A stretch of DNA of 64,000 nucleotides from a virus, in the IMG/VR virus record IMGVR_UViG_3300028920_000001, positions 1-64,000 of that record; one strand, 5' to 3'. The notes under the pieces were generated by a model. That model ran no database searches, was not told the origin of the DNA, and worked only from the letters and a program-made list of their open reading frames with translations. Shown one piece after another: positions 1 through 64,000 of the stretch; the first letter of the stretch is position 1, and every line of letters starts with the position of its first letter. The translations under genes and the position numbers were made by a program.

Positions 1-1211
1 GATCATCAGGAAATCCAAGAATCACTATTGGTGATGGGGGTCAAACTGCTGCCTGGATTGAAACTTCAACTTCATTGAATTTACAAGTTGGTGATGATGA
101 AGCTGTACTAATTAAAGATCAGAATGGAGAGATTGCACGTTTTGATGGGATTGGTGGTACTGGATCATCAGGAAATAGTCGTTTATTATTTCCAAATAGT
201 GATGGTGGTGCTATTGCTGCCTGGATTGAAGTTAATTCAGAAAGTGGGGCTAATGGGTTAGATCTAAATATTTTTGCAGGTGGAGGTGATGGTGAATCAA
301 ATACTAGTGGAACTCTTAAATTACATGGTGGTTTAGGAAGTAATGGGGCTGATGATGGTGTTGTTGAAATTTATAACGGTTCTACTTTAATTGCTACATT
401 CGATGGTTTAGGAAGTCGACGTTTGTTGTTTAATTATACTTATCAAGATGAAAATGCAATAATTAAAGTAGAGGATTCTACTGCAGCAGCTGCTACTCAC
501 ATTGGCGGGAATTTAACTCTTAGTGCTGGTGCTGGTGGACTTAGAACTGCTAGTCCTAGTAGTGCTGGTGGTGATATCATATGTTTAGGTGGAACTGGTG
601 GAGAATGTTCGGCTACTTCTGGTTTAGGTGGAATTGGTGGTGATGCCATATTACAGGCAGGTGCTGGTGGAGAAGGCTCTGGCTCAGGTGCTAATGGTGG
701 TGATGGTGGTAATATTATTATCAAGAGTGGAAATCGTGGTAGTGGGGATGATGAAGATGGGGATGATGGTACTATTCAACTTTATATTGGTTCAAGTCAA
801 AATGTAGCTAATTTCCGTAATGATGGTTCATTTGAATTAATTGGGAGTTCACCTAATACAGCTCCTGCGGCTAATTCTTGTATTATGTGGAGTAATTCAG
901 GTTTACCTTATGCTAGGATTGAAAGTTCAACTCAAGATTACAAAATCACACTAGAGTTACAAGAGATTCTTGCTGAATGGAATCCTTCTTCAATTTCTGC
1001 TCATACTCGGGCAACAACTACTCAATCAGTGTCTGGGGCAACTACAAGTGATCGGGTTTTAGTAACTCCGGATGGAGGTTTAGAAGACGGTTTGATTGTG
1101 TGGGGATATGTAAGTGCTGCCGATACTGTTACAATAGTGTTACAAAATGTTACTGATGGAGCTATTGATCCATCCGATCGTGATTATTATATTTCAGTGT
1201 TCCAAGCGTAA
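1..1211 (+). CDS. Glycine-rich repetitive virion fibre-like protein, 5' end cut by window edge
   Basis: The frame of track ORF 75..1211 stays open back to nt 3. The upstream residues (SSGNPRITIGDGGQTAAWIE) repeat the internal unit SSGNSRLLFPNSDGGAIAAWIE. GGxGG/AGAGG-rich repeats are followed by a non-repetitive C-terminal ~90 aa. The gene heads a + strand structural block. Confidence 0.55.
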   Translation, partial: SSGNPRITIGDGGQTAAWIETSTSLNLQVGDDEAVLIKDQNGEIARFDGIGGTGSSGNSRLLFPNSDGGAIAAWIEVNSESGANGLDLNIFAGGGDGESNTSGTLKLHGGLGSNGADDGVVEIYNGSTLIATFDGLGSRRLLFNYTYQDENAIIKVEDSTAAAATHIGGNLTLSAGAGGLRTASPSSAGGDIICLGGTGGECSATSGLGGIGGDAILQAGAGGEGSGSGANGGDGGNIIIKSGNRGSGDDEDGDDGTIQLYIGSSQNVANFRNDGSFELIGSSPNTAPAANSCIMWSNSGLPYARIESSTQDYKITLELQEILAEWNPSSISAHTRATTTQSVSGATTSDRVLVTPDGGLEDGLIVWGYVSAADTVTIVLQNVTDGAIDPSDRDYYISVFQA

Positions 1212-1234
1212 TTATATAGATTCCATATTTTCCT

Positions 1235-1291
1235 ATCTTGAGTAATAATCCAGATATCATTAGTATATTGGCGACATTCAACGCTTCGTTC
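1235..1291 (-). pseudogene. Decayed remnant of a third nucleotidyltransferase-like paralog
   Basis: nt 1235-1278 match nt 1947-1990 at 43/44 positions. The - strand reading ERSVECRQYTNDIWIITQD parallels ERTIKQCRQYTNDIWIIAQD of CDS 1374..2105. There is no start codon and an in-frame stop lies upstream. Confidence 0.6.
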
Positions 1292-1373
1292 GGATCCGTT
1301 CTGGGAATTCTTCCATAGAACTTTAAATGATAATGTTCTTACTGTAGGCGTTCGGAATTTTGGTGGTACTTAA

Positions 1374-2105
1374 TTATAATCCGAGTTTTTTTCCGTTCTT
1401 TTTCTCTTCGAGTTTGGTTTTTAGTCCTTGTCCCAGTCCATATTTTTTTCTACCTTGAAGCCATAGAATTAGTCCTTCTGGTTCATCAAAATCTTCAGTC
1501 CAATCATCAATAGTGCATAAATTTCTGAGTTCAGTTGGGTCTGAGGTAATATAACGATGGCAGTCCATGGAAATTAATGCCATTTTAATACAAATCATTT
1601 TTTCTTTTATGTATCCTGCGTGAGCCGCCCATTTTATATATTGACAATGGCTAAGAAATTTAAACTGGTTGTGAATTCCAAATTTCATTCCATAAATTTC
1701 CCAACCTTTTTTACCGGTGAATTCACTATTTTTAAATCGGCCGTAAAAAATTGGATCATGCTTGTTAATTTGAAATATTTTTGTCAAAGCTTCATCAGTA
1801 AAATAAGTATCTCCAAATAATATAGTAGTGTAATGTTTAGTCCATAAATTAGTACTACATAATACTTTATCAATAGCATTTACGTGTTCTTGAATACCAG
1901 CAGTTACATTTACGTTTAGTTTATTTGCTAGTTCTTCAATTTGTTGATCTTGAGCAATAATCCAGATATCATTAGTATATTGGCGACATTGTTTAATGGT
2001 ACGCTCAAGAAGTATTTCTCCTTCAATAAATGTTAATTGCTTAGGTACTCCTGTATAATTTCCCCAACGTTGTCCATCTCCCCCACATGGAATGATGACT
2101 CTCAT
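1374..2105 (-). CDS. Nucleotidyltransferase-like protein, paralog A
   Basis: The N-terminus MRVIIPCGGDGQRWGNYTGVPKQL resembles the Gly-rich NTP-binding loop of sugar/alcohol-phosphate nucleotidyltransferases. It is a tandem paralog of 2102..2788 and shares the DDWTEDFDxP motif. The start overlaps the upstream stop by 4 nt. Confidence 0.6.
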   Translation of the reverse strand: MRVIIPCGGDGQRWGNYTGVPKQLTFIEGEILLERTIKQCRQYTNDIWIIAQDQQIEELANKLNVNVTAGIQEHVNAIDKVLCSTNLWTKHYTTILFGDTYFTDEALTKIFQINKHDPIFYGRFKNSEFTGKKGWEIYGMKFGIHNQFKFLSHCQYIKWAAHAGYIKEKMICIKMALISMDCHRYITSDPTELRNLCTIDDWTEDFDEPEGLILWLQGRKKYGLGQGLKTKLEEKKNGKKLGL

Positions 2106-2788
2106 ATAGATAACTTATATTTTTTTCTTCCTCTTTGCCAATTAATTAAATCTATAGGCTTATCAAAATCTTCAGTCCAATCATCAATAGTATGAAAGTA
2201 TTTAGATGTTTCACATCCTGTATAATCAAAGCTTTGATTATGAATAGAAGATAGAACAGATTTGATATAGTCAATTTTGCGCTTTGGTTGACCATTGATA
2301 ATAGCTTGCCTTACTTTTTCGCAGTGATCATTAAGTAGAGAATGATCGGATGGATTGAATTTCAATGCATAGATTTCGGGACAGTCTTTTCTAGTTAATT
2401 TACTTGTATGAAAGCGTCCATAAAAAGTAATGATTTCTTTTTCCTTACAAATTATGGTTTGTATGGCTTCTTCAGTGAAGTAAGTGTCACCAAATAAAAT
2501 AACTGTTGGTGAAATAATAGTCCATAATTTTCTACTGCACATTATTTTGTCAATATAAACTGGATACGAATACTTAATTCCTTGACTTAATCTGACATAT
2601 GATGGACAGATATTTTTGATTTTTGGATCTTCAGTTATGACCCAGATATCATTTGTTCCGAATTGTTTACATAGTCTTATAGTTCGTTGTAAAATGAATT
2701 CTTCATTAACAGTAACTAGTTGCTTTGGTACTCCTGTATGATTACCCCATCGTTTTCCATTTCCACCGCATGGAATGATGACTCTCAT
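2102..2788 (-). CDS. Nucleotidyltransferase-like protein, paralog B
   Basis: N-terminus MRVIIPCGGNGKRWGNHTGVPKQL. It has the same architecture and C-terminal DDWTEDFDKP motif as 1374..2105. Confidence 0.6.
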   Translation of the reverse strand: MRVIIPCGGNGKRWGNHTGVPKQLVTVNEEFILQRTIRLCKQFGTNDIWVITEDPKIKNICPSYVRLSQGIKYSYPVYIDKIMCSRKLWTIISPTVILFGDTYFTEEAIQTIICKEKEIITFYGRFHTSKLTRKDCPEIYALKFNPSDHSLLNDHCEKVRQAIINGQPKRKIDYIKSVLSSIHNQSFDYTGCETSKYFHTIDDWTEDFDKPIDLINWQRGRKKYKLSI

Positions 2789-2804
2789 ACGGTACGGTAC
2801 TTAT

Positions 2805-3455
2805 ATGTTTGATTGGAAAAATACCGAAGCCATCATCCCGGCAGTGGTGTCTATCGCTGAACGAGCTGATTCTCTGCGCCAATTATTAGTGGACTTATCT
2901 ATTCAATGTCCAGGGATTAGTGCTACAGTAATACCACAATGGAAACAGAGCCCTAGATCAAATCCTAGATTGGCATTTGAATCGATTACCAAAGGCCTTC
3001 AAGGAATGTCTAGTCCTTGGATATTTTATATGGAGGAAGATATTCAATTATCTTCCAAGTTTGGAGAATTGGTACCGGAAGTATTAAATAAAATACCTGA
3101 TGAATGTGGTGCGGTTTCTTTCTTTTCCCCAAATAAAACAGAACAAAAACTGGTACGATTAAATGGATCATCATTAAATGAAGCTGGAGAACCTTTTACT
3201 TACGCGCAATGTGTGGCTATGAAATTAAAAGTAGCTTTAGCTTGGAAAAACATGATTTTACCTTGGTGGGATGCTGCTCCCTCTGGTAAAAAACGAGCTC
3301 CGGATATGGCACTAGGAGATTGCTGTAAGGATTTAGGATTGAAAATTCTTATTTATTTGCCTAATTTAGTTCAACACCGATGTATAGAATCCGGATTTGG
3401 CCATTCTAATCGTCCTAAGTCGTATACATTTATTGATGATTTGAATAATGTTTGA
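2805..3455 (+). CDS. Putative glycosyltransferase-like protein, paralog A
   Basis: Track ORF 2775..3455. The internal ATG at 2805 gives MFDWKNTEAIIPAVVSIAERA, identical to the start of paralog 3448..4083. It carries the acidic motif FYMEEDIQLS and a C-terminal NLVQHR. Family assignment is uncertain. Confidence 0.5.
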   Translation: MFDWKNTEAIIPAVVSIAERADSLRQLLVDLSIQCPGISATVIPQWKQSPRSNPRLAFESITKGLQGMSSPWIFYMEEDIQLSSKFGELVPEVLNKIPDECGAVSFFSPNKTEQKLVRLNGSSLNEAGEPFTYAQCVAMKLKVALAWKNMILPWWDAAPSGKKRAPDMALGDCCKDLGLKILIYLPNLVQHRCIESGFGHSNRPKSYTFIDDLNNV

Positions 3456-4083
3456 TTGGAAAAATACTGAAGCCATTATTCCAGCGGTAGTATCTATTGC
3501 TGAACGAGCCAAATCTTTACAACAATTATTGATAGATTTATCTATTCAATGTCCAGGAATTAGTGCTACGGTAATTCCACAATGGAAAAGCAATCCTAAG
3601 GCTGATCTTAGATTAGCATTTGAATCGATTGCTAAGGGTCTTCACAAAATATCTAGCCCTTGGGTATTTTATATAGAAGAAGATATTCAATTATCTTCGA
3701 GATTTGGGGAATTAGTCCCTGATATTCTAAATAATATGGGTGATGATTGGGGTGCAGTATCTTTATTTTCTTTTAATTCAGATGATGTTCGGATGCTTAG
3801 ATCCGGAATGCATTACTACAGAATAGATTTGATTTATTCACAATGTCTAGTAATGAAATTGGAAGTGGCGAAAGCTTGGGAAAAATCAATTTTACCTTGG
3901 TGGGATAATGCTCCGAAAACTAAAAAAGAGGCTATTGATGCCTCTTTTAGAGAGTGCTGTAAGAATCTTGGATTGAAGGTTTTTGTTTATCTTCCTAATT
4001 TAGTTCAACATCGGCTTCTAGCCTCTGGATTTGGTCTTTCTCATCGTCCGAAATCATATGTATTTATCGATGATCTTGACTAG
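3448..4083 (+). CDS. Putative glycosyltransferase-like protein, paralog B
   Basis: Tandem duplicate of 2805..3455, with high identity at both nt and aa level over the first ~60 codons. Its start overlaps the stop of copy A (ATGTTTGA). Confidence 0.5.
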   Translation: MFDWKNTEAIIPAVVSIAERAKSLQQLLIDLSIQCPGISATVIPQWKSNPKADLRLAFESIAKGLHKISSPWVFYIEEDIQLSSRFGELVPDILNNMGDDWGAVSLFSFNSDDVRMLRSGMHYYRIDLIYSQCLVMKLEVAKAWEKSILPWWDNAPKTKKEAIDASFRECCKNLGLKVFVYLPNLVQHRLLASGFGLSHRPKSYVFIDDLD

Positions 4084-4123
4084 AACTTTCATTTAGTAAG
4101 GTTATATCAAATTGGAGACAAAC

Positions 4124-4489
4124 ATGGCCGAACTACGTAAAATCACCATTCCCGATCTCATCAAAGTTAATGCCTTGGTTGAAGATGAAAAGGGCAATCA
4201 GAAGCGAGAAGTTCAAGATTATACTTTTTACGATTATGTTGGATATTTGATTAATACTCAAGAAGGTTTCAATAAAACTGGACCTGGGATCAGGGCTGGT
4301 GTTCGAATAATGAAAAAATTAAGTGAAGCTAAAGAGTCTGAAGATATGGTAAAATCTATTGTTATAGATGAGCCAGATTGGACTTTATTACAGGAAACTT
4401 CTGAAGAACCTCCACAGGGGTATCCATTTGGACCGACCAGACTTTTATTGTCGTTTTTGGATGCAATTAACGACGCAGAAAAGGTCTGA
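4124..4489 (+). CDS. Hypothetical protein (structural module)
   Basis: Track ORF 4112..4489 begins at a TTG. The ATG at 4124 is preceded by GGAGA at 4114-4118. Its stop overlaps the next start (TGATG). Confidence 0.6.
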   Translation: MAELRKITIPDLIKVNALVEDEKGNQKREVQDYTFYDYVGYLINTQEGFNKTGPGIRAGVRIMKKLSEAKESEDMVKSIVIDEPDWTLLQETSEEPPQGYPFGPTRLLLSFLDAINDAEKV

Positions 4490-4953
4490 TGAGTAACGGT
4501 GGTGGTTCCTGGGGTACTTCCTGGGGATATATCTGGGGTAGTGGAGGTGCTGTCGGTGCTTCCACTCCTTGTGGTTTTGCATTCCCAATTTATCAAATTC
4601 CATTTGGTACTGTATTAGGTCGTGCGGATCTTGATAGATTTACTGGAACCCCGGATACTGGATTTTTAACTCTCGGCACGCAAAGTCCTGGTTTAGTATA
4701 TTTTTCACCGGCTTTACTTGAAGCTCGCCCGAATAATCAAATAGATATTGATAGTTTTGAAATAACTACTCGGGCTTTTGAGATCTATGCCCAACCAAAT
4801 CAAGAAAATAATAGACTGTTTAGATTTGGGCCCAATAGTTTATCTCGCACAAATAATTATTTATATAGATCACAGCCCTCTGAATATACTGCTGTTGGAA
4901 TATTAACTCAGACTTTACCTCCTGGACCAACTGTCGTATACGGAATATTTTAA
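4489..4953 (+). CDS. Hypothetical structural protein with Gly/Trp-rich N-terminus
   Basis: 154-aa ORF translationally coupled to the upstream gene. N-terminus MSNGGGSWGTSWGYIWGSGGAVGAS. Confidence 0.55.
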   Translation: MSNGGGSWGTSWGYIWGSGGAVGASTPCGFAFPIYQIPFGTVLGRADLDRFTGTPDTGFLTLGTQSPGLVYFSPALLEARPNNQIDIDSFEITTRAFEIYAQPNQENNRLFRFGPNSLSRTNNYLYRSQPSEYTAVGILTQTLPPGPTVVYGIF

Positions 4954-4978
4954 CTTTTGATTCAGAGGAATTAGAGAA

Positions 4979-5635
4979 ATGTTTAGAAAACCTGCGAAAA
5001 TAGAACGCTTCAATCCAATGAGATCAGCAGTCGTGGGTTTTGCGATGACTGCTTCAGACACGTTCCCTACTTATAAAGGTGAGATTTTCTGGGAATTAAG
5101 ACATAAAGACGGTCAGATTGAGAAGGGACACTATCAGAATTTAGTTACTTTAGATGCTGGAGTTCTTCTGGCTCGTTTGATGAAGAGTCCTACTACTCCT
5201 AATGTGTCTGAGCCTGCTCATGGAGTTTTTGCATTGGCGGTCGGGACCGGGGATGTAGGTTGGGACCCTCTAAATCCTCCCCCAGCTACTAATACTCAGC
5301 GGTCTCTTTATAATGAGCTAGCTCGAAAACAAATTGCTAGTACAGATTTCATTACATCGACTGGAACCATTAGTGGTGTTCCAACCAATAAAGTAGATTT
5401 CACGACCATATTTTCTGAGTCCGAAGCGGTCGGAGCTTTGACAGAAATGGGATTGCTCTGTGGGGATGTAAATTCAAATATGGCAGTACGGAATCCTATT
5501 TTGCCTGCCAATGGAACTTACGATACTACCGTAGATGTAACTGGTAAGGATATTTTAGTTAATTATATAACGTTCCCAGTAATCAATAAGCCGGCCACGA
5601 GCACCTTACAATGGACATGGCGCTTAACTTTTTAA
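4979..5635 (+). CDS. Tail-collar-fibre-like / baseplate-associated protein
   Basis: The pattern FALAVGTGDVGWDP...TNTQRSLYNELARKQI...EAVGALTEMGLLCGD resembles the N-terminal domain of phage tail-collar fibre proteins (MAVGDG...QTxL..E..R..I...IREIGLFD). This is motif recollection only. Confidence 0.4.
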   Translation: MFRKPAKIERFNPMRSAVVGFAMTASDTFPTYKGEIFWELRHKDGQIEKGHYQNLVTLDAGVLLARLMKSPTTPNVSEPAHGVFALAVGTGDVGWDPLNPPPATNTQRSLYNELARKQIASTDFITSTGTISGVPTNKVDFTTIFSESEAVGALTEMGLLCGDVNSNMAVRNPILPANGTYDTTVDVTGKDILVNYITFPVINKPATSTLQWTWRLTF

Positions 5636-5653
5636 TTAAATGTAATTTTATGA

Positions 5654-7537
5654 ATGCATATTGATGAATTAAAGCAATATTTAAATTTAGAAAAGACTAA
5701 ACAAGAATTTGGTGAACCTAAAAATAATAAATCAATAGTATACGTGATTTGTGAGGATTGCCAATTAGACAGACAAATTACAATCCAGTCACTTAAGAAT
5801 AAACTTAGGTTAGATCGGGGGACTCGTTGTAATGCTTGTGGTACAAGATTTTCTTGGACAAATCCTGAAAGAAAAATTAGACAACAGCGAGTTTGGAAAG
5901 ATCCGGAGTATAGAAAGAAACAATCTAAAATTAGGAAGAAACAATGGGAAAATCCTGAGTATCAGCGCAAACAAGCTACTAAGACTGAGGCACGCAAAAA
6001 TGACTCTTCATATCAAGAAAGGATGTCTCGTCAGTCTAAAAAGCAATGGGAAAGGCCTGAATATCGAGAAAATCAGATAGAAATCCAAAAACAATTATGG
6101 AAAACTGAAGAGTATCGAAAAAATCAAAAAGCATTTAAGACTGAGGAATTTAAAAGAGGTCAATCTGTAAAACAGCAACAAGTATGGCAAGATCCTGAAT
6201 ATCGAGAAAATCAATCTGTAAAACAGCAACAAGTATGGAAAAGACCTGGATATAGGAAGCATCAATCAGCAATTCAAAGTCGAATTTGGAATAATCTAGG
6301 ATATCAGGAGCGGCAGTCAAAATTACAAAAACAGGTATGGCAGAATTTTGAATATCGGAAGCATTTTGAAGAAATTTGGGGAAGTGAAGAATATCGAGAA
6401 AAATTATCTAAATCTTTAACAGAAAAATGGAAAAATCCGGAATTTAGAAAAAGAGCTTCTGAAGCTGCAAAAGAAAGGTGGAAAGATCCGGAATTAAGAG
6501 AAAAACTTTCTATTGCAATTAAAAAGATGTGGGAAAGGTCTGAATATCGGGAAAAACAATCACGGGCTCAAAAAAGAAAATGGGAAGATCCTGAGTATCT
6601 AGAAAAAATGGTACAAGCCAGGTCTTCCCAACTCGGAAGAAGATCTTCTATTGAAAAAATTACTGAACAAATTCTTGGTTTAATTGGAGTTAATTATGAA
6701 ATAGAAGTTCCGATCGGTAAATATAGATTCGATTTTTACGTACCCGAACATGATTTATTCATAGAATGTCAGGGAGAATATTGGCATTCTATAGAAGGAA
6801 GACCTGCTCGAGATGCGGCCAAGTTCACTTATTTTGAAAAGGCTCAACCTGATTCTCAGATTTTATATCTTCATGAACGTGAGTTCTTAAATCCTGATTT
6901 AATAAGACGAAAATTGTTACTCTCCATGTTTGGGGACGGATTCAACTTTATTCAAAAAGAATTCAAATTTTCCGATCTGGCTATCCGTAAATTTGAACGG
7001 AAATCTAAAGAACCTCGTTTGTTCTTAAATTCATTTCATTATGCCCAATTCGGCAGGTCAGCTAAAGTAATTTACGGGGCTTATTTGGAGGATGAATTAG
7101 TTGCAGTCTGTAAATTTACTACTCCGGTTAGGAAAGAAGTTGCAACCTCGATGGACTATGCCTATTCAGAAGTCCTGGAATTAGATAGATTCTGTATTCA
7201 TCCGGAATATCAAAAGAAGAATCTTGCTTCTTGGTTTATCTCTCGATGTTCCAAATTAATATTTCAAGAATATCAAATTAAATGTCTGGTGTCATTTGCT
7301 GATTCAACTTATGGACATTTCGGGACGATTTATAAGGCTGCTAATTGGGAAGAGATAGGAAAGATTCGACCTGATTATCATTATGTTAATGATGATGGGT
7401 TCATCCTACATAAGAAAACCTTATATAATCATGCAGTGAAAATGGGTAAGAAAGAGAAAGAATACGCCGAAGAATTTGGATATCGAAAGGTGTTTGGTAA
7501 AGAAAAGATTAAATTTGTGAAAAAGATTCAATTGTAA
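5654..7537 (+). CDS. Large homing-endonuclease-like ORF: Zn ribbon + 14 W-x-[DN]-P-E-Y-R repeats + Vsr/DUF559-like nuclease core + GNAT-like C-terminal domain
   Basis: The N-terminus has a CEDC...CNAC ribbon followed by 14 Trp-initiated units of modal length 17 aa. Then comes YRFDFYVPEHDLFIECQGEYWHS and the C-terminal block LVSFADSTYGHFGTIYKAANW. It is a paralog of 55444..57231 over the last ~300 aa. Confidence 0.6.
   Translation: MHIDELKQYLNLEKTKQEFGEPKNNKSIVYVICEDCQLDRQITIQSLKNKLRLDRGTRCNACGTRFSWTNPERKIRQQRVWKDPEYRKKQSKIRKKQWENPEYQRKQATKTEARKNDSSYQERMSRQSKKQWERPEYRENQIEIQKQLWKTEEYRKNQKAFKTEEFKRGQSVKQQQVWQDPEYRENQSVKQQQVWKRPGYRKHQSAIQSRIWNNLGYQERQSKLQKQVWQNFEYRKHFEEIWGSEEYREKLSKSLTEKWKNPEFRKRASEAAKERWKDPELREKLSIAIKKMWERSEYREKQSRAQKRKWEDPEYLEKMVQARSSQLGRRSSIEKITEQILGLIGVNYEIEVPIGKYRFDFYVPEHDLFIECQGEYWHSIEGRPARDAAKFTYFEKAQPDSQILYLHEREFLNPDLIRRKLLLSMFGDGFNFIQKEFKFSDLAIRKFERKSKEPRLFLNSFHYAQFGRSAKVIYGAYLEDELVAVCKFTTPVRKEVATSMDYAYSEVLELDRFCIHPEYQKKNLASWFISRCSKLIFQEYQIKCLVSFADSTYGHFGTIYKAANWEEIGKIRPDYHYVNDDGFILHKKTLYNHAVKMGKKEKEYAEEFGYRKVFGKEKIKFVKKIQL
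6161..6238 (+). repeat. In-frame tandem duplication inside the W-x-DPEYR array (period 51 nt)
   Basis: caatctgtaaaacagcaacaagtatgg occurs identically at 6161-6187 and 6212-6238. Confidence 0.9.
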
Positions 7538-7764
7538 TGAATGTATTTTTCTTCATGATAACGGCTGAAGAATACCTTAAGCATTATTGTAAAGAAAATA
7601 ATATTAATTGGAATAAGCTTACTCGAGCTGAACAATTTATGTTAACTAGAAAAATTCCTTGTACTATTCGTTGTTTTAGAGTGGGTGGACCTGTCGATCT
7701 AGATGAAGATGGGACTTGTCCTGAATGTGGTGCAATTTGGTTAGCTGATGTTATGGAATCATGA
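7537..7764 (+). CDS. Small Cys-containing protein ending in VMES
   Basis: 75 aa, with a CPEC motif and C-terminus LADVMES. ATGA-type overlaps on both sides. Confidence 0.65.
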   Translation: MNVFFFMITAEEYLKHYCKENNINWNKLTRAEQFMLTRKIPCTIRCFRVGGPVDLDEDGTCPECGAIWLADVMES

Positions 7765-7976
7765 TTGTTGACATCCACAGGTGTCATCGGATTCCATGTA
7801 AAAATAAAGTAACTTATTATGTTAAAGTCACCTGGCCTTATCGATTTATGGATAATCAACGTATCATTGGAGTATGTAGCCAGCATAGATACACTGGAAT
7901 ATTTGGTGCATCTAAACATGATATTGAAGAAATTGGTAAGGAAGAAGCTTTTGTTTATGAAATCATGGAATCTTAA
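7761..7976 (+). CDS. Small Cys/His-rich protein ending in IMES
   Basis: 71 aa, C-terminus EAFVYEIMES. The stop is followed directly by the next ATG. Confidence 0.65.
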   Translation: MIVDIHRCHRIPCKNKVTYYVKVTWPYRFMDNQRIIGVCSQHRYTGIFGASKHDIEEIGKEEAFVYEIMES

Positions 7977-8351
7977 ATGAGACGATTTCTTTTACGACGT
8001 GATAAGGATGTAACCGGAATTTCCGGTACCGGAGTGATAGCCGAAGGTGTTATATTTGATGAAAAAGGAAAACCTGGGGAAGGAAAAGTTGTGCTTCATT
8101 GGCGCACATCAACATCTTCAATAGTTATTTATGAAAGTTTGGATGGAATAAAGAAAGTTCATTGTCATAACGAAAATACTAAAATTGTTTGGATAGATTG
8201 TTGTAAAACTTGTATTCATCTACAATGGTATGACGATAAAGGTGGTCAATGTTGGGGAACTTCATGTCCTGTGTATTATGAAGACTCATGTCCTGTGTAT
8301 CAATCTTCAATTCATCCTGAAATAATTGTGAAAACAGTGATGGAATCATAA
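7977..8351 (+). CDS. Small protein with Cys-rich C-terminal half, ending in VMES
   Basis: 124 aa. The N-terminal DVTGISGTGVIAEGVIFDE...VVLHW...VHCH...IVWID resembles a domain common in phage small proteins (recollection). C-terminus KTVMES. Confidence 0.65.
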   Translation: MRRFLLRRDKDVTGISGTGVIAEGVIFDEKGKPGEGKVVLHWRTSTSSIVIYESLDGIKKVHCHNENTKIVWIDCCKTCIHLQWYDDKGGQCWGTSCPVYYEDSCPVYQSSIHPEIIVKTVMES

Positions 8352-8394
8352 TTTTAGGAAAGCTGTCTTTTTGTTTTTTGTCTGCAATTAACGT

Positions 8395-8454
8395 GGACGG
8401 ATAGGGTAAAAGCTCTCGCCCCCAAGAGCTTACCCAACACAGCCCTATCCGTCC
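8395..8454 (+). terminator. GC-rich nested stem-loop followed by a T-rich tract (candidate intrinsic terminator or structured RNA)
   Basis: ggacggataggg (8395-8406) pairs with ccctatccgtcc (8443-8454). An inner stem aagctct/agagctt lies within. The element is followed by ttgtattatttttatt and sits just after the last gene of a + strand run. Confidence 0.5.
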
Positions 8455-8478
8455 CTTGTATTATTTTTATTGATATCT

Positions 8479-8814
8479 ATGTCGCACTATTTTAATTCAT
8501 TTGAGGAAATGTGGGATGCCATAATTGATTTTATTTCCCATAATCCAGATGCTGTAATTTTATGTAATGATGATCCGTCTTCAAGAAAAATTGGATATTG
8601 TGCATACGCTTACAATAAAATTAATACATATTGGACGATGGATGTTAAACCATATAATGCTTATATCTGTAAACATTTTAAATCGGATCAAGATGTCAAT
8701 CCGACTGTATTTAATATTCGTTTGATATCAGCGGCAGCACTAAATCAAGGGATAAAACTTGAAAATTTTGATCCTGAGAATTGGCACCTGTTGTCTGATA
8801 TTCATTTAACTTGA
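8479..8814 (+). CDS. Hypothetical protein
   Basis: Track ORF 8470..8814 starts at a TTG. The first ATG is at 8479. Confidence 0.55.
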   Translation: MSHYFNSFEEMWDAIIDFISHNPDAVILCNDDPSSRKIGYCAYAYNKINTYWTMDVKPYNAYICKHFKSDQDVNPTVFNIRLISAAALNQGIKLENFDPENWHLLSDIHLT

Positions 8815-9246
8815 CATAATTTCATTAACTTGACATAATTTGCATTTAGGATGATGCCCTACAAATAAGTCGGCTACAATTTCTTTGCATTCTGGACATG
8901 GATATGAAGTGATTACAAAACCTCCACCACTGACTATGACTTCCAATTCATTCTTATTTTTAATTACCACTACTTTAGATACATCCATTTCATAGTTGAT
9001 TGATAAATCAAGAGTTCTAATTATACGATCATGGATTGTTGGAAATTCCCAGCTTTTGGGTACTATAATATCATTGTTAGGTATGGTGGAAGCTAAATTT
9101 TCTTGAAATTCAACTTGGATTTCCCCGTGTTCATACCAAATTTGCCCTTTTTGGTCTAATCTGTAACCAAATTCATCTAGCATCTTGTAAATTCTATTTA
9201 TTTCTTGATGTGATTGGGTCCAGAGATACTGCATTAGTTTATTCAT
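8806..9246 (-). CDS. Hypothetical protein with C-terminal CPEC...CKLC zinc-ribbon-like motif, ending in IMSS
   Basis: Track ORF 8806..9327. The internal Met at 9246 avoids a 68-nt head-to-head overlap with 9260..9583. Confidence 0.55.
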   Translation of the reverse strand: MNKLMQYLWTQSHQEINRIYKMLDEFGYRLDQKGQIWYEHGEIQVEFQENLASTIPNNDIIVPKSWEFPTIHDRIIRTLDLSINYEMDVSKVVVIKNKNELEVIVSGGGFVITSYPCPECKEIVADLFVGHHPKCKLCQVNEIMSS

Positions 9247-9259
9247 ATTACATTTTAAT

Positions 9260-9583
9260 GTGATTTGTATCAGATGTGGGACCCATCTTTGGATATCTGA
9301 AAATCCGGTCAAATGTCCGTATTGCAAAACCTTAAATTATCCTGCTCCAAAGCCTGAATTCAAATCTCAGACTAGACCTGAATATTACCAAGCTAAACGC
9401 GAAAAATATAGCCCACAGAATCAAATTAGACGATCTCTTCCTCAACCCCCAACGGTTGGGCTCGGAGACGCTGTGGAGATGGTTACCCGAGCTATAGGGA
9501 TTAAACCTTGCGGGGGATGCAAAAAACGCAAGGAGACGTTTAACAGGGCCGTCCCTAATATACGTCGTCCTTGGAGACGTTAG
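9260..9583 (+). CDS. Zinc-ribbon protein
   Basis: GTG start. N-terminal CIRCG...CPYC and C-terminal GLGDAVEMVTRAIGIKPCGGCKKRKETFN. Confidence 0.55.
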   Translation: MICIRCGTHLWISENPVKCPYCKTLNYPAPKPEFKSQTRPEYYQAKREKYSPQNQIRRSLPQPPTVGLGDAVEMVTRAIGIKPCGGCKKRKETFNRAVPNIRRPWRR

Positions 9584-9625
9584 TATGGTTTATTGCAGCC
9601 TCTTATAGGGTCGGTCATTTGAATA

Positions 9626-12187
9626 ATGGCATATAAAGATCTAGGTTCCGGAGTAAGTCAAAAACCTCAGCTCCTCAGCACCGGAGATCAATTTTCGGCT
9701 GAGCAAAAATCCTATGAATCAGTTGTAGTTCAAGAAGATGCTCCCATGATTGATTGGGAGATGAATCTACGGAGCGAAATCAAATCAGATTATGGATTAA
9801 GATTAGTTACCCAAAAGTCATACCCTTCCTGTTTTCTAACCAGTGATTTTCTCGAGAATACAGAACCATCAAATTCTTTTGAATTTTTGACTGCTAGTGT
9901 TGGTAACGAAAATAAATTTATTCTTAAAGCTTGTGACGCTATTGTGAACGGATGGCCTGTTCACATTGAATATTCTGACACTAACACTGATGGTGAAAAT
10001 GAAATTACTTTATCTGTTCCTCCGGGTGCTGGTGTTAGAACTGATTTAGTTATCCTTGAAGTATGGAGGGCCCTGGTTAAAGCAGCTCCTGATACGGCTA
10101 ATAAGAGCCCGACTAGCTTAATACTAAGAAATGGAAATGTTAAAGCTCCTGATACAGTCAATTTAACCGATGATTTAATTGATCCAACATATGCAGCAGA
10201 ATCTCAAGCTCGAGTGCAAATTCAATATCGACTTAGAGTTATTGATGGTGTTGATGCTTTTACTTATCCTGATATTTTGGATGATCCCGCTATCGTAGCT
10301 CATACTGTAAGTGATTTTTCGGGGCCTGGAGCTGACGGAAGCGCTACAGCATTTCAATTTGCAGTTGCCGATCATGATAAATCATTGTGGATAGCAGGTA
10401 CGGGCACTGTTGGTGATGCTAATGCATTGGGCACAGTGGATGGTTTTATGTATGCCATTCCGGTATGCGTAATTGCTCGTCGTAATGACGGCGCTTTTGA
10501 TCAAACACTGAATCTTAATGGTGGAAGCTTAATAGTATCGGCAAGTTCAACTCGTCCTGATGGACTATTTTCTGATCAAATTGTTGCCAGTGATGTCAAG
10601 GACTTGAGAAAAGGTTGTTCTAACAATCCTCGAGAAATTTTAGAACAAGCAACTGCTCAGCTATTCAATAATAGTTTGTCTACCGAGTTAGAAGTCGGAT
10701 TAAAAGGGACAGCTGGAACTTCTTTCTTAGAAGTTAGCAGTATTGGATTTGGTGAGAGAATCGGCAATACTGACACGGCTCGTCGTCGTTTCAGTGATCG
10801 TCCTTATTCTGAAGTTGTGGTTGGAAAGATTGTTGTAGGTGGTACACCTCAGAGTGCCTTTTACATTGATTTGAATAATTTTACTATTTCATGGGGGGCT
10901 GGAGCGACGGGAATTGATACTTTAACCCCGAATGCCACCTTAGGTCGAATTAATCAAGTTAGAGTAGTTGATACTGGAGTGCCAAGTGATGTTGATTTAA
11001 TAATTACTGGTGGAATTAGAGATATCACATATACCTCTCCTACATTAGCTGTAATTAACACTATTTCTTCCTATTCTAATGTTACTATTTACGTGGAATG
11101 TGTGATTGACTATCCGGCTGGTATCGGTGTCGATCGCAACATGTTGTCTGTCCATGATATCTGGGTTCCATCAGCTGCGACTTTAGGTGCTTGGGTTGAC
11201 AGTTCGCTTTTTGTAGTTACTCCGGATGTAACTCGATATAGCTTAATTCCAAATTCAGCTGTTCCTCCAGTCCCAATGTGGGAAGAAGATCCAGCTCATC
11301 GAGAAGTTAAGATCCAGCTTCAGTCAGTTGATCAGGTAGCTACATTTTATTCTTATAGTACTAATCAAGTATGGGTGCCTGATCGAATAAACTATGAGGA
11401 TGTAACTATTGATGATGGAATTAATCCTCCATATTCTACCGGGAATTACACTAAAGATACTGCTTATACTCAAATCTTTTTATCGATTGCAGTGCCATCT
11501 GGAACCCCGGTTCAAGTCACTTACAAAGCTTTACGGGCTTTACCTTATGTAAACAGCGCAAATCGAGTTCAGGTATTTTATCAAACTCGTGCTATTCAAT
11601 CTTTACTTCCACCGGCCGGATCTCAGACTCTTGAATTAGTTCCTCGAGCTATAGGGAATCTACATACAATTTCACATGGTTCGGGAAGTCCTGATTATCC
11701 AACCCCATTTATTCAGCCTGGAGCTCAGGTGCCTGTTGGATTATTACCTACTATTATTGAAGCTAAAATAGATGCACCGGCCGGGGATCTTAATTCTGGT
11801 TTGACTTTAAGTTTCTCTGGTATTCAAACTCATATTCCGTATTACCCAGAACCGCAATCGGTTACATTGCATCGGGAACCTGGAGATACGGTTATAGATG
11901 GTGATCAAAGAAATTTCTGGCCTCAATCCGATACTGCTGATGTGGTAGTTAAAGGTACTCCCTATATAGGGGAGAATAAACATAAGACTGTTTTACCTAC
12001 TTTAATGGAAGTGAAGTCTGATTTTCAAAGTGTGGGTAAATCTGGCACTTTCGTATTAGTGGTGTTTACTGGATACAATGAATTTGAGAAGGGAACTGAA
12101 ATTAATTTAACTAATTTAATAGGGGATTCGGCAGCAGCGGTTTATAGGGTTCGTGGGAATTTCATGAATGTGCGCAGGTCTGACTAA
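9626..12187 (+). CDS. Large virion structural protein (fibre/baseplate-associated), paralog of 12974..17623 over its N-terminal third
   Basis: 853 aa. Shared blocks are AIVNGWP, DDLIDP, RVQIQYRLRVI, GTVDGFMYAIPV and RPDGLFSDQ. Confidence 0.7.
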   Translation: MAYKDLGSGVSQKPQLLSTGDQFSAEQKSYESVVVQEDAPMIDWEMNLRSEIKSDYGLRLVTQKSYPSCFLTSDFLENTEPSNSFEFLTASVGNENKFILKACDAIVNGWPVHIEYSDTNTDGENEITLSVPPGAGVRTDLVILEVWRALVKAAPDTANKSPTSLILRNGNVKAPDTVNLTDDLIDPTYAAESQARVQIQYRLRVIDGVDAFTYPDILDDPAIVAHTVSDFSGPGADGSATAFQFAVADHDKSLWIAGTGTVGDANALGTVDGFMYAIPVCVIARRNDGAFDQTLNLNGGSLIVSASSTRPDGLFSDQIVASDVKDLRKGCSNNPREILEQATAQLFNNSLSTELEVGLKGTAGTSFLEVSSIGFGERIGNTDTARRRFSDRPYSEVVVGKIVVGGTPQSAFYIDLNNFTISWGAGATGIDTLTPNATLGRINQVRVVDTGVPSDVDLIITGGIRDITYTSPTLAVINTISSYSNVTIYVECVIDYPAGIGVDRNMLSVHDIWVPSAATLGAWVDSSLFVVTPDVTRYSLIPNSAVPPVPMWEEDPAHREVKIQLQSVDQVATFYSYSTNQVWVPDRINYEDVTIDDGINPPYSTGNYTKDTAYTQIFLSIAVPSGTPVQVTYKALRALPYVNSANRVQVFYQTRAIQSLLPPAGSQTLELVPRAIGNLHTISHGSGSPDYPTPFIQPGAQVPVGLLPTIIEAKIDAPAGDLNSGLTLSFSGIQTHIPYYPEPQSVTLHREPGDTVIDGDQRNFWPQSDTADVVVKGTPYIGENKHKTVLPTLMEVKSDFQSVGKSGTFVLVVFTGYNEFEKGTEINLTNLIGDSAAAVYRVRGNFMNVRRSD

Positions 12188-12828
12188 TGAATAGTTATAT
12201 CGTAAGGCAGCTTGATCATAAGGTAATTGGATTTAGTTCCAAGCCGCTGAACTATTCGGTGTCTGGATTGTATATCGTAGATATAGATTCAGCAATCCAT
12301 CCTCTTCCTGATTTAACCGGAAATTCAGTATCCGACTTATTGACTGCTAAGGAGGATGCTTATAAAGCATTAACTGGTCTTACTTCTACTTATTTGTCGG
12401 AAGAGCATACTTCTACAAAAGTTGAACAAAGTCTATCATCTAAATATATATCTGGATTTCCAAAAAAGACGGAATTGCTTGGATTAGGTTCGATTGTTAC
12501 CAGTAGTTTTGCTTTAGGCGGGATAGCTACTAAATTATACTGTCATTGGAAACCGGCCACATATGATATTGCTCAGGGTTCAGCTTTTGATCCGTCCTGG
12601 ACTCGATATAATTGGGATGCAGGGTCATCATCGTATATAAATTATGATCCTAGTTTATTTACGGTCGAGCTTAGGGATTTAGCCAACAGTGTTACTATTT
12701 TCACTTTTACTGCAGATACTCTTCATTCAGGATTGAGTGTTCCGAATGCATCATATAGATTAAGATTTACCAATACTGCTGCTGCTAGGTATACTTTATC
12801 GGATTGGTATTTACTCTGGGACGTCTAA
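12187..12828 (+). CDS. Hypothetical structural protein
   Basis: 213-aa ORF whose start overlaps the upstream stop (TAATG). Confidence 0.6.
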   Translation: MNSYIVRQLDHKVIGFSSKPLNYSVSGLYIVDIDSAIHPLPDLTGNSVSDLLTAKEDAYKALTGLTSTYLSEEHTSTKVEQSLSSKYISGFPKKTELLGLGSIVTSSFALGGIATKLYCHWKPATYDIAQGSAFDPSWTRYNWDAGSSSYINYDPSLFTVELRDLANSVTIFTFTADTLHSGLSVPNASYRLRFTNTAAARYTLSDWYLLWDV

Positions 12829-12973
12829 TTTATTGGTATTATTTATTATATTGCAATGCTATTCAGACGGCACAAAGATCTGAACACCATAGGCTACTTA
12901 TATAGTGGGAAACTGGGTTTTCAAGCATTCATTGAACAGGATCCAGTAAACATCGTGACGGAGTCTGCCTAAC

Positions 12974-15900
12974 ATGGCTAATCCCCTCGGATCTGGCGTA
13001 ACTAGATATATTAATGGTAGGGACAAACAGTTAGGGTCTGTTATTATTCAAAGTAACAAACCTATTCTGGATTCCGAATTAAATCTTGCTCAGTTTGTTG
13101 ATTTAGAAGCTCGAGCTGAAGAAGTAAGGTCAAGAGTACCTTCGGGTTGGCTAATCAATGAAGCTAATCCGATGAATGACTTTGTTACTCATCCAAATTA
13201 TTCGAACTTATTTTTCTTTGGAAATCAGCATGTTAATGAGCTTCGAGATCTTCAGTGGGCAATTGTAAATGGGTGGCCCATACCTGTTACTGCTACTCGG
13301 ACTGGAGCTCCACCTCTTAGTCCGAATAATTTTGATACTTGGAATCGAATTGAATTAAATCCTCCCGGTGGAGCAACCGGTGGAAATAAAGTTGAATTCA
13401 TATTTCTTGAAGCCTGGTTACAACGTATAGATGTTGATCCAGCGCCACCAACTATTGCTCCTGGAAAACCTCAACGAGGATTTCTCTATCGATTTGGAAA
13501 TGTTGAGAGTGGATATTCATATTTACCAGACGACTTAATTGATCCGGACATGAATTTTGAGACTTCTAAGAGAATTCAGATTCAATACCGAATTCGAGTT
13601 ATTCAGAATATCAATCTTTCTCAATATCCTGAAGGGTTTGATCCTACTTTAGTTTTTGCTCAGGGTCCTCTCAGTACTCCGAGTGCTCTTTATTTCACAA
13701 ATATGCGTAAAGAACTCGGTGATCCTGGTCTATGGCGTGCCGGCACTGGTGATTCTGATTTAGTCGGAACAGTAGATGGTTATATTTATGCTATCCCGAT
13801 TTCAGCAGTATTCCGGCGCAATAGTGCAGGGTTCTCTGATACTGGAAATTTAGCAGGTGCATTTAATCGAAATAGTACTGCTACAACCAGAGAAGATGCT
13901 ATTGTTTATTCGAGTGGCCTCACTCTTCCCACCGACATTGCTGATACTGACACTCAATTCACTCTAACTACCATCTCCGGCACTGTGCTAGAGAATATGA
14001 GTTCGTTTGGGGAAGCATACTTTAGAGTCGATGATGAAATAATTCGAATTAGTAATATTAATCAAACGAGCCCGACTTCATTTGTAATTACTTTTGATCG
14101 AGGTCAATTACTAACTACTATCAGGGCCCATAGTGCTGGCAAGGCGCTCAATCTCTATACTGTTCGACCCGATGGGCTGTTTGCTGATCAGGTTGCGAGA
14201 ACTGACATTCTTGATCTTCGTCATTCAGTTGCTGATAAATTCGATTATGATTCCATCCTTAAAACTAATTTAGTTGAGCTTCTTAAGGGTAATTTACGTA
14301 CTGCTTGGAAGAGATTTGGTTCTACTAATACTGCGGGTCCGGTAGTTCTTTATGGTGATCGGATCACTGATGATTCGATCTTTGTTGGTGGTTTATCCAG
14401 GCTTGATGGCCCTAATGGTAACCGGCGAACTTGGTCTGATGCTATCACGACTGAACGGTTAGTAGTTTCTTGTCGTAATCCATCTGATAGTAACGCAATT
14501 GGTGATGATTTAGAAGTTTCAGTCGCTCCTTATAATATTATTGTGGAGTGGTCTAATGCTGATGCCACTAGATTGCCTGGTTCGCGTATTGATAGTGGTG
14601 TGTCTAAATGGTTTAATGGTGATAAGATTAAGATTAATTTAGCTGAATTTCAAGATGGTTTACCAGTAACGGATGCTGATCAAGTCAGGTTCATTACTCC
14701 GGATGAAGATGAAGATGCTGTTTTAATTCATTTTGAGGGAATGATTTCAGATCCTAATGGAGCAAATCCTTCAGTCGCCCCTTATTCAACTTGTCCATCT
14801 GTCACACTTCCGGTATTTTCTTCTGCTCCGACAGGGAATCGAATTCTGAAACATGGGCAAGGTATTACTGTTACTGTTGATGGATCTGGTAATCTCGAAA
14901 TTGAACTTGATAGTGGTACTTCTGGCACAGTTTTCCAAGAATTCCAGGACTGTCTTGATAATTTAGATACGATCACTTCTGATACTGCTGCAGCGTCATT
15001 AATGCACATTCAAGTTGGTGTTGTTTATGGTTCTGGACGTGGCTTATCGCATAAGCCAGATTATGTCCATAATGTGCATTATCGAGGAGATGCTTCTAAT
15101 TCGTCCAAGGTCATGTTACGGCCTGGGCTTAATAATGGGAATCGAATGATTCCTAGTTATGTTAGTTTTTCTCCTTATGTTCAAACTGGCAAGCATCGTG
15201 ACTTAGCTGTTACTTCTGAGGTAATGGTTGATACTGGATCAAAAACTATTAAAGTTCAGCCTTATCGGAATGTTTTATTACCGCCTTTGATTGTTCGAAA
15301 TGGAAATGTTTTGAATTGGGGTAATCTGGCTCAGCCTCAAGGGGCAATGCCGATGTATGATGAGCCTCGAACTACTCTTGTTCATACTTATGTTGATCCA
15401 CTTGATTTATTCTATATCGGGAACACTAATACTCGATACGTAGAAATTCCGTGGGAATATCTTCCTCGGCCTGGACTGCATCACGTTCCAATTATTCCAG
15501 TAACGGGGACAGTGTTCCCATCCGGAATCAATTTCTTGCTGATGTCTAAGACTGGATCAGTTGGAAGTACATCGGACTGGAATAGGAATTTAGTTGCATA
15601 TCCGTCGGCTTCTCCCGGTTACTATGTTGTAACCCCTGTAATTGGGGAAACTTACGGCGATTCATCTTCTTCTACTTCATGTTTCGGACAGAAATATGAA
15701 AATGAGGTATTGCCTACTTTAAGTGGACCATTTAGGGGCATCCAATTCCCGCCGTTTTATGGTCCTGCTCGAATCACTGGTGTTTATCTTCGTGATACGA
15801 CTGGAGCTCTTCCATACCCAACTACTCCAACATCTTCTCCATTCAACAATAATCGACAATTTGTTGGTGGTGTAGGAACTGATATTAACTTACTTAAGGA

Positions 15901-17623
15901 CGATTTTGATGGACCTACATTCTTGCTGGACGTAGACGCCAACGGTGATATCACATTTGTTTTGAATGCTGATGTTATTGATCTGACTAAAGCTCCGTCT
16001 GGAACTACCTGGGATAATTCAGAATTTATTGTTGAGTGCACTTTGTTTGCATTCGATCGTGGATTTCTTCAGACTAATGGTCGCTTGCTAATTACGCAAG
16101 CTAAAGGTCAAAGTCTGTCAGTTGATCTGAATACTTTCATTGATAATTCGGATGAACGGACTGGAATTATTGCACCAGCACCATTAACTTTAGGTGCTAC
16201 TAACAACGAACTTACCATTTTTTATAGTCGTCAACCTTATCAAGGTGACGTATTTGGTACTCGAGATGCTTATTCTGACGATGTTCAACGTCTTGGTCCA
16301 TTAACAGTATCTGAAGCTACTAGCATTTTTTCAAATCACCAGGGGCCAATTAATACGCTCACATTGTCAAATAAGACAGGGTTCGAAGTCCTGGCTGCAA
16401 CCAATTTTGTGACTTCATTAGGTACAGGGCGGCTTTCTGGATCTAATCCGATTCCGTTACTAACTGAAGAACAAAAGCCGGACGAAGTTATTGATTACGC
16501 GGGAACTTTAGTTGATTTTGATCGACGGTTTTCTCTTAATCGAGTTGGATATGAAGACTGGGAAACACCTCTGTTTCCAGTGGTAGAGGCTTCTGTTGCA
16601 GCCCGTCCAGATATTGAATTAGGTGCAATTTCGGAAGTATATGATCGAGATGTAAATACCGAATTTGCTGGATGTATTAGTCAGCTTCCTCTCGGAATTT
16701 ATTTCCGTGACAAAGATTTCATTGGAAAGACTTTATATCAGATTCGGAGTGCTAATAATATTGGTGCGATTCCACTAGGTACTCTTTACTTCCCGCCCTT
16801 CGAATCTCCCGTATCAGCACTTTCTCCGGGTCAATCCACTTGGGAAGGTGTGGAATTTGTTTGTGGGCAATCTAGTAGTGCATCTGGAGTCGGTGGAGAA
16901 GCACTGATTAAGGTAGATGGCACTGCTAATTACGGTAGTGTTACTCAATTTAAGGCTGCTCGAGGTGGTGCTGGTTGGTCCGTGACTAATCCATGGCCAG
17001 GTGCTGCCATTTCGGCGAAATTACCTAAAGCTCGGCCTAATTCCAATGCCGGCGCAGTTCTTTCTGGAATTGCATACTTGGTGAGGTCACAACCTGAAAC
17101 TGTGAATTCAATTGAAGTTCATCCTGGAAATGAACTTCAGTTATTGATAGTTACCCAAGCAGCTCCTACTTATTTCCGGGATTCTGATATCCTTCATTCT
17201 GCTTCTGGTACGAATGAAGGTTATACTGCGGTAGACAGGTATCGAATTTGGGGGCGTCCATTAGTTAAGCGTCGAGGTGAGATTGATGTTTCGTCATCAG
17301 TAATGCCATCGCCTCCGCCTATCTTTGTCAATAATATTTATGATGATCCAGTTTTCTATGGATCTAGTGATGTGAGCTTGAATTCAGTTGCGCACGGTCA
17401 ATTGGTGGTTACATCTGATGGTCAAACTGGATTCAGTCTACCTTCTCAGCCAATTAATCAAGACGCTCCAATGATTTGGGTGCGTGGTGTGAAGTTAGAT
17501 AAGGATACAGACTATACAATTAGTGGAGCAACGAACCAAACGCTTACTTACATCCCTAGTTTCCCGGATAACACGGAACTAGAGGTAGACGATGTGCTTG
17601 AATACTACTATCTAAGGATCTGA
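12974..17623 (+). CDS. Very large virion structural protein (1549 aa)
   Basis: Long uninterrupted ORF. The N-terminal ~420 aa are paralogous to 9626..12187 (AIVNGWP, DDLIDP, RIQIQYRIRVI, GTVDGYIYAIPI, RPDGLFADQ). Confidence 0.75.
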   Translation: MANPLGSGVTRYINGRDKQLGSVIIQSNKPILDSELNLAQFVDLEARAEEVRSRVPSGWLINEANPMNDFVTHPNYSNLFFFGNQHVNELRDLQWAIVNGWPIPVTATRTGAPPLSPNNFDTWNRIELNPPGGATGGNKVEFIFLEAWLQRIDVDPAPPTIAPGKPQRGFLYRFGNVESGYSYLPDDLIDPDMNFETSKRIQIQYRIRVIQNINLSQYPEGFDPTLVFAQGPLSTPSALYFTNMRKELGDPGLWRAGTGDSDLVGTVDGYIYAIPISAVFRRNSAGFSDTGNLAGAFNRNSTATTREDAIVYSSGLTLPTDIADTDTQFTLTTISGTVLENMSSFGEAYFRVDDEIIRISNINQTSPTSFVITFDRGQLLTTIRAHSAGKALNLYTVRPDGLFADQVARTDILDLRHSVADKFDYDSILKTNLVELLKGNLRTAWKRFGSTNTAGPVVLYGDRITDDSIFVGGLSRLDGPNGNRRTWSDAITTERLVVSCRNPSDSNAIGDDLEVSVAPYNIIVEWSNADATRLPGSRIDSGVSKWFNGDKIKINLAEFQDGLPVTDADQVRFITPDEDEDAVLIHFEGMISDPNGANPSVAPYSTCPSVTLPVFSSAPTGNRILKHGQGITVTVDGSGNLEIELDSGTSGTVFQEFQDCLDNLDTITSDTAAASLMHIQVGVVYGSGRGLSHKPDYVHNVHYRGDASNSSKVMLRPGLNNGNRMIPSYVSFSPYVQTGKHRDLAVTSEVMVDTGSKTIKVQPYRNVLLPPLIVRNGNVLNWGNLAQPQGAMPMYDEPRTTLVHTYVDPLDLFYIGNTNTRYVEIPWEYLPRPGLHHVPIIPVTGTVFPSGINFLLMSKTGSVGSTSDWNRNLVAYPSASPGYYVVTPVIGETYGDSSSSTSCFGQKYENEVLPTLSGPFRGIQFPPFYGPARITGVYLRDTTGALPYPTTPTSSPFNNNRQFVGGVGTDINLLKDDFDGPTFLLDVDANGDITFVLNADVIDLTKAPSGTTWDNSEFIVECTLFAFDRGFLQTNGRLLITQAKGQSLSVDLNTFIDNSDERTGIIAPAPLTLGATNNELTIFYSRQPYQGDVFGTRDAYSDDVQRLGPLTVSEATSIFSNHQGPINTLTLSNKTGFEVLAATNFVTSLGTGRLSGSNPIPLLTEEQKPDEVIDYAGTLVDFDRRFSLNRVGYEDWETPLFPVVEASVAARPDIELGAISEVYDRDVNTEFAGCISQLPLGIYFRDKDFIGKTLYQIRSANNIGAIPLGTLYFPPFESPVSALSPGQSTWEGVEFVCGQSSSASGVGGEALIKVDGTANYGSVTQFKAARGGAGWSVTNPWPGAAISAKLPKARPNSNAGAVLSGIAYLVRSQPETVNSIEVHPGNELQLLIVTQAAPTYFRDSDILHSASGTNEGYTAVDRYRIWGRPLVKRRGEIDVSSSVMPSPPPIFVNNIYDDPVFYGSSDVSLNSVAHGQLVVTSDGQTGFSLPSQPINQDAPMIWVRGVKLDKDTDYTISGATNQTLTYIPSFPDNTELEVDDVLEYYYLRI

Positions 17624-17630
17624 TAAAACC

Positions 17631-20600
17631 ATGGTCCGCCCTCGTAAAGCACAGATTAAGAATAGTCAAACTCGTCATAGTTTGTTTAAATATGACGTTC
17701 CAATTACCAATCATCCAACTAGTCCGACTGGTATAACATCAACTAATATAACAGCAGCAGTTATGAATGCTGCTATTGTTACTGATACTCCTGAAGGTGC
17801 ACAAGAAGATGTACCAGCCCGACTTGTTTCTACTTTATCTGAGCCCTACTCTGTTATTGGAGGTGAAGCTTTTACTATTAGAGCAGATGAAAGTTTTGCT
17901 CTTACTACTGTTACTTTATCTAATTCTGATACCACAGCTTCTCGAATTGCTAATACGATTAATACGGCAGTCGGTCAGACTATTGCATCTAACTATAAAG
18001 GAAAATTAGTCATTGAATCCTTTGCCGCTGGAAGTGATGGTTTGCTTGAAATCGCAGATTCTATAGCTGGTACTCTTGCCACTCTAGGATTAACTGCTGG
18101 TACCTATTTAGGATTAGATGCCGGAACTCGAGGTGTAGTTACTAGATCAATAGATGGAAAAGGAGGCTGGGTTCCATTAGAGACCCCTAGTGGTAAGGAT
18201 TTACTTACTGATTGTCCTTCTATTATTTATTATAGTCGACGAACAACAACTGGAGGATCATATATACCATATGTTCCATCAGGGCTGCCTGTTCATGGTC
18301 GGCTTACCTGGGATGGTTCTCAGTATGTTTTAACATATCATACTCAAATTAACTCATTTCCTGAAGTTATTACCTTCAATAGTGACTTTAATGCACTCAA
18401 TTCTTTAGATAATTTTGATCTCGATTTTAATTTCTTAGAACTCAATGATAAAGATGATGTTAGTGTAAATATTAATTTTACTGGTTCCCATACTCGAGAT
18501 GAAGTTATAGATATTATTAATTCTGCAGTTGCAACAGCTCTTTCATTTACTACTCCTGTTTGTGGTCCTGCTACTATTCGTAGCACTATGAGTCAGCCTT
18601 TTTCGTTTTATGGTGATGATGTATTATGTTTTGAAATTGATGGGGGTTCAGTTCAAACTACTACTCTAACTCTTTCACATGTTACAGCTCAAAATGTAGT
18701 TGATAAAATTAATTCTGATATTACAGGAGTAACTGCTTCTGTAATATCTATTGGTAATAAGAAATTAGTTCAAATAATCAGTGATAACATTAATGGTTAC
18801 AGTTCTTCTATTAATATTTATGATGCTGCATCTACTGGTTCTTCTAGAAACAAAGCTACCGAAAGGCTTGGGATATCACAAGGTGTGTATCGTGGTACCT
18901 TTGTGGCTGAACCTTATGGAACTAATGAAATTAGAATTCGTGGTTTAGTTCGTGGATCTGCTGGTTATATTACTATTGGAGGAAATGCTGGTACACTTGT
19001 TAAATTAGGGCTTATTGCTGGTACTTATACTGGATCTGATGAATTAATTGAAGAAGAGGTTGATTTACCGCAACAGACATCTAATTCTGTAAATACTGAT
19101 GCCGAAATTAGAGCATTGATTCCTGAAGTAATGGAATTTGGTGAGGTTTATCCTGCTGTTCATTCAGTTAATGAACAGTTTGATTCTCGAGTTGCTGGTT
19201 CTTCTGAGCTTCATTATAATTATAGTGAATTTGCCCCTCATCGAGATATCGTAGAAAAAGGAACACGAGGAGCAGGACGACCAGTAATTACAAATGGGTT
19301 AGGGCTCATTGATCGTTCATTTCTTACTCTAATTTTAAGTGAATTTTATAATTTAATCGGTCAATTTGTTAGTGGAACTAAGGATCCAGATTATACTTTA
19401 GTTGAAGCGTTGGTTGCCAATACAATTCAAACTCCTGGCTCCGAGGGAAATCCACTACCATCTAGTAGTAATTTTCATTTTGAAATTGATCCGGATGGAA
19501 TTTATTCAACTCCATCATTTTTTATCAGATTTTCTGGTTCTTCTGAACCATTTGAAGTACGAAAAGATACTGCGTATCCTTCGGAAAACACTTGGAAAGT
19601 TCGCATTGGAGAGAATGGGGAACCAGGAGTTTTATACGATCAATACGATGCCTTAAAATTTAGAGATATCAATACTATTGCTTCTGGAGATAATACAGGA
19701 GGATATCATTATCTTCCATTAACTGGGCCCGATGCTCATTATGTGCGTTTGCTCGAGCAAGAAGTACAAAATACTGGTGACGAATCTATAATTAAGTCAA
19801 TCAATTCTAAATGGACTGTTACTGTCGGTGATGGCACTAAGACTTTTGGTGATTTTAATGGTGATACTGCTATTCAAGATGCAATTGATTATTTTGTAGC
19901 TAATGTAACTGGAGTAGGTGATTTAACTATTCAAGTTAAAACAGGAATATATGAAGCTGCTGTGGATATGAGTTCTCTCCCCGGTAGTTTTGTTTTGACT
20001 ATTCAAGGTTCGTCTGGTCAGGCTACTGCTATATCATTTAATACTATAGCAATTAAAGTAGGGGTGAGTGCTGATACTTTTGCTTTCCAAAAATTAATAC
20101 TTAAAGATATTGCTGTTAGTTCCAATACCTCTGCTGCTACTGTAATTCAAGTTAATAATGGGTGTACACTTGAATGTTATAGATGCAAATTTGATACGTC
20201 AGTTGTTTTTAGAAATGCTGACGCAGCTGTTTTTGAGAATTGTATTTTAAATTATAGTAACGTAGCTCCTCAGCCTAGAATTAGTTTCTTATATAAGGGA
20301 GGTGCTTCTACCTATGAAGATTTCATTTTTAGACATTGTGAATTAAGTGCAGATCATGAAAATCCACTGATTTTTGTTCAAGCACAAAATACTAGCACTG
20401 CTTCTTTAATTAGAAGAATCGTACTACAAGATTGCAAGGTTACTTTAGGTGGAACTACTGTTAATTCAGCTATTCTTGACAGCAATTCCGGGATCATAGA
20501 TTTAGACCCTAATGGTGCCGATGCTGCATCAAATCAGGGAATACGAATCAGTAATTTTGATTTAATTGATTGTGATGTTTCGTTTAGAAGTGTTAGTTCC

Positions 20601-21905
20601 TTTAATAGTCATCTGGTGATATTTTGTGTTCCTGATGGAATTACTGGTTCAGGTTCTTTAGCCATTGATAATATGAATATAGTTCGGAATGAATGGCATT
20701 TACCTGAACCAGACACATATATTAATCCAATTACAATTTATGGAATTGGGGACTATTTTCTACAAAATGGACCGAAGGGATTAAGTATTGATGGATTGAA
20801 AGTTACTTGTCCCAATAGTGCTGTAAGGACTGTCGGGGGTCTTGGTGTATCACAACATGAAACTTGGTTTGGAGACGATATTCAAGGATCTGGTAAAGGT
20901 GGATTAGTATCTTTAGGTTGTGGTAGAACAACTGTCAAATCTTACATGAAGATTAAAGATCTTGAGATGATAAATTTGACCAATTCTCTTGGGATTGGTG
21001 ATGTATTTATTAAATGGCAAAATAATCTAATCATTGATGGGATTGTTCTCAATTACTTATACGCTGGATCTGGTTCAAGCGCAACCAATAGAATAAGATT
21101 CAGATCACCGCTGGGAGGAACAGCTAGAATAAATAAAATTATAGTTAATGGTAATAATGTTGCGAGTGGAACAAGCGCAATAATTGGATTTGAACCATGG
21201 GCTCCTTCGAGTTCAGAGGATGATCATTCAATTATTTTTTCTAATTGTGAAATTTCAAATACAATATCATCATCAACTGGAGTGCAATTATTAATATCCC
21301 CGGGTTATACCGGTGCTCCGTCACATGTTGTTGGTTTTAGGATGACCAACTGTTCGATAAGGAATACTGGTGGAGGTGGATGCACTTGTAGTACAATTAC
21401 TCCTGGTGTCATACTTCAATCCATTTCAATAGATAATAACACGATAATAAATTGTGGTTCTGCAGGAATAGATTTTGGAGGACTTGACTATGAGTCCATT
21501 TTGATATCGAATAATATCATTAGAGATTGTACTAGCTATGGCATTATCTTTACAGATTTAAATGTAGGTGTCGTTTCTGGTAGCCCTTCTATTATTGGAA
21601 ATCATTGTTCTTATAATAATGGTTCCGTTACAGCAGTTCAAATTCGTTTTCTTTTAGGGGATGGGGCGTCTGTTATCCCTAAGGGAATAATCCAAGGAAA
21701 TAACTGTGGCGGCCTAAGCACCAGTATTGGAGACATTCAGGTTAATCAAAGAAGTGGATCCTCCAATATTGCATTATCTGGAACAGCTCTTATTGGAGCC
21801 TATACTGCTGGTATTGAGACAGGAATTGACACTCTTCCTAGAACACTTGAATATACTACTAATAATTATATGTTACAAAATCGAGCTAATTTGGTTACTC
21901 CGTAA
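17631..21905 (+). CDS. Tailspike-like protein with parallel beta-helix-type C-terminal region (copy 1)
   Basis: 1424 aa, N-terminus MVRPRKAQ. The C-terminal half has periodic rung-like motifs: FENCILNYS, FRHCELSAD, LQDCKVTLGG, LIDCDVSF, SNCEISNT, TNCSIRNTG, ISNNIIRDCT and IIGNHCSYNNG. Confidence 0.65.
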   Translation: MVRPRKAQIKNSQTRHSLFKYDVPITNHPTSPTGITSTNITAAVMNAAIVTDTPEGAQEDVPARLVSTLSEPYSVIGGEAFTIRADESFALTTVTLSNSDTTASRIANTINTAVGQTIASNYKGKLVIESFAAGSDGLLEIADSIAGTLATLGLTAGTYLGLDAGTRGVVTRSIDGKGGWVPLETPSGKDLLTDCPSIIYYSRRTTTGGSYIPYVPSGLPVHGRLTWDGSQYVLTYHTQINSFPEVITFNSDFNALNSLDNFDLDFNFLELNDKDDVSVNINFTGSHTRDEVIDIINSAVATALSFTTPVCGPATIRSTMSQPFSFYGDDVLCFEIDGGSVQTTTLTLSHVTAQNVVDKINSDITGVTASVISIGNKKLVQIISDNINGYSSSINIYDAASTGSSRNKATERLGISQGVYRGTFVAEPYGTNEIRIRGLVRGSAGYITIGGNAGTLVKLGLIAGTYTGSDELIEEEVDLPQQTSNSVNTDAEIRALIPEVMEFGEVYPAVHSVNEQFDSRVAGSSELHYNYSEFAPHRDIVEKGTRGAGRPVITNGLGLIDRSFLTLILSEFYNLIGQFVSGTKDPDYTLVEALVANTIQTPGSEGNPLPSSSNFHFEIDPDGIYSTPSFFIRFSGSSEPFEVRKDTAYPSENTWKVRIGENGEPGVLYDQYDALKFRDINTIASGDNTGGYHYLPLTGPDAHYVRLLEQEVQNTGDESIIKSINSKWTVTVGDGTKTFGDFNGDTAIQDAIDYFVANVTGVGDLTIQVKTGIYEAAVDMSSLPGSFVLTIQGSSGQATAISFNTIAIKVGVSADTFAFQKLILKDIAVSSNTSAATVIQVNNGCTLECYRCKFDTSVVFRNADAAVFENCILNYSNVAPQPRISFLYKGGASTYEDFIFRHCELSADHENPLIFVQAQNTSTASLIRRIVLQDCKVTLGGTTVNSAILDSNSGIIDLDPNGADAASNQGIRISNFDLIDCDVSFRSVSSFNSHLVIFCVPDGITGSGSLAIDNMNIVRNEWHLPEPDTYINPITIYGIGDYFLQNGPKGLSIDGLKVTCPNSAVRTVGGLGVSQHETWFGDDIQGSGKGGLVSLGCGRTTVKSYMKIKDLEMINLTNSLGIGDVFIKWQNNLIIDGIVLNYLYAGSGSSATNRIRFRSPLGGTARINKIIVNGNNVASGTSAIIGFEPWAPSSSEDDHSIIFSNCEISNTISSSTGVQLLISPGYTGAPSHVVGFRMTNCSIRNTGGGGCTCSTITPGVILQSISIDNNTIINCGSAGIDFGGLDYESILISNNIIRDCTSYGIIFTDLNVGVVSGSPSIIGNHCSYNNGSVTAVQIRFLLGDGASVIPKGIIQGNNCGGLSTSIGDIQVNQRSGSSNIALSGTALIGAYTAGIETGIDTLPRTLEYTTNNYMLQNRANLVTP

Positions 21906-21947
21906 TTTCTGGAAGTTTATTGGGGTAGATCCAGGTAGGATAAGACT

Positions 21948-24900
21948 ATGGTTCGTCCCCGTAAAGAACAAGTAAGAAGCCGTCGGACTCATTATTCTAC
22001 AATGCCGCTTGCTGTAGTTGAGGGTACGGCATCACAGAATATATCTTCAGCTTCTCTTTACACTTATACTGTTTCCGACTCTTGGGATGGGGCTGAAGAA
22101 GATATTGGTGCGACTTTACGAGGGAGTATTGCTGAACCTTTTTCAATCATTTTAGGTGATGCCCTTATTTTAACTATTGATGGAACTGCTCATATCATCA
22201 CTTTTGCAACTGGTGATACTACTATATCTAAAGTTACGAATAAAATTAATACGGTTGTTGGGGCTACCGTAGCTTTCAATGATGAAGGATACTTATTTAT
22301 TAGGAGCACGACGGTTGGATCTAGTAGTACTATTTCATATTCTGGGTCAGCAGCCGCTAAAGTCGGGTTTACATCTACGTCTTTGATCAAAAATGGAATT
22401 GATGGTCCAGCTCGAGGAATACTAGGTAGATCATCTGATCAATTTAACCGAGGTGGCATAGTACCAATTAAGACTAAAGATGGGAAGAATGTAGTTACTG
22501 ATTGTTCAGGAGTGAGAGTCATTCATGAATTGAGTACTGATGGGCAATATCAACCTCTTATTCCTGGTGGGATTCCGATCTATGGGCGACTTCAATCTCC
22601 TGTCGATGGAACTAATTTTACTATAAAATGGTATGCCAAATTACCTGAATATGCTGAAGTTATAACTTCAAATAGTGACTTTGGATTATTAGATGGAACT
22701 AACTATTTGACTATGTACGTAAGTTATATTGATACTGATGGAAATGATCAAGCTCTTCTAGTTTCCTCTTCTTTTTCGGGTGGTCCTGGATATACTCGTG
22801 ATCAAGTAATTGGAATAATCAATAATAATTATGCCACTGCTGCTTCAGTCTCTAGTAAGGCATATATTGAGTCTAATACCGCTAATCAACCCTATGCTGT
22901 TTCTGGTGAGCAGATTTATATTGAACATTCAGGTGGATCTGCCACTATAACATTTGCGCCGACAGATATAACTGCTGATTTAGTACGAGATAAAATTAAT
23001 GCAAGTCTAGCAGGTGTTGCCACCAGCTTCACTTCTGGAAATAAAAAATTACTTCAATTAAGTGATCCAAGTGGTGGATTTAATGGATACTTAATAATTA
23101 AAAATGTCAGCAACAAAGTCAATACTTTAGGTAAATTAGGGTTTAGCCCAGGTACATACTATCCACCAAAACTTGCTGAACCATATGGCGATTCGGAAAT
23201 CAAAATCCGAAGTTTTATTCGTGGATCTGCAGGGTTCCTAACTATCAGTGGTGATCCAACTTCCCTTGGTAGGTTAGGACTCACTTCAGGAACTTTCTAC
23301 GGTGATAATAATGCTGAAACGTCTGTTAATTTCCCTAGTTTAGAAGAAGTAACTAATTCTAATGATATTAATATTTTGATTCCTGAAGTATTGGAATTTG
23401 GTGACGTTCCGGCTGATACTCATTCTAAAACAAGAGAATATGCAATTAAGTCCGCTGGTTCTAATTATACTCCTCAGTATAGATATGATTTAAGTAATCG
23501 TCAATTTATGGTTCCTAACGACGGAACATTTAATAAATCCGAATTATTGAAAGATATTGGTAAGCCAGTTGTTCTTAATGGGTTCGGTTTTATTGATAGA
23601 AAATATCTTCGTGAAGCTATAGATGAATCATACTTATACTTTAAGCAATTCATTCGAGGAGATTTTGATCCGGATGATCCTCAAGTTGATGCATTAGTTG
23701 CTGGTATAATTGAAACCACTGGGACTAATGGTAATCCGCTTTCGCTTGGTACAAATCTTTATATTGATATTGACCCAACAGCTGCTTCTTCTAGTTCAGG
23801 ATTTAGAGTTAGATTTAATCGAGATGCTGTTTCTAAAAGAATTTTTGAAGTCTTTAAAGACAGTACTTTCCCAACTGAACGTGACTATGTTATTGATATA
23901 GGAGACGCTAGTGCTCCCACAGTCATACGAAATCAATATCAAGATCTAAGATTAGAAGATAATTATACTAATATTGCTGGTACCGCTACAGGTGGTATTC
24001 ATTATGTTGCATTAGCTGGTATAAGTGATACTTATCTAAAAGTAATGGAGCAAAGAGCGAATCCGGGTGGTTCGCAAGCTATATCTGATATTAATTTAAT
24101 TAAACAAATTAATGGACGATGGGTGACGACTATTGGTGATGGTACTAATAGTCGTGGTGATTTTAATGGAGCTGATGCAATCAAAGATGCAATAGATTAT
24201 TATATAGCTAATATCAATGATGATAATTTACTTCTTCAAGTTAAGGCGGGTACTTACAATACAACTGCTTCTATTGATTTTAGTCAAACTTCAGGTGCCG
24301 ATGTTAGTTTATGTGTAACAATTGAAGGGATTGAGAATGGCATAAGCATCATTTCTGGTATTACACACTTGTTTGAATTCGGTGGCACTACCAGTAGTTA
24401 TTCTGCCAGAAAATTAGTTTTAAGAAATCTCAAGATTTCTTCTACTACAGGCGGTGATCTTCTTTATTCATATGGTTCTTCTTTAGAAGCTTATAGAGTG
24501 GAATTTGTTGGAGTTAAATTTACAGCTAATGAAGGACGGGTTACGCTATTTGATAATTGTGAAATTACTGCTTACACAGCAGACGGGATTTACGAAAGCT
24601 TCATGAGATCATTAGGGGGCAGTGGAAATAATACAGAAGCTATCATATTTCGAAATTCAAAAATTTATGGTTCAAATGAACATCCAATTATTAAGATTCG
24701 TAATCATGTTTCATCAACTTCTGCTCCTATGTCTGAAGTTGAATTGATTGAATTTGATAACTGTGAAATCAGACTTGGCGGTACTTCCATTACTGCAAGT
24801 TCACTTGATGCTAATTCTGGAATTTTAGAAGTGGATCCAAATTCAGTAAATGGAGCATCTACCTTAGGTACTAGAATTTCAAATGTTAGAATAATTGACT

Positions 24901-26342
24901 GCAATGTGTCTATATATACAGGTGGCTATAGTCCCAGCGGCTCGCTTGGGATGCTGTTTATGTTTCATATTCCATCTGGTCGCACTGGAACAGCAGGTTC
25001 CCATTATCTGCCTGTTGATAGTATGCTGATCAAAGGAGGCAGATGGATAATCCCTGACGCAGATAATGCTATTAATCCACTTACTATTTTTGGAATCGGA
25101 GATACAGTTTCTACGCAAATCTCAAATAAACCAGGATTAGTGATAGATAGTGTTACCATGGGGTGGGAGCCATCTACTTCGACATCACGAGATAGTGTTG
25201 GTGATGTAGTAACTCAACAATATCCTTGGTTTGGAGCCACACCGAATATTTATCAAGCTATATGGGGCGCTTTTGCAATTGGGTCTAATAATAATATCAA
25301 AATCAAAGATTGGACCTTAATTAGTTTGCTTGATTCACAAGAATGTGGAGATGTTTTCATATACTGGAGATATAAATTACTTATCGATGGTATCCATCTT
25401 CAGTATCAAGATGGAGCCGCTACAGCTAATTACCCGGTCCAAAGAATACGACTGAGATCTCCTCAAGCAGGAACTACAGAAATTAATAGAATAGTAGTAG
25501 ACGGTGGTGGTTATGCTAGAGCAACCACTGCAATTGTTCTTTTAGAACCCTATAGTACTGGTGATGTTGCAGCTAATGCTAGTTCTGTAAATTTTAGAAA
25601 TTGTCAGATTTGTAATACTCTTGATGGAACTGGTATTTATTTATTACAGTCAAGTGGAACTAATAATTTATATACTGATTCTGGTGGTGATGGAACCGGA
25701 TCTCAACAAGATTTTGAAAATTTAACTGTTGAGAATTGTGTATTTAAGAGTTTAACAAGTGGATATGGAATTTATTTTTCAACAATCTATGATGATCAAT
25801 ATCTTAGAAATTGTGTGTTTAACGGAAATAGGATGATATCTTGTGAAGATGGTGGAATCTATATAGAAGGTCACCAATTCCCTCAACTTCAAATCATCAA
25901 CAATTATATTAATAGATGTGGACTAACTGCGGTAAGAGCTGGGATTTACATACAAGATAACTTAGATGCCGGGGCTTCAAATTGGTTCATGGTTTCTAAT
26001 AATACAGTATTTGATAATAAGAATGTTGGTGCAGCATCGGATCAAATCCACGTTTATCTTACTCAAGCTACACCTGGAGCGGGAAAATTCCCAAAGGGCA
26101 TTATAATGGGCAATACATGTCAGGGCTTAAGTTTAGTTGGTTATATTAGAATTAATAGAAGAGACGTGGCGGGTGCTTCAGTTGCTTTAGATGCAGCCGG
26201 CGGATCTCCAATAGCTAGTGGTACATATACATTTGGTATATATACTGGTGTTGATAATAACACCGCCAACAGCCCTCTTTATTATCAATATGCAACTATG
26301 GCTCAAATGGATATGAATGTAGCGTATCTAGCAAGTCCATAA
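21948..26342 (+). CDS. Tailspike-like protein with parallel beta-helix-type C-terminal region (copy 2)
   Basis: 1464 aa, N-terminus MVRPRKEQ. It shares conserved blocks with copy 1 (AEPYGxxEIxIR, LIPEVxEFG, GDFNGxxAIxDAIDY). Its own rung motifs are FDNCEITAY, FDNCEIRLGG, IIDCNVSIY, FRNCQICNT, VENCVFKSL and IINNYINRCG. Confidence 0.65.
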   Translation: MVRPRKEQVRSRRTHYSTMPLAVVEGTASQNISSASLYTYTVSDSWDGAEEDIGATLRGSIAEPFSIILGDALILTIDGTAHIITFATGDTTISKVTNKINTVVGATVAFNDEGYLFIRSTTVGSSSTISYSGSAAAKVGFTSTSLIKNGIDGPARGILGRSSDQFNRGGIVPIKTKDGKNVVTDCSGVRVIHELSTDGQYQPLIPGGIPIYGRLQSPVDGTNFTIKWYAKLPEYAEVITSNSDFGLLDGTNYLTMYVSYIDTDGNDQALLVSSSFSGGPGYTRDQVIGIINNNYATAASVSSKAYIESNTANQPYAVSGEQIYIEHSGGSATITFAPTDITADLVRDKINASLAGVATSFTSGNKKLLQLSDPSGGFNGYLIIKNVSNKVNTLGKLGFSPGTYYPPKLAEPYGDSEIKIRSFIRGSAGFLTISGDPTSLGRLGLTSGTFYGDNNAETSVNFPSLEEVTNSNDINILIPEVLEFGDVPADTHSKTREYAIKSAGSNYTPQYRYDLSNRQFMVPNDGTFNKSELLKDIGKPVVLNGFGFIDRKYLREAIDESYLYFKQFIRGDFDPDDPQVDALVAGIIETTGTNGNPLSLGTNLYIDIDPTAASSSSGFRVRFNRDAVSKRIFEVFKDSTFPTERDYVIDIGDASAPTVIRNQYQDLRLEDNYTNIAGTATGGIHYVALAGISDTYLKVMEQRANPGGSQAISDINLIKQINGRWVTTIGDGTNSRGDFNGADAIKDAIDYYIANINDDNLLLQVKAGTYNTTASIDFSQTSGADVSLCVTIEGIENGISIISGITHLFEFGGTTSSYSARKLVLRNLKISSTTGGDLLYSYGSSLEAYRVEFVGVKFTANEGRVTLFDNCEITAYTADGIYESFMRSLGGSGNNTEAIIFRNSKIYGSNEHPIIKIRNHVSSTSAPMSEVELIEFDNCEIRLGGTSITASSLDANSGILEVDPNSVNGASTLGTRISNVRIIDCNVSIYTGGYSPSGSLGMLFMFHIPSGRTGTAGSHYLPVDSMLIKGGRWIIPDADNAINPLTIFGIGDTVSTQISNKPGLVIDSVTMGWEPSTSTSRDSVGDVVTQQYPWFGATPNIYQAIWGAFAIGSNNNIKIKDWTLISLLDSQECGDVFIYWRYKLLIDGIHLQYQDGAATANYPVQRIRLRSPQAGTTEINRIVVDGGGYARATTAIVLLEPYSTGDVAANASSVNFRNCQICNTLDGTGIYLLQSSGTNNLYTDSGGDGTGSQQDFENLTVENCVFKSLTSGYGIYFSTIYDDQYLRNCVFNGNRMISCEDGGIYIEGHQFPQLQIINNYINRCGLTAVRAGIYIQDNLDAGASNWFMVSNNTVFDNKNVGAASDQIHVYLTQATPGAGKFPKGIIMGNTCQGLSLVGYIRINRRDVAGASVALDAAGGSPIASGTYTFGIYTGVDNNTANSPLYYQYATMAQMDMNVAYLASP

Positions 26343-26360
26343 AGTTCGTAAAGTAAAATA

Positions 26361-26864
26361 ATGAAATTTCTAAAATTCATCTGGAAATATATCAAAGCGG
26401 TTGGTAAAACAATCGGGAAATGGATGCTTCGGTATCCATTAGCGGCGGCAGCGGCTGTTTTTCTTATTGTTTTTGCGTTGTTTGTAGCCCTCTCCGGTAA
26501 TCAGCTTCAAATGGGCGGGCTGATTGGAAAACTTTTTGGAAAGAAGAAACAGCCTAATACTCGAGATGTTCCGCCTGAAAAACGGACTGACGAAAATGGA
26601 AAACCAATTACGCCTGGTGAATCTGATGACAAAGGATTTGTTCAAACATCTACTAATTTAGAAATTGTAGAACCAACCATTTTCTCTGATCCTGATACGA
26701 TTATAGTGAAACATCCTGAAAAAGGGAAAATTAAAATCGATTTACCCCAAGGAGTAAAAAATAAAGATGTGAAAGAAGTAGTGTTAGTTAAGCCTAATGT
26801 GATAGAAATTAAGAATAATGATAAAGGTGTGGACACTAAGAAAATCCTGGAGTTCTTACAATGA
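26361..26864 (+). CDS. Membrane-anchored protein (single N-terminal TM helix)
   Basis: Basic N-terminus followed by LRYPLAAAAAVFLIVFALFVALSG, then a charged soluble domain. Confidence 0.6.
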   Translation: MKFLKFIWKYIKAVGKTIGKWMLRYPLAAAAAVFLIVFALFVALSGNQLQMGGLIGKLFGKKKQPNTRDVPPEKRTDENGKPITPGESDDKGFVQTSTNLEIVEPTIFSDPDTIIVKHPEKGKIKIDLPQGVKNKDVKEVVLVKPNVIEIKNNDKGVDTKKILEFLQ

Positions 26865-27442
26865 TTCCTTTAATTTTAGCTCAAATGTGTGAATGCCCGC
26901 CAGATGGTGTGTGCTTAAATAAAGAACAAAAAGAACAAGTTACCGCTGCAGTGAAAGAGTTTGATGACATCAAGAGCTCCAAAGCAGAAATTGAAGTTGT
27001 AGAACCTATTGTTATTATTCGTGATTGGGAAAATCGAATTTATATTAATGGTGGTGAGAAAAAACCGATCAAACTCAAATTAAAAATTGGTAAAACAATT
27101 GATCGGGATATGGAGATGACTTTGCCGATCGAGGTCGGGTATCGGGAAGAGCCGCCGGACCCGATGTTTAGATTACGAATTCGAGCTCAGGCCGGGTTTT
27201 TAATACCTGAAGTTATTCAGACTATTCAAGGACAACATGAAAATTTCTGGGATGCATCTATTGGTTTTGATTTCTTCCATTTAAGCTGGTTTAATTTCTC
27301 TATTTATGCTGGAGTTAGAAGTGTTGGGGTTGGACCGGGGATCGATGTGACTAAGAATTTCGGATTATATTCATCATTTGCATTTGTATACGAAACTATT
27401 CGAATTTCGAATAGTACAGGTGTTTATTTTAGTTTTAATTAA
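26861..27442 (+). CDS. Hypothetical protein with beta-barrel-like C-terminal half
   Basis: Start overlaps the upstream stop. The N-terminus has Cys10 and Cys12. The C-terminal half has alternating hydrophobic strands (FRLRIRAQAGF, IGFDFFHL, FNFSIYAGV, YSSFAFVY) and ends GVYFSFN. Confidence 0.5.
   Translation: MIPLILAQMCECPPDGVCLNKEQKEQVTAAVKEFDDIKSSKAEIEVVEPIVIIRDWENRIYINGGEKKPIKLKLKIGKTIDRDMEMTLPIEVGYREEPPDPMFRLRIRAQAGFLIPEVIQTIQGQHENFWDASIGFDFFHLSWFNFSIYAGVRSVGVGPGIDVTKNFGLYSSFAFVYETIRISNSTGVYFSFN
27396..27414. repeat. 19-bp perfect palindrome at the convergence of the + structural operon and the - strand LAGLIDADG gene
   Basis: ctattcgaatttcgaatag is followed by tgtttattttagtttt. It could act as a bidirectional terminator or as a protein binding site. 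Confidence 0.5.
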
Positions 27443-28412
27443 TTTTATATTCCATTCCAGTTCCATCTATGTATGGTTTAATTAAATTAATGAATTTTTT
27501 CCCTTCTGTTGAGGAAAACATGAGATAATAATATTTCTTTTTGTTTTTAACGCGATTTTTAACTCTAGGACAACATCCGAATTTGCACAACACAGACTGT
27601 AATAACTTATTTTCATTTAATGAAAAGCCTTCGGTATGAAGGGTTATTCTCTGACGCCCATTTTTTAATTTAGGATTGGATCCATCATCCATAAACCAAT
27701 ATGCTAATGCAATTTCATTTAATTGATTAATCCAGTTCAAATTTACTTGTTTTTTTCCATTTATTTTACATAATTTTGCAATTTGTGGTAATTCTCTAGC
27801 ATTCCATAGTCTGTTCACATAAAATTCAGATTGTGGATTAAAACATGACTTACTTTGTTCAATTGAGAAATTAGCATTTAGCAAATCTCTAATATGTTCA
27901 GAGTATAGAGAATGGATTTTACCTTGTGTATGCTTATAAAAATAAGACCTCCTGTGCTTGATTTTAATAAGTGATGCGTCTCCTAACAAAGTTCCTAATA
28001 TCGCTTGCTTTTGGAAATTGGTTATTTTAGGTGCATTTCTTTGATATTTTAAAGATATTGAGTCATACTGATTTCTTGTTTTTCCTTTCAAAATCTTTCT
28101 TATTTTATACCTAGTTAATCTGGTTTCATCCCAAATTTCTTTTATAGTAAACCCAGATGTATATAAATTTTCAACTAACTCTTTTTCACTAGATAATATG
28201 TTTATACGGGGCCTGATATTTCTGCATTGCACTCCTTTGTTTTTTAAAATTACTGATATTCTACTTTTAGAAATATTGTATTTCTGTGTTAATTCAATTA
28301 TTGTGTTTCCGTGATTGTAATCCTTAACTATTGAGATATCTCTGTCCATATATAAATTATTGATAAATAATTTATTGGTATAGGATGAGATTTTTTCCAC
28401 TTGTAAATTCAT
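27435..28412 (-). CDS. LAGLIDADG-family homing endonuclease (free-standing) with N-terminal HTH repeats
   Basis: Two LAGLIDADG-type motifs: ILGTLLGDASLIK and LAYWFMDDGSNP. It is the only - strand gene between + strand neighbours. Confidence 0.75.
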   Translation of the reverse strand: MNLQVEKISSYTNKLFINNLYMDRDISIVKDYNHGNTIIELTQKYNISKSRISVILKNKGVQCRNIRPRINILSSEKELVENLYTSGFTIKEIWDETRLTRYKIRKILKGKTRNQYDSISLKYQRNAPKITNFQKQAILGTLLGDASLIKIKHRRSYFYKHTQGKIHSLYSEHIRDLLNANFSIEQSKSCFNPQSEFYVNRLWNARELPQIAKLCKINGKKQVNLNWINQLNEIALAYWFMDDGSNPKLKNGRQRITLHTEGFSLNENKLLQSVLCKFGCCPRVKNRVKNKKKYYYLMFSSTEGKKFINLIKPYIDGTGMEYKIN

Positions 28413-28462
28413 CCGCTAGCCCCGTACAGGTTCATATGACGAACCTAAAACAGGAGCTGAAG

Positions 28463-29542
28463 ATGACTCGAGCCGCTTTCTTGGCTTTTTCCCTGATTTT
28501 GGCAGGCTGCGGGAGTAGCCACAGTACTAGATCTATTACTTTAGGGGATGCAGGTTCACAAGAAATTGCTGGTTCCAGTGGAGAGAATTCTGGTGACGGA
28601 TCTGGTGGGAATGAAGCTGGATCTGGATCCGGAGCCACTCCGGGATATTCTGGCGCTGATAATAGTAGCGGTGGTTCTGGCGCTCTTGACACGGGCGGTA
28701 GTGGGGGAACTCCCGAAACTGGTGGATCAGCCGCAGTGGAAAATCAAGCCGGACGGGCCGGTTCTCCCGTGGTGAATACTGGTGGTTCTGGAACCGGTGG
28801 TGAATTGGTGACTGGTGGTACTGGGACTGGAGGGGATGAGACTGGTGGTATGGCCGGTTTTGGAACCGGAGGTACTGGAACCGGAGGAGATGCCACAGGT
28901 GGAGATCCTGGAACCGGCGGTGACCTCGGAACAGGTGGAGATCCTGGGATGGGTGGAATTGTGGGAACCGGCGGAGGATGCGTTCCACTAGAGTGTCCCG
29001 CCTTAGACAAGGATCCCTGTTTCTACACCACTATCGATGATGGATGTGGGAATCCGATCCAATGCCCCACTGCTTGCTCTGACATGAACTATTGCAACTT
29101 TGGGGTATGCACAGCGTGCACTTCTCAGCAAACTGATGAAGAAGTCTGTGCCACCATGACAGATACTCAATGCGGATATGTTCATCGTCCGTATGTGTCT
29201 GACGAGTGTAACGCCCCGGTGGATTGTGTTACCAATTTCGATTATGCAACTTGTTATCCTTGGTACGCTCAGTGCGAACAGAATTGTAGTGGTATCGAGT
29301 CTTGTGATGTGGCTGTTGGTCAGACTGTGGGGCAATGTACAGGTTGCAGATTGGCAAATCCAGTAGCCGGAGCTTCTCCTTGTCAGAATAGTTTTCATCC
29401 TGAATCTGGGAATCAGCTATTTTACCGATATGATTGTGATCCTATTGATGGTGGCTATGATGGAACTAGTCCGTTGCCTGAAGATCAATGCCTATGGATT
29501 AACGGACCATCTTGGTGTTGCGAAACCGATGATCTAGGCTAG
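28463..29542 (+). CDS. Secreted lipoprotein with (T/G)GG low-complexity linker and Cys-rich C-terminal domain
   Basis: ATG 28463 is preceded by AGGAG (28452-28456). MTRAAFLAFSLILAGCGSS gives a signal peptide plus lipobox. The gene is markedly more G+C-rich than its flanks. The Cys-rich region includes DDGCGNPIQCPTAC. Confidence 0.7.
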   Translation: MTRAAFLAFSLILAGCGSSHSTRSITLGDAGSQEIAGSSGENSGDGSGGNEAGSGSGATPGYSGADNSSGGSGALDTGGSGGTPETGGSAAVENQAGRAGSPVVNTGGSGTGGELVTGGTGTGGDETGGMAGFGTGGTGTGGDATGGDPGTGGDLGTGGDPGMGGIVGTGGGCVPLECPALDKDPCFYTTIDDGCGNPIQCPTACSDMNYCNFGVCTACTSQQTDEEVCATMTDTQCGYVHRPYVSDECNAPVDCVTNFDYATCYPWYAQCEQNCSGIESCDVAVGQTVGQCTGCRLANPVAGASPCQNSFHPESGNQLFYRYDCDPIDGGYDGTSPLPEDQCLWINGPSWCCETDDLG

Positions 29543-29592
29543 GTCGTTTACTCCAAATAAATTGATTGTAAAATAAGGACGTTGGAGGCTGA

Positions 29593-31686
29593 ATGTCTGA
29601 CGTCCTTGAAAAACTTCGAAAAATACGTCAAAGTCAAGATCTGAAGTTAAAGCCATCACCTTATCTCAAAAAAACTTATATTGATGAATATGGAATAGAA
29701 CAACCAGTTCATATTCGTAATTATCAAGCTTCTGGAATTATGAACCTTTGTCAGGTTCAACGGATGTGTCTTGGGGATGACACGGGACTTGGTAAAACGC
29801 TCGAAGCTCTGAGTGCAGTCGGATATGTGTGGCTAAAAGAACCGGAATATGTTCCGATTATTGTCACTAAAAAGTCTTCTTTATTTCAATGGGCGGATGA
29901 AGTAGACAAATTCATGAAGAATATGGAGACCATTACTATCAATGGTCCTCCATTTAAGCGGCACCAACTTTATGAGGATTTTTTCTTAGGTCATGATCCG
30001 AAAAAGAAGCGTTTATTAATTTTGACTTATGAAATGCTACTTCGAGATATCGAAGAAACAGTAATTCGAGATCGGGAAACTAAACCAACTAAAGAATTGA
30101 AAGCTCAGCTCAGAGCTACTCGAAAAGCATTAAAAGAAGCTGAAGTTCAATTAGAAAAAGCCAAAATAGGATTTAATGCATATTTTAAAGATCGTGGACC
30201 TGAAACTTATGAGTTTATTAAATCTCGTTTGCAGCCATTGGAAGATGGGGACGAGCCTAAACCGCCAATAGACTGGACTCCAAAAGATGAAACTGTACTA
30301 GTAAGAATTATTGGAATCAGGGAACAAGCTCGGGAATTAAAAATCAAGCTACAAGAACTTAAAGATGAAGAAGCACCACCTAAAAGAGTGCCTGGATTAA
30401 TTGATTATGTAAGAGAGCTTCTGAGTTTGAATGAAGATGCTAAAATAATGTTTATTCTGGATGAAATTCATGTTCTGAAGAATCATAAAGGCAAGATGCA
30501 CGGTTCAGCAGCTAAAATTGCTGCTGTTAGTGACCGTGTAATAGGAATGACGGCTACGCCAATTAAGAATCGTCTTATGGAATTCTTCGGATTATTCCGA
30601 ATTGTCTATCCAAAACTTTTCCCGAAAGTTACACATTTTCAAAATGCGTTTTGTGTAGTTAAATTACAAAGAATTAAGGGCGGGAGACACGTCCCGATCA
30701 TTGTAGGATATCGTAACTTAAGTCAATTCACTCAAACAATTGAACCGTATTATTTATCTAGAAAGAAGCATGAAGTGGCTAAAGAACTTCCTGAATTAGT
30801 CACTCGAGAATTGACCTGTATTTTGAGCGATGAACAAGAAGAACTTTACGCAATTGCGGAGTTGGGATTGCTAAATACTGGGGAGGATCCCGATTCTGAT
30901 GCTATGAATATTTTAAGTAGTTTGGTCATGGTTCAGCAAGCTGCTAATGCCCCTGAATTATTATCAAATGAAGAAGGAGTTCCATTCGAGGGCACTTCAA
31001 CCAAGATGGAAGTTTTGATTGAACAACTCAAAGATGAACTCGACGGTGTAAAGGTTATGATCTTTTCTCGATTTGAGAAGATGATTAGTTTAATTGAAAA
31101 ACGTCTGAAAAAAGAAAAAATAGAATGCGTTCGTATCACTGGTAAGGAAAACGCTAAAGAAAGAGAAGAATCTAAAAAAACATATCAAAATATGAAATCC
31201 GGCATTAACGTTATTTTAATTACTACTGCTGGTTCAGAATCACTTAATCTTCAATCTACTGAACATATTATTATGGTTGATTCCCCTTGGAGTACCGGGG
31301 ATTATTATCAATTAATCGGTAGAGCAGTTAGAATTGGAAGTCAGCATAAAGTAGTTATTGTAACTCACTTGTTAGCTCGTCGGAAGGAAGGGGAAAAAAC
31401 AATTGACCAACATGTCTTAAAGAAACTTAGAGAAAAGAAAAAACTGATGGATAAAGTAACTGGTGAAGCCTTGCCGGGAGGATTAGAATTCGTTGATAAA
31501 GACATGGCTATGGATTTATTCAATGCAATAAAATTTGATCATAATACTATTCAGTCTGTTAAGAAAGTAAGAATTCAGTCTACATCTTCTACATCTAAAA
31601 GAAAAAGTTGTAAGTCAAAGTCAAAGTCAAAGTCAATTAACCCAATAGTAGATCCAAAGTTAATTGTAGATCTTTCCGGTATCTGA
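29593..31686 (+). CDS. SNF2/Rad54-family helicase
   Basis: Helicase motifs GDDTGLGKTLEAL (I), FILDEIHVLKN (II), MTATPIKNRLMEF (III) and DSPWSTGDYYQLIGRAVRIGS (VI). GGAGG lies 5 nt upstream of the ATG. Confidence 0.85.
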   Translation: MSDVLEKLRKIRQSQDLKLKPSPYLKKTYIDEYGIEQPVHIRNYQASGIMNLCQVQRMCLGDDTGLGKTLEALSAVGYVWLKEPEYVPIIVTKKSSLFQWADEVDKFMKNMETITINGPPFKRHQLYEDFFLGHDPKKKRLLILTYEMLLRDIEETVIRDRETKPTKELKAQLRATRKALKEAEVQLEKAKIGFNAYFKDRGPETYEFIKSRLQPLEDGDEPKPPIDWTPKDETVLVRIIGIREQARELKIKLQELKDEEAPPKRVPGLIDYVRELLSLNEDAKIMFILDEIHVLKNHKGKMHGSAAKIAAVSDRVIGMTATPIKNRLMEFFGLFRIVYPKLFPKVTHFQNAFCVVKLQRIKGGRHVPIIVGYRNLSQFTQTIEPYYLSRKKHEVAKELPELVTRELTCILSDEQEELYAIAELGLLNTGEDPDSDAMNILSSLVMVQQAANAPELLSNEEGVPFEGTSTKMEVLIEQLKDELDGVKVMIFSRFEKMISLIEKRLKKEKIECVRITGKENAKEREESKKTYQNMKSGINVILITTAGSESLNLQSTEHIIMVDSPWSTGDYYQLIGRAVRIGSQHKVVIVTHLLARRKEGEKTIDQHVLKKLREKKKLMDKVTGEALPGGLEFVDKDMAMDLFNAIKFDHNTIQSVKKVRIQSTSSTSKRKSCKSKSKSKSINPIVDPKLIVDLSGI

Positions 31687-31693
31687 ATTCTTC

Positions 31694-32569
31694 ATGGTAA
31701 TGAACTTATTATATTTAATTTTAAATATGAGGAGGCTTTCGAAAGTCGAAATAGCTAAAATGACAGACCTATACCGTAATGGACAATCAATTAATAAAAT
31801 ATCAAATTCTTTTTCTATCGACAGATCTACGATTAGATATTGGTTGTCTAAGTACAGTTTATTAAGACCAAAGACTAAATTGAAATTAGATGCTTCTTAT
31901 TTTGAAAATTTAAATAATAAAAATAAATGTTATTGGATCGGTTTTTTATTAGCTGATGGCACAATTGGGTATAGGTATCTTGATACTAAAAATGGGAAAG
32001 TACGAAGACCAAAGCGGGTGAATCTCACTCTTCAATCTAAAGATGAATCACACTTAAAATTATTTAAAGATGAAATTAACTTTGATGGTTCAATCAAACA
32101 ATTGACAAGATTTGATAAGAGATACGGTAAAACACGGCATCACTCTAGTCTTACCATTGTTTCAGTTCCATTTTGTAATTGTTTATTAGCTAAAGGATGG
32201 GATGAATTCAAGAAAGATGGTGATATATCTATTTTAGAACGAATTCCTAGTCATTTGTTGCTTTTTACTATGAGAGGGCTGTTCGATGGAGATGGTGGTT
32301 CCATTGTAGATAAACGAAATCAAATCATGGTTTATTTTACAAATAAACACCTTTCAGTAGTTCGGTTTTTCCAGAATTGGTTGACTCAAAAGTGTGGCCT
32401 TAATAAGACAAATATTTTCCAGAATTCCAAGTCTAAATTGTGTCGTCTTCAATATAGAGGTAATACTCAAGGAACTTCAATTTTGACATATTTGTATTCG
32501 GGGGGAGGACCAATGTTAAGAAGAAAAGATGCTCGACTTGTCTTGGATGTAGATTTTTCTGACATCTAA
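31694..32569 (+). CDS. LAGLIDADG-family homing endonuclease (free-standing)
   Basis: Motifs CYWIGFLLADGTIG and MRGLFDGDGGSI, with an N-terminal HTH (SIDRSTIRYWLSKY). Exact start is uncertain (several Met codons between 31694 and 31727). Confidence 0.75.
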   Translation: MVMNLLYLILNMRRLSKVEIAKMTDLYRNGQSINKISNSFSIDRSTIRYWLSKYSLLRPKTKLKLDASYFENLNNKNKCYWIGFLLADGTIGYRYLDTKNGKVRRPKRVNLTLQSKDESHLKLFKDEINFDGSIKQLTRFDKRYGKTRHHSSLTIVSVPFCNCLLAKGWDEFKKDGDISILERIPSHLLLFTMRGLFDGDGGSIVDKRNQIMVYFTNKHLSVVRFFQNWLTQKCGLNKTNIFQNSKSKLCRLQYRGNTQGTSILTYLYSGGGPMLRRKDARLVLDVDFSDI

Positions 32570-33426
32570 TGCCGGAATGTACTAAATGTTCCGATTTAGG
32601 AGTGATTGATCGGGACGGAAAACTATACGAATGTGATTGTGCATTTGTACGTAGATTATCTAATACTCTTCCTCTCTATATTAAGCAAGCCCATTATCAA
32701 AAAGAACATTTACAGCTCGGTATGCTAAAACATACTGATAAATCGATTTATATTAAATCTACTTGGCAGGATATGAAAGCAATTGTGAAAGCTTTGTTTT
32801 TCATGTATCCACGGAAGTTTATTCGGATTACTTCAGATGCTGAAATTCGTGATGTTTACGTAGGATCAAAATCGCGGGCTGCTCGATCTGAAGACTTTGA
32901 CGGGGAAGTATATAATAATTTGGCTGATTTAGTTACTGGACCTGAGTTGTTAATTGTTCGACTTGGGGAGATCAAAAATAAAAATAAAGCTGCTCCTGGA
33001 GCATTGCTTGAATCACTTAAATATCGGATTGATTATGGACGTCCAGTATGGATTTGGACTGATTTGGAATGCCCTTTTAACTTAGGTAGTTTTGCTTATT
33101 CCGAACCTGTGGCCGAGATTTTAGCTACAGGTTGTACTTCCATTGAGGTCCCTCGAATCGCCCCTGATTCTAATTATGAATCTTACTTTGATATCGAGAC
33201 TACTTCTTCCGGGTCCTCTTCCGGGTCCTCTCGTCCTCTAATTGATTCTAACGGGGAGGAGGACCCTGCTGCTGCCCAAACTCAGAAGAAGATAAAGAAA
33301 AAGGCAAAGAAGACCTATGTAGAACCAGTTGAAAATAATGAAATTGAGCTAGATTCTAGTCCATCCAATTCGTTGTCCGGATATGGTGGTGGAGTTGGAA
33401 AATCCAAAAAATTTGGGCAACGATGA
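32569..33426 (+). CDS. Hypothetical protein, possible degenerate DnaC-like helicase loader
   Basis: N-terminal CTKC...CDC. LLIVRLGE...GRPVWIWTD resembles the Walker B / sensor region of DnaC/IstB-type AAA+ loaders but lacks the acidic pair. It sits immediately upstream of the DnaB-like gene. Confidence 0.3.
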   Translation: MPECTKCSDLGVIDRDGKLYECDCAFVRRLSNTLPLYIKQAHYQKEHLQLGMLKHTDKSIYIKSTWQDMKAIVKALFFMYPRKFIRITSDAEIRDVYVGSKSRAARSEDFDGEVYNNLADLVTGPELLIVRLGEIKNKNKAAPGALLESLKYRIDYGRPVWIWTDLECPFNLGSFAYSEPVAEILATGCTSIEVPRIAPDSNYESYFDIETTSSGSSSGSSRPLIDSNGEEDPAAAQTQKKIKKKAKKTYVEPVENNEIELDSSPSNSLSGYGGGVGKSKKFGQR

Positions 33427-34940
33427 ATCGAATTTTAAGATCTGTAATTCAAGTTGCCAATCAGCCCCCGGCTGAAGAAGCACTTAATAATTGGAATAGA
33501 TTATTAGAATATAATCTTGATTTTCCCAGTGAAGAACTTCATAAAATTTACAAATATCTTAAAGATTTCTATTCTCAAATGAGTGCACCACCAGATTTGA
33601 GTTTGGTGGTTGAATATTTCGAAAAATTAGATGATGTCGAGACTGTTGATCAACTTAATGAAATCAAATCAGCTCAGTGGTATATCCAAACTAATTATAT
33701 TTCGATTGTTCGAGGAGTTCAAGAACAACAACAAATTAAAAATTTTGCTTTATTATGTCATGATGCCCAAATTATTGCTGAACATGGACGTAATTTTGAA
33801 AAGCCAATTAATGGAAAGAAGATCCTGCGTGGAGTAAGTGACGCGGTTACTTTCGTTTTTGATCATCTTCATGAATTCACTCGAGTAGAAGGTGGGGAAA
33901 AGCTTGAGGGTGTAGTCAGTGATGATGCAGAAGAATTTATTGAAGAATATGAAACAACTGAAAAAACAAATAAATATACAGACCGAAATTTAGTAGGACT
34001 CGAGCCAGTCGATTCAGTGTGTCGTGGCCATCGACGTGGCGAATATTGGGTTCATTGTGGATTTTCAGGCGAATTGAAGACTTCTTTTGCATTAAATTAT
34101 GCTTATAACAATGTCGTGGTTTATAAGAAAAACATCTTTTATTCTATTTTAGAAATGCCATATAAGCAGCTTCGTCGACAATTTTATGCAATTCATTCTT
34201 CTCATGGCAAATTTGTTACTCGATGGCATCATGAAGATGGTTATACTGGTTTAGACCATCGACAAATTCGAGATGGTGAGCTCTCGAAGAGAGACAAAGA
34301 ACGACTTAAAATCATAGCTCAAGATTTTAAGAAATCGACTGAAGGACGACTTTTTATTTGGCGGCCGAATGATGAAGTCACTATTAACGAAATTCGCCGT
34401 AAAGCTGAGATCTTCCATAATAAATGTGGCTGCGACGGAATTATTATCGACCATCTTGGTCTCGTTCTTCCTAATCGTCGCATTTCTGATTACGTTGTAT
34501 CGCTTAATTCAGTAGTACGTGAGGGGCGACTCATGGCTCTCAATTTTGCTCGAGGACGAGGTGTTCCAGTTTTCGCTTTATTTCAGCTTAATCGTCAAGG
34601 TAAACTTCGAGCTGATAAAAATGATGGTCGGTACGACTTTGCAGCAATTTCATATGCTAATGAAATTGAGAAATCAGCTGATGTGATTACTTATACTTAT
34701 CTCAATGATGTTTTAAGAGACGAGGGTAAATTCTATTTAGGTAATCTCAAAAATCGAGATAATCCACTTTTTGATCGAATGGTTGGCAAGATTATTTGGC
34801 AATCTAAGCGCATGCGAGCGATTGAATCTAGTTTACTAGACGAGGGTGATTATCTGACTCCCGGTAAATTGCTTGAACTTCAAAATCGCATGGCAAATGA
34901 TGACACTCGTTTAACAACTGAAGAACTTTTGGCTATATGA
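33423..34940 (+). CDS. dnaB: DnaB-family replicative helicase
   Basis: GFSGELKTSFALNYAYN (Walker A region), IIIDHLGLV (Walker B) and FALFQLNRQGK (the DnaB QLNR motif). Confidence 0.7.
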   Translation: MNRILRSVIQVANQPPAEEALNNWNRLLEYNLDFPSEELHKIYKYLKDFYSQMSAPPDLSLVVEYFEKLDDVETVDQLNEIKSAQWYIQTNYISIVRGVQEQQQIKNFALLCHDAQIIAEHGRNFEKPINGKKILRGVSDAVTFVFDHLHEFTRVEGGEKLEGVVSDDAEEFIEEYETTEKTNKYTDRNLVGLEPVDSVCRGHRRGEYWVHCGFSGELKTSFALNYAYNNVVVYKKNIFYSILEMPYKQLRRQFYAIHSSHGKFVTRWHHEDGYTGLDHRQIRDGELSKRDKERLKIIAQDFKKSTEGRLFIWRPNDEVTINEIRRKAEIFHNKCGCDGIIIDHLGLVLPNRRISDYVVSLNSVVREGRLMALNFARGRGVPVFALFQLNRQGKLRADKNDGRYDFAAISYANEIEKSADVITYTYLNDVLRDEGKFYLGNLKNRDNPLFDRMVGKIIWQSKRMRAIESSLLDEGDYLTPGKLLELQNRMANDDTRLTTEELLAI

Positions 34941-34952
34941 ATTGTTAGTAAT

Positions 34953-35234
34953 ATGCGTTTTGCACATATGAAAACTAAAGATGGTACTCTGGTAGTCGTA
35001 TCCGTATCTAAAGACAAACTTTATATTACTATTTCACCTGAATTAGGAATGCATACTGGGATCACCTTAGATCCAAATGCAATTAAATGGAATACAATGT
35101 GGTTTATTAAAATTATCCGTGGTTTTATTGAAGTTGGAAATATTAAATGTGATATTTTCGATGTAGCTAAAACAGTTTTGACTTTAGCGAAGAAACAGCA
35201 TTACGATGTGTTGTTACCAGTGATGTGTAGTTAA
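34953..35234 (+). CDS. Hypothetical protein
   Basis: 93-aa ORF, last + strand gene before a convergent - strand gene. Confidence 0.5.
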   Translation: MRFAHMKTKDGTLVVVSVSKDKLYITISPELGMHTGITLDPNAIKWNTMWFIKIIRGFIEVGNIKCDIFDVAKTVLTLAKKQHYDVLLPVMCS

Positions 35235-35641
35235 GTCTCCATAACGTCTGAAACTAAGGCAGTTTTAAGAGTGTCGATTATTTTAAGTGAATTTTTAGAT
35301 ATGGTTTCCATTAGTGCTTCCTGTATATCATAATCGTTTTTTATTATTTCAGACAATTGCCAATGAATATTATAATCTTTTTCAAATAAAATAAGGAATA
35401 GACTAAGGAATTTTTCCATATTAACAGGTTTTAATTCATAGCCTTTTCCTTTACACTCTCTGCATTTCACATCATCTAATGAGACTGTCTGATCTAATGT
35501 TCTATAACTTTCGTTGTGTCCTTTTCCATAACAAAAATTGCAGGGGATTGTTATCATCAGTCCAATTTTATCGAAATCTTCGCCAGAACCATAACCTAAT
35601 AGAATATCTTTAATTTCTCTGCGAAGATTTTCATCCATCAT
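35231..35641 (-). CDS. Small protein with DnaJ-type CxxCxGxG zinc-finger pair, ending in VMET
   Basis: CNFCYGKGH and CRECKGKGY motifs, C-terminus LVSDVMET. Confidence 0.6.
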   Translation of the reverse strand: MMDENLRREIKDILLGYGSGEDFDKIGLMITIPCNFCYGKGHNESYRTLDQTVSLDDVKCRECKGKGYELKPVNMEKFLSLFLILFEKDYNIHWQLSEIIKNDYDIQEALMETISKNSLKIIDTLKTALVSDVMET

Positions 35642-35654
35642 GTTGTAAAATACA

Positions 35655-35812
35655 TTGGTGGCAGATCAAAAAACCGCACATCAAGAATGGGTAGCTAAAA
35701 GAATCAAAGAGGTTCTTAGTCGGTATACTGCATTTGAGGCTTTACATGAATATGGATATGGGGATAATGTTGTAGACCAATTCACTGCTATTCAGATTTC
35801 TTTTGACTTATT
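35655..35812 (+). pseudogene. Truncated, diverged duplicate of the 5' end of the primase-like gene 36688..37296
   Basis: QKTAHQEWVAKRIKEVLSRYTAFEALHEYGYGDNVVDQFTAIQIS aligns with PQTAHQEWINNRIKAVSSRFSVYDVLVENGIELADQFTDLQIS. Similarity ends where the CPFH zinc motif should follow. The fragment has a TTG start and is bounded by a 17-nt direct repeat. Confidence 0.65.
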
Positions 35813-36653
35813 ATGTTGTAAAATACATTCTTTCACTTATTATTTTACAAATTAATATAAATTTTTTGAATGGAATATTATTTTTCATTTTGTTGATTCC
35901 CCAACAACAAAATACCACATTTGAAATTGTGTATCCTTTTTCGGAGTCTAATCTATCTAAACTAATTAAGTTAAATCGTCTTGGATTATTATACTCATAT
36001 GAATGTTCTAATTTTTCGCCAGTGTAGAAACATTTTCCATCTTGTTTTTGGTATAAATTATGAAGTTGTTTTAATGTTAGATTAGAAATCTTGGAAATTG
36101 TTCTTCCTCTGAATTTGTCTTTCCTTCTAGTGGCCTTTAGTATGATTTTTAATTTTGTTTCAAGATCTCTAGAATTCTTTTTCATAATTCTTTTACTATC
36201 ACATTTTTTACAAATTCCACTTTTCCAATTTTGTCTTGTTTTATTTCTTTCAAATCTGAATTCTTCAAATTTACCAATATATCCACAATAGACACATCTT
36301 TTAGTAGATTCTATATAATTTTTAATTTCTTCATAATTTTTATTAAAATCACTATAATTTTTTATCCATCTTCGAATTGTTTCGTAAGCTATTTTAGTTT
36401 CTCTCAATGCTTTTCTTTCTACTCTCAATCTTTTAAAATTAGATAAGAACAATTGTTGCTTTTGATTAATTTCATGTTGGTTTTTGATTTTATAAGTTTC
36501 TGAATATTTTAAAGTTTTTAGCCCAAGTTTTTTTGCTCTTTCGTAAATAGATACATGAGAGCGTCTAATTAATGATTGTAATTTTTTCATATCCGGAGGG
36601 AGACTCCAATTTTCTTTCAAATATGTTATTTCTTCTTCTGACCACGGTTTCAT
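35811..36653 (-). CDS. HNH-type homing endonuclease (free-standing)
   Basis: The C-terminal LISLDRLDSEKGYTISNVVFCCWGINKMKNN fits the DRxD...GY...N...N..K variant of the HNH motif. Also present are CVYCG...CKKC and an N-terminal Myb/HTH-like segment. The gene is strongly AT-rich and on the opposite strand to the primase-like gene. Confidence 0.65.
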   Translation of the reverse strand: MKPWSEEEITYLKENWSLPPDMKKLQSLIRRSHVSIYERAKKLGLKTLKYSETYKIKNQHEINQKQQLFLSNFKRLRVERKALRETKIAYETIRRWIKNYSDFNKNYEEIKNYIESTKRCVYCGYIGKFEEFRFERNKTRQNWKSGICKKCDSKRIMKKNSRDLETKLKIILKATRRKDKFRGRTISKISNLTLKQLHNLYQKQDGKCFYTGEKLEHSYEYNNPRRFNLISLDRLDSEKGYTISNVVFCCWGINKMKNNIPFKKFILICKIISERMYFTT

Positions 36654-36687
36654 GTAAACTGTTTATAATTAATGGCTTATAAACATT

Positions 36688-37296
36688 ATGCCACAAACTG
36701 CCCATCAAGAATGGATCAATAATCGTATAAAGGCCGTCAGTTCTAGGTTTAGTGTATATGATGTTTTAGTTGAGAATGGAATAGAACTGGCAGACCAGTT
36801 TACTGATCTACAAATCAGTTGTCCATTTCATAAAGATCAAAAACCTTCAGCTAGATATTATGGCTCCGGTGGAGGTCATTTTCATTGTTATTCATGTAAA
36901 ACTCATGCTAATAACAGTATCGCTTTATATGGAAAATTCCGATCTATCGATTTTATGCCCGCGCTTAAGGAACTCGAGCGTAGATTTGGGATCAAAATTC
37001 CGAGGCAACCAGATATCCCGGGATATGAAGAACCGACTGATAAAATTTCAGCTGAATACAAATCAGATGCTTGGGCTGACATTCCTAGAATTCTAGCTTT
37101 GCTAGAAAAGAAATTATTGAGATTACGTGATAAGGCTCCATTGGTTGATTATATTAAATTTTGTCGAGTGCTGGATGTAGTTCAGTGGGATTTTGATAAA
37201 AATCAAAGTAAGGCTACTCCTGCGATGATTCAAATTTTAGAAAAATTAAGAAATAAAATGGATGAAATGGCTAATTTGGAAACATTCGATGATTGA
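36688..37296 (+). CDS. Primase-type CHC2 zinc-finger protein (no TOPRIM recognised)
   Basis: CPFHKDQKPSARYYGSGGGHFHCYSCKTH matches the DnaG/T7-type primase zinc-binding motif. At 202 aa the protein is too short for a full primase. Confidence 0.55.
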   Translation: MPQTAHQEWINNRIKAVSSRFSVYDVLVENGIELADQFTDLQISCPFHKDQKPSARYYGSGGGHFHCYSCKTHANNSIALYGKFRSIDFMPALKELERRFGIKIPRQPDIPGYEEPTDKISAEYKSDAWADIPRILALLEKKLLRLRDKAPLVDYIKFCRVLDVVQWDFDKNQSKATPAMIQILEKLRNKMDEMANLETFDD

Positions 37297-37765
37297 ATTT
37301 ATAGAATATTCTCTTAGCCTTAATACTGGAGAAACAATTGAAGTATCAGAAATATCAGATAAATTGTATCCACCATTATCCGATCCAGAGGTCCAGGAAA
37401 TTTGTAAACCAATCTTGGATAAATGTGTTCATGTTTCTCGTTTTATTTTAGAAGAAGCCAAACTTGGATTTTCCAAACAACTTGACGAGAAGCTAAGTAC
37501 ACCTCCGTTAGGTGCTTTGATTAAATTAGCTCTAATTTGTTCAGAAATTGACATTTGCGCGATTGCTGATAAAATTAAATGCAATACAAATTACCGTAAG
37601 AAAATGGGAAAAGACACTATTTATTGTCCATCTTGTTGGGATTTTAAAATTACAGGAGATTATGCGCCTACTTCCATGGCTTCAGCTAAGTTATTGGTGA
37701 CTAGTATTATATCAGCTTGGAAATTTGATCATTATGTTATCGTTGTAGACGAAAATGGAAATTAG
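37289..37765 (+). CDS. Hypothetical protein
   Basis: Track ORF 37262..37765. The ATG at 37289 overlaps the upstream stop by 8 nt (ATGATTGA). Confidence 0.55.
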   Translation: MIEFIEYSLSLNTGETIEVSEISDKLYPPLSDPEVQEICKPILDKCVHVSRFILEEAKLGFSKQLDEKLSTPPLGALIKLALICSEIDICAIADKIKCNTNYRKKMGKDTIYCPSCWDFKITGDYAPTSMASAKLLVTSIISAWKFDHYVIVVDENGN

Positions 37766-38847
37766 CGATTAGAAATTTCATTTATTAATTCTTCAAATAA
37801 TTTTTTAGCTCGGTTAGTTTTCAGTTCTGGTAATTGAACTTGTAGAGTCACGAACAAATGACCTGATTGACCATTATTAACATCCTTAATTCCAGCGCCA
37901 ATTACTCTCACTGTGGTTTGACCAGGTTCAATTCTTTCAGGAATATCGACTTTAAGTCTTTTTCCATTTAAAGAAGGAACAGTAACTGTACCTCCTGTCA
38001 TTGCAATGTCGATAGGTATAACTTGATTTATATAGAGATCTTGGCCGACTCGCTTGAAAATTGGATGTTCATTAATTCTAATAGTGATAAAAAGATCTCC
38101 TGGTGGTTGACCAGGATTCCCCATACCGGTTAGTCTTAATTTGTGATTATCGGAGATCCCAGCCGGAATTTTGACTGTGAATTTTTTCTTAGCTATTATA
38201 AATCCTTGACCATTACATTTTTCACAGGGATATTTAGGGATATCTCCTGATCCTCCACAATTATCACATGGTTCATTATCACTGAAGTATAGCTTTCTTC
38301 CTGATCCCATGCACCTGGAACAAACTATTCGTGCTCCTTTAGTGGCTCGCTTACCTAAACAAACTGGACAAGTGATCCTTTCTCTTGATGGAGCTCCGAT
38401 TTGTTTTGTGCAACCTTGGGCCGCTTCTTCTAATGATATAGATAAATTAATATCTATATCATTTCCAGGGCGTGTTGATGGTCGATGTGTTTCTCTATGT
38501 CTAGTTCGAGCTCCACTAGTAGCTCTTAATACTTCTTCAAAATCATCGAACATACTATTACTAAAATTATCGACATTTACTCTCCAACTTCGAGTATATG
38601 GAGATTGAGATTGAGATTGAGATTGAGATCTAGGGATACCGAACTGTAATTCAATGTCATATTGTTTTCTCTTACTGGAATCACTTAATGTTGCATAAGC
38701 TGCTTGAGCTTCTTTAAATTTAGTTTCTGCTTCTTTATTACCTGGATTTCGATCAGGATGGTGTTTAGCAGCTGCTTTTTTCCAAGCTTTTTTAATTTCA
38801 TCTTGGTTGGCGTTCCTGTTGACGCCAAGTGTATCGTAATGATTCAT
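37762..38847 (-). CDS. dnaJ: DnaJ-type co-chaperone (J domain + 4 CxxCxGxG + C-terminal domains)
   Basis: J domain YDTLGV...KHHPDRNPG...AYATLSD. The zinc-finger repeats are CPVCLGKR, CSRCMGSG, CDNCGGSG and CEKCNGQG. An (SQ)n tract sits where the G/F region normally lies. Confidence 0.85.
   Translation of the reverse strand: MNHYDTLGVNRNANQDEIKKAWKKAAAKHHPDRNPGNKEAETKFKEAQAAYATLSDSSKRKQYDIELQFGIPRSQSQSQSQSPYTRSWRVNVDNFSNSMFDDFEEVLRATSGARTRHRETHRPSTRPGNDIDINLSISLEEAAQGCTKQIGAPSRERITCPVCLGKRATKGARIVCSRCMGSGRKLYFSDNEPCDNCGGSGDIPKYPCEKCNGQGFIIAKKKFTVKIPAGISDNHKLRLTGMGNPGQPPGDLFITIRINEHPIFKRVGQDLYINQVIPIDIAMTGGTVTVPSLNGKRLKVDIPERIEPGQTTVRVIGAGIKDVNNGQSGHLFVTLQVQLPELKTNRAKKLFEELINEISNR
38600..38629. 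repeat. Hexanucleotide microsatellite (gagatt)x4-5 encoding (SQ)n in dnaJ
   Basis: gagattgagattgagattgagattgagatc read directly from the sequence. Confidence 0.9.
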
Positions 38848-38884
38848 GACACATTCTTAAAGTACATTACGGGTGTAAAATAAG

Positions 38885-41731
38885 ATGATGCATCTTCAAC
38901 AGATGGATGATCGTGTCTCGGTTCATAGAGATTGGTTTAAGGACTATGGATTTCATCTGGTTTCAGAAACCGAAAAGGTTAAGAAATTAGTTGATATCTG
39001 CGTCCAACGTGGAGTTTGTTCTCTCGACTGTGAATGTACAGGGGTAGATAATAGAATTTATCCCGATTCCCATTTTGATGATGGTATTAAAAGTCGGCAT
39101 GGCATTCGAACTATAGATAGAATAGTTGGATTGTGCATGTCGTTTGATGGAAGAAATGGTTATTATCTCCCTTTAACTCATGAACCAGATGATTCTCCTA
39201 ATTTACCTTGGGATTCCACTTGGGATGAAATTACTCGACTAATTGAAAATTGCATCATTATCTTCCATAATTCTAAATTTGATTGCGAGTTTTTATATCC
39301 GCCTACTGGTATTAATCAATATGACTTCAATCGATATGAAGATACATTATTTATTTCGAAGATCATAAATCCGCTGAAGACTAACCCGAATGGTCTTAAA
39401 CCTCTAACTAAGATTCATTTTGGGGTTGATATGGTGGAGCTCGATGAGCTTTTTACAGATGAACGAAAAGAACAACTGAAAAAAGAAGGTCGTAGGTATA
39501 ATTTTGCTTTGCTTCATCCTAAGGAGGGTCTCGAGTATGGATGCTCTGATGGGATTTTTACTTATGGGTTGTTATACAAATTAATTGAACGCTTGAGTGA
39601 ACAAGACAAGAAAATTTATAATTTAGAGAAATCTTTTTGCAACGTAGTTCGCAGGATGGAACAAAATCGTATCCATCTTGATATTAAACAAGTTAATTCA
39701 TTATATGAAGAATGCAAAATAGCTATGCGTGAGACCGGTGATGCGGTCAGAACGCTAATTGAAAAGAAAACTGGTAAGACTGGAAGATGGCTAGCCCTGA
39801 ATGTAGGCTCCCCCTCTCAATTATCTACTGCATTTTTCAATGATCAGGAGGGACTCAAACTCAAGCCTACTCCTGAAATGATTAGTGATGCTGATAAAGT
39901 AGGAGATGAGAATAAACAATATTCTACTAATGAAGAAGCTCTAAAATCTCTCAATAAAGCATATGGGGATAAATTTCCGATTATTAGAGCTAAAGCTGAT
40001 GGATCAAAAATCACGAACAGCATGTTTGAAGTAATTTTGGAATATCGTCATTACGAAAAGATGAAAGGCTCTTATATTGAGCCATTGTTCAAGTCTCATG
40101 ACAAATATGGAGACGTTCGACCTTCGTTTAATCAAATAGGAACTGATACAACTCGCTTATCTGGTAAAGCAGATAAGATCGAAAATGGTTATTCAGGAGT
40201 CAATTTTCACGGAATTCCTCGAGATTCTGATGATGATAAACCAGAATTATTTAAACAAATTCGTACCTGCATTGCTCCACGCCCGGGATACGTCATGGTT
40301 AAAATTGACTATTCCGGTGAGGAACTCCGAGTTGTCACCAATTTGTCCGGAGATCGAATTTGGATTAAGTCGTTCCTCTACGAAGATGGAGACGTACATT
40401 CTATCACCACGCGCATTCTTTACGGTAAGCAAGACATCTCTAAAGATGAGCGAAACCGTGGGAAAAGAAGTAACTTCGCGTTTATTTATGGCGGTGGAGC
40501 AGGAGCTATACAGAGTAATGTCGGATGTTCTATTGAGGACGCTCAACGTCATATGAATAATCTTCGGGCAGGCGTGCCTGAATTGATGGGATACGTTGAC
40601 CACCAGAAGCAATTCGCCCGTAAGTATAAATGTATTTATACAGCGTTCGGCCGGCGCATTCCGATTCAACTGGTGGATTCTCCCATCAAAGGATTGAGAC
40701 GGAAGGCAGAACGTCAGGCTATTAATTACACGATTCAAGCTACTTCAGCGGATATTTTGAAATATGCATTTTGTTTTGTCGACAAGAACATTCGTAAACT
40801 TGGCTGGGAAGATCGAGTTAAATATGTACTTACGGTGCATGACGAAATTGTGTTTGAGGTGAAACCTGAATATTTAATGGAAATTGTTCCTAAATTAGAT
40901 GAATGGATGACCTATCCGTGGAAACTTCCTAAAGCTCATGGTCGTGAATGGATCGTCCCGCTTGAAACCGAACCTGGTGTTGATATTCATTGGAGAGCTC
41001 GCTATGACTTTTTTGCTATGACTCGAGGCACGGAAGTCAAACCTGATCAAATTAACGAGGGTAAGTATACCGGCAAATTGAAGAAGGGTCACTATTTTGC
41101 TAACGGTCGAATTTATCAAGAAATTCCTGACTTCTTGAAGTCATATATTAAAGTAGAAGGTGGCCTACCGGAGACTAAACAAATACCCGAAGTTAAACCG
41201 GATGAGTCAAAGCCTGAATCTAAATCTGAGGTTAAAATAGCGGAGAACGTACCTGAGCCTCCGCCAATAACACCTGAACTTAAAGAGGCGTTTAAACAGG
41301 AAGCTCAAAAATGGGGTGAAGAAGTATCTGAAAAAGTAGCTGATATAGAAAATCTTAGTGAGCCACCTAAAGTAGAATCTAAGCCCACAGAATCGGAGGC
41401 CATTTCCACAGAAGTAGATTTAGACGTATCCCAAGAAGAAGGCTTAGGTATTGAAGTTGAAGATGCTGGAGATGAAGATGAAGAAGCAACTAAACCTACG
41501 AATGGTCGAAAACCAATTGGTGAAGATGAACAAATTTTTCGTTTTACTTTTCAGGCCGTGATGTCAGAATTTAATGCTAAAAAATTAAAGGCAATTTTTG
41601 CTTTAGCTGAGGGCGATACTCCGCTTAGGATAGTCGATCCGAAGGGGGTTATTCTTCTTCCGGAGCAAGATGCTCCTCGAGTGGATCCTCAGAAGTTTCA
41701 ATATCTGGCTTCTCTATATGGGCTTGGATAA
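38885..41731 (+). CDS. polA: Family A DNA polymerase with 3'-5' exonuclease domain and long acidic C-terminal extension
   Basis: Exonuclease motifs LDCECTGVD, HNSKFDCEFL and YGCSDGIFT. Polymerase motif A VKIDYSGEELRV, motif B RGKRSNFAFIYGGG and motif C LTVHDEIVFE. About 200 extra C-terminal residues are rich in E/K/P. Confidence 0.9.
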   Translation: MMHLQQMDDRVSVHRDWFKDYGFHLVSETEKVKKLVDICVQRGVCSLDCECTGVDNRIYPDSHFDDGIKSRHGIRTIDRIVGLCMSFDGRNGYYLPLTHEPDDSPNLPWDSTWDEITRLIENCIIIFHNSKFDCEFLYPPTGINQYDFNRYEDTLFISKIINPLKTNPNGLKPLTKIHFGVDMVELDELFTDERKEQLKKEGRRYNFALLHPKEGLEYGCSDGIFTYGLLYKLIERLSEQDKKIYNLEKSFCNVVRRMEQNRIHLDIKQVNSLYEECKIAMRETGDAVRTLIEKKTGKTGRWLALNVGSPSQLSTAFFNDQEGLKLKPTPEMISDADKVGDENKQYSTNEEALKSLNKAYGDKFPIIRAKADGSKITNSMFEVILEYRHYEKMKGSYIEPLFKSHDKYGDVRPSFNQIGTDTTRLSGKADKIENGYSGVNFHGIPRDSDDDKPELFKQIRTCIAPRPGYVMVKIDYSGEELRVVTNLSGDRIWIKSFLYEDGDVHSITTRILYGKQDISKDERNRGKRSNFAFIYGGGAGAIQSNVGCSIEDAQRHMNNLRAGVPELMGYVDHQKQFARKYKCIYTAFGRRIPIQLVDSPIKGLRRKAERQAINYTIQATSADILKYAFCFVDKNIRKLGWEDRVKYVLTVHDEIVFEVKPEYLMEIVPKLDEWMTYPWKLPKAHGREWIVPLETEPGVDIHWRARYDFFAMTRGTEVKPDQINEGKYTGKLKKGHYFANGRIYQEIPDFLKSYIKVEGGLPETKQIPEVKPDESKPESKSEVKIAENVPEPPPITPELKEAFKQEAQKWGEEVSEKVADIENLSEPPKVESKPTESEAISTEVDLDVSQEEGLGIEVEDAGDEDEEATKPTNGRKPIGEDEQIFRFTFQAVMSEFNAKKLKAIFALAEGDTPLRIVDPKGVILLPEQDAPRVDPQKFQYLASLYGLG

Positions 41732-41954
41732 TTTCTTGAAATTTACCGATAGCAGCACATAAAGTAGCAAAATTCCAAAGAGTGATTTCTTTTAATTCTT
41801 CATCTTCAGAAACAGTTTTATTGGATAGTAATCCTTTTTCACGTTTAGCTAGATCCTCTAAGGTCTCTACAATTTGAGGTAAAGTCATTCTTTCTACCAT
41901 AATTTGTAGTTCTACTTCATCTTGATCCGTGATCCCGTTTTCGTCATCAGCCAT
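41649..41954 (-). CDS. Small acidic hypothetical protein
   Basis: 101-aa ORF of non-repetitive composition. Its 3' end overlaps the polA 3' end by 83 nt (convergent). Confidence 0.45.
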   Translation of the reverse strand: MADDENGITDQDEVELQIMVERMTLPQIVETLEDLAKREKGLLSNKTVSEDEELKEITLWNFATLCAAIGKFQEIIQAHIEKPDIETSEDPLEEHLAPEEE

Positions 41955-41967
41955 TGTATAATCCTAC

Positions 41968-42474
41968 ATGAGTCAAAGGTTTTTTGAATATGGGAAAGTC
42001 AAAGTTCTAATTCAGGATTCTAAACAGGTAGCTCTCGAAATTTGTCTTCCCATATCTTTGTTATTTTCTACTCTACCAACATTATTAAAGTATGGTCAAC
42101 CCTACGATTACACTCTAAATAATCCATTATCTGTTTGGCTTCCATCATTAAATAAAGATCGGATCAATCCTAAGATTTTGGTAATGACTCCAGATGTTGA
42201 TAAAGATGTAAATGAATTAAAGAATAGAAAAGTTGAAGAAGTTCTGAAATTATTTCAGGAATTGAGTACTGTCACCCTTGATCGGTCAGATTTAATTCCT
42301 ATGCTTCCGTTAGGAACATATACTTTATTCAAATATCGTTGTGAGATCGATGCATTAGCTAAGATTCATTCAGAATTAAAATATATTAATATTATCGGAA
42401 TATTGGAGTTCAATGTTGCCTTGGAAGAAATTCATATGGAAATAATTAATGCAGCTGCTTCGGCATGTGAATAG
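41968..42474 (+). CDS. Hypothetical protein
   Basis: 168-aa ORF. tataat lies 8 nt upstream of the ATG. Confidence 0.55.
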   Translation: MSQRFFEYGKVKVLIQDSKQVALEICLPISLLFSTLPTLLKYGQPYDYTLNNPLSVWLPSLNKDRINPKILVMTPDVDKDVNELKNRKVEEVLKLFQELSTVTLDRSDLIPMLPLGTYTLFKYRCEIDALAKIHSELKYINIIGILEFNVALEEIHMEIINAAASACE

Positions 42475-43291
42475 CAACATCAACTTTATACCAATGTTGT
42501 TTGCTGTTTTTCTTCTCTTCAAAATTTTGGATTGAACAAATTCCGTTATTACCACAAAGCTTATAAATTTTAGTAGCTAATACTGATGAAAACATTCCGA
42601 TACGTTGGAAGCTTGGATTGAATGATTGATAAACTCCATCGGCTTGTTCATGACCAAATTCAATAATATGTAATTCTCCAGTAGTAATATGTCTAACTAC
42701 TGTTATATTAAATTTTTTTAATTTTTCAATCGTTAGATCAATGATTTTGTTTGGTGATTTAACATGTTCTAAAGCTTGAAGTGCAACTAGATCATTTTTG
42801 TATTTATCGAAAAGTTCTATTTCTTTATGTTTTTGACCTTTCAATATTGCTAAGCTTGATGTTATTTTAGGATGCACAATAGGCATGGCTTTGTGCATCT
42901 TTCCATCTTCGCCTTCATAATCTGGAGGTTGATAAATCATGTCCGGAGTAAGCGGCATCATGATTTCTCCAGTATCATCATCTACCAAATATAGTCCATG
43001 TCCTGCTTCTAATTGTTTAGCTAGTTCAATAATGATTTGGTCTAAAGCTAACTCAAAAATATCTTGAGTATCTGGTCTAATTAGATGTTCAAGTGATTCA
43101 AGCAACTGGTTTCTTAAATCACTAGGTGATTGAAGCAATAATTGCTTCACTTTATCATTATTTTGGAATTCATTCCTAATTTGATGAAGATAATCAGCTT
43201 TTACTTTTTTCTCAGTATCAAGTACTAAGGTGCTTCCAGTATTCCGATGAATTACCAGAGATTTATAAATGTCTTCAGGCTTTTTACTCAT
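42446..43291 (-). CDS. Hypothetical protein
   Basis: Track ORF 42446..43315. The Met at 43291 reduces the overlap with the upstream gene to 8 nt. Confidence 0.55.
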   Translation of the reverse strand: MSKKPEDIYKSLVIHRNTGSTLVLDTEKKVKADYLHQIRNEFQNNDKVKQLLLQSPSDLRNQLLESLEHLIRPDTQDIFELALDQIIIELAKQLEAGHGLYLVDDDTGEIMMPLTPDMIYQPPDYEGEDGKMHKAMPIVHPKITSSLAILKGQKHKEIELFDKYKNDLVALQALEHVKSPNKIIDLTIEKLKKFNITVVRHITTGELHIIEFGHEQADGVYQSFNPSFQRIGMFSSVLATKIYKLCGNNGICSIQNFEEKKNSKQHWYKVDVAIHMPKQLH

Positions 43292-43823
43292 CGTCCCCAA
43301 ATGTAAATGTGCCACCAGGCTCTAAAATAGTTTCTGTTTGGTCCCCTATCATAGTACCTTGATTAAATTCGGTATTTCCAATATTGGGATTTATTGGAGG
43401 AGGTGCTATCGGGGCCGGAGGTGGTTGGATTGGTGTAGGTGTAGGTGTAGGTGAAGGTGAAGGTGAAGGTGGTTGGATTGGTGTAGGTGAAGGTGAAGGT
43501 GGTTGGATTGGTGATGCTTTAGGTTCTTCTTTTAAAGGAATGACTGGGATATTTTGTGTGGTATGAATTTCGTAGGAATTTTTACCTATAGGTAAAAATT
43601 TTTTCGATCGAATATTGCTGAATCTTGGATCGTCTTCAGAAGCTCGAGGAGGATTTTTAAATAATCGGTCTTCCCAAGTCTGAACCCTGGTTTGGAATGA
43701 ATTATTCAATCTACTCCTAGAACATTCTTGGTTGCCACACCGTCGACAGAAAACCAAATTAAACTGATCAAGTGGAATATTGCCCACTTCTGACATACAT
43801 TCTTTTAAAAAATCTGATTTCAT
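43284..43823 (-). CDS. Zinc-ribbon protein with Pro-rich (PIQPPSPSP) repeats
   Basis: CRRCGNQEC motif. ggtggttggattggtg occurs three times (43420-43435, 43468-43483, 43498-43513) and encodes the PIQPP repeats on the - strand. Confidence 0.6.
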   Translation of the reverse strand: MKSDFLKECMSEVGNIPLDQFNLVFCRRCGNQECSRSRLNNSFQTRVQTWEDRLFKNPPRASEDDPRFSNIRSKKFLPIGKNSYEIHTTQNIPVIPLKEEPKASPIQPPSPSPTPIQPPSPSPSPTPTPTPIQPPPAPIAPPPINPNIGNTEFNQGTMIGDQTETILEPGGTFTFGDDE

Positions 43824-43999
43824 ATTACTCGATATTGCCCGTCGGCAGATTTTTTTACCCGTTTGGACTTTCTTAACTTGGTTAAAGCTGCCGTAACCGT
43901 ATTTGGACCTAAGCAGGTTTGTTTAACCAATTGAGATCGACGGGTAAATCCCTGTTTGATGGCTTCTAGGATTCTTTCACTATGATCAGTATTCTCCAT
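43820..43999 (-). CDS. 59-aa winged-helix/HTH-like protein (below the ORF-track size cut-off)
   Basis: Hand translation: MENTDHSERILEAIKQGFTRRSQLVKQTCLGPNTVTAALTKLRKSKRVKKSADGQYRVI. Its stop overlaps the start of 43284..43823 (ATGA). It fills an otherwise empty 277-nt gap. Confidence 0.6.
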   Translation of the reverse strand: MENTDHSERILEAIKQGFTRRSQLVKQTCLGPNTVTAALTKLRKSKRVKKSADGQYRVI

Positions 44000-44001
44000 A
44001 C

Positions 44002-44030
44002 TTGCGCTGTCCTAAATTACATGCTAGAAT
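44002..44030 (+). promoter_or_regulatory. Candidate sigma70-type promoter with extended -10, facing the sigma factor gene
   Basis: TTGCGC (44002-44007), a 17-nt spacer ending in TGc, then TAGAAT (44025-44030), 70 nt upstream of ATG 44101. A GATAAT on the opposite strand overlaps it, as expected for divergent promoters. Confidence 0.4.
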
Positions 44031-44100
44031 ACATTATCTTTAAATGAGATTCATGACTTGGCTTGGTGTTCCTAAGCAGCTCATGGAATGAGGGAATGAA

Positions 44101-44760
44101 ATGGGGATTTCAAAAAGAGTCAAGCACATACGTGTATCTCAACCTATACCTAATGATACCAAAAAGTTACCATGGCCAAGATTTGCAGATGATAATAAAA
44201 CCCAACTCGGGGTAAATGTTGTAGAAAAGGAACAAGACATCATTAAAATTGTATATAAATTTTTCAAAGTTTCAGATATTCCAATGGAAGAATTGATGCA
44301 AGAAGTTTTCCTTACAATTATACACAAAAATCATAGTCGTTCAGCGCATGATCCGCGTAAATCAAGTTTTGGTCATTATGTTTATATGATAGCTAATAAC
44401 GTATGTATTAATTTGGTTCATCGAAAAGAACGATTTGATAAAGAAAAAGAATCGTTGGATGCTCCGTATAGACCTGGAGACTATAAAACTTTACTTGACA
44501 CGATTGAGCTTCCGGAAGAGGAGCCTGACATTGAATTTGACGAGAAATGTGAAGAATTAGAATTTTTGATGCGCCAAATGGGGAAATGGGATTTAGCTAG
44601 GTACATCACAGCAGTTCGGAGTGGAGCTAATTTAGACGTTATCCGAGATGCTTTAACTTGGGGTGGAAGAAAAATTACGAATAAAGTTATCCGAGATTGG
44701 CGTACTCAAATTCGTGAAATAACTACTGACATTAATTCTTTGGATGAAATTTTGATATAG
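44101..44760 (+). CDS. ECF-like sigma-70 family factor
   Basis: QEVFLTIIHKNHSRSAHDPRKSSFGHYVYMIANNVCINLVHRKER fits sigma region 2 (QE.F......F.....sF..WLy.IA.N.cid..R...R). The C-terminal third is helix-rich. Confidence 0.6.
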   Translation: MGISKRVKHIRVSQPIPNDTKKLPWPRFADDNKTQLGVNVVEKEQDIIKIVYKFFKVSDIPMEELMQEVFLTIIHKNHSRSAHDPRKSSFGHYVYMIANNVCINLVHRKERFDKEKESLDAPYRPGDYKTLLDTIELPEEEPDIEFDEKCEELEFLMRQMGKWDLARYITAVRSGANLDVIRDALTWGGRKITNKVIRDWRTQIREITTDINSLDEILI

Positions 44761-44995
44761 CCTGCATGAATTGGTTGATCATTTGACTTAATTTTTGTTC
44801 AGGGATTTGTCCTCGTAGTTCCATACTTAAATGACCGCGTAAAAATGGTAGAGCTGTTTGTGGATTTTTAAGAATCTTCAAGCAACTTCGACAAATAAAC
44901 ATTTCTTTTTCTAAACCATCTTCAGGTCCGGCCCATCTGATTCCAGGCTTGGAGCAATACTCACACAGACCTTCAGATTTCATTATTGGTTTCAT
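44732..44995 (-). CDS. Small zinc-ribbon protein
   Basis: CEYC...CRSC motifs. Convergent 29-nt overlap with the sigma factor gene. Confidence 0.55.
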   Translation of the reverse strand: MKPIMKSEGLCEYCSKPGIRWAGPEDGLEKEMFICRSCLKILKNPQTALPFLRGHLSMELRGQIPEQKLSQMINQFMQAISKFHPKN

Positions 44996-45597
44996 AATTC
45001 ATTCAAAATTAGAGAAACCGCTTTTTCTAGACTAATACCGGATTGAACACTAATCCGTTCTGACAATAATAAAGCCACCGGTAATGGTAATTCCATACCC
45101 AGAATACCGAATCCAGCTACATTTTTATCAACAATTTCTCTGAATTCATTAAATAAATTATTGAAATCCAATGCTTGGTATTCTTCTCCTCCGGCATAAT
45201 ACGGGTCACAAGTTTTGGGACTAGATAATACAAAATGAATAGCACAAGCGATTGGTCTAGTCGAATAGGCCATGCAAGTTTTAGTTTCAAGATCTAAAAT
45301 TGGACACTGTTTTCCCATTTTAAACCAAACAACAGGATGAGGATTATCTTTCAAGAATTCAAATTGAGCTCGAGCCCGTTCTCGGACAATTTGCCATGTT
45401 TTTTTAGATTTTAAGTGTTCATAAATTATGACAGCTTCAGCCATTAAAACATAAATTAATCGATAACAGCAATTAGCACATCCCTTTCTGCAAGAAGGAT
45501 GTACGCCGCCGTGTAGTATATATTTTTCAGCTTGGGCAGCTTTGTCAGCTAATGCAAATTTTATCGGTCCCAGAGCTTGAGAAAATACTAAATCCAT
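44992..45597 (-). CDS. Cysteine-cluster protein (YkgJ / CxxCxxCC-like)
   Basis: The SCRKGCANCCYRL cluster plus later Cys residues resembles the putative Zn/Fe-chelating CxxCxxCC domain family. Confidence 0.4.
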   Translation of the reverse strand: MDLVFSQALGPIKFALADKAAQAEKYILHGGVHPSCRKGCANCCYRLIYVLMAEAVIIYEHLKSKKTWQIVRERARAQFEFLKDNPHPVVWFKMGKQCPILDLETKTCMAYSTRPIACAIHFVLSSPKTCDPYYAGGEEYQALDFNNLFNEFREIVDKNVAGFGILGMELPLPVALLLSERISVQSGISLEKAVSLILNEL

Positions 45598-45944
45598 TAA
45601 TGGGCCGTAAAAATAGATTTCAGATCAGCATTGTCTATGATAATAAATATATTATTTCTATCTACATCATTTTCAATTTGATCTGAAATTCTCATTTTAG
45701 CCATGGATTTAATTCGGTTTTCTAACGTTACTCTGTATTGATTTAACCTAGTCCCATAGAAAATATATAATTGTTCCCTTAGCTTAGACTCTGCCATTTG
45801 TACTAAATGCGTTTCAGTAACATATACTGGATGACTTGGACCGCAATAGTATTTCAAATAACAGAGCCTACCCAATCTGGTTGCGTATGTGGTAACAAGG
45901 GATCTAGGTTTCTTGTCAGAGAAACCATTCATACTAGTGTACAT
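45597..45944 (-). CDS. Hypothetical protein
   Basis: 115-aa ORF whose stop abuts the start of the next gene. Confidence 0.55.
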   Translation of the reverse strand: MYTSMNGFSDKKPRSLVTTYATRLGRLCYLKYYCGPSHPVYVTETHLVQMAESKLREQLYIFYGTRLNQYRVTLENRIKSMAKMRISDQIENDVDRNNIFIIIDNADLKSIFTAH

Positions 45945-46018
45945 GCTATAATACTTTTGTTCAGATCTTTGTGCTGTCTAAATGGCATTGTATAAATTAA
46001 ATATACAATGAAAATGAA

Positions 46019-46618
46019 TCAGACTGTTTTAGAAACTGATTCGTCCTTTTCGACCTTGGACACGAAATCTTCAACTTCGGGTGAGGTAGTCTTCTTAGAA
46101 GAACCCCCACCTACTAATTCTACTTTTTCACCATTCTTTTTGAAGGTATCGGTATTTTTATTAATGGCGTTATAGAGTGATTGACTTGACCAATATCCCC
46201 ATTTTTCAATAGCCAATTTTTTGGCTTCTGCCGGGGTCATAGGTCCATGTTCCTTAAAGATTTGCACTAAAGCTTCCTTTAAGGGAGGGCGACCATTGGC
46301 AGCAGGTTTAGCCGACTTGGTCGCTTTAGCCGGCTTACTTACTTTTTTTGCGGCCTTCTTCGCTGGTTTCTTAGCGGCCTTCTTCGCTGGTTTCTTAGCG
46401 GCCTTCTTCGCTGGTTTCGCAGTCTTGGCCACCTTTTCTTGAGCGACGTTGGACAATCCGCCAACAAGTCCCTTAACTTGTTTCATTGAATCAAGGACTT
46501 TACCTTTTTCACGATTGATAACCGACATTGAATTATCAATTCCCTTTAGTAAATTTTGGACTTTCACAACTGCCTGTTTCGGGGTTGGAGGCTTAGTCTT
46601 TGTCTTGGTTGTACTCAT
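46019..46618 (-). CDS. Histone-H1-like Lys/Ala-repeat DNA-binding protein
   Basis: The central tract is AKKPAKKAAKKPAKKAAKKPAKKAAKKVSKPAKATKSAKPA, followed by a globular C-terminal segment (LKEALVQIFKEHGPMTPAEAKKLAIEKWGYWS). Confidence 0.55.
   Translation of the reverse strand: MSTTKTKTKPPTPKQAVVKVQNLLKGIDNSMSVINREKGKVLDSMKQVKGLVGGLSNVAQEKVAKTAKPAKKAAKKPAKKAAKKPAKKAAKKVSKPAKATKSAKPAANGRPPLKEALVQIFKEHGPMTPAEAKKLAIEKWGYWSSQSLYNAINKNTDTFKKNGEKVELVGGGSSKKTTSPEVEDFVSKVEKDESVSKTV
46350..46418. repeat. 24-nt tandem repeat x2.9 encoding (KKPAKKAA)n
   Basis: gcggccttcttcgctggtttctta repeats exactly at 46350-46373 and 46374-46397, with a partial third copy to 46418. Confidence 0.9.
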
Positions 46619-46639
46619 GGTTTATCCTTCTGGTATAGT

Positions 46640-46843
46640 CTACTGTGTAGACTTTGATCTTTCCTTAAGATCCCGAGAAATCCTGGAGAGATCAGCATTG
46701 CTAATCACCCCAAGTTTTCGACAAATTTTTTCTTTTTGATGTTGATAATTATCTAGAACTGCCACTTTTCTATTATACCCAAACTGGGAGTATATGTTTT
46801 TAAGGCGAGTGTATAATTCATTCCAATTCGGGGCTTTCTTCAT
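46640..46843 (-). CDS. Hypothetical small protein
   Basis: 67-aa ORF, first gene of a - strand run. Confidence 0.5.
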   Translation of the reverse strand: MKKAPNWNELYTRLKNIYSQFGYNRKVAVLDNYQHQKEKICRKLGVISNADLSRISRDLKERSKSTQ

Positions 46844-46890
46844 TTATATCAATTATACAACGAGCAACTATCAAATTTAACGGAGAATCG

Positions 46891-47073
46891 ATGACTAGTA
46901 GTCTTAAATTTGATGAATTTTTAGATAAATTACATGAACTTAAACAAGAGTTTAGGAATCACCATGGTAAGCCTCTAGAAACAATTGAAGAACTTGAAAG
47001 TTATCTGAGGCGGAGAAAGATGGGACTAACTGGAAGAAGGCGTCTTAGGTCACTTAAAGGATTTAATATATGA
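46891..47073 (+). CDS. Hypothetical small protein
   Basis: 60-aa ORF with GGAGA upstream. Its stop overlaps the next start (ATGA). Confidence 0.5.
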   Translation: MTSSLKFDEFLDKLHELKQEFRNHHGKPLETIEELESYLRRRKMGLTGRRRLRSLKGFNI

Positions 47074-47390
47074 TGAAGTTAAAAGATGCCTGGCTTACTT
47101 TAGGCAAAGATCCTGAAGAAATTTATGCTCAAATTTCATCTCAATCTTCCATTTCGTCTAAAGTTGAAGCTATATCGAATTTATTTAATTACGCCAAAAC
47201 TATTTCTAAAAAATTGTTAGCTCAAAGTCATCCAGATAGAAACCCGGGTGATATTGAAGCTGAGAATCGGTTTAAAAGAATTCAACAGGCTCTCAATGCT
47301 ATTGAATTTTATACTAATGAATTCAAGAATAAAGCACAACAGCAGATTGATGATAAATCAGAGGATGGATGTTATATTCAGTTTGAATAG
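47070..47390 (+). CDS. J-domain-only protein
   Basis: LLAQSHPDRNPGDIEAENRFKRIQQALNAIE contains the HPD tripeptide and helix III of a J domain. There is no zinc finger or C-terminal domain. Confidence 0.65.
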   Translation: MMKLKDAWLTLGKDPEEIYAQISSQSSISSKVEAISNLFNYAKTISKKLLAQSHPDRNPGDIEAENRFKRIQQALNAIEFYTNEFKNKAQQQIDDKSEDGCYIQFE

Positions 47391-47466
47391 GGTATATATT
47401 GATGAAATATATAGCATACCTGACTAAAATATATATGGGGTTGAACTTTAATTCATAAGGGTAAAT

Positions 47467-47868
47467 ATGACGACGACTTGTACTACACAAACCATCGGTG
47501 GTGGAATCATCATGCCGAATGGCACTCTAATTTGCATGAGCGATGATGTAAATTCAGCTCCTTACGCCACTACGGTTTGTACCGGGGATCCTGTCGATAA
47601 TATCTGGGCTGAGAAGACAGATTCAGGTTACAGATGTCGTCTTGATTTAATGACTTATGATCAGGTTTGGGACGTACTTACTCGAGTTCCTGAAGCAAAG
47701 GCGGATTTGCTTAGAATTACGGATGATGAATGTTTAGTTTATTTGGCAAATAGTTCGAAATTAAGAATAGATGAAAAAGCAGAGAATCAACGTCTGATGC
47801 ATAAAATGAACCGAGCTCTTCCCTATTATACGTTAATGCGTGGGAATATAGACGGTTCAATCCGTTAA
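47467..47868 (+). CDS. Hypothetical protein
   Basis: 133-aa ORF with AAGGG upstream. Confidence 0.55.
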   Translation: MTTTCTTQTIGGGIIMPNGTLICMSDDVNSAPYATTVCTGDPVDNIWAEKTDSGYRCRLDLMTYDQVWDVLTRVPEAKADLLRITDDECLVYLANSSKLRIDEKAENQRLMHKMNRALPYYTLMRGNIDGSIR

Positions 47869-48369
47869 TTCTTTTCCGTAATATCCATCGACAGCACGCT
47901 GGGTAACTACTTCAGCTTTTTCACTGACTAATTTAGTCAAATCCAAATCAAAACAGAATGCTAAGACTGCAGCATAAATGATAACATCTGGTAGTTCTGA
48001 GATAATAGCTTTTCTTACTAATTCATAATCATAACCATCGCGAAGTGCTTTAACGATTTTATTACACATCTCCCCGGCTTCACCTGCTACACCAGCGCCA
48101 TAATATAAACCCGGATTTTGTCCATAGGCAGCCTTTGGTGCCATCTTCTTGATTTCACACAGAATCTTATGCGATTTGAGTACTGCATGAAAAATATCAT
48201 CTGGTGCCTTATCTAATTTGGTTTCAAGTTCTTTAACTCTTTCCCCGAGATAGTATGGGACTTCCTGTTCCCAATTTTTTTCACGAGTTCCACTTAAAAC
48301 TAAACCGAGCTTTTCTAATTCATTCAATCTAGAATGAATTTCAGTTTTGGTTTCAACTACTTCAGTCAC
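47857..48369 (-). CDS. mazG: MazG-like nucleoside triphosphate pyrophosphohydrolase
   Basis: GVAGEAGEMCNKIVKALRDG...ELPDVIIYAAVLAFCFDLDL matches the EExGE...ELxDv helix pair of the MazG / all-alpha NTP-PPase family. Confidence 0.6.
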   Translation of the reverse strand: MTEVVETKTEIHSRLNELEKLGLVLSGTREKNWEQEVPYYLGERVKELETKLDKAPDDIFHAVLKSHKILCEIKKMAPKAAYGQNPGLYYGAGVAGEAGEMCNKIVKALRDGYDYELVRKAIISELPDVIIYAAVLAFCFDLDLTKLVSEKAEVVTQRAVDGYYGKELTD

Positions 48370-49049
48370 AGTGTATCACTCCTGTTATTTTTCAGTTCTT
48401 CGGGAAAACAAGTATTTTTTATTCCATCAGCTTCTGAATACAGCGTGAAATAAAACATAGGGGCATCGAATTTTTGTATTTCAACACTCTCTTTTTCCAT
48501 CATTTTAAGATCATCCAAAAATCGATTATAAAAAGGAATAATTTCATAATTATTATGCATCGCTTCTCGTCGCATGAATTGAAATAAACTCAGAAAATCA
48601 GCGGCCTTAACAATGGTTTCTATATATTGACGTCGATCTGATGCTTCTTTTCCACTCTTATCACCGCACATCCAAGCTAAGTCGAATTGTACTAGTTTGC
48701 GGATACGCGATGGTAACTTATTAGCTAGTACATGTTCTGCTTTATTTATCTCTTCTCTCAAATGATTACTCGTATATTTAAAAACACGAACTACATCTCC
48801 TGTCACACATTCTGGTAAATCATGCATTAAAGCATGAAATACAATGGGACCCATTAACTGAATATTATTAGGATTAGTGGCTTGATGAATCATTGCTGCA
48901 TATAATGCAACCCAATAACTATGATCCGCGGTATTTTCGGGTATTGAAATAGGGATACTACTATATCGCCAGACTGAACTTAAACGACGAATATCCCCGC
49001 TCGCCTGTTTAATCAGTTCCGCCCAGGGCGGTGGAGTCTGTATGGCCAT
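48366..49049 (-). CDS. HD-domain phosphohydrolase, YfbR-like 5'-deoxynucleotidase
   Basis: ENTADHSYWVALYAAMI...HALMHDLPECVTGDV parallels the YfbR pattern EnvAEHS..VA...HDxxExxTGD. Confidence 0.6.
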   Translation of the reverse strand: MAIQTPPPWAELIKQASGDIRRLSSVWRYSSIPISIPENTADHSYWVALYAAMIHQATNPNNIQLMGPIVFHALMHDLPECVTGDVVRVFKYTSNHLREEINKAEHVLANKLPSRIRKLVQFDLAWMCGDKSGKEASDRRQYIETIVKAADFLSLFQFMRREAMHNNYEIIPFYNRFLDDLKMMEKESVEIQKFDAPMFYFTLYSEADGIKNTCFPEELKNNRSDTL

Positions 49050-49266
49050 TGTTTAAAAGTACATCTAGGCCATTATCGTGACAGCACTGAGCAGCAATAT
49101 CACTAGCTCGATGAATCGAAAAAGAAACCTTACGCTGATTAAATTCGTCGAGTAAGGTATGGAATTCATTATCAGTCAAAAATACATGTTCGATTCGAGG
49201 TCCCTCTGGATCTTCAAATTCGACTGTATACATTTGTTTCTTTGGAGTTCTGGAAAGATCTGACAT
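49009..49266 (-). CDS. Hypothetical small protein
   Basis: 85-aa ORF that overlaps the downstream HD gene by 41 nt. Confidence 0.45.
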   Translation of the reverse strand: MSDLSRTPKKQMYTVEFEDPEGPRIEHVFLTDNEFHTLLDEFNQRKVSFSIHRASDIAAQCCHDNGLDVLLNNGHTDSTALGGTD

Positions 49267-49312
49267 ATCCCGTTATTCTACCGATGATGAACTGTGACTG
49301 AAATGTGAAAGT

Positions 49313-49651
49313 GTGAAATTCGAGCTTGTACATTCCGGTATGAGAAATGTTGTCGATTTGGACACTTCCAGCATTCCCAAAAATAAATCACCTTTAATTA
49401 AATCACAAGAAATCTCTTACATCGGAAGATGCTTAGGATGTAGCGAAATGGATGTTCTGATTGATGGAGCTTGTACAGGTTGCATTGATCTTTATGGAGA
49501 AAAATGCGGGGCTATGTTCCAAAAAATCAGACAAGATCCAAAGTTTGCTCGTCTTTGTTATGAAAAACTTCGGCACGAAGAATCTAAGAAGCAATTCATT
49601 GAATTTTTCGGATCGCAAATCCTCGATGTTGCTACAAGCGGAGTTATTTAG
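49313..49651 (+). CDS. Hypothetical Cys-containing protein
   Basis: The track start is a GTG. An in-frame ATG lies at 49340. Contains CLGC...CTGC. Confidence 0.5.
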   Translation: MKFELVHSGMRNVVDLDTSSIPKNKSPLIKSQEISYIGRCLGCSEMDVLIDGACTGCIDLYGEKCGAMFQKIRQDPKFARLCYEKLRHEESKKQFIEFFGSQILDVATSGVI

Positions 49652-50126
49652 TCCGCTTGTAGATATCTGCTAACGATTCATCTGGATTAATTCGTCTAGA
49701 TTCTAAACCTTGAACTAATGTATCGATATCTAGATTCATTAGATTAGCTGCAACCGTTAACGCATCTAGTCTTTCTACCGGATCTTTATATTTTTTCGAA
49801 TCTTTAATTAATTGTTCGGCTCGTTCTTTTTTCCAATTGTTTTCATTAGTAGGATGGAATTGGACTATTTTATTTTTTTCAACGGCTAACCATTTCCCAG
49901 TTTCCCATTCCTTGGGTTCACAAATTTCGAATTCTTCGTTAGTTAGTGGACCCTGAAATTTAACGAATTTTAATTTAGTTTCTGCTTCTTTTTCTATTTG
50001 AAGAAGACTGTTATTCTCATCTTGAATAATAAGAAGTTCTGGAATGTATGGCTTTACCTTTGGAGGAAGCCTATCTTTCATTCCATAAGCAACAATATGA
50101 TAAGTCATATCCGATGAGTAGGTCAT
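49644..50126 (-). CDS. Hypothetical protein
   Basis: 160-aa ORF. Confidence 0.55.
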   Translation of the reverse strand: MTYSSDMTYHIVAYGMKDRLPPKVKPYIPELLIIQDENNSLLQIEKEAETKLKFVKFQGPLTNEEFEICEPKEWETGKWLAVEKNKIVQFHPTNENNWKKERAEQLIKDSKKYKDPVERLDALTVAANLMNLDIDTLVQGLESRRINPDESLADIYKRTK

Positions 50127-50178
50127 GATCTAATCTACAATTTGGATATGACTTATCAGTATCTATTATGACAGCTTA

Positions 50179-50868
50179 TTAACTGGCTATTTTCTGTAGG
50201 CAGATTTTCACCAATTCTTCGATTGGCATGTCATCTACTGCTGGTCCTAAGTCCTCGAGAATTTTCTTAGCCTGAGGCTTCTTAAACCCGAGGTCAGTCA
50301 GAGCAGCCAGTGCTTTCTGGTAATTTTGCGAAGCTTCCGGATCGAAAAACGGTTTCGGCTTCGGGAAATCGATGATATGGAATTCTTCTTTAGGCTGAAA
50401 TTCCACCGGATGCATCGGTGCAGGCTGGGCCGATTTCTTAATATCCTTAACAGTAAGCTTCTTCGCTTCTGAGTCTAGAAGCTTCTTTGCTCGATTCCGA
50501 GTTTTATCATTCAAAGATTTTTCAAAGGCCGTGGCTGTAACTGGATCATTAATCAGGCATCCATGATTTACTACGTTGATCATAAAATCAACGTATTCAA
50601 TTTCTTCCATTTCTCGGCTACGAATCCCAATTAGGGAACAATCCATGAAAATCCCGAGGGCTCGATATCCTTCATTGACCTGATTGTGGAAAATTAGAAG
50701 GATCCGTTCGATTGTCTGGACTGCCCATTCATTAGGAGCTTCTACCAAAACTAATTTTTCGATTCCACCAAATGGACCGGGAATAGTCTTGGCGAAGAGG
50801 AAAGCTGCTTTGGCACATCCGAAAGAGGGGTGCTCGGGGCCGATTGCATTAGCTTTGAGTGTCTTCAT
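50179..50868 (-). CDS. Hypothetical protein with RuvA-domain-III-like C-terminus
   Basis: The C-terminal YQKALAALTDLGFKKPQAKKILEDLGPAVDDMPIEELVKICLQKIAS resembles RuvA domain III (AVsALvALGYKpqEAsrmV......s.E.lIreAL). This is recollection. The N-terminal 170 aa are unassigned. Confidence 0.4.
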   Translation of the reverse strand: MKTLKANAIGPEHPSFGCAKAAFLFAKTIPGPFGGIEKLVLVEAPNEWAVQTIERILLIFHNQVNEGYRALGIFMDCSLIGIRSREMEEIEYVDFMINVVNHGCLINDPVTATAFEKSLNDKTRNRAKKLLDSEAKKLTVKDIKKSAQPAPMHPVEFQPKEEFHIIDFPKPKPFFDPEASQNYQKALAALTDLGFKKPQAKKILEDLGPAVDDMPIEELVKICLQKIAS

Positions 50869-50905
50869 ATTTCGGGATACGGCCTGTACCCGAACACTTA
50901 CGTCG

Positions 50906-51193
50906 TCACTTGATTATTTCTAGAGATAGGTCTTCCAGCCGGACGCTGACATTCTTGAGAGTGTCATCTTCAGGTACGAACCAATATCCATTAACTAAAT
51001 CGGCCCCAAATTTACATAATCGAATTCCTCTTTTTAGAGATAATCCTAACCATCGTTTGGTTTTAAGATGAAATAAGGCATGGGTATCTTTAAAATCGGC
51101 CATCATCATTGGCTGTTCATTAAATATATCTTCTGCAGTTAATAATATTAGCCGTCCTTTAACCGGGACTATTCCCCAATCTATCGGCTTCAT
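50906..51193 (-). CDS. Hypothetical small protein
   Basis: 95-aa ORF. Confidence 0.5.
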   Translation of the reverse strand: MKPIDWGIVPVKGRLILLTAEDIFNEQPMMMADFKDTHALFHLKTKRWLGLSLKRGIRLCKFGADLVNGYWFVPEDDTLKNVSVRLEDLSLEIIK

Positions 51194-51212
51194 ATTTTAT
51201 TTTACTTTTTAT

Positions 51213-51224
51213 TTGTCCGGACAA
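51213..51224. promoter_or_regulatory. Perfect 12-bp palindrome in a 35-bp divergent intergenic region (candidate operator)
   Basis: ttgtccggacaa lies between the start of 50906..51193 (-) and the start of 51229..51777 (+). Confidence 0.4.
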
Positions 51225-51228
51225 GTGG

Positions 51229-51777
51229 ATGTTAGAATACGACAAATTAATAAATGATCTCTCGAATGAATTTTCGGGTTTTGAAATAATCCCTAAAAAT
51301 CAAAGCATTTTGATGAAAATCATTAATGTTGTCTTGAAGATACTATCATTCGGATTGATGAAAACCTTCATGACTACTTTTGTTACCACAATTGGTAGCA
51401 AAGTATACGTTCCAGCATCTTGGGAAACTGAATGGGACGAAACTAGCAAGATTTCAGTTTTAAGACACGAACGAGTCCATATTCTTCAGAAGAAGAAATA
51501 CTCTTTCATATTATTTGCTATCCTTTATCTCTTTGTCCCGCTTCCAATAGGTTTGGCCTATTTCCGGAAGAAGTTTGAGCAAGAAGCTTACGAAGAGACT
51601 ATGAGAGCCACCGCTGAATTACGCGGTGCGATTTACTTGGATTTGCCTGAATACAAGGATTTCATTATTGGCCAATTTGTGAGTGCCAATTATCTGTGGA
51701 CTTGGTTATTTCGAAAGTCTATAGAATCTTGGTATGACCAAACCAGAGACAAGATTTTACTCGAGGTATCAAAATGA
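51229..51777 (+). CDS. Membrane protein with HExxH motif (putative zinc metallopeptidase)
   Basis: Hydrophobic segments IINVVLKILSFGLMKTFMTTFVTTIG and FILFAILYLFVPLPIGLAYF flank LRHERVHILQ. Confidence 0.4.
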   Translation: MLEYDKLINDLSNEFSGFEIIPKNQSILMKIINVVLKILSFGLMKTFMTTFVTTIGSKVYVPASWETEWDETSKISVLRHERVHILQKKKYSFILFAILYLFVPLPIGLAYFRKKFEQEAYEETMRATAELRGAIYLDLPEYKDFIIGQFVSANYLWTWLFRKSIESWYDQTRDKILLEVSK

Positions 51778-52238
51778 TTGACGAAATCACCAAAGAAATT
51801 TCGCTGGCCGGTCTAGCGGTAATTGTGATTGCTTGTGTAGCTCTCACTAAAATCGTTCGCAAGATCGTTGAAACCTCAATTCCGGCTTGGAGGAAAAAGG
51901 CTGACGAAAATCATCCGGATAAGACTTATGCCACCAATATGAGTCGGTGGTGGAACCAAGTTATCCTGTACGTCATTCCAGTCACGATTGGACTTCTACT
52001 GGGATTTATTAAGTCCGAATTTATTTTTGGAAAAATTGATACCCTTAGCGGTAAGATGTTTTATGGTGCGTCTGTCGGCTGGATGTCCGGATTTCTGGTT
52101 AAAATATTCTTCCAGTTAATTAAAGAAAAGACCGGGGTAGACGTCTCTAAGGTTGCGGATATGGATCCCAACCCAATGGCCAGTGTTAGTAAAGATGTAG
52201 ATTCTACGTCTGATGATCAGGACAAGGAAGAGGCCTGA
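51774..52238 (+). CDS. Three-TM membrane protein with acidic C-terminus (holin-like topology)
   Basis: TM candidates are ISLAGLAVIVIACVALTKIV, VILYVIPVTIGLLLGFI and FYGASVGWMSGFLVKIFF. The tail is DVDSTSDDQDKEEA. Confidence 0.35.
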   Translation: MIDEITKEISLAGLAVIVIACVALTKIVRKIVETSIPAWRKKADENHPDKTYATNMSRWWNQVILYVIPVTIGLLLGFIKSEFIFGKIDTLSGKMFYGASVGWMSGFLVKIFFQLIKEKTGVDVSKVADMDPNPMASVSKDVDSTSDDQDKEEA

Positions 52239-53391
52239 TTGACGGCATTTTGCAGGTCGGACAAAGCGGAATCCGGTCCAACTCCTCTTGTACTTTATCA
52301 AGCTCGGATTGGATGGTATCTCTCTGGCTCGAGAGTGCCCTTTCCTCGTCCTTAAGTTGATTCAGGCGGCGTAAGTACCCCTTGCCATTGGAAAGCTTTT
52401 CCGTGCATTCTTCGGAACCCGGAATGGTTATTTCAACAGAAAGTAAATCTACCCTTTTTTGGGCTGATTGAAATTGATTGAGGATCCTTATACCCTTGGA
52501 TATTCTTTGGATATTTTCAAGGTCTTCGATTTTTGAAATTTGAACATCTTCAATCGGCTTTAATCGAATTATTCTCTTAGCTATATTTTGAAGTTTAATC
52601 CAAACCTTGAGCATATTTTGAAGTCTATCTATCTTATATTGTTTTATTGGAGACGGAATTTTAACCAGCTCAATTTGATTGAGTTTTTGAATTTGATTGG
52701 ATAATACCTCAATCTTGGACATAAATTCTTCGATGGCTAAAATTCTCTCACTATATTCTTCAATAGATTCAAATTGACTATCTAGATCAGATTCGAGTTC
52801 GAGCAGATCATCTAATTTATCAAGTTTACCATCTTTGGCTTTTAACTTTTCAACATTTTTCTCATAGATTTTAGCTTCATCTAAGGCCCGTTTTCTATTC
52901 CTAACGTTGATTAAGATTCCGCTTTGTAATACCTTTAATCTACTAACTTCTGAAATAAAATCAGTAACAGCTGGGCCAGAACGGTCTACTAAAAAGAGAG
53001 GGAAAAATTGTCGGGCATGCCAGGGGTGAATTACATCTGATCCAATCTTAATAGCTTGAAATCCGATATCCTGGATAAAGTCAGTCTGTCCAGCACCAAC
53101 TTTGTCGAGTGGTTTTTCTTTGCCTGGGAGCCAATACCGGTTGACCCCTCTTTCTGCTTTTTCCCATTTTAAACCCCAATCAGATGACTGAAGTTCAACT
53201 GTAGTATATTTTTCCCCTTGACGAACTAGGCTTACAACCGGAATATTTAAAAGAGCCCCGGAGATTGCTCGAATAATGGCACTTTTTCCAATATTAGTTT
53301 TACCGGTTATGCAAGTAAATCCAGATATCTCAAATTGGAGATCCGCAATGCTCTGGAAGTTCTGAATATGAACCTTAATTGAATCAGTCAT
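52204..53391 (-). CDS. Rad50/SbcC-like ATPase N-terminal half + coiled coil ending in CxxC
   Basis: Walker A ITGKTNIGKSAI in an SMC/Rad50-like N-terminal context, then ~230 aa of heptad-rich sequence. The C-terminus is LCPTCKMPSIRPLPCPDHQT. No signature motif or Walker B was seen. Confidence 0.5.
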   Translation of the reverse strand: MTDSIKVHIQNFQSIADLQFEISGFTCITGKTNIGKSAIIRAISGALLNIPVVSLVRQGEKYTTVELQSSDWGLKWEKAERGVNRYWLPGKEKPLDKVGAGQTDFIQDIGFQAIKIGSDVIHPWHARQFFPLFLVDRSGPAVTDFISEVSRLKVLQSGILINVRNRKRALDEAKIYEKNVEKLKAKDGKLDKLDDLLELESDLDSQFESIEEYSERILAIEEFMSKIEVLSNQIQKLNQIELVKIPSPIKQYKIDRLQNMLKVWIKLQNIAKRIIRLKPIEDVQISKIEDLENIQRISKGIRILNQFQSAQKRVDLLSVEITIPGSEECTEKLSNGKGYLRRLNQLKDEERALSSQRDTIQSELDKVQEELDRIPLCPTCKMPSIRPLPCPDHQT

Positions 53392-54689
53392 GAACCTAAT
53401 TGCTCTACGTCTATAGCATTTGAATCAACTAAATCTCCATAATCTTGGATTTCTGGTTCTCCTGGATCATCATATTCTGAATCATCGTTGTTATCTGAAT
53501 CATCATGTTCATGACTGGTCACAGCATCTTCGGCTAAAGCTGCTAATTCTTCATCGTCCAGCATTCGATAGCCTTCGATAATCTTGTTACGAGCGAGTTC
53601 AATGACTTCATTTAGGTATTCAGGTTGTTTGCTCATCTCTAATCTGAATTTTTCAGACCCAATAGCCTCAATTACATGTGAATCTTTAGGTGATTTGAAA
53701 GCAAAAACCTCCCGTTTTTGCTTATTCCTAATTTTATTAATAATGTTGTAACGCTCGGCCACGGTTAACATAGTTCGAAGTTCATCGACACCAGTCCCAT
53801 AACGAATGGTGATTAGACCGGAATGCCCTTGCTTGGCATCGATCTTGTTTTTAACCATCTTAACTTCGACATCAGTCGAAATGTAGACATCCTCTTTTTC
53901 GTTGATAAGCGGATTCCAGATTTTGGCCTTAACTGACATTTTCGGCTTAAGTAAAACTCGAGTGGAAGCAAAAAATTTGAGAGTGTTACCTCCGGTAGTA
54001 CTTTTAATGGTTTCTTCTAAATGGCCGAAGGCGCCAATTTTATCACGTTGTTGATTGAGAAATAAAACAACAGTTCCGGTTTCGGCAATGATTCGCTGTA
54101 GTTTTGGAAGAAAAGTAGACATTAACCGAGGGACTTCGGCCACTCCTTGCTTTTGCTTTGCATCTGAGACATCACGTTTCATTTCGCGGCCGGATACTAA
54201 AGCTGCGACTGAATCGATAACTACAATATCTATGCCTTGAAGCGCTGCGTTAACAGTTAGAGCTTCAGTCTCTTCAAAAGTTCGAGGTTGAGCTCGTAAA
54301 GCAGCTCCGGAACCACCTAAATCCGGGCTCCTAAAGTCGGCTCCTAATTTGACTGCATAATGATCTTTGACTGCACATTCGAGATCAATATATAAACCAC
54401 AACCACCAGCCTCTACTGCGTGACCTAATGCGGTTAAGGCTAGAGTCGACTTACCGGAACTTTCACGACCGAAGATTTCATTAATTGAGCCCTTAGCCCA
54501 ACCCGGACATAGGAATTTTCCATTCTTTAGTCGACTACCACCGATTAGCATATTGAGGACGGTGCTGCCGGTATTGATACATTGAATTTCTTGATTAGCT
54601 TCTACGAATACATCCCTTACTTTAGTTCTTTTCTCGACTGAAGCCCGATACTTAGCCAGTTTTGGATGCCATGTTGGTTTAGTCGCCAT
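53388..54689 (-). CDS. recA: RecA-family recombinase with acidic C-terminal tail
   Basis: EIFGRESSGKSTLAL (Walker A; RecA has EIYGPESSGKTTL) and IVVIDSVAALV (Walker B). The Met at 54689 (MATKPTW) is preferred over the track start at 54743. Confidence 0.85.
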   Translation of the reverse strand: MATKPTWHPKLAKYRASVEKRTKVRDVFVEANQEIQCINTGSTVLNMLIGGSRLKNGKFLCPGWAKGSINEIFGRESSGKSTLALTALGHAVEAGGCGLYIDLECAVKDHYAVKLGADFRSPDLGGSGAALRAQPRTFEETEALTVNAALQGIDIVVIDSVAALVSGREMKRDVSDAKQKQGVAEVPRLMSTFLPKLQRIIAETGTVVLFLNQQRDKIGAFGHLEETIKSTTGGNTLKFFASTRVLLKPKMSVKAKIWNPLINEKEDVYISTDVEVKMVKNKIDAKQGHSGLITIRYGTGVDELRTMLTVAERYNIINKIRNKQKREVFAFKSPKDSHVIEAIGSEKFRLEMSKQPEYLNEVIELARNKIIEGYRMLDDEELAALAEDAVTSHEHDDSDNNDDSEYDDPGEPEIQDYGDLVDSNAIDVEQLGS

Positions 54690-54717
54690 AATTATCTCTA
54701 AAGTACAATGGTTCCTA

Positions 54718-55443
54718 TTATTTTTGCATAATACTTTCGACAATCTCGGTATTTTCTAGCCATTGCGCAATATCAGGATGAATTTGATCTTTGTTAGGTA
54801 ACTTAATATTGCCCTTAGGAATTTTGCTAAATTGGAAAAATCGATTATTTTCCCTAAATATCATGGCAGTTTTCTTAGTAATTTTTGCACCTAATAAGGA
54901 TTGAACTTTTCGCCTTCGTTTTAGGAATACTTGTTTTTCATTGTCGGTAAGATCATCAGGTTGAATAAATCCATTCCTGAGTTCCATGAATCTAGCAGTA
55001 AATTTAGCCACACAGTAGGCGTCTGCTTCATCAGATTGCATGGGATCAGGATTCATTTGATCTAATTGCACAAACCGTTGAATATCTTGTTTATCAGCGG
55101 ATCCTTTACCAGTCAAGAATTTCACTGTGGCTGGATCAAACAAGACACAATCTTTGCGTTTTTCGAAAATAGCCTCGAGAGAAAACATCATTAGGCCAAA
55201 ATGGCGCTCAGAATATTCCCCACCACCATAGGCTGGACTTTCCAGTCCAACCAAATCTACTCTGTGCCGTCGAAGTAAATCAGCAACTAATGAACGAAAA
55301 TGAATATAACGAGCTACTGGGACTACCGATTTTAATGTTCCCTCATGTCCAGAAGCAATTAGTTTTCTCTTGCCTTTTAATGTAGAATCATAAATAGCCC
55401 ATCCATAGGATAACAAACTCGGATCTAAACCCAAAGCCTTCAT
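54718..55443 (-). CDS. ruvC: RuvC-like Holliday junction resolvase
   Basis: MKALGLDPSLLSYGWAIYD, VGLESPAYGG and DEADAYCVAKF match RuvC catalytic Asp/Glu contexts. The start could be 55443 or 55455. Confidence 0.75.
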   Translation of the reverse strand: MKALGLDPSLLSYGWAIYDSTLKGKRKLIASGHEGTLKSVVPVARYIHFRSLVADLLRRHRVDLVGLESPAYGGGEYSERHFGLMMFSLEAIFEKRKDCVLFDPATVKFLTGKGSADKQDIQRFVQLDQMNPDPMQSDEADAYCVAKFTARFMELRNGFIQPDDLTDNEKQVFLKRRRKVQSLLGAKITKKTAMIFRENNRFFQFSKIPKGNIKLPNKDQIHPDIAQWLENTEIVESIMQK

Positions 55444-57231
55444 ATGATACTCCATTTAGAACCTGATGATGTATATAAATCATTCATTTATACCGGTGCT
55501 CCGATTAAAATAGGTGAATTTAGCGCTAAGAAATTACCATTTAAGTGTAAATGTGGGTCAATAAAATTAATAAGAATGAATACCATTACTACTGGGAAAA
55601 GTACAACTTGTGGGGAATGTAGTAAAATTAACTTAAATTACGGTACTAAATTCAACGATCTTATTTACATCGGGCCTTCAATTCGAATCCATCCTCAAAG
55701 TGAAAAAAAATTATTATTTAAATGTAAATGTGGTAAATCTAAGTATATTAGGTTCTTTACAGTAGAGAAAGGTAAAGCCAAGAAATGCGGGGACTGCAAT
55801 TTAACTGTTATTAAAAAGGGCGACAAAATAGGTAATTTTTGGTATGCTGGAAATGAAATTACTGAATATCTAGGAACAATTAAAAAATATCCATTTAAAT
55901 GCAAATGTGGGAAGATAGTGTTTCTTAGTCTAAGAAACACTAAGAAAAATCAAACATGTGGTAAGTGTAATGAAATATTATTGAAACACATGGAAAAATA
56001 TCAAACTTTTGTTTATTTAGGTAAAGATATTCATATCGGACCTTGGTCTAAAACAAAATTGCCATTTAAATGTAGATGTGGGGCATTAAAGTATATTTCC
56101 ATCTCATCTATTACATGTGGAGATACTGTATCATGTACTAATTGCTATCAAATAATTAGTACATGGTATAAAAATAATGTACCAACACTTAAAAAATTAA
56201 AATGTCCAATCTCCCCTAGTCAATTTCCGATAGGTGGCCCAATTCCATTAGAAACAATTAAATTTCGTTCTAAGAGTTATACCTTTCTTTGTCCTATTTG
56301 TGATAGTCAATATAATCCAACTTTAAATGAAATTGTAAGAGGAAAGCGATTAACATGTGGCTGCATATGCAATAAAATTTCAGTTCCTAATAGAGAAATA
56401 AAAAACTTTATAGATTCATTAAATTTGAATTCTGAATTGGAATTCAAATTAGACGGCAGATATTTTGACATTAAATCAGGTAACTTGTTGATTGAATTGA
56501 ATGGAATCCGTTGGCATTCCAAAATAAATTCAAGACAACGTGATACTGAAAAATATTCAATAGCTATGGACAATGACTACCAATTATTGTCCATATTTGA
56601 AGATGAATGGAAAAACAAAAAACAGATATTTAAAAACATTATACAACATAATCTTGTACGCAGTGAGTCCATACTCTTACGACCTCAAAAGTGTGAAATT
56701 TTAAAAGTTCAAAATAAAGAAATCAACGACTTTTACGAAAGAACTCATTATATTGGTAAATGTAAAGCTAAAGTTCACTATGCTGTTATTCATGATTCTA
56801 AAATTATAGCTGCCATGTCTTTTGGTAAGCCAACTCGGCCTACCAAAAGATACGATTGGGAAATAATACGAATAGCAACAGATCCAAATTACCATGTTCA
56901 TGGAATCTGGTCTAAACTCTTGAAATTGTTTATTAAAGAATATAAACCAAAGTCCATTGTGTCTTTTTCAGATAATCGTTTGTTTACTGGAAAAGTGTAT
57001 GAAAAATTGGGTTTCACTTATGATGGAGATGTGAAACCTGATTACTACTGGACGTTAGGAAATAAGAGATTCCATAAATCTAATCTCAGGAAAACTAAAG
57101 AAGAAAAATTAACTGGTTTAACTGAAACTCAGTTAAGAGAAGCCCAGGGATATAAGAAAATTTGGGATTTAGGGAAAAAGAGATGGGTCTATCAATTGAT
57201 AGACCCATCTAATTCCAAAGCCCGCACTTAG
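55444..57231 (+). CDS. Large homing-endonuclease-like ORF: 4-5 tandem Zn-ribbon units + Vsr/DUF559-like nuclease core + GNAT-like C-terminal domain
   Basis: Repeated ~58-aa units (KKLPFKCKCGxxKxI...CGxC). Then RYFDIKSGNLLIELNGIRWHS and the C-terminal block IVSFSDNRLFTGKVYEKLGF...PDYYW. It is the only + strand gene in a - strand block. Confidence 0.6.
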   Translation: MILHLEPDDVYKSFIYTGAPIKIGEFSAKKLPFKCKCGSIKLIRMNTITTGKSTTCGECSKINLNYGTKFNDLIYIGPSIRIHPQSEKKLLFKCKCGKSKYIRFFTVEKGKAKKCGDCNLTVIKKGDKIGNFWYAGNEITEYLGTIKKYPFKCKCGKIVFLSLRNTKKNQTCGKCNEILLKHMEKYQTFVYLGKDIHIGPWSKTKLPFKCRCGALKYISISSITCGDTVSCTNCYQIISTWYKNNVPTLKKLKCPISPSQFPIGGPIPLETIKFRSKSYTFLCPICDSQYNPTLNEIVRGKRLTCGCICNKISVPNREIKNFIDSLNLNSELEFKLDGRYFDIKSGNLLIELNGIRWHSKINSRQRDTEKYSIAMDNDYQLLSIFEDEWKNKKQIFKNIIQHNLVRSESILLRPQKCEILKVQNKEINDFYERTHYIGKCKAKVHYAVIHDSKIIAAMSFGKPTRPTKRYDWEIIRIATDPNYHVHGIWSKLLKLFIKEYKPKSIVSFSDNRLFTGKVYEKLGFTYDGDVKPDYYWTLGNKRFHKSNLRKTKEEKLTGLTETQLREAQGYKKIWDLGKKRWVYQLIDPSNSKART

Positions 57232-58115
57232 AGTAAATCGTCGTAGCCCTGCTGAAGTTTCGGTGCTTCAGCAGAAGCTTCGCCTGAACCTAACTGATTA
57301 GAACTGCCGCCACCACTGATGCGTTGTTGGAGTTGCTCTGCTGTGAGCTCGAACCCAAGCTCTTTTTCGACATGCTTCCAAGCTCGCAATCCTTCTTCCA
57401 AAATCCACTGGCGGATTTCCGGCTTGATGCCTTCTTTGCGTGCCCAAGCCGCAGTCATTCCATTTTCGAAATTCTGCTTTTGATATTTTGAATCACCATC
57501 CAAGGTGACCTTGATATCAATTACCTTGAAATCGTTTTTGCGTGCACTAGCATAAGTGCTCTCGAATTTCTTATATTTCTTGGCACTCATCCGATAGAGT
57601 TCGATGGTAGTATATTTCTTTTGATTCAGCAGTTCCAGATCTGCTTCACCATCCTCATCGATCGGGTATTTCAGAATGACACAGCCGACATGTTGCTGTG
57701 CATCATCTAATTTCTTAGTGCTGCAGCAAACGGCTCGATGAGTAATGGTCTTCCCATCTCGCTTGCTCAGGCAGCGAATGGTTCCAAATCCATCACCGAA
57801 GTGGGTGTAAGCTGCTGCGAATTTAGGGCTTTCGATGTTAAGCCGATCAACCTCAGTTAGATCCTTAACGTCTTTACCCATTCTTTCGGCTAACTTGACA
57901 TCAACCTTCTTAACAATATCTGCGATTTCTTCATCGGTAAGAGGGCTGCCTTTTTCCTTAGCCTTGTGCTTTAGGACTGCATCAACATGTTTCTTGAAAG
58001 AGATGACGGAAATTCGGCTAAGTTCGCCCGGCCGGCTTTGGGTGAATCGCTCATAACCACTAACCTGAACGACCTTGCCATCATCAAACCCGAACTCCAT
58101 TACGTCGCTAGACAT
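57228..58115 (-). CDS. gp32-like single-stranded DNA-binding protein
   Basis: Strong AAGGAGG 5 nt upstream. The order of blocks (GELSRISVISFKK; IRCLSKRDGKTITHRAVCCS; GCVILKYPIDEDGE; IELYRMSAKKYKKF; acidic tail ending YDDLL) parallels T4 gp32 as I recall it. Confidence 0.5.
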   Translation of the reverse strand: MSSDVMEFGFDDGKVVQVSGYERFTQSRPGELSRISVISFKKHVDAVLKHKAKEKGSPLTDEEIADIVKKVDVKLAERMGKDVKDLTEVDRLNIESPKFAAAYTHFGDGFGTIRCLSKRDGKTITHRAVCCSTKKLDDAQQHVGCVILKYPIDEDGEADLELLNQKKYTTIELYRMSAKKYKKFESTYASARKNDFKVIDIKVTLDGDSKYQKQNFENGMTAAWARKEGIKPEIRQWILEEGLRAWKHVEKELGFELTAEQLQQRISGGGSSNQLGSGEASAEAPKLQQGYDDLL

Positions 58116-58194
58116 TGTTGCCTCCTTAGACCTTTAAACCCGTAAACGAGTGAACGGTTGTCTTTGAACAATACAACTATACATTTAAAAATTA

Positions 58195-58959
58195 TCACTT
58201 TAACAGGTCTTCGTAAGATATGCCTTCAGTAGATTCGGAGGTCTTTGTTTCAGGATTGGGACTATCATTAGGAGATTGGGACTCTTGATTAAAAAAATCT
58301 GCTATAGCATTAGCATGGGAGCCACTTAATGGCTCTGGTAAATCATCCGGTCTTTTATTTGGATCTAATATTTCTTTAGGGTCAATCCTATTTCTATTAA
58401 CTGCTGGAGGCATTCCGTGACTAAGTCGGCCCTGTTCGTCAGCTGAGCCTGAAGAATATCCGCCATCACCTCCAAATTGGCTACTTCGGTCATCTTTTAC
58501 TAATTGACGTTGAAAACGAATATCTCCATTAGTTTTCTGAAGGTCATCATACTTGAGTTTGACTATTTTAGCGGTTTCTTGAATATCTAAGAGTTCAACC
58601 TTGAGTTTAACGATAGTTTCAGCCTCATTTTTTAACATAGAGGCTGCGACCGCTTTTTTAATACCCTCTGATGGTTGCTGACGAACTATAGTATCATCAG
58701 CTAATTTTTCTTGCATTTTGAGATCTAAGTCAAGTTCGGATTGTTTGACTTCAATTCTTAAATCTCGTTCTCGTTTCTTAATTTTTTGAAGATAATACTG
58801 AACTCGATTGAGATAACTTCGACACTGAGCTATAGATTTCTGGAGATAAATAAATCCGTATTGAGGTTGAGTCGGATCTTCTACTAATTCAATTTCATAT
58901 CCAGCAATTTCATTTAATATCTGGTCTAATTGTTCTTTAGAAAACACCTCTTCGGTCAT
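58195..58959 (-). CDS. Coiled-coil protein with acidic tail ending YEDLLK
   Basis: 254-aa ORF with heptad-rich N-terminal two thirds and a Gly/Ser/Pro-rich tail. Confidence 0.55.
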   Translation of the reverse strand: MTEEVFSKEQLDQILNEIAGYEIELVEDPTQPQYGFIYLQKSIAQCRSYLNRVQYYLQKIKKRERDLRIEVKQSELDLDLKMQEKLADDTIVRQQPSEGIKKAVAASMLKNEAETIVKLKVELLDIQETAKIVKLKYDDLQKTNGDIRFQRQLVKDDRSSQFGGDGGYSSGSADEQGRLSHGMPPAVNRNRIDPKEILDPNKRPDDLPEPLSGSHANAIADFFNQESQSPNDSPNPETKTSESTEGISYEDLLK

Positions 58960-58965
58960 GCTGAA

Positions 58966-59307
58966 TTATACATCTGATTTAAGCTGCTTTTCTCTGTGTT
59001 CGATGACACTTTTATGATTTGTGCTGCTGGCTTTAATTCGATCATTGGCTTCATCAACTGAAATAGCTCCTCGAGCGATAGCAGTATCAATAGCTGCCTT
59101 AGTTACAATTTCGCTAGCTTTTAAAGTGAGCAAATGAGCTTCTTCAAGAGATGTAGAGGTTGAACTGCCACTTGCATATACAAATTCAACGTTCATAGAA
59201 ACGAAATGATGAGCTTTCAGTCCAGCTTTATGGGTATCAAATCCGTGTGATATGGTAGCAGATCTCACCACCACTTTTACGTCTTCTTCTTCTTTTGTTT
59301 CACTCAT
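58966..59307 (-). CDS. Hypothetical protein
   Basis: 113-aa ORF, first gene after a 107-nt gap. Confidence 0.55.
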   Translation of the reverse strand: MSETKEEEDVKVVVRSATISHGFDTHKAGLKAHHFVSMNVEFVYASGSSTSTSLEEAHLLTLKASEIVTKAAIDTAIARGAISVDEANDRIKASSTNHKSVIEHREKQLKSDV

Positions 59308-59348
59308 GATTAAGTTTACATTTTTCGAATTTGTTTTCTTTTGAAATA

Positions 59349-59357
59349 ATTATAACA
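59349..59357 (-). promoter_or_regulatory. Extended -10 element TGTTATAAT (minus strand) upstream of 58966..59307
   Basis: The reverse complement of 59349-59357 reads tgttataat. It lies 41 nt upstream of ATG 59307. No good -35 element was found. Confidence 0.3.
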
Positions 59358-59414
59358 TAATCTTCAGATTTCCCTACTGACCATCCGGCGAGCAGGCGTA
59401 TCGATGGTAGAGCT

Positions 59415-59813
59415 TCAACTGTTCATCACTTTATGGACTGTATAATTCTTTTTAAGATTAGTAATCGTATTATGTTCATGAACGATCCAAACGATACCTA
59501 ACCAGCCCCAACACATTAAACAAAGATAAAAGGGTTTGCCTATATAATTATTTATATAAGATTCCATAATTGATGAATCTAATCTGATATAGATACTAAC
59601 ATAAATTAAGATAGCTACACCGAAATAAATTGAGCTAATAATACTCCAAGTCCAAATATTAGTGAAAAACACGGTTGTAAAAGATACGGTAAATGGAATT
59701 GCCATCCATGCGGTATAACAACTAAATTCAGCTTTGGCTACTTTAATTTCATACTGAGATTTAATTTTCTCAATATCTGTTTGATTTGGTTTAACCAGAC
59801 CTGAACTACTCAT
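59415..59813 (-). CDS. Multi-TM membrane protein, ending in VMNS
   Basis: 132 aa with three or four hydrophobic segments. Confidence 0.55.
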   Translation of the reverse strand: MSSSGLVKPNQTDIEKIKSQYEIKVAKAEFSCYTAWMAIPFTVSFTTVFFTNIWTWSIISSIYFGVAILIYVSIYIRLDSSIMESYINNYIGKPFYLCLMCWGWLGIVWIVHEHNTITNLKKNYTVHKVMNS

Positions 59814-59814
59814 G

Positions 59815-60021
59815 TCAGTCTTCCATAATCATAGTAACAAATGCTTCTTTTAAATAAATTTTATATAATTTGGGTGAATCTGCTTCTCGACACCAAGGGC
59901 AAATTTCATCCAACGGAATAAGATCACCATCCAAAGCACACGGTTTACCACAACGTTGACATCCAATTACTCCACTAGCAATGGAAATTGGTCTGGCATG
60001 TTGAGGATCATAATGTAACAT
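59815..60021 (-). CDS. Small zinc-ribbon protein ending in IMED
   Basis: CQRCGKPC...CPWC motifs, C-terminus EAFVTMIMED. Confidence 0.6.
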   Translation of the reverse strand: MLHYDPQHARPISIASGVIGCQRCGKPCALDGDLIPLDEICPWCREADSPKLYKIYLKEAFVTMIMED

Positions 60022-60561
60022 TCAAGATTCCATGATTTCAGCTACAAATGACTCTTTTTTCAGTCTAGAAATTCTATGGTGCAATATTATGAGCCAAGGA
60101 AATGATACTAACCAAGCAACACAGGCTAACATGATGAACGTGTATTCTGGGAGTTTTTTAATGATTGCAATTTTAGATCGGAAAGATTGATTTATTCTAG
60201 TAATTCGAAAGATAAATGAAAAACTCCACGCTATTCCTATTACACAAATAATTGGCGTTATCCAAAGACTGGGGTTTGTTTTTACCATAAAGAAATGATT
60301 GATGATTGGAGTTGCCATTGATCCTACGGTAGCTGCGACAGGAGTCATCCACATTCGAGAAAATGATCTATAAATCCGTTGAAATTTTAAATCTTCCAAC
60401 ATCTGTGCTGGAAAAGAACGGTTAAGAATCTGAACCAAATTTTGCATTTGATTCGTAAATTCAGTACATGATACTCCCATACTTTTAAGTGCCTTATTAT
60501 ATTGCTTCGTTAAGAGTTTTTGATTTTTTAGATAGTCTTGAATGATTTTTTCTTGGTTCAT
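60022..60561 (-). CDS. Membrane protein ending in IMES
   Basis: 179 aa with several hydrophobic segments, C-terminus ESFVAEIMES. Confidence 0.6.
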   Translation of the reverse strand: MNQEKIIQDYLKNQKLLTKQYNKALKSMGVSCTEFTNQMQNLVQILNRSFPAQMLEDLKFQRIYRSFSRMWMTPVAATVGSMATPIINHFFMVKTNPSLWITPIICVIGIAWSFSFIFRITRINQSFRSKIAIIKKLPEYTFIMLACVAWLVSFPWLIILHHRISRLKKESFVAEIMES

Positions 60562-61007
60562 ACTGAAGAAGTCCAGGTATTAGGAATTGGATGATGTTCA
60601 ATTTGAATGCCTGCTGCTTTTGCTGCTTCGAAAATTCGTTCATCTCGATAAAACTCACCATAAACAACTCGTTTGACTCCCGCATTACTTAACATTTTAA
60701 AGCATAACCAACAGGGAGAAGCCGTAACATATAAAGTTGAATTTCGAAGTCGGGTCCCATTTGCTGCCGCTTGAGCAATAGCATTAGCTTCAGCATGAAT
60801 GGTTCGAACACAATGACCATCTTCCATCATATGACCAACTTCATCACAATGTGGAAGTCCCTTGATGCTGCCATTATATCCTGTACTTAAAATGGATTTG
60901 TTTTCTCCGATAATTACACAACCTACTTGTTTTCGATCACAGGTCCCGCGTTCAGCCACCACAGTGGCAATCTTCATGAAATAGTCGTCCCAGCTAGCTC
61001 TTGACAT
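60558..61007 (-). CDS. dCMP deaminase
   Basis: HAEANAI and SPCWLCFKML give the zinc-binding HAE...PCxxC signature. The size and ATVVAERGTCDRKQVGCVI context fit deoxycytidylate deaminases. Confidence 0.85.
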   Translation of the reverse strand: MSRASWDDYFMKIATVVAERGTCDRKQVGCVIIGENKSILSTGYNGSIKGLPHCDEVGHMMEDGHCVRTIHAEANAIAQAAANGTRLRNSTLYVTASPCWLCFKMLSNAGVKRVVYGEFYRDERIFEAAKAAGIQIEHHPIPNTWTSSV

Positions 61008-61015
61008 AGATTAGA

Positions 61016-61201
61016 TTACATTTCCATGATGAAATTAACGATATATGTTTGCCAGTATTCAATGGCTTCTGGAATGGAAAAAGCAGGAGGGCCTTCATGA
61101 TAGCATTCTTCATTAAGACATCCGACGAGAAAGAAGTGCCTTCGATGCCAGACATCACATTTTTGCCCACAGATAGGACAAGGTCCTAAATTTGTTTTCA
61201 T
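61016..61201 (-). CDS. Small zinc-ribbon protein ending in IMEM
   Basis: CPICGQKC...C..EC motifs, 61 aa. Confidence 0.55.
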   Translation of the reverse strand: MKTNLGPCPICGQKCDVWHRRHFFLVGCLNEECYHEGPPAFSIPEAIEYWQTYIVNFIMEM

Positions 61202-61725
61202 GACACCATAACGCTAGTTACTATTCGTTCTTTTCGATTAGCTCTTCTCACTTTTAGATTCCATAATTTTTTGGATTGAGGATGACATGTACATTTTGTG
61301 ACTACAAAGAAATTATCTTCACCAGGGCCGATGGCAATGATTTTACCAATTTCTACTGGCTTATTATGGATATGAATAAATAACTCTTTATGTTTTTTAA
61401 TGATACTAACTAAAATAATTGTCCAAATTGCAGTTAATCCAATTCTTAAATATAGACTGCCTGGCTCAGAAGGAAAAACATAAGGCACCCATTTAGCAAA
61501 ACTCGGTGGTGCCCATCTATAAGTAGCAAGATAAATATAAAGCAAAATCCAAAATCGTGACCACCAAATCTTACGACTCAGAGGTCGTTTTTTCTCCCAT
61601 TCTAATGTTTTATCAAGTGACCAAAATAATGGTTTGAAGATAATACCTAGTACTTTAAACAGAAGTTTCAGGAAACCCATATCTAAAAGACGTGTTAAGA
61701 TAGGGTCTCGTTTGCTAACATTCAT
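61198..61725 (-). CDS. Membrane protein, ending in VMVS
   Basis: 175 aa with three or more hydrophobic segments. Confidence 0.55.
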   Translation of the reverse strand: MNVSKRDPILTRLLDMGFLKLLFKVLGIIFKPLFWSLDKTLEWEKKRPLSRKIWWSRFWILLYIYLATYRWAPPSFAKWVPYVFPSEPGSLYLRIGLTAIWTIILVSIIKKHKELFIHIHNKPVEIGKIIAIGPGEDNFFVVTKCTCHPQSKKLWNLKVRRANRKERIVTSVMVS

Positions 61726-62765
61726 CGTTCATTTTGGCAAATTAGAAAGTCGCCGCCACAATGATCATAGCAACTTTGCCAAATTTCACTGGGCATTTCA
61801 TGCTTATCTTGACAGATTTTTCGACACTTCCATAATTTATCCTGGCAGGTAGGTTCCCAAGGAACTTGGTCCATATCCCAAGCTAATCCGACTTCCCAAA
61901 TTTCATTTACAGGGCGATATTGGCTAACAAATCGTTCTTTTCTTCCATCAGTATACCAAACTGCCAGAATCCCTTTTTCTCCGTCTTTTCCTCGTTGAAT
62001 GCGTGTTTTGTGGTCTGTTCGCCATTTATTGGTTTTGCGGAATTTCTTTTTATACGGCTCGGTACCATTGCTGATCCAACGAGTTTTCTTAATTGGTTTC
62101 TTGATTTGAACGTTTCGACTATACAAAACCACACGTAACTTACTTAAATCTTCAGTGACTTCATAAGTTTCGGCATGTAAATAAACTGAAGCTGGATATG
62201 GATTCTTAAAAACTAAATCAAGTTCAGGATAACTAACAGTTGCATCAAACCCTCGTTTGATATAAGTCGATGGTCTCGAATGAGAAGTTCGCTGCACAAT
62301 TTCCATTCCTGACATTAATGCTGCAGCATGGATTGTAGAACTTACCTGACAAGTTCCACCACCGTATTCTTCTTTAAATTCACCGAGATAAATTATGATA
62401 GAAGTCATATACCCGAATTCTTCTGTTCGGGGACCTACTGTTTTATTATAAGAAAATGAATCACCAGGATGAATTGGGATCCATTCTAAATTTGCTACAT
62501 TAGTCTTAATATTATGAGCTCGATTTTCATATCGGGAGGTTTTATATTTACCTACATGCTGGTAAATAGTTTCATATTCTCCCACCACATGATACTTATC
62601 ATATGATTCTGGTGATTTTATTTCAGGAAAAGTAATTTCCGGCCATTTCTGAAGAACTAATAGCTGTGGCTGTGGCTGTGGCTGTGGTTCAGTTTTACAA
62701 GCTGGGATTAGATAAGAGATCGTAATTCCGATAAAGACTGAGGTGAGAATTCTGATCAAATTCAT
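61722..62765 (-). CDS. VanW-domain lipoprotein with (PQ)n linker and Cys-rich C-terminus
   Basis: The N-terminus ISYLIPACK is a possible lipobox. GDSFSYNKTVGPRTEEFGY...GGGTCQVSSTIHAAALMSGMEIVQRTSHSRP...GFDATV matches the VanW core (GGGiCQvSTTLy.A...aGL....R..Hs). Confidence 0.65.
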   Translation of the reverse strand: MNLIRILTSVFIGITISYLIPACKTEPQPQPQPQLLVLQKWPEITFPEIKSPESYDKYHVVGEYETIYQHVGKYKTSRYENRAHNIKTNVANLEWIPIHPGDSFSYNKTVGPRTEEFGYMTSIIIYLGEFKEEYGGGTCQVSSTIHAAALMSGMEIVQRTSHSRPSTYIKRGFDATVSYPELDLVFKNPYPASVYLHAETYEVTEDLSKLRVVLYSRNVQIKKPIKKTRWISNGTEPYKKKFRKTNKWRTDHKTRIQRGKDGEKGILAVWYTDGRKERFVSQYRPVNEIWEVGLAWDMDQVPWEPTCQDKLWKCRKICQDKHEMPSEIWQSCYDHCGGDFLICQNER

Positions 62766-63169
62766 TAGCTCTCCATCACTTCAGCTATTCCAGCTAAAAG
62801 AACTAAATTGTCGATTTGGCTCTTATACTGAAAAATGTACACATAGGCGCTTCGGCTACCTTGTTGACCCGTCTCAACAGCAACAAACCAAAATCGGCTA
62901 CAAGTAAGATGCTTATCCTTAATGTCTGCAATTACACCTTCAAAGTTACCTTTTTTAAGCATATTTTTAACTGAGACAACACCATTCTTTTCCCAATCTG
63001 TTGAACCGGCAAAGAAATAGTAAATACAATTAAGTTCAAGAGTTTCTGTGGATAGTTTCCAACGATCTGGCTCCCAATACCGACAAAAATTCCAGGGCAC
63101 TTGATTATAAAATCGCTGCTGAGGGACTTTCTTTTTCCGTTTAGGAGCAGGATTCCAGGGCCAGTTCAT
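62765..63169 (-). CDS. Hypothetical protein ending in VMES
   Basis: 134 aa, C-terminus GIAEVMES, with Ser encoded by AGC. Confidence 0.6.
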   Translation of the reverse strand: MNWPWNPAPKRKKKVPQQRFYNQVPWNFCRYWEPDRWKLSTETLELNCIYYFFAGSTDWEKNGVVSVKNMLKKGNFEGVIADIKDKHLTCSRFWFVAVETGQQGSRSAYVYIFQYKSQIDNLVLLAGIAEVMES

Positions 63170-64000
63170 TACTGTTCCCCAAATAGATGGGCGTTTCCAG
63201 TCTTAGTAATGATTCGTCCTTTCGGGGTTTTTTCCACCAGACCAAGCCGCATCAGGTTAGGCTCAATGACTTCCTCAATAGTATCTTTGGACTCACCGAG
63301 GAGAGAAACTAAAGTGGTGAATGCCACTGGCTGATTTTTCTCAGCCAGCACCCGTAGGTATCGCTGGGAGTTTACATCAAGTCCGATGCAATCGATTCCA
63401 AGTCGGTCACAAGTGTATTCAACCAGACGATCATCCACGATGTTAGTAACCTGTACCTGCGCAAAGTCTCGAACTCGACGCAGGATTCGGTTAGCCACCC
63501 GGGGAGTACCTCGGGCTCGACGGGCGAGCTCCTTTGCACCTCGGTCAGTACAGACCATTCCCAGCTTTTCGGCAGATTTAGTGACGATTTGGGTCAGTTC
63601 GTCTTCAGTGTAGAGCTGCATTTCGACTAGGACGCCGAATCGGTCCCGCAGTGGACGCTGCAGCATGCCAGCTCGAGTGGTAGCTCCGATGAGAGTGAAC
63701 GGCTCAAGCTTGATAGTCAGAGGCTGATTCCCTGCCACGACCTCCAATTTGAAATCTTCCATGGCCGGGTATAGGACTTCTTCGACCCGGTTGTTCAGGC
63801 TGTGGATTTCATCCAGGAAGAGGATATCTCCCTTCCGGAGGGAGGCCAAGACCGAAGCCAATTCACCCTTAGTCTTAATAGATGGGGCATTGACTACGAC
63901 CAGTTTGGCACCCATTTCGTTGGCGAGAATACCCGCGAGAGTGGTTTTGCCGAGGCCCGGGGGTCCAGCCAGCAGGATGTGGTCAAGTGCTTCCCTGCGG
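63169..64000 (-). CDS. ruvB: RuvB Holliday junction branch-migration ATPase, 5' end beyond the window
   Basis: The frame stays open upstream of the track Met. Hand translation of 63916-64000 gives RREALDHILLAGPPGLGKTTLAGILANEMGAKL (Walker A). Then LFLDEIHSL (Walker B) and RTPRGR-like PKGRIITKTG. The gene is G+C-rich. Confidence 0.85.
   Translation of the reverse strand, partial: RREALDHILLAGPPGLGKTTLAGILANEMGAKLVVVNAPSIKTKGELASVLASLRKGDILFLDEIHSLNNRVEEVLYPAMEDFKLEVVAGNQPLTIKLEPFTLIGATTRAGMLQRPLRDRFGVLVEMQLYTEDELTQIVTKSAEKLGMVCTDRGAKELARRARGTPRVANRILRRVRDFAQVQVTNIVDDRLVEYTCDRLGIDCIGLDVNSQRYLRVLAEKNQPVAFTTLVSLLGESKDTIEEVIEPNLMRLGLVEKTPKGRIITKTGNAHLFGEQ

Follow-up and report, generated by a model that had tools for sequence, protein, structure and literature searches.

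A phage gene joining a helical repeat array, a Vsr-like EDxHD nuclease and a Mom-family GNAT domain, and its candidate role as a mobile homing-type endonuclease

I-Bth0305I (PDB 3r3p), the prototype of the EDxHD homing endonucleases, resembles the fusion protein described here in its phage origin and its Vsr-like domain, which is preceded by an N-terminal NUMOD-type DNA-binding region. The composite motif of I-Bth0305I consists of E170, D196, N208, H213, and D222 (PMC3239194), and the enzyme protects ~60 bp of DNA (Taylor et al., 2011, NAR 39:9705). Unlike the fusion, it resides in a group I intron in recA, carries two NUMOD2/HTH motifs, and lacks a Mom/GNAT domain; the fusion has 16 helical repeats as its putative DNA-binding module. 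The phage Hef proteins were also placed in the EDxHD family (Taylor et al., 2011). Hef-type relatives of the fusion occur in Campylobacter phages (F370_158, CP21, and NCTC12673 Hef59), as Thermus TMA_137 and Yersinia phiR1-37 g151, and in Pseudomonas PA5oct (PHROG 559 and 3339). Like the fusion, they combine an EDxHD nuclease with a Mom-like GNAT core, are free-standing and multi-copy, and lie beside conserved genes. Hef, TMA_137, and phiR1-37 g151 matched a profile of the nuclease plus Mom core of our family with E = 1e-22 to 1e-24, in agreement with Foldseek. Their N-termini consist of repeated zinc ribbons or DUF723/DUF4379-like modules, whereas the fusion has 17-aa helical repeats, and their GNAT domains have diverged beyond the reach of Pfam Mom. 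A literature search combining "Mom-like" with "homing endonuclease" found no paper linking Hef-type proteins to Mom.

The Mom protein of phage Mu takes glycine from Gly-tRNA(Gly) and attaches it to N6 of adenine in double-stranded DNA (Silva et al., 2026, Nat Commun 17:4787), and its residue requirements, including an essential R151, have been described (PMC13219725). Mu Mom (8bv8; Karambelkar et al., 2020; Silva et al., 2026) shares with the fusion the GNAT fold, an inserted helical pair, and six active-site residues, but it is a stand-alone dimer of 231/241 aa without a nuclease or a repeat array. Mom-REase fusions in jumbo phages have been described computationally (Iyer et al., 2021, Viruses 13:63, section 3.4.7, PMC7824862), and under the logic proposed there the modification keeps the linked nuclease from cutting the DNA of its own phage. 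These proteins resemble our fusion in joining a Mom-family GNAT to a restriction-endonuclease-fold DNase, in their occurrence in large phages, and in being present in several copies per genome; five "momylating enzymes" were reported for PA5oct. As far as that section goes, the description is brief and includes no EDxHD/Hef-type identification, W-x-DPEYR array, mobility, or homing. The nuclease plus Mom fusion type was already known computationally from that work, of which the preliminary description was unaware.

Domain architecture and catalytic residues

The fusion gene lies in a 64,000-nucleotide stretch of virus DNA (hereafter the window). It is a real, intact gene with the following parts:

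5654..7537, plus strand: fusion gene, complete ORF of 627 aa plus stop, with zinc ribbon, helical repeats, EDxHD nuclease, and Mom-like GNAT
5654..5854, plus strand: N-terminal domain, aa 1–67, with a CxxC...CxxC zinc ribbon (C33, C36, C59, and C62; Cys conservation and model)
5855..6640, plus strand: repeat array, aa 68–329, 14 W-initiated and two degenerate units, net charge +29 (unit count, spacing, and AlphaFold2)
6641..6943, plus strand: Vsr-like EDxHD nuclease, aa 330–430, with putative catalytic residues E334, D360, (Q373), H378, and D387 (profile against PDB and residue mapping)
6944–7534, plus strand: GNAT domain plus linker, aa 431–627 (domain extent)
7019..7471, plus strand: Mom-family GNAT domain, Pfam match at aa 456–606 (Pfam, PHROG, and Foldseek)

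The carrier is a large, jumbo-class phage. Megablast of positions 4000–9500 against GenBank phages found no close DNA relatives, and the phage is therefore uncultured. Scans of the window for tRNA and Rfam families gave no matches, so there is no intron sign around the ORF, which is free-standing. The architecture of the 627-aa protein is common to more than 85 clusters, including a 100% identical protein (P0001), and the nuclease plus Mom core was found in 878 cluster representatives at E ≤ 1e-30. The fusion belongs to a widespread, computationally described family with predicted functions. No sign of degeneration is seen in any of 50 family members. Homing endonuclease genes that are purely selfish do not usually stay this intact, and the pattern suggests that the phage gains from the gene. 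All parts of the gene are under purifying selection, with dN/dS of 0.12 overall and 0.05–0.23 for the parts in comparison with a related locus (L011).

The division of the protein into repeats, nuclease, and GNAT-like domain, proposed in the preliminary description, held in both profile and structure tests, and its zinc ribbon was located as CEDC at aa 33–36 and CNAC at aa 59–62. Each of the four cysteines is conserved in at least 90% of 50 homologs, and the domain is modelled as two strands followed by a helix. A weak Pfam CapR match to this domain (19.9 bits) is below the gathering score (24.2).

The core motif that had been read as Vsr/DUF559-type, YRFDFYVPEHDLFIECQGEYWHS, is present at aa 357–379. 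In agreement with a Vsr-like nuclease, the best PDB match of the 50-member profile was 3r3p (E = 2.7e-10), with the alignment covering residues 9–99 of the 105-residue chain (3r3p_A); Pfam Vsr, DUF559, or MTES_1575 was matched weakly by some homologs. Mapping of the catalytic residues against I-Bth0305I of PMC3239194 gave the composite E...D...x...H...D motif of the EDxHD family, and a modular N-terminal region (zinc ribbon and basic 16-helix array) precedes the nuclease, as expected for this family. D360, E371, and H378 are conserved in all 50 members and D387 in 49. Position 334 is Glu in 36 and Gln in 12 of the 50, position 373 is Gln or Asn, and K390 is also invariant. Together with a dN/dS of 0.06 for this domain (vs L011), the conserved residues make the nuclease look active.

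The C-terminal region, previously read as GNAT/Mom-like, matched Pfam Mom (PF25680; DNA adenine N6 carbamoylmethyl/glycyl transferases) over ~170 aa with E = 3.6e-21, scoring 76.2 bits where 27.1 is the gathering threshold. It also matched phrog_1384 (Mom-like; E = 2.8e-26), and generic GNAT models scored weakly on it. The top PDB entries in Foldseek were the two chains of Mu Mom (8bv8_B and 8bv8_A; E = 1.9e-10, TM 0.65), with 190 of 202 residues aligned, and 8bv8 was also the top PDB match by sequence profile (E = 1.3e-9). In the AlphaFold2 model, two helices (587–596 and 601–607) are placed between the last strands, at the position of the essential HTH-like insertion of Mu Mom, and this two-helix insertion is ~11 residues shorter than in Mu. 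H462, Y463, R512, S526, D550, and Y560 correspond to H58, Y59, R111, S124, D149, and Y159 of Mu Mom (numbering of the 241-aa form). The His, both Tyr, Arg, and Asp residues are conserved in 50 of 50 family members, and the Ser in 48. The dN/dS of the domain is 0.05 (vs L011). Judging from these values and the conserved residues, the Mom-like domain looks active.

R151, W48 (dimer interface), and W181 of Mu Mom are each replaced in the fusion. The position of R151 is occupied by T552, with Thr in 49 of the 50 members; W48 aligns with K450 in a variable column, and W181 aligns with I584 in a column of Val or Ile. Since the essential R151 is replaced by Thr, the donor may differ from that of Mu Mom, and the Thr may mark a donor or adduct other than that of the Gly-tRNA chemistry. 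In view of the missing W48, the oligomeric state may differ as well. Taking all three positions together, the chemistry, the donor, or even the substrate may not be those of Mu Mom. The earlier suggestion that the protein may modify DNA as well as cleave it fits the conservation of both sets of predicted catalytic residues in the 50 members.

The tandem repeat array

The units follow the consensus W-x-[DN]-P-E-[YF]-R-x-[KR]-x-S-x-x-x-K-x-[LV], with a modal length of 17 aa and one helix each. Exactly 14 consecutive Trp-initiated units, the number given in the preliminary description with correctly quoted examples, were counted at aa 68–329, 10 of them with the modal 17 aa. One W-less degenerate unit is contained within each of the 34-aa and 29-aa "units", giving ~16 units in total. 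This count agrees with the 16 helices in the AlphaFold2 models of the array, which are predicted confidently (pLDDT 85–93). Nine W–W spacings in the array are exactly 17 residues, a number reached in none of 20,000 composition-preserving shuffles; the periodicity is therefore not due to chance. A spacing of 17 is also by far the commonest across the family (327 cases).

The most similar adjacent units are in the middle of the array:

6160..6267, plus strand: most similar adjacent units, 51-nt period, 2.1 copies (Tandem Repeats Finder, 86% matches)

The 27-nt identity reported within this region (6161–6187 and 6212–6238) is exact, while the conclusion drawn from it, ongoing growth of the array through recent duplications, was not supported. 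In L011, which is 90% identical in DNA, the units are the same in number and register without any indel. The array architecture is conserved among more distant orthologs as well, and those of 30–50% identity keep the 13-aa short unit and the five C-terminal units. We therefore rejected growth of the array. Many orthologs have their closest adjacent pair at this same mid-array position too, in each case with a lineage-specific sequence, and what remains of the observation is homogenisation or duplication of units at a local hot spot in the middle of the array. The dN/dS values of the repeats (0.13–0.23 vs L011) also led us to reject positive selection on them.

In each unit, R7, S11, and K15 are conserved. 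Their i, i+4, i+8 spacing places them on one shared helical face, which would suit backbone contacts. The W-repeat module is also joined to GIY-YIG, TnsA-like plus NUMOD3, and DUF559 nucleases, making at least four nuclease classes in all. Repeat-encoded nucleic-acid recognition by a basic array that is attached to several nuclease classes is plausible. NUMOD-type motifs resemble the W-repeats in being short, basic, helix-forming tandem units on several nuclease classes, and both occur side by side in one homolog (P0117), which has a W-repeat and a canonical NUMOD3 motif. The links to NUMOD3 consist of this co-occurrence and a Foldseek match to a UniProt "Nuclease associated modular domain 3" protein (E = 1e-5). 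Pfam NUMOD3 (PF07460) gave no match at E ≤ 1 for the fusion protein or for 15 homologous arrays, and membership of the repeats in NUMOD3 was ruled out accordingly. Since this profile does not match, what points to DNA binding by the array is its context and its charge.

Foldseek of the array against the PDB found no counterpart, with a single match at E ≈ 10. The GerD central core (Pfam PF17898) scored 24.5 bits on the array and 20 bits on the whole protein against a gathering score of 29.5, and it matched 14 of 15 homologous arrays (best E = 2.2e-10; PDB 4o8w, E = 0.013). GerD is not a DNA-binding protein. It has the same x-DPE-[FY] helix-cap periodicity as the W-repeats, including the 13/17-residue alternation, and we took the sub-threshold scores to reflect this shared periodicity and not membership. 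STI1, MBR1, nitrile hydratase, and similar Pfam matches were judged to be sub-threshold effects of composition or periodicity.

Insertion site and related loci

The surroundings of the fusion gene and a second gene of the same type in the window are as follows:

4979..5635, plus strand: upstream flanking gene, 218 aa, phrog_5417, conserved; its 3' end is the insertion site
5618..5653, plus strand: left junction of the mobile cassette, with the last codons of the upstream gene (TGG-CGC at 5618–5623, stop codon at 5633–5635) and an 18-nt spacer with TGTAAT at 5641–5646
7537..9625, no strand assigned: variable, low-GC island whose small ORFs separate the fusion from the 853-aa gene (homolog search and GC)
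9626..12187, plus strand: downstream flanking gene, 853 aa, conserved
55444..57231, plus strand: second, diverged Hef-type nuclease plus Mom-like gene (phrog_559, E = 1e-81; phrog_1384, Mom-like, 5e-12)

Related loci were compared by anchoring 37 of them on the 218-aa upstream gene. The fusion is present in six, every time directly after this gene, and its presence is patchy on the tree of the flanking genes. The two flanking genes are neighbours in 17 of the 31 empty loci, with the 853-aa gene following ~5–130 bp after the 218-aa gene. The uninterrupted allele of the 5636/7537 junction that had been postulated does exist, in the form of empty alleles in related phages. Specifically, two contigs (L006 and L020, the pair from IMG/VR 3300036766 and 3300032053) share 96–99% identity on either side of the site and are distinguished by a 1.9-kb ORF-precise indel, consisting of this ORF and nothing else. 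They start to diverge in the final ~5 codons of the upstream gene, and the empty junction of L020 is contained in its positions 6380–6480. The sequence TGGCGC is present at the junction in all eight filled loci (six of them independent) and in 3 of 26 empty loci (Fisher p = 9e-5), and a TGTA[AT] motif after the upstream stop codon is conserved in filled loci. The insertion site is the same across different sub-lineages. The gene therefore behaves as a mobile gene with a precise site, and it shows the sporadic presence, fixed site, and empty alleles in close relatives that characterise EDxHD elements.

The second paralog, which is found at a different position in a relative (L048), also counts toward mobility. 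It has N-terminal zinc-ribbon modules in place of the W-repeats, a GC content of 0.306, and 25% identity to the fusion over the nuclease plus Mom region (E = 3e-10). Phmmer of the fusion protein against the ORFs of the window returned only the protein itself, and the paralog surfaced through PHROG profiles. The identity of the fusion to its relatives (46–51%) is comparable to that of the flanking genes (58–62% and 45–46%); such divergence would also be expected if the gene had long been inherited vertically and lost now and then.

The stop codon of the fusion is overlapped by 1 nt by the first ORF of the island (TAATG). The ORFs of the island have no homolog in any of ~40 related loci, and its GC content is 0.356, compared with 0.40–0.43 for the flanking genes. 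The fusion gene, at 0.343, is likewise lower in GC than its flanks, which also speaks for mobility. We considered whether the zinc-ribbon ORF downstream (7537–7764) might act like Com and dropped the idea, as this ORF had no profile match and no homolog in related loci. Promoter and terminator counts in 4400–9700 were no higher than in shuffled sequence.

Candidate mechanism and alternatives

The domain identities, the conserved catalytic residues, the charge and context of the array, and the mobility data support a homing-type explanation. We propose that the gene is free-standing and mobile and encodes a homing-type endonuclease, which belongs to the Hef / I-Bth0305I (EDxHD, Vsr-like) lineage and carries a C-terminal Mom-family DNA-modifying domain, and we put the probability of the full mechanism at roughly 55%. 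The zinc ribbon and the basic array of ~16 helices would spread the protein over a long segment of DNA, and the EDxHD domain would cut the gene-less allele close to where the 218-aa gene ends. The break would then be repaired by recombination with a gene-bearing genome, and the ORF would be copied in. By analogy with Mu Mom, the GNAT domain, tethered to the array, may add an acyl/aminoacyl-derived group to adenine N6 in the DNA of its own phage. Targets modified in this way would be refractory to the nuclease, amounting to restriction-modification logic in a single chain. In sum, the gene would be able to spread and to maintain itself, and its phage may gain an advantage over co-infecting relatives.

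The same two activities could instead serve a single-chain weapon without homing, in which Mom modifies adenines genome-wide and the nuclease degrades unmodified DNA of the host or of superinfecting phages. This "momylation-restriction" role was stated explicitly for the Mom-REase fusions of jumbo phages (Iyer et al., 2021, PMC7824862), and it accords with the strongly constrained catalytic centres of both domains in the 50 members, with the phage benefit suggested by the lack of degenerate copies among them, and with the presence of several such genes per genome (two in the window and five in PA5oct, PMC7824862). The nuclease, however, most resembles a homing endonuclease proven to cut rarely, and its long array and Hef lineage suggest target sites that are long and rare. 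The shared site across sub-lineages, the ORF-precise indel, and the junction signature are likewise typical of homing. We regard such a weapon as possible but improbable; the two models overlap, since in either of them the modification would keep the nuclease from attacking the DNA of the phage that encodes it. It is quite unlikely, in our judgment, that the protein is primarily an anti-restriction modification enzyme like Mu Mom, with the Vsr-like domain and the repeats binding, scanning, or nicking DNA for base access and with presence and absence reflecting accessory-gene turnover in a variable hot spot. Its membership in the Mom family with conserved active-site residues, the variable island with other unrelated small ORFs in the gap between the 218-aa and 853-aa genes, and the co-divergence of the fusion with its flanks would all agree with such a role. 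Against it, the nuclease residues (D360 and H378 in 50 of 50 members, D387 in 49) are kept across 28–54% identity at a dN/dS of 0.06, which is more than a pure binding role would demand, and the indel between near-identical genomes removes exactly the fusion ORF.

The GNAT domain might also act off DNA, acylating tRNA, protein, or a small molecule (TacT/Rac type), so that the remainder would be an ordinary homing endonuclease carrying a GNAT. GNAT substrates are not predictable from the fold alone (PMC13219725), and the Thr at the R151 position in 49 of 50 members and the lack of conservation of W48 and W181 would be compatible with this. We nevertheless consider it very unlikely, as the domain is far above the Pfam Mom threshold and matches generic GNAT models weakly, has Mu Mom as its closest structure with the two-helix insertion at the HTH-like position, and is permanently fused to putative DNA-binding and DNA-cutting modules in hundreds of clusters.

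If the homing-type explanation is correct, the gene would encode a homing endonuclease that guards its own genome by Mom-type adenine hypermodification, and such protection would link selfish homing endonuclease genes and phage DNA hypermodification, fields that are now treated separately. The locus is a good test case, with natural filled and empty alleles 96–99% identical on both sides, a junction defined within a few codons, and known candidate catalytic residues for mutation in both domains.

The 17-residue units may together form a modular DNA reader, with a set number of base pairs contacted per unit, the backbone held by R7, S11, and K15, and bases specified by variable neighbours, so that the nuclease and the adenine-acylating enzyme share a long, evolvable address. 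We hold this to be unlikely. If true, the protein would be a homing endonuclease with built-in modification immunity and a new scaffold for programmable DNA binding that has no solved structural counterpart. A DNA-bound structure of the array would be informative, given that the array is strongly basic, confidently modelled, without a PDB counterpart, and found with at least four nuclease classes. The nuclease plus Mom core is routinely annotated simply as "homing endonuclease".

Domain organization and conserved residues of the fusion protein

The fusion gene is read as follows in the window.

5654–7537, + strand: fusion ORF, intact, 627 aa

The AlphaFold2 model of the whole protein, built with a 50-sequence alignment, has a mean pLDDT of 90.1 and consists of a small strand-strand-helix zinc ribbon at the N-terminus, 16 consecutive helices from aa 60 to 326 (one per repeat unit) and, C-terminal to these, nuclease (alpha/beta) and GNAT-type domains. 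The three-part ORF with a Trp-unit array given in the preliminary description was borne out, and its interpretation was essentially right except for the claim that the array is growing. The CxxC...CxxC ribbon is present at the start of the ORF (CEDC at aa 33–36 and CNAC at aa 59–62), and its four cysteines are at least 90% conserved in 50 homologs.

The Vsr-type nuclease core, previously recognized from a motif, was substantiated by profile comparison. The best match of the family profile in the PDB was 3r3p (E = 2.7e-10, residues 9–99 of the 105-residue chain), the catalytic domain of I-Bth0305I, a homing endonuclease studied experimentally and the prototype of the Vsr-like “EDxHD” family (PMC3239194). 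Taylor et al. explicitly assigned phage “Hef” proteins to this family (PMC3239194). The catalytic D/H/D residues are kept.

Table. Nuclease residues of I-Bth0305I and their counterparts in the fusion protein (I-Bth0305I; query; conservation).
E170; E334; E in 36 and Q in 12 among 50 members
D196; D360; 50/50 members
N208; Q373; Q or N
H213; H378; 50/50 members
D222; D387; 49/50 members

The C-terminal domain, earlier taken for GNAT/Mom-like from its motifs, matched Pfam Mom (PF25680) with E = 3.6e-21 and 76 bits (gathering score 27) and also PHROG 1384, “Mom-like DNA modification protein”; generic GNAT models gave weak matches. Phage Mu Mom (8bv8) was the closest solved structure in the profile search (E = 1.3e-9) and also in the fold comparison (Foldseek E = 1.9e-10, TM 0.65, 190/202 residues aligned), with ordinary GNATs next in Foldseek at E ≈ 1e-4. 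Mutagenesis of Mu Mom identified six residues that matter: H48, Y49, R101, S114, D139, and Y149 (231-aa numbering), equivalent to H58, Y59, R111, S124, D149, and Y159 (241-aa numbering) (PMC7261163, PMC13219725). They align with H462, Y463, R512, S526, D550, and Y560, which are kept in 48–50 of the 50 members, and the model has a two-helix insertion at the site of the essential HTH-like insertion of Mu Mom. In contrast, R151, essential in Mu Mom, corresponds to T552 (Thr in 49/50 members), and the Mu Mom dimer residue W48, as well as W181, is unconserved in the fusion family. The acyl donor or adduct of the fusion's Mom domain may differ from the Gly-tRNA(Gly) chemistry of Mu. The mechanism of Mu Mom was revised only recently: Gly-tRNA(Gly) donates glycine, and an on-base rearrangement follows (PMC13219725). 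The Thr-for-R151 variant thereby becomes a concrete biochemical question.

Compared with locus L011, a relative about 90% identical in DNA, dN/dS was 0.16 for the zinc ribbon, 0.13–0.23 for the repeats, 0.06 for the nuclease and 0.05 for the Mom domain. Every part is under purifying selection, so the fusion is a working protein. Synonymous divergence between 5654–7273 and L011 2725–4384 was mosaic along the fusion gene, with dS of 0.08 for aa 242–329, 0.22 for aa 330–430, 0.55–0.76 for the remaining gene and 0.50 for the upstream gene. The low-dS tract suggests that the nuclease domain and the five final repeat units underwent recent recombination or gene conversion.

The W-repeat array

Exactly 14 Trp-initiated units of modal length 17 aa, as previously counted, occupy aa 68 to 329, and 10 of them have 17 residues; the “units” of 34 and 29 aa each conceal one W-less degenerate unit in register. 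The array contains nine exact 17-residue W–W spacings, which none of 20,000 composition-preserving shuffles equalled, far beyond chance. In 86 members of the family, no other W–W spacing comes close to 17 in frequency (327 cases), and the units of the whole family have the consensus W-x-[DN]-P-E-[YF]-R-x-[KR]-x-S-x-x-x-K-x-[LV]. The array is strongly basic (K+R 69 versus D+E 40, net +29) and, modelled alone, again gave 16 helices (pLDDT 87.5). By their spacing in the sequence, the conserved R7, S11, and K15 (i, i+4, i+8) would share one helical face suiting backbone contacts; the neighbouring unit positions are variable. The array is a putative DNA-binding region.

Foldseek found no PDB counterpart of the array (a single match at E ≈ 10), Pfam NUMOD3 did not match it, and no description of a W-x-DPEYR helical array was found in the searchable literature. 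The Pfam GerD core gave sub-threshold matches in 14/15 homologous arrays, and GerD (4o8w, E = 0.013 only) has an x-DPE-[FY] helix-cap periodicity in common with the array; membership in GerD was not accepted at these scores, and the match was treated as a lead only. In other proteins the W-repeat is joined to GIY-YIG domains, TnsA-like domains and stand-alone DUF559 nucleases, and in the TnsA-like proteins a canonical NUMOD3 motif adjoins it. Its occurrence on several nuclease classes is a modular pattern typical of homing-endonuclease DNA-binding modules.

The 27-nt identity of two neighbouring units (6161–6187 = 6212–6238), from which growth by recent duplication had been deduced, is exact and lies within a tract detected by Tandem Repeats Finder (6160–6267, 51-nt period, 2.1 copies, 86% matches). 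Comparison of repeat number in relatives did not support such growth, because L011 has the same units and register without an indel, and orthologs of the 13-aa short unit and of the five final units are recognisable in proteins only 30–50% identical. In many orthologs the most similar adjacent pair lies 170–199 residues upstream of the nuclease motif, and these mid-array pairs have lineage-specific sequence each time, with up to 17/17 identical residues (homolog P0003). This mid-array hot spot indicates recurrent local duplication or gene conversion.

Known relatives and mobility of the locus

The nuclease + Mom-like core is common to the fusion ORF, Campylobacter-phage Hef proteins, Thermus phage TMA_137, Yersinia phage phiR1-37 g151, and the PA5oct “putative homing endonuclease”. 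Fusions of Mom to a restriction-endonuclease-type nuclease in jumbo phages were described computationally by Iyer et al. (2021), who also report five momylating enzymes in phage PA5oct (PMC7824862). PHROG 559 and 3339 cover the core over its full length. A core-only profile retrieved 878 cluster representatives at E ≤ 1e-30, and the best 150 of the 878 all span the whole core, with N-terminal extensions of about 0–450 residues. Given the described Mom fusions and the 878 representatives, the three-part architecture is not new as a kind and belongs to a known, computationally described family. The searchable literature yielded neither experiments on nuclease + Mom fusions nor a statement linking Hef-type homing endonucleases to Mom. 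What is added here is evidence that the fusion gene is a site-specific mobile element.

Among the window's genes are those for a DNA polymerase, helicases, a UvsX-like recombinase and very large tail-like proteins, and the viral contigs that carry relatives reach 512 kb, so this is a phage genome of large or jumbo class. In relatives found via the fusion protein, the gene is always 3′ of a conserved ~217-aa gene (phrog_5417) and is followed by conserved ~855-aa, ~211-aa, and ~1550-aa genes. When 37 loci were anchored on the upstream flanking gene (218 aa in the window) instead, the fusion was found in 6, always directly after it, and its presence was patchy on the flanking-gene tree. In 17/31 empty loci a gap of about 5–130 bp separates the 218-aa gene from the start of the 853-aa homolog. 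The decisive comparison is between filled locus L006 and empty locus L020, with flank identities of 96.3% and 98.8%. The 1.9 kb by which they differ is exactly the fusion ORF, in whose place L020 has ~50 bp containing a hairpin. On the left the breakpoint falls within the final ~5 codons of the upstream gene, and on the right within the final ~4 codons of the fusion ORF. The junction TGG-CGC occurs in 8/8 filled loci (6 independent) versus 3/26 empty ones (Fisher p = 9e-5); the filled-allele signature also includes TGTA[AT] after the stop codon. The GC content of the fusion gene is 0.343, versus 0.425 and 0.402 for the conserved flanks. The hairpin of L020 (CTGAAAC...GTTTCAG, empty site 6409–6460) is exactly at the gene's position in L006 and is possibly a terminator of the upstream gene.

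A diverged copy is found elsewhere in the window.

55444–57231, + strand: second nuclease + Mom-like (Hef-type) gene, 595 aa (phrog_559, E = 1e-81)

It is 25% identical to the fusion ORF over the nuclease + Mom core, has repeated N-terminal CxxC zinc-ribbon modules and a GC content of 0.306, and lies between RuvC-like and UvsX-like genes, both on the opposite strand. In L048, a related contig, these neighbours are adjacent, and a homolog (45% identity) is located ~1.5 kb beyond uvsX. Site-fixed patchiness, the precise indel, the junction signature, low GC and the second copy are classic marks of free-standing homing endonuclease genes. Two points call for caution: divergence is similar for the gene (46–51% identity) and its flanks (58–62% and 45–46%), and no degenerate copy was found among 50 members. 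Probably, then, the gene either confers a benefit that preserves it or is maintained in intact form by ongoing transfer.

Proposed mechanism and alternatives

In the proposed homing mechanism, the zinc ribbon and basic helical array would place the protein along an extended DNA site, and the EDxHD nuclease would cut gene-less alleles close to the 3′ end of the 218-aa gene, so that repair copies the ORF in. The tethered Mom-like domain would modify adenine N6 of the phage's own DNA, and its own target copies would then resist the nuclease. The domain identities, the conserved state of both catalytic centres, the purifying selection, the site-specific presence or absence and the ORF-precise indel are shown by the data; array binding to DNA, the site of cleavage, the modification and its protective effect are inferred. 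The main rival, the reading of Iyer et al. (2021), is a momylation-restriction weapon against host or superinfecting DNA (PMC7824862). The protective logic is common to both, and they differ mainly in target frequency. A pure anti-restriction modifier and a GNAT acting on a non-DNA substrate are weaker rivals.

The gap between the 218-aa and 853-aa genes contains other accessory genes (217, 612, and 99 aa) in L006 (7894–10469) and L020, unrelated to those of the window, and this makes it a hot spot for variable genes in general. In the window, 7537–9625 is an island of small ORFs (GC 0.356) reaching to the 853-aa gene, with no counterpart in about 40 related loci. It includes several ORFs with CxxC pairs.

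7537–7764: first ORF after the fusion
7977–8351
9260–9583
8806–9327, − strand

The first shares 1 nt with the fusion stop codon (TAATG) and may therefore be translationally coupled to the fusion gene. In locus L001 (3865–4479) and the 312-kb contig of homolog P0010, two HU-like (Bac_DNA_binding) genes after the fusion replace the small ORFs. The adjacent genes at 2775–3455 and 3448–4083 (+) encode paralogs (226 and 211 aa) that start almost identically (MFDWKNTEAIIPAVVSIAERA...) and have no PHROG match; they are a tandem gene duplication. The 853-aa (9626–12187, +) and 1549-aa tail-like (12974–17623, +) proteins have a domain in common; homologs of the former are 33–35% identical to the latter over about 300 aa, and the two are probably related structural or fibre-like proteins.

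Follow-up and report, generated by a model that had tools for sequence, protein, structure and literature searches.

Why do three consecutive small genes of a huge phage, whose products are otherwise dissimilar, all end in [VI]-M-E-S-COOH, and what might such a tail do? The window analyzed here, by which we mean the whole stretch of 64,000 nucleotides, forms the beginning of a huge-phage contig of 428,825 bp from a metagenome. A first-pass annotation of the window had listed eleven genes with this tail or a variant of it, and all eleven tails were found where it had placed them: the exact form on 7537-7764 (LADVMES), 7761-7976 (YEIMES), 7977-8351 (KTVMES), 60022-60561 (AEIMES) and 62765-63169 (AEVMES), close variants on 35231-35641 (DVMET), 59815-60021 (MIMED) and 61016-61201 (FIMEM), and looser variants on 8806-9246 (EIMSS), 59415-59813 (KVMNS) and 61198-61725 (SVMVS). 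The longer match E[AS]FVx[EM]IME[SD], which had been described for three members, was likewise correct. Two carriers in the window had been missed, namely 34953-35234 (PVMCS) and the RuvC-like 54718-55455 (IVESIMQK), and a further six lie in the 9 kb immediately beyond the window end. The carriers in the window, together with one hairpin, are as follows.

7537..7764, plus strand: small Cys-rich protein of 75 aa (69 aa from the second ATG), ending AIWLADVMES
7761..7976, plus strand: 71-aa C..C..CxxH zinc-ribbon protein, ending KEEAFVYEIMES
7977..8351, plus strand: 124-aa fusion of an Acb5-like domain (residues 1-77) and a Cys-rich extension, with the tag EIIVKTVMES
8395..8454, plus strand: strong hairpin (z = -4.3), then a U-rich tract, 3' of 7977-8351
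8806..9246, minus strand: CPEC...CKLC zinc-ribbon protein, ending LCQVNEIMSS (start uncertain: 9234, 9246 or 9327)
34953..35234, plus strand: 93-aa protein, ending DVLLPVMCS (loose variant)
35231..35641, minus strand: 136-aa protein, weak match to a DnaJ-type CxxCxGxG zinc finger, ending TALVSDVMET
54718..55455, minus strand: RuvC-like resolvase of 245 aa, with the degenerate tag TEIVESIMQK past the conserved last helix
59415..59813, minus strand: 132-aa membrane protein, ending NYTVHKVMNS
59815..60021, minus strand: 68-aa CxxC...CxxC zinc-ribbon protein, ending KEAFVTMIMED
60022..60561, minus strand: 179-aa multi-pass membrane protein, with the tag KKESFVAEIMES
61016..61201, minus strand: 61-aa zinc-ribbon protein, ending TYIVNFIMEM
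61198..61725, minus strand: 175-aa membrane protein, ending KERIVTSVMVS
62765..63169, minus strand: 134-aa orphan protein, ending LLAGIAEVMES

Enrichment of the tail was assessed over 73,169 bp of the 429-kb genome (the window and the 9 kb past its end), using 92 greedy gene calls. In this set 19 of the 92 genes carry [VI]M at positions -4/-3 from the end, against 0.15 expected from a background of 38 internal occurrences in 23,230 positions (binomial p ~2e-34). The pattern V-x-x-[VI]-M-x-x-COOH ends 14 genes and has 0 internal occurrences, and [VI]ME[ST] ends 10 genes and has 1. That the tails reflect chance or a gene-calling artefact has nothing in its favor except the shortness of the motif, and this vanishingly improbable reading is refuted by p values of ~1e-24 to 1e-34 against the internal rate, by the finding of such ends on only 2 of 436 non-gene ORFs, by the agreement of the gene ends used here with those in the source's own gene calls, and by the recurrence of the pattern in independent metagenomes. 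The enrichment that the first-pass annotation proposed is thus real, and larger than it noted.

A tail this short might instead be the by-product of a nucleic-acid signal that is translated by coincidence. Such a signal might serve as ribosome-binding site or coupling element for the next gene, as terminator or RNase site, or as a module for recombination. The sequence ATGGA looks like a fragment of a Shine-Dalgarno sequence, and the next start codon lies directly 3' of several carriers. Shine-Dalgarno or coupling elements, however, are purine-rich and GGAGG-like, keep a constant distance of 5-9 nt to the next start and are used genome-wide, whereas most of 48 called genes here have no Shine-Dalgarno sequence upstream and the methionine of the tag invariably occupies position -3 of its own protein, at a variable distance from the next start codon. 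The tag is also found on genes that have no downstream partner. In particular, the hairpin at 8395..8454, which a simple terminator scan missed, leaves the tagged gene 7977-8351 without a translationally coupled downstream gene, and 35231-35641 is convergent with 34953-35234, the two stop codons overlapping; both arrangements had been noted from the sequence at first pass and proved correct, as did the conclusion that the tail is not simply the ribosome-binding site of the next gene. Nor do the tails join tandem genes by stop-codon recoding or read-through, given that adjacent genes are in mixed frames and that all three stop codons occur.

The codons of the tail point the same way. In 45 non-redundant tails, V(-7) and [VI](-4) have an invariant second base and a third base of maximal entropy (1.95-1.99 bits); serine codons of both the TCN and the AGY type occur; and in sister lineages V/I codons take the place of ATG. 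Only ~9 of 24 nucleotides are fixed, all of them at the first and second codon positions of four residues, and the flanking DNA is unrelated from tail to tail. The suggestion that a conserved 3' DNA module mediates the shuffling of these genes therefore fails, as does any reading of the tail as a DNA repeat, whereas the synonymous variation on which the case for a conserved peptide had been built is confirmed. Because third codon positions vary and the tag is retained in relatives whose genomes range from 37% to 64% GC, selection is acting on the tail peptide. A translated nucleic-acid signal is accordingly very improbable and, in our view, effectively refuted.

What, then, is the peptide? The consensus is K-E-x-Phi-V-x-[ED]-[VI]-M-E-S-COOH, and the tail profile confines the information content to the last 8-12 residues. 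The hydrophobic positions -8, -7, -4 and -3 fall on one face of a short helix, which is capped by an acidic and a small residue and followed by the free carboxyl end. Serine is the last residue in 25 of 44 tails, the rest being mostly E, T or A. In a confident structure model of the RuvC-like resolvase the tag forms a helical overhang past the conserved fold, with falling pLDDT; the predicted structure of the 7977..8351 fusion is of low confidence and uninformative on the tail. The tails of the membrane carriers are predicted to be cytoplasmic, since they are preceded by basic juxtamembrane segments. For example, the tag KKESFVAEIMES of the 60022..60561 product ends 19 residues past the last transmembrane segment, after a basic stretch, and the cytoplasmic tail in some of these carriers is 16-19 residues long. 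The tag is thus predicted to be cytoplasmic throughout, membrane proteins included. Short, position-specific, portable between unrelated bodies, conserved where these diverge and outside the fold, it has what appears to be the form of a generic short linear docking motif.

The bodies that bear the tag are diverse, comprising zinc-ribbon proteins, membrane proteins, a fusion with a domain like Acb5 (an anti-CBASS enzyme type), a RuvC-like resolvase (tagged in two lineages only) and larger helical proteins. An all-against-all BLASTP comparison of the carriers returned tail matches only, which excludes ordinary paralogy, and domain searches with 30 carriers (Pfam and PHROGs) gave essentially no matches, the 7537..7764 product being among those without one. 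The claim that the bodies are unrelated therefore holds at the level of BLASTP but not for one zinc-ribbon subfamily: the 7761-7976 product is a member of a remote C..C..CxxH family that also occurs in relatives and takes in one carrier just beyond the window end, and in this family the tail falls within a longer conserved helix at the C terminus, S-x-E-E-[YW]-Phi-V-x-E-V-M-E-S. The profile of this subfamily had no match in the PDB, and in a set of 5.8 billion proteins all the family members that it found came from the window phage or from relatives sampled before: four of its own input proteins and close relatives of the 7761-7976 product. Carriers in relatives also occur in tandem arrays with weak paralogy. 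Inheritance within the zinc-ribbon family and within these arrays implies that not every carrier is an independent acquisition; that subfamily apart, the tail acts like a C-terminal tag that is transferable between unrelated bodies.

The same tag is found on the orphan genes of related huge phages. The gene sets of these relatives are greedy ORF calls, except for L129, L002 and L004, and the carrier counts refer to sampled loci, of 20-43 kb each in some lineages. These loci yielded 98 unique carriers; 49 end exactly [VI]MES, and most others have a final S, T, E or A with E, D, N or T before it. In a 20-kb stretch of L129 the tag was seen on 27 of the 43 called genes, and in L109 on 17 of 32 genes. 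In sister lineages V/I, and sometimes H, replaces M at -3; this residue shifts coherently by lineage across unrelated carriers, and the M-type and V-type lineages are separate in a RuvC tree. The more distant huge phages sampled had no tags, and L014/L097, L018 and L020, which lie inside the clade, had few or none in the 20-43 kb sampled. No nucleotide match to the window was found among GenBank phages, and exact-peptide scans with two cluster genes found no close relatives; the best GenBank relative, LR745208 (485 kb), is syntenic at ~31% identity and has none of these tails in the 100 kb examined. As sampled here, the tag defines a clade of huge phages, within which the tail is kept from one relative to the next.

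Whether orthologues of individual carriers keep the tail, a check proposed at first pass, has a mixed answer. An 83%-identical homologue of the Acb5-like fusion retains it, as does the sole homologue found of the 62765..63169 product (92% identical). Other Acb5 homologues have neither the Cys-rich extension nor the tag, so that this domain is tagged only in the window-phage lineage, and among ~17 RuvC orthologues only those of the window phage and L010 (ending TVKEVMES) are tagged. For RuvC, the one carrier with wide conservation, the outcome named as refuting at first pass, orthologues without the tail, is what was seen in most cases. Since the same relatives tag many other proteins, the absence of the tail from their RuvC would reflect modular gain and loss rather than lack of function. 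The distribution across orthologues shows a tag that is gained and lost independently of the protein body.

These observations bear on whether the tail needs a receptor at all. It could be intrinsic to the structure, for example a helix for capping or self-association, in small proteins that all belong to one superfamily evolving very fast, and owe its spread to common descent and domain fusions. The zinc-ribbon subfamily, with the tail inside its longer conserved helix, and the weakly paralogous tandem arrays are what such an origin would leave. It gives no reason, however, for a helix to stop exactly two residues past the methionine in 98 of 98 proteins, for the information to be limited to 8-12 residues, for the tag to occur on folds as clearly unrelated as those of RuvC, the Acb5 fusion, membrane proteins and larger helical proteins, or for the -3 residue to change in concert across them; moreover, RuvC presumably works in most relatives without the tag. 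We consider this explanation unlikely.

Similarly improbable, in our estimation, is a loading or sorting signal into a destination that the phage builds, be it the capsid interior for co-injection, a compartment or a factory. The heads of huge phages are known to contain many packaged proteins (PMC7411985), and an anti-defense carrier such as the Acb5-like fusion would gain from delivery in advance. The amphipathic helix is of the right size, and the presence of one terminal peptide on many unrelated small proteins recalls the encapsulin, microcompartment and T4 capsid-targeting systems. In addition, [VI]-M-E|S formally matches the (L/I)-x-E pattern at which the T4 prohead protease cuts. Against capsid loading, the tag lies 16-19 residues from the membrane in several carriers that span it more than once. 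RuvC is among the carriers, the motif is unlike the consensus sequences of encapsulin loading peptides, and the carriers are located among small orphan genes with sigma-70-like extended -10 motifs that adjoin replication and recombination genes, not in a head module.

We favor, as a somewhat probable explanation, that the tails constitute a portable C-terminal docking tag of ~8-12 residues, borne by many mostly unrelated, fast-evolving accessory proteins of this phage and its clade and read by one shared cytoplasmic receptor. Such a receptor would recognize the hydrophobic face together with the free C terminus and impose a common fate on all carriers; it would be phage-encoded or host-specific and would therefore co-evolve with the tag. 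The fate that we think likeliest, tentatively, is that the carriers dock on an AAA+ protease or unfoldase, or on the adaptor of one, with docking to some other hub about equally possible. In the AAA+ case the tag may serve as a shared degron through which early accessory proteins are cleared, or as a tether by which variable small proteins deliver targets. It is possible, too, though we hold this loosely, that the phage encodes an addressing system, a PTS1-like or F-box-like C-terminal code read by one dedicated machine, either a loader or a protease/unfoldase. This code would mark 50-100 or more fast-evolving accessory proteins per genome, anti-defense enzymes included, and the machine would co-evolve with it (M, V/I or H at -3). 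As a loader the machine would pack carriers for co-injection or send them to a phage-made compartment; as a protease or unfoldase it would make the carriers an arsenal of interchangeable target adaptors.

Phylogenetic profiling for the receptor left no candidate after an HMM check. The product of 58966-59307 seemed specific to tag-using lineages and was dropped because its HMM also matches in tag-free ones; the phage DnaJ (37762-38847), considered as a lineage-specific receptor, is likewise present in lineages without tags in the sampled windows. Two observations count against docking to a protease: the polar, acidic E-S end is unlike the familiar non-polar C-terminal degrons of bacteria (LAA of ssrA, Tsp substrates), and a cytoplasmic tail of only 16-19 residues in some membrane carriers leaves FtsH little length to engage.

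Huge phages carry mainly small orphan genes that give no hint of what they do. With one tag shared by a fifth or more of them, and by >60% in some relatives' regions, this "dark matter" could be grouped as one functional class, and a single receptor that governs what becomes of all its members is predicted and should be findable. The tag can also serve experiments and engineering as a peptide handle to be moved between proteins, and the signature [VI]-[MVIH]-[ED]-[SG]-COOH after a hydrophobic helix face should make the clade and its accessory arsenal recognizable in metagenomes. Literature searches for the motif or an equivalent system returned nothing relevant; if the receptor does prove to be a loader or protease hub, this would be, by the literature searched, the first proteome-scale C-terminal sorting code in a bacterial virus.

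How does the tag compare with known terminal signals? Like the degrons and adaptor tails of AAA+ proteases, it is a short, transferable, cytoplasmic peptide at the extreme C terminus of both soluble and membrane proteins. The ssrA tag, however, ends in non-polar LAA and is read by ClpXP, ClpAP, FtsH and Tsp, and the C-terminal "XB" peptide of SspB, LRVVK-COOH, tethers SspB to ClpX, whereas the phage tag ends in E-S and has no protease or adaptor linked to it. An ssrA-like ClpXP/ClpAP degron would need three non-polar final residues, at odds with 49 of 98 tails ending [VI]MES, and a Tsp/Prc substrate would need a non-polar periplasmic C terminus, at odds with the polar end of the tag and its predicted cytoplasmic location. 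The number of carriers per genome is far above that in any phage case known.

Encapsulin and microcompartment peptides are terminal amphipathic stretches of ~10-18 residues that bind one shell protein, and the shells of encapsulins have the HK97 fold, as phage capsids do. The likeness lies in unrelated proteins with a common terminal amphipathic peptide; the consensus, though, is another (encapsulin cargo-loading peptides are LxIGSLK-like and Gly/Ser/Leu-rich), no shell operon is seen, the Pfam lists for the window and its extension contain no encapsulin, and the carriers include integral membrane proteins and a resolvase. The capsid-targeting sequence of T4 resembles the tag in being a short peptide common to dissimilar proteins of one phage, there for a common destination, but it is N-terminal, cleaved off and found on a handful of internal proteins, whereas the tag is found at the C terminus, and in a large share of the accessory genes.

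Tails that bind hubs of DNA metabolism, such as DDDIPF of SSB, QL[SD]LF for the clamp and the gp45-binding tails of T4, let different proteins dock on one hub by a terminal peptide, and RuvC is a carrier here. The tag nevertheless has neither the Gln nor the aromatic position of a beta-clamp-binding motif, ends in Ser and not in the IPF, DF or LL that follows the Asp/Glu run of an SSB-type tail, and is borne mostly by proteins that are not DNA enzymes, some of them membrane proteins. A separate motif, SY[DE][DE]LL, on 57228-58115 and 58195-58959 fits the SSB-type acidic tail better.

Comparable, too, are the poxvirus ankyrin/PRANC proteins and the PDZ-binding tails of animal viruses, in which arrays of diversified viral accessory proteins end in an unvarying docking element that connects them to a single cellular machine. 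The PRANC element, unlike the short phage tag, is an F-box-like eukaryotic domain of 30-40 residues, and PDZ ligands of classes I-III end in a hydrophobic residue, a position held in the tag by Ser or mostly E, T or A. The Dot/Icm type IV effectors likewise carry a loose acidic-plus-hydrophobic C-terminal signal, a Glu-rich "E-block" with a hydrophobic residue near -3, on hundreds of proteins, and the phage tag is found on many unrelated small proteins; the Dot/Icm signal is longer, far less sharp and served by a bacterial secretion system, and no secretion machinery was seen here. The tag fits none of the known motif families tested, and it looks like a previously undescribed address or docking tag with a common partner.

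Every C-terminal tail related to [VI]-M-E-S-COOH that the first-pass annotation had listed is present in the window at the coordinates given for it, and additional carriers, that is, proteins ending in the tag V-x-x-[VI]-M-E-S-COOH or a variant of it, could be added. Two lie within the window (34953–35234, ending PVMCS, and the RuvC-like protein encoded by 54718–55455, ending IVESIMQK), and six more tails are found on L004, the 9 kb of the same contig past the window end (IVLVMYC, VILVMQS, IVRNIMES, LVEEIMES, VVSKVMET and LIEPIMES). Among 92 non-overlapping ORF calls over 73,169 bp (window plus extension) of the 429-kb genome, [VI]-M occupies positions −4/−3, counted back from the protein end, in 19 genes against 0.15 expected, with 38 internal occurrences in 23,230 positions (binomial p ~2e-34). 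The longer pattern V-x-x-[VI]-M-x-x ends 14 of these genes and never occurs internally; [VI]-M-E-[ST] ends 10 and occurs internally once. Outside the gene set, only 2 of 436 ORFs have a tag-like end. Chance is ruled out as the origin of the tails, and the earlier observation of a shared tail is confirmed as real and proves to have been understated. The sole internal [VI]MES in the 92 proteins is the SSIMES at residues ~80–85 of 59415–59813, a tagged membrane protein, just past a transmembrane segment; it may be what remains of a former C-terminus.

The proposal that the tail is not simply the ribosome-binding site of the next gene is borne out by its spacing, which ranges from overlapping the next start codon to >14 nt from it, by the rarity of Shine-Dalgarno sequences (mostly absent upstream of 48 called genes) and by three carriers that have no coupled downstream gene. 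Gene 7977–8351 is indeed followed by a strong hairpin (8395–8454, z = −4.3), and 35231–35641 is convergent with its neighbour 34953–35234, the two overlapping at their stop codons and both being tagged. The synonymous codon variation noted before extends to 45 non-redundant tails drawn from the window phage and its relatives, in which Ser is encoded as TCN and AGY and Glu as GAA and GAG. At the V/I codons of positions −7 and −4 in these tails the second base is fixed and the first restricted, with a third-base entropy of 1.95–1.99 bits (maximum 2); such near-maximal entropy speaks against a conserved 3′ module for gene shuffling, which had been offered as an alternative. Codon entropy, the placement of Met exactly three residues from the end in every tail, the variable spacing and the uncoupled carriers exclude a ribosome-binding site, a terminator and a recombination module alike and, with chance also excluded, what is conserved is the peptide at the C-terminus.

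An extended −10-like motif, TGTA(T)AAT, lies ≤35 nt upstream of 17 of the 92 gene starts (~3% expected), often only 6–10 nt from the ATG (about 6–12 nt before many starts); examples precede 5654, 41968, 46843(−), 58959(−), 59307(−) and 61007(−), and in 61016–61201 tag, stop codon and motif overlap (GAA ATG TAA T). Together with the lack of Shine-Dalgarno sequences in most genes, this suggests that many transcripts have a short leader or none.

Only the final 8–12 residues of the tails carry information above background: weak signals for K (−11) and E (−10), a hydrophobic residue (−8), V/I (−7; 36 of 44 tails), E/D (−5), V/I (−4) and M (−3), these last two being the positions used to select the tail set, E (−2; 24/44) and S (−1; 25/44). 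The hydrophobic positions −8, −7, −4 and −3 fall on a single helix face. AlphaFold modelled the RuvC-like protein with confidence (mean pLDDT 90); in that model the tag extends the last helix (residues 227–244) beyond the part common to orthologues, with confidence falling to 67 at the end. These data show peptide-level selection on an amphipathic C-terminal helix of 8–12 residues anchored exactly to the free end; because this anchoring is exact, a merely structural helix is disfavoured.

Carriers tend to be short, with a median of 134 aa where other genes have 199 aa (p = 0.002), and nearly all were orphans in Pfam and PHROGs searches. Among them are zinc-ribbon proteins of the CxxC type, four proteins in which transmembrane segments are clear, one with a weak DnaJ-type zinc-finger match, the RuvC-like resolvase and the product of 7977–8351. 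In the four membrane carriers the tags come after basic juxtamembrane stretches, and so are predicted to be cytoplasmic. The earlier description of the bodies as unrelated stands in that all-against-all BLASTP found no kinship, but some carriers share a family of small C..C..CxxH zinc ribbons (alignment A3), comprising 7761–7976, the carrier 65006–65281 just past the window and many proteins in the relatives L009, L109, L114 and L122; no PDB relative of this family was found. In it, a longer conserved helix, [ST]-x-E-E-[YW]-Φ-V-x-E-V-M-E-S, terminates in the tag. Since weak paralogy is also seen among the tandem carriers of relatives, part of the tag's abundance reflects family expansion.

Residues 1–77 of 7977–8351 form a domain of the Acb5 family (phrog_7499; among the matches precomputed by the source, PF26761), which cleaves 3′3′-cGAMP and blocks CBASS (2025 preprint, 10.1101/2025.07.12.664507). 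Its R8, W42, H62 and H64 columns are all invariant in a 14-sequence alignment and fall at positions near those of the catalytic R10/W38/H61 of Acb5A. Fusion of this domain to a Cys-rich extension and a VMES tag is found in this lineage only.

The expectation that orthologues keep the tail held for close homologues and failed for others. The sole homologue of 62765–63169 (92% identical) keeps the tag, as does an 83%-identical homologue of 7977–8351, whose last 16 residues are unchanged; more distant Acb5 homologues have neither Cys-rich extension nor tag. Almost all of the many RuvC orthologues at 41–64% identity end untagged shortly after a conserved '...WLE' helix, yet the 58%-identical RuvC of L010 ends in a perfect tag, TVKEVMES. 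The tag is thus not needed for the RuvC enzyme fold and, being kept or absent on the same body, is modular: portable between protein bodies, and gained by and lost from a given one.

Exact-protein matches identify the window, of 37% GC, as the first part of ENA metagenome contig ERZ27252253:k141_1146627 (428,825 bp), and near-identical fragments are present in other ENA, Logan and JGI samples. No tRNA genes were found in the window, and it has no nucleotide match among GenBank phages. The nearest GenBank record, the 485-kb uncultured phage LR745208, is ~31–32% identical (polymerase and one giant protein, whose relative order is shared), which marks the window as part of a huge phage of a poorly sampled lineage. 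It encodes a family A DNA polymerase, a DnaB-like and an SNF2 helicase, a primase zinc ribbon, a UvsX/RecA-like recombinase, an SbcC-like ATPase, the RuvC-like resolvase, a RuvB-like AAA+ protein, a pair of sigma-70-like proteins and the following:

5654–7537 (+), Mom-like/GNAT protein: a zinc-ribbon-like start, a long N-terminal array of degenerate ~11–13-residue repeats (…W.[DN]PEYR..QS…), then the Mom domain
12974–17623 (+), giant ORF, 1,549 aa; shares 31% identity with a region of LR745208 across 63% of its length; weak matches to its N-terminal 330 residues are a tail-fibre protein from Tunturiibacter phage Tunturi_5 and Bacillus phage G gp211
17631–21905 (+), giant ORF, 1,424 aa
21948–26342 (+), giant ORF, 1,464 aa
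27435–28412 (−), LAGLIDADG homing endonuclease gene, on the opposite strand inside a + strand block
37762–38847 (−), full-length DnaJ with J domain, CxxCxGxG zinc finger and C-terminal domain, next to the DNA polymerase
47070–47390 (+), separate small J-domain protein
55444–57231 (+), Mom-like/GNAT protein

The three consecutive giant ORFs have no Pfam match. An HNH endonuclease gene lies just past the window end (L004 1042–1623). In a strain variant, the 24-kb ENA contig L001, an inserted extra 116-aa gene (L001 9214–9564) separates the Mom-like gene from the first tagged one (junction at 7537); it is a paralogue of 8470–8814, both ending ...ENWHLL..[IV]HLT, and shows recent gene turnover directly adjoining the tagged cluster 7537–8351.

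Relatives were sampled from IMG/VR huge-phage contigs, 80 loci through RuvC alignment and nine through the polymerase, and 30 more were fetched by a degenerate DNA pattern for V-x-E-[VI]-M-E-S-stop. Phages whose RuvC is at least ~50% identical have the tag too, on orphan genes of their own that are non-homologous to those of the window. Tagged are 7 of 37 genes in L012, 17 of 32 genes in 11 kb of L109, at least 39 genes in the ~50 kb sampled of the 436-kb contig 3300032782_000001 to which L109 belongs (14 exact pattern matches) and, in 20 kb of the related Logan contig L129 with gene calls taken from the source itself, 27 of 43 genes (ending [VI]-[MH]-x-[STAL], all but two in Ser), these frequencies being biased by windows set on anchors or the motif, above all in the 30 motif-pattern loci. 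Most gene sets are greedy ORF calls, some spurious in GC-rich loci; L095 (63% GC) has LVSEIMES and MREIMES. Half of the 98 unique carriers (49) end exactly in [VI]MES.

Variants of the tag are: VMNE, VMSE, VMEA and VMKS in L009, L093 and L098; His for Met in several carriers of the 436-kb phage (EVHES, SVHES, DVHES; L129, L109); and V/I for M in the sister lineages L046 and L015 (VVDS, VVDG, VIDG, VIES, VVES, LIEG, IIEG). Ends of the form Φ-Φ-[DE]-[small]-COOH number 28 against 1.7 expected in the close clade and 6 against 4.3 in more distant huge phages. In a neighbour-joining tree of RuvC, M-type lineages group together, with V-type lineages as sisters; no tags were found in the sampled windows of one subclade and the distant clade, or in 100 kb of LR745208. 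In these sequences the tag is thus a lineage-specific code, used clade-wide and drifting coherently, as would be expected of a ligand co-evolving with a receptor.

We infer that a single putative receptor would read the hydrophobic face and terminal carboxylate, giving carriers a common fate; occurrence of the tag on soluble enzymes and, near the membrane, on membrane proteins favours a fate independent of each protein's own function. Ranked first is docking to an AAA+ protease/unfoldase or its adaptor, in which case the tag might be a shared degron or, by analogy, a tether like the SspB tail or poxvirus PRANC proteins. The polar E-S end matches no bacterial degron known to us. Docking to some other hub ranks second, and a loading or sorting signal for a capsid or compartment, which membrane carriers and RuvC fit poorly, third.

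Profiling and HMM searches across sampled tag-using and tag-free lineages found no receptor for the tag. Protein 58966–59307 seemed limited to tag-using lineages until an HMM matched it in tag-free ones; its orthologue in L012 (7662–8042) ends ...KKYIMES-TETVAR, a tag-like sequence plus six extra residues. The phage DnaJ, with orthologues in most relatives sampled around the polymerase, was rejected as a lineage-specific receptor, being present also in a lineage without tags in its sampled windows.

A second C-terminal motif, [SN]-Y-[DE]-[DEAS]-L-[LI] plus 0–2 residues, ends the paralogous proteins (254 and 295 aa) of 57228–58115 and 58195–58959 (− strand; ISYEDLLK, QGYDDLL), just upstream of RuvC. 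Kept by orthologues (L008–L020, L046, L057) in every relative examined, tag-free lineages included, it looks like an SSB-type acidic docking tail in a recombination module (RuvC, UvsX-like, SbcC-like).

As a terminal docking or address peptide, the tag resembles ssrA-type degrons and SspB XB tails, encapsulin and microcompartment loading peptides and the T4 capsid-targeting sequence, and SSB tails, clamp-binding tails and PDZ ligands; it is without the defining sequence feature of each of these families that could be checked. The literature available for searching held no description of it. We class the tag as a device of a known kind, a terminal docking/address peptide, in a new sequence form.

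Follow-up and report, generated by a model that had tools for sequence, protein, structure and literature searches.

A probable Hef-like homing endonuclease gene with a zinc-finger array and a Mom-type GNAT domain lies antisense beside ruvC in an uncultured jumbo phage

Analysis of a 64,000-nucleotide stretch of phage DNA (here called the window), supported by comparison with related loci, indicates that the open reading frame at 55444..57231 (the target) is quite probably a Hef-like free-standing homing endonuclease gene, placed antisense in the spacer between the gene at 57228..58115 and ruvC. The reading frame, which the first-pass annotation had described as a nuclease joined to a GNAT-like domain, proved to be real and encodes 595 amino acids; it is antisense to the surrounding block of minus-strand recombination genes, and its product contains, in order, four zinc-finger repeats, a fifth zinc site, a nuclease domain and a GNAT domain. 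That annotation was silent both on a known family, to which a PHROG 559 match (E=1e-81) now assigns the protein, and on mobility, which is shown by the absence or replacement of the insert at the same slot in relatives. The host phage, of about 430 kb, is uncultured; no phage record exceeds ~36% identity to its RecA, and this comparison revealed no close cultured relatives. The features are as follows.

5654..7537, plus strand: second Hef-like gene, 627 aa, with the nuclease and Mom chassis (BLASTP; Pfam Mom, 76 bits)
54718..55443, minus strand: ruvC, Holliday-junction resolvase (Pfam RuvC and PHROG 159)
55444..57231, plus strand: probable Hef-like free-standing homing endonuclease gene (ORF call; 595 aa plus stop)
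55480..56181, plus strand: four treble-clef-type zinc-finger units of ~59 aa, a putative DNA-recognition module (aa 13-246)
56182..56379, plus strand: long linker helix and a fifth, distinct zinc site, adjoining the nuclease (aa 247-312)
56380..56655, plus strand: Vsr-like (EDxHD) PD-(D/E)xK nuclease domain (aa 313-404)
56656..57198, plus strand: Mom-family GNAT domain with conserved active site (aa 405-585)
57181..57210, minus strand: perfect 30-nt palindrome, then a T-run on the minus strand (terminator scan)
57228..58115, minus strand: clade-specific conserved gene, no family or fold match

The kind of protein is not new: judged by sequence similarity, it is a member of the known Hef-like branch of the Vsr-like EDxHD family. 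Residues 83-585 align with positions 83-601 of the 607 in the PHROG 559 profile, PHROG 3339 is matched at E=8.5e-59, and the best matches among known phages are Hef-like homing endonucleases of Campylobacter phages; Hef-like annotations are found in about 400 phage records. An exhaustive profile search returned 11,897 cluster representatives at E<=1e-30, many of which align to the chassis alone, behind other N-termini. The combination first perceived in the window, that of one nuclease and GNAT chassis with different N-terminal arrays, is thus general across the family. Residue conservation in 30 homologs (32-51% identity) indicates that the Hef-like family is under purifying selection.

The evidence for mobility comes from the related loci, including the relatives lacking the insert with which the first-pass annotation had proposed a comparison. 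The slot is empty in about 14 distinct related loci, where the upstream gene and ruvC are directly adjacent (57-156 bp), and a terminator-like hairpin is present in both of the empty sites that were read (L002 and L003); most relatives have no Hef-like gene at the ruvC site. Where the gene is present, it has the opposite orientation in the window, L004, L010, L016, L023, L024 and L027 and the same orientation in L012 and L052, and either way round it is flush with the ruvC start codon at one end. Other loci hold in the slot a 237-aa truncated remnant that lacks both the array and the D342 region (L049), an Endonuclease VII gene (L054), or GIY-YIG genes, seen in five loci when L021, a duplicate of L020, is not counted, and accompanied by NUMOD3 in two of them. 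This precise presence and absence, the occurrence of both orientations, the remnant, and the presence of other mobile nucleases in the slot form the signature of a homing element, and the compared loci accordingly display mobile-element behavior at one precise intergenic slot. The insert is also AT-rich relative to its flanks (30.6% GC versus 37.5-45.9% in the flanking genes), which was counted for mobility. The Hef-like gene is free-standing, as both of its flanking genes, ruvC and the upstream one, are intact; an Rfam search of positions 54000-58600 gave no match at E<=0.1, and with the flanking genes intact, we rejected the presence of an intron or a structured RNA surrounding it.

These loci also bear on a different reading, in which a formerly mobile gene has become fixed, no longer moves, and is kept for some other benefit to the phage, for example, because it keeps out markers from co-infecting relatives or promotes recombination locally. 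The same-site orthologs of several phages have diverged to much the same degree as their neighboring genes (45-48% identity for Hef versus 56-65% for RecA and 56-58% for RuvC), a pattern as compatible with long vertical residence as with repeated homing, and the gene is packed tightly against ruvC, with a shared boundary, and has retained its functional residues. We nevertheless regard fixation as very unlikely. The two orientations at the slot (L012 and L052 versus the window), together with the L049 remnant, point to repeated gain and decay, and the Mom domain of the target is closer to proteins at a second insertion site, site 2 (60-64% identity), than to its same-site orthologs (52-55%), which indicates recombination between copies. 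We also compared the 5' ends of ruvC (the GLDPS codons) in occupied and empty sites for "immunity" substitutions; none distinguished the two, and the idea was rejected, since the differences follow genome GC content and not occupancy; the lack of such substitutions was weighed against homing.

The boundaries of the insert are tight at both ends. The first-pass annotation had placed the ATG at 55444 directly against the ruvC start at 55443 within a CATATG, and this is what is seen at 55441-55446; the ruvC start is supported by relatives, which begin M-x-x-LGLDPSL, and by a GGAG ribosome-binding site 6 nt upstream (55450-55453), inside codons 3-4 of the Hef-like ORF. The overlap of stop codons at the other end, likewise seen in the first pass, amounts to 2 nt, between TTA at 57228-30, the stop of the minus-strand gene, and TAG at 57229-31. 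That neighboring gene (57228..58115) had been called gp32-like, an identity that we reject because neither sequence nor fold supports it: it had no sequence match in Pfam, PHROG, NCBIfam or the PDB, and the best PDB fold for its model (pLDDT 83.5) was at E=0.26, with no SSB among the matches. The gene has 112 homologs, in which H105, C115, C130 and C131 are invariant. The palindrome at 57181..57210 is likely to be the intrinsic terminator of this upstream minus-strand gene; the final codons of the Hef-like ORF contain it, and a GC-rich hairpin is found at the same position in empty-site relatives. Family conservation ends near W581, which suggests that the last ~12 amino acids of the ORF read through native intergenic DNA. 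Upstream of 55444, neither a sigma-70-like promoter nor a Shine-Dalgarno sequence was found, and promoter-like matches in the region were fewer than in shuffled sequences (8 versus 13). The missing promoter and Shine-Dalgarno sequence upstream of the ATG were counted against the homing reading.

The closest solved match of the nuclease domain is I-Bth0305I (3R3P; E=2.7e-7, family profile against the PDB), and in Foldseek the nuclease model matches 3R3P with a TM score of 0.73, an rmsd of 2.8 Å and 26% identity. Candidate catalytic residues are D342, N353, H358, D367 and, assigned by alignment only as the first E of the EDxHD motif, E318. D342 and H358 are invariant among the 30 homologs, and E318 is conserved in 24 of them; the D367 column holds D in 25, E in 4 and Q in 1, and the N353 column holds N, Q or H. 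The D-x-H-D spacing is 11/5/9 in the target versus 12/5/9 in I-Bth0305I, and PF18741 matches 25 of the 30 family members. By alignment and predicted structure, the domain has both the composite motif E...D...x...H...D and the Vsr-like fold that characterize the EDxHD family.

N-terminal to the nuclease, four zinc-ribbon units of ~58 amino acids and one degenerate unit had been reported. The four units stand, at ~59 amino acids (aa 13-71, 72-130, 131-189 and 188-246, each with CxC...CxxC); they are 33-47% identical in pairwise comparison, with alignment scores 10-23 SD above those of shuffles. The fifth is not a degenerate copy but a differently ordered zinc site (C283/C286 and C305/C307, in the order CxxC...CxC), of which the cysteines and G306 are invariant in the 30 homologs, as are all four cysteine ligands of each array unit. 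In the structure model, the units are predicted to form a β-hairpin and a short helix (pLDDT ~90), and a linker helix is modeled at residues 232-251. PF14311 (DUF4379, "treble clef zinc finger") matches 16 of the 30 family members (best E=7.6e-21); a search of the window protein itself gave no match to it at E<=1. At the DNA level, the units are only 42-53% identical, which argues that the duplications are old and rules out a recent DNA-level duplication of the units.

The domain described in the first pass as GNAT-like indeed has the GNAT fold and can be placed more specifically as Mom-type, since its top PDB match is Mom of phage Mu (8BV8; E=3.4e-7, Foldseek), an enzyme for which recent work demonstrated Gly-tRNA-dependent modification of DNA adenine (PMC13219725). 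The Pfam Mom profile (PF25680) scores 24.3 bits against the window protein, below the cut-off of 27.1, with residues 419-585 aligned to positions 4-185 of 202, and it matches 20 of the 30 family members at E<=0.01. Six of the seven mapped active-site residues are conserved: Mom H58, Y59, R111, D149, R151 and Y159 correspond to H435 (30/30), Y436 (28/30), R476 (29/30), D510 (30/30), R512 (30/30) and Y519 (30/30). The loop bearing the essential S124 in Mom is 4 amino acids shorter in the target, and the placement of this residue by MAFFT, which sets it opposite a gap, was ambiguous; the shortened loop holds the nearly invariant H486-G487, with W489 just after it. Mom residues W48 (dimer) and W181 (insertion) are aligned with K425 and K541, in columns that are variable in the family; helices are modeled in the region of the Mom insertion, and the Pfam alignment runs through it. 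The retention of the Mom active-site residues suggests that the domain is probably catalytic. A plain homing endonuclease does not need an intact Mom active site, and this was counted against the homing reading. Within the 64,000-nt window, we found no tRNA genes, which might have provided a link to Mom chemistry.

This conservation makes it extremely improbable that the gene is an inactive relic or encodes a pure DNA-binding protein without catalysis, as might be proposed from the lack of expression signals found upstream of the ORF and from a Pfam Mom score just under the curated cut-off. The ORF is intact, its zinc ligands, nuclease residues and mapped Mom residues are conserved across the 30 homologs, and the real relic, L049, looks different in being truncated.

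The first-pass annotation had also pointed out that the last two domains of the target are common to the second Hef-like gene, at 5654..7537; the quoted motifs are present, and BLASTP gives 25% identity over 236 amino acids of the shared C-terminal half (E=3e-10). The second protein has T552 where Mom has R151, and its N-terminus consists of a CapR-like zinc ribbon and, by regular-expression count, at least 10 17-aa repeats of the form "W-x-[DN]-P-E-Y-R-x-K-Q-S". Homology was sought between the gene upstream of it (4979..5635) and the 223-aa gene of site 2, and none was found; extra Hef-like copies occur next to site 2 in L008, L014 and L018. Array sequence varies with the insertion site: array identity is 46% within the ruvC site and 41% within the second site versus 27% between sites, while the Mom domain carries no site signal (54% and 65% within sites, 55% between). 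Among homologs with known context, five of the six whose array is >=43% identical to that of the target lie at the ruvC site, compared with none of the six whose array is <=37% identical. The earlier proposal that the arrays set specificity is consistent with this covariation, which is correlative and confounded by shared ancestry; one protein, P0008, is a counterexample, having a target-like array yet sitting after dnaB.

We propose that the four treble-clef fingers, probably with the fifth zinc site, would bind genomes without the gene at a long DNA target close to the insertion point, as the array-site tracking suggests. The Vsr-like domain, of which the fold and residues are present here, would then cut the DNA by means of D342, H358, D367 and a metal ion, an activity ascribed to it from I-Bth0305I and the Hef of phage U5. 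During co-infection, repair of the break against the gene-carrying genome would copy the gene into the slot, in keeping with the presence/absence pattern. For the Mom-type GNAT we can only speculate; the guess that we prefer has it modify an adenine within or close to the enzyme's own site, or handle the flipped target base in some other way, resulting in self-protection or extra recognition. An extension by analogy, which we put forward as rather doubtful, is that Hef-type enzymes are self-immunizing, with the array positioning both nuclease and Mom so that an adenine of the enzyme's own site is modified via aminoacyl-tRNA, as by Mu Mom. If so, gene-carrying genomes would be protected and naive genomes cut, the protein would be a single-chain, array-addressed unit of restriction-modification and homing, and a readable zinc-finger-to-DNA code might exist across thousands of natural variants.

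An intact Mom domain would also suit a single-polypeptide modification-restriction weapon, whose Mom part would modify adenines throughout the DNA of its phage and whose nuclease would turn on host or competitor DNA lacking the modification; the gene would then be kept for that benefit and not for homing. Iyer, Anantharaman, Krishnan, Burroughs and Aravind (2021; PMC7824862), who described jumbo-phage Mom domains fused to REase-fold nucleases, predict such a role for these fusions, and the conserved Mom active-site residues, the several paralogs per genome (two in the window, extras in L008, L014 and L018) and the purifying selection across the family agree with it. However, we judge this function unlikely for the target: its presence or absence at one precise slot, in both orientations and with a decayed remnant, its replacement there by classical GIY-YIG and Endonuclease VII mobile genes, and its absence from the ruvC site in most relatives are not the pattern of core defense, and genome-wide modification would not require a long, variable, locus-tracking array. 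Homing thus remains the reading that we favor.

As an annotation result, these findings place a known selfish nuclease class in an uncultured jumbo phage. Beyond this, a very large family whose array appears to follow the insertion site, with free recombination of the catalytic chassis, is a natural experiment and a possible source of modular DNA-recognition units. Given that Mu Mom uses Gly-tRNA on DNA adenine (PMC13219725), the existence of thousands of homing endonucleases with an apparently active Mom domain poses the question of the role of this chemistry in homing.

Each part of the protein has counterparts in known systems. Giant-virus and phage fusions of DUF4379 with REase/DUF2726 resemble the target in that a Vsr/DUF2726-type nuclease is preceded by repeated treble-clef fingers; the giant-virus proteins match over the fingers and nuclease only, with low TM scores. 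I-Bth0305I (3R3P), the prototype of the EDxHD/Vsr-like family, shares the nuclease fold, with D196, N208, H213 and D222 aligning with D342, N353, H358 and D367, and, like the target, in which DNA binding is putative, places its nuclease after a modular DNA-binding region at the N-terminus; unlike the target, it is intron encoded, uses NUMOD/HTH modules, and has neither zinc fingers nor a C-terminal GNAT/Mom domain. Mu Mom (8BV8), the best solved match to the C-terminal domain, is a Gly-tRNA-dependent GNAT modifying DNA adenine at N6; it is only about 15% identical to the target, in which six of its active-site residues have conserved equivalents, and it stands alone with its regulator, Com, whereas in the target the domain shares one polypeptide with a nuclease and a zinc-finger array. 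The jumbo-phage Mom-REase fusions, of which PA5oct has five, show the same domain fusion in large phages, and a "putative homing endonuclease" of PA5oct is a strong structural match to the target (E=2.7e-28); these fusions were interpreted as restriction-modification units (PMC7824862), whereas the loci compared here suggest homing-element behavior for the target subfamily. The nearest likeness is to Hef of phage U5, which cleaves at nrdB (PMC2988022), and to the Hef-like enzymes, such as F-LimIII/VII/VIII/X of LIMEstone1 and Hef60 of NCTC12673, a type placed in the EDxHD family by Taylor et al. 2011 (PMC3239194). These enzymes, which occur in T4-related, ViI-like, Campylobacter and jumbo phages (PHROG 559/3339), have the same nuclease and Mom-like C-terminal chassis, with a nearly full-length profile match, the same free-standing intergenic location, several copies per genome, and variable N-termini. 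The target is only 27-39% identical to the members from cultured phages, and its subfamily differs from them in its regular array of 4+1 zinc sites and its slot adjacent to ruvC.

The Hef-like homing endonuclease gene at 55444..57231 (+), a real ORF with a 595-aa product comprising a zinc-finger array, a Vsr-like nuclease, and a Mom-type GNAT domain, is a mobile insert. It is antisense relative to the surrounding genes and has a GC content of 30.6%, versus 37.5 to 45.9% in its neighbors. The window features discussed with it are as follows.

5654-7537 (+), second Hef-like gene, with an N-terminus very unlike that of the insert
57181-57210 (-), perfect 30-nt palindrome AGATGGGTCTATCAATTGATAGACCCATCT with a T-run, 18 nt past the stop of the gene at 57228-58115
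57228-58115 (-), core gene of the phage clade, with 112 homologs

Both junctions are as the first-pass annotation described them: the ATG at 55444 abuts the ruvC start at 55443, with a CATATG at 55441-55446 joining the two, and the stop codon (TAG, 57229-57231) overlaps by 2 nt that of the minus-strand gene (TTA, 57228-57230). The ruvC start at 55443 is favored over a longer one at 55455, because RuvC proteins of relatives start with M-x-x-LGLDPSL and a GGAG lies 6 nt upstream. No promoter-like site or ribosome-binding site was found upstream from the insert ORF. At its other end, the palindrome is the probable terminator of gene 57228; it sits in the last codons of the insert, encoding residues 580 to 589 on the plus strand, and gives an identical peptide from either strand because it is palindromic. 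Given this position and the finding that family conservation stops at about W581, we infer that the last ~12 residues are read-through of native intergenic DNA. The product of gene 57228, which belongs to the recombination module beside ruvC/recA, has invariant H105, C115, C130, and C131 and an acidic C-terminal tail. Its earlier label, "gp32-like," lacks support: there was no sequence match, and comparing its confident model (pLDDT 83.5, pTM 0.77) with solved structures gave nothing significant.

The window is part of a 428,825-bp contig. Synteny of the genes flanking the insert extends to relatives of 180 to 445 kb, in the order 58966, 58195, 57228, ruvC, recA, and the SbcC-like gene. The last of these (52204-53391, -) encodes only 395 aa, with an AAA_23/SbcC P-loop match limited to the N-terminal ~50 residues; homologs in relatives are of similar length, and the product may represent a protein of the Rad50/SbcC type that is unusual or split. 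The spacer between the 57228 homolog and ruvC contains a GC-rich hairpin and measures 50 bp and 92 bp in two relatives' loci (L002 and L003, respectively). Scanning metagenomic contigs with a 57228-family profile (112 homologs) gave 38 loci. Relatives lacking the insert, with which the first-pass annotation had proposed a comparison, are represented by ~14 distinct loci with 57 to 156 bp between the flanking genes. In L023, L024, L027, L004, L010, L016, and the contig of the homolog P0005, the slot holds a Hef-like gene on the strand opposite its neighbors, which is also the window's arrangement; in L052 and L012, the gene shares their strand. In both orientations, its end is flush with the ruvC start codon. 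GIY-YIG genes are present at five distinct loci, two with NUMOD3 (L021, which repeats the arrangement of L020, was not counted separately), an endonuclease VII gene occupies the slot in L054, and four loci contain ORFs of unknown function. In L049 (734-1447, +), the slot holds a 237-aa Hef remnant that starts (MIELNGIKWHS) inside the nuclease domain; with neither the zinc-finger array nor the first catalytic Asp, it looks like a decaying copy. These empty, occupied, and remnant slots therefore reveal a hot spot for at least three nuclease families, in which every stage of the homing-gene life cycle is displayed. No immunity-type substitutions separating occupied from empty ruvC 5' ends were found. 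Two ORFs (128 and 450 aa) occupy the same slot in a 393-kb relative (L001, 6990-8906, +); neither matched Pfam or PHROG, and the window encodes no homolog of either.

The N-terminal 246 residues of the insert protein contain four units of ~59 aa, each with a CxC and a CxxC knuckle, which are 33 to 47% identical pairwise, with alignment scores 10 to 23 standard deviations over shuffled controls. The duplications are ancient, because the units share only 42 to 53% nucleotide identity. Four complete units of ~58 aa had been proposed together with a degenerate fifth; the four stand, whereas the fifth (C283, C286, C305, and C307) is a distinct zinc site, since its knuckle order is reversed and it is invariant across homologs. 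The proposed common C-terminal half is borne out by alignment with ORF 5654..7537 (25% identity over 236 aa, E=3e-10), and these two ORFs are the only nuclease-GNAT copies in the window. The N-terminus of ORF 5654..7537 combines a CapR-like ribbon (CxxC...CxxC) and, after it, a run of 10 or more 17-aa repeats (W-x-[DN]-P-E-Y-R-x-K-Q-S), and its Mom domain has T552 at the position of the essential R151 of Mu Mom. It is followed at 7537-8351 (+) by three successive small Cys-containing ORFs (75, 71, and 124 aa), each ending in ...MES, encoded by ATGGAATC and then a stop; they resemble tandem paralogs whose 3' ends have been conserved, and the one that was scanned had no family match. Farther along (12974-26342, +) lie three very large ORFs in succession (1549, 1424, and 1464 aa).

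Homologs fall into two groups by domain-wise identity to the insert protein: in the first, the array is 37 to 49% and the Mom domain 52 to 59% identical, whereas in the second the Mom domain is more similar (up to 64%) and the array only 22 to 31% identical. Genomic contexts agree with this split. P0003 to P0007 (array identity, 43 to 49%) are all in the ruvC slot, while P0012, P0021, and P0028 (25 to 29%) all follow a conserved 223- to 234-aa gene (site 2), with flanks 72 to 77% identical among loci; P0010, P0018, and P0034 are located elsewhere. Site 2 is a second homing hot spot. In relatives, its conserved gene has Hef-like genes on both sides, with differing N-termini.

L008 2631-4178 (-), Hef-like gene beside the 223- to 234-aa gene
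L014 1208-2971 (-), same
L018 1850-3061 (-), same
L018 4001-5953 (+), same

The 515-aa protein of L008 has a C-terminus 46% identical to ORF 5654..7537.

Arrays share 46% identity when both come from the ruvC site, 41% when both come from site 2, and 27% when the sites differ; the corresponding Mom-domain values are 54%, 65%, and 55%. Each unit of the insert protein is best matched by the unit of the same rank in same-site orthologs, and this diagonal is absent with site 2 proteins; family arrays contain 3 to 6 units. The Mom domain of the insert protein is closer to site 2 proteins (60 to 64%) than to its own-site orthologs (52 to 55%), indicating recombination between copies. The first-pass annotation had suggested that arrays set target specificity; array identity following the insertion site lends this correlative support, tempered by shared ancestry, the small sample, and the counterexample P0008, whose array is 43% identical to that of the insert, yet which is located after dnaB.

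The top solved-structure match of the AlphaFold2 model (mean pLDDT, 89) overall was Mu Mom (8BV8, E=3.4e-7), recently shown to move glycine from Gly-tRNA-Gly to adenine N6 in double-stranded DNA, with an active site comprising H58, Y59, R111, S124, D149, R151, and Y159 (PMC13219725). When Mu Mom (from NC_000929) was aligned to 30 family members, its equivalents were H435 (30/30), Y436 (28/30), R476 (29/30), D510 (30/30), R512 (30/30), and Y519 (30/30); because these are conserved, the domain is probably catalytic. The S124 loop is four residues shorter, so that S124 is not alignable, and Mu Mom W48 (dimerization) and W181 are not conserved. In the nuclease, the model matches 3R3P (TM 0.73, rmsd 2.8 Å), and D342, N353, H358, and D367 are in register with D196, N208, H213, and D222 of I-Bth0305I, whose E170 aligns with E318 (kept in 24/30). 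D342 and H358 are invariant, and position 367 is D or E in 29/30.

Matches included PHROG 559 (E=1e-81, nearly full length), PHROG 3339 "homing endonuclease" (E=8.5e-59), and a Mom-like PHROG. Across the family, Pfam detected PF14311 (DUF4379, treble-clef zinc finger) in 16/30, PF18741 in 25/30, and PF25680 (Mom) in 20/30; the window protein itself had no PF14311 match and a Mom score slightly below the cutoff (24.3 versus 27.1 bits). At E≤1e-30, an exhaustive profile search yielded 11,897 cluster representatives, of which many match only the nuclease-GNAT half, with other N-termini ahead of it. That half by itself is present in 396 phage records, under annotations including Hef-like homing endonuclease, nuclease/acetyltransferase, and F-LimX. 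The best matches in known phages are Hef-like homing endonucleases of Campylobacter myoviruses (27 to 30% identity, 93% coverage), whose genomes each match at 8 to 11 places. Such genes were given as free-standing Hef-like endonucleases in the LIMEstone paper (PMC3296691), Hef-type enzymes were assigned to the Vsr-like "EDxHD" family by Taylor et al. in 2011 (PMC3239194), and hef of phage U5 is cited as an endonuclease cleaving nrdB (PMC2988022). Iyer et al. in 2021 took jumbo-phage Mom domains fused to REase-fold nucleases as restriction-modification units (PMC7824862). Both the architecture and the Hef-like family have been described before; new here is a family member from an uncultured jumbo phage without a close cultured relative.
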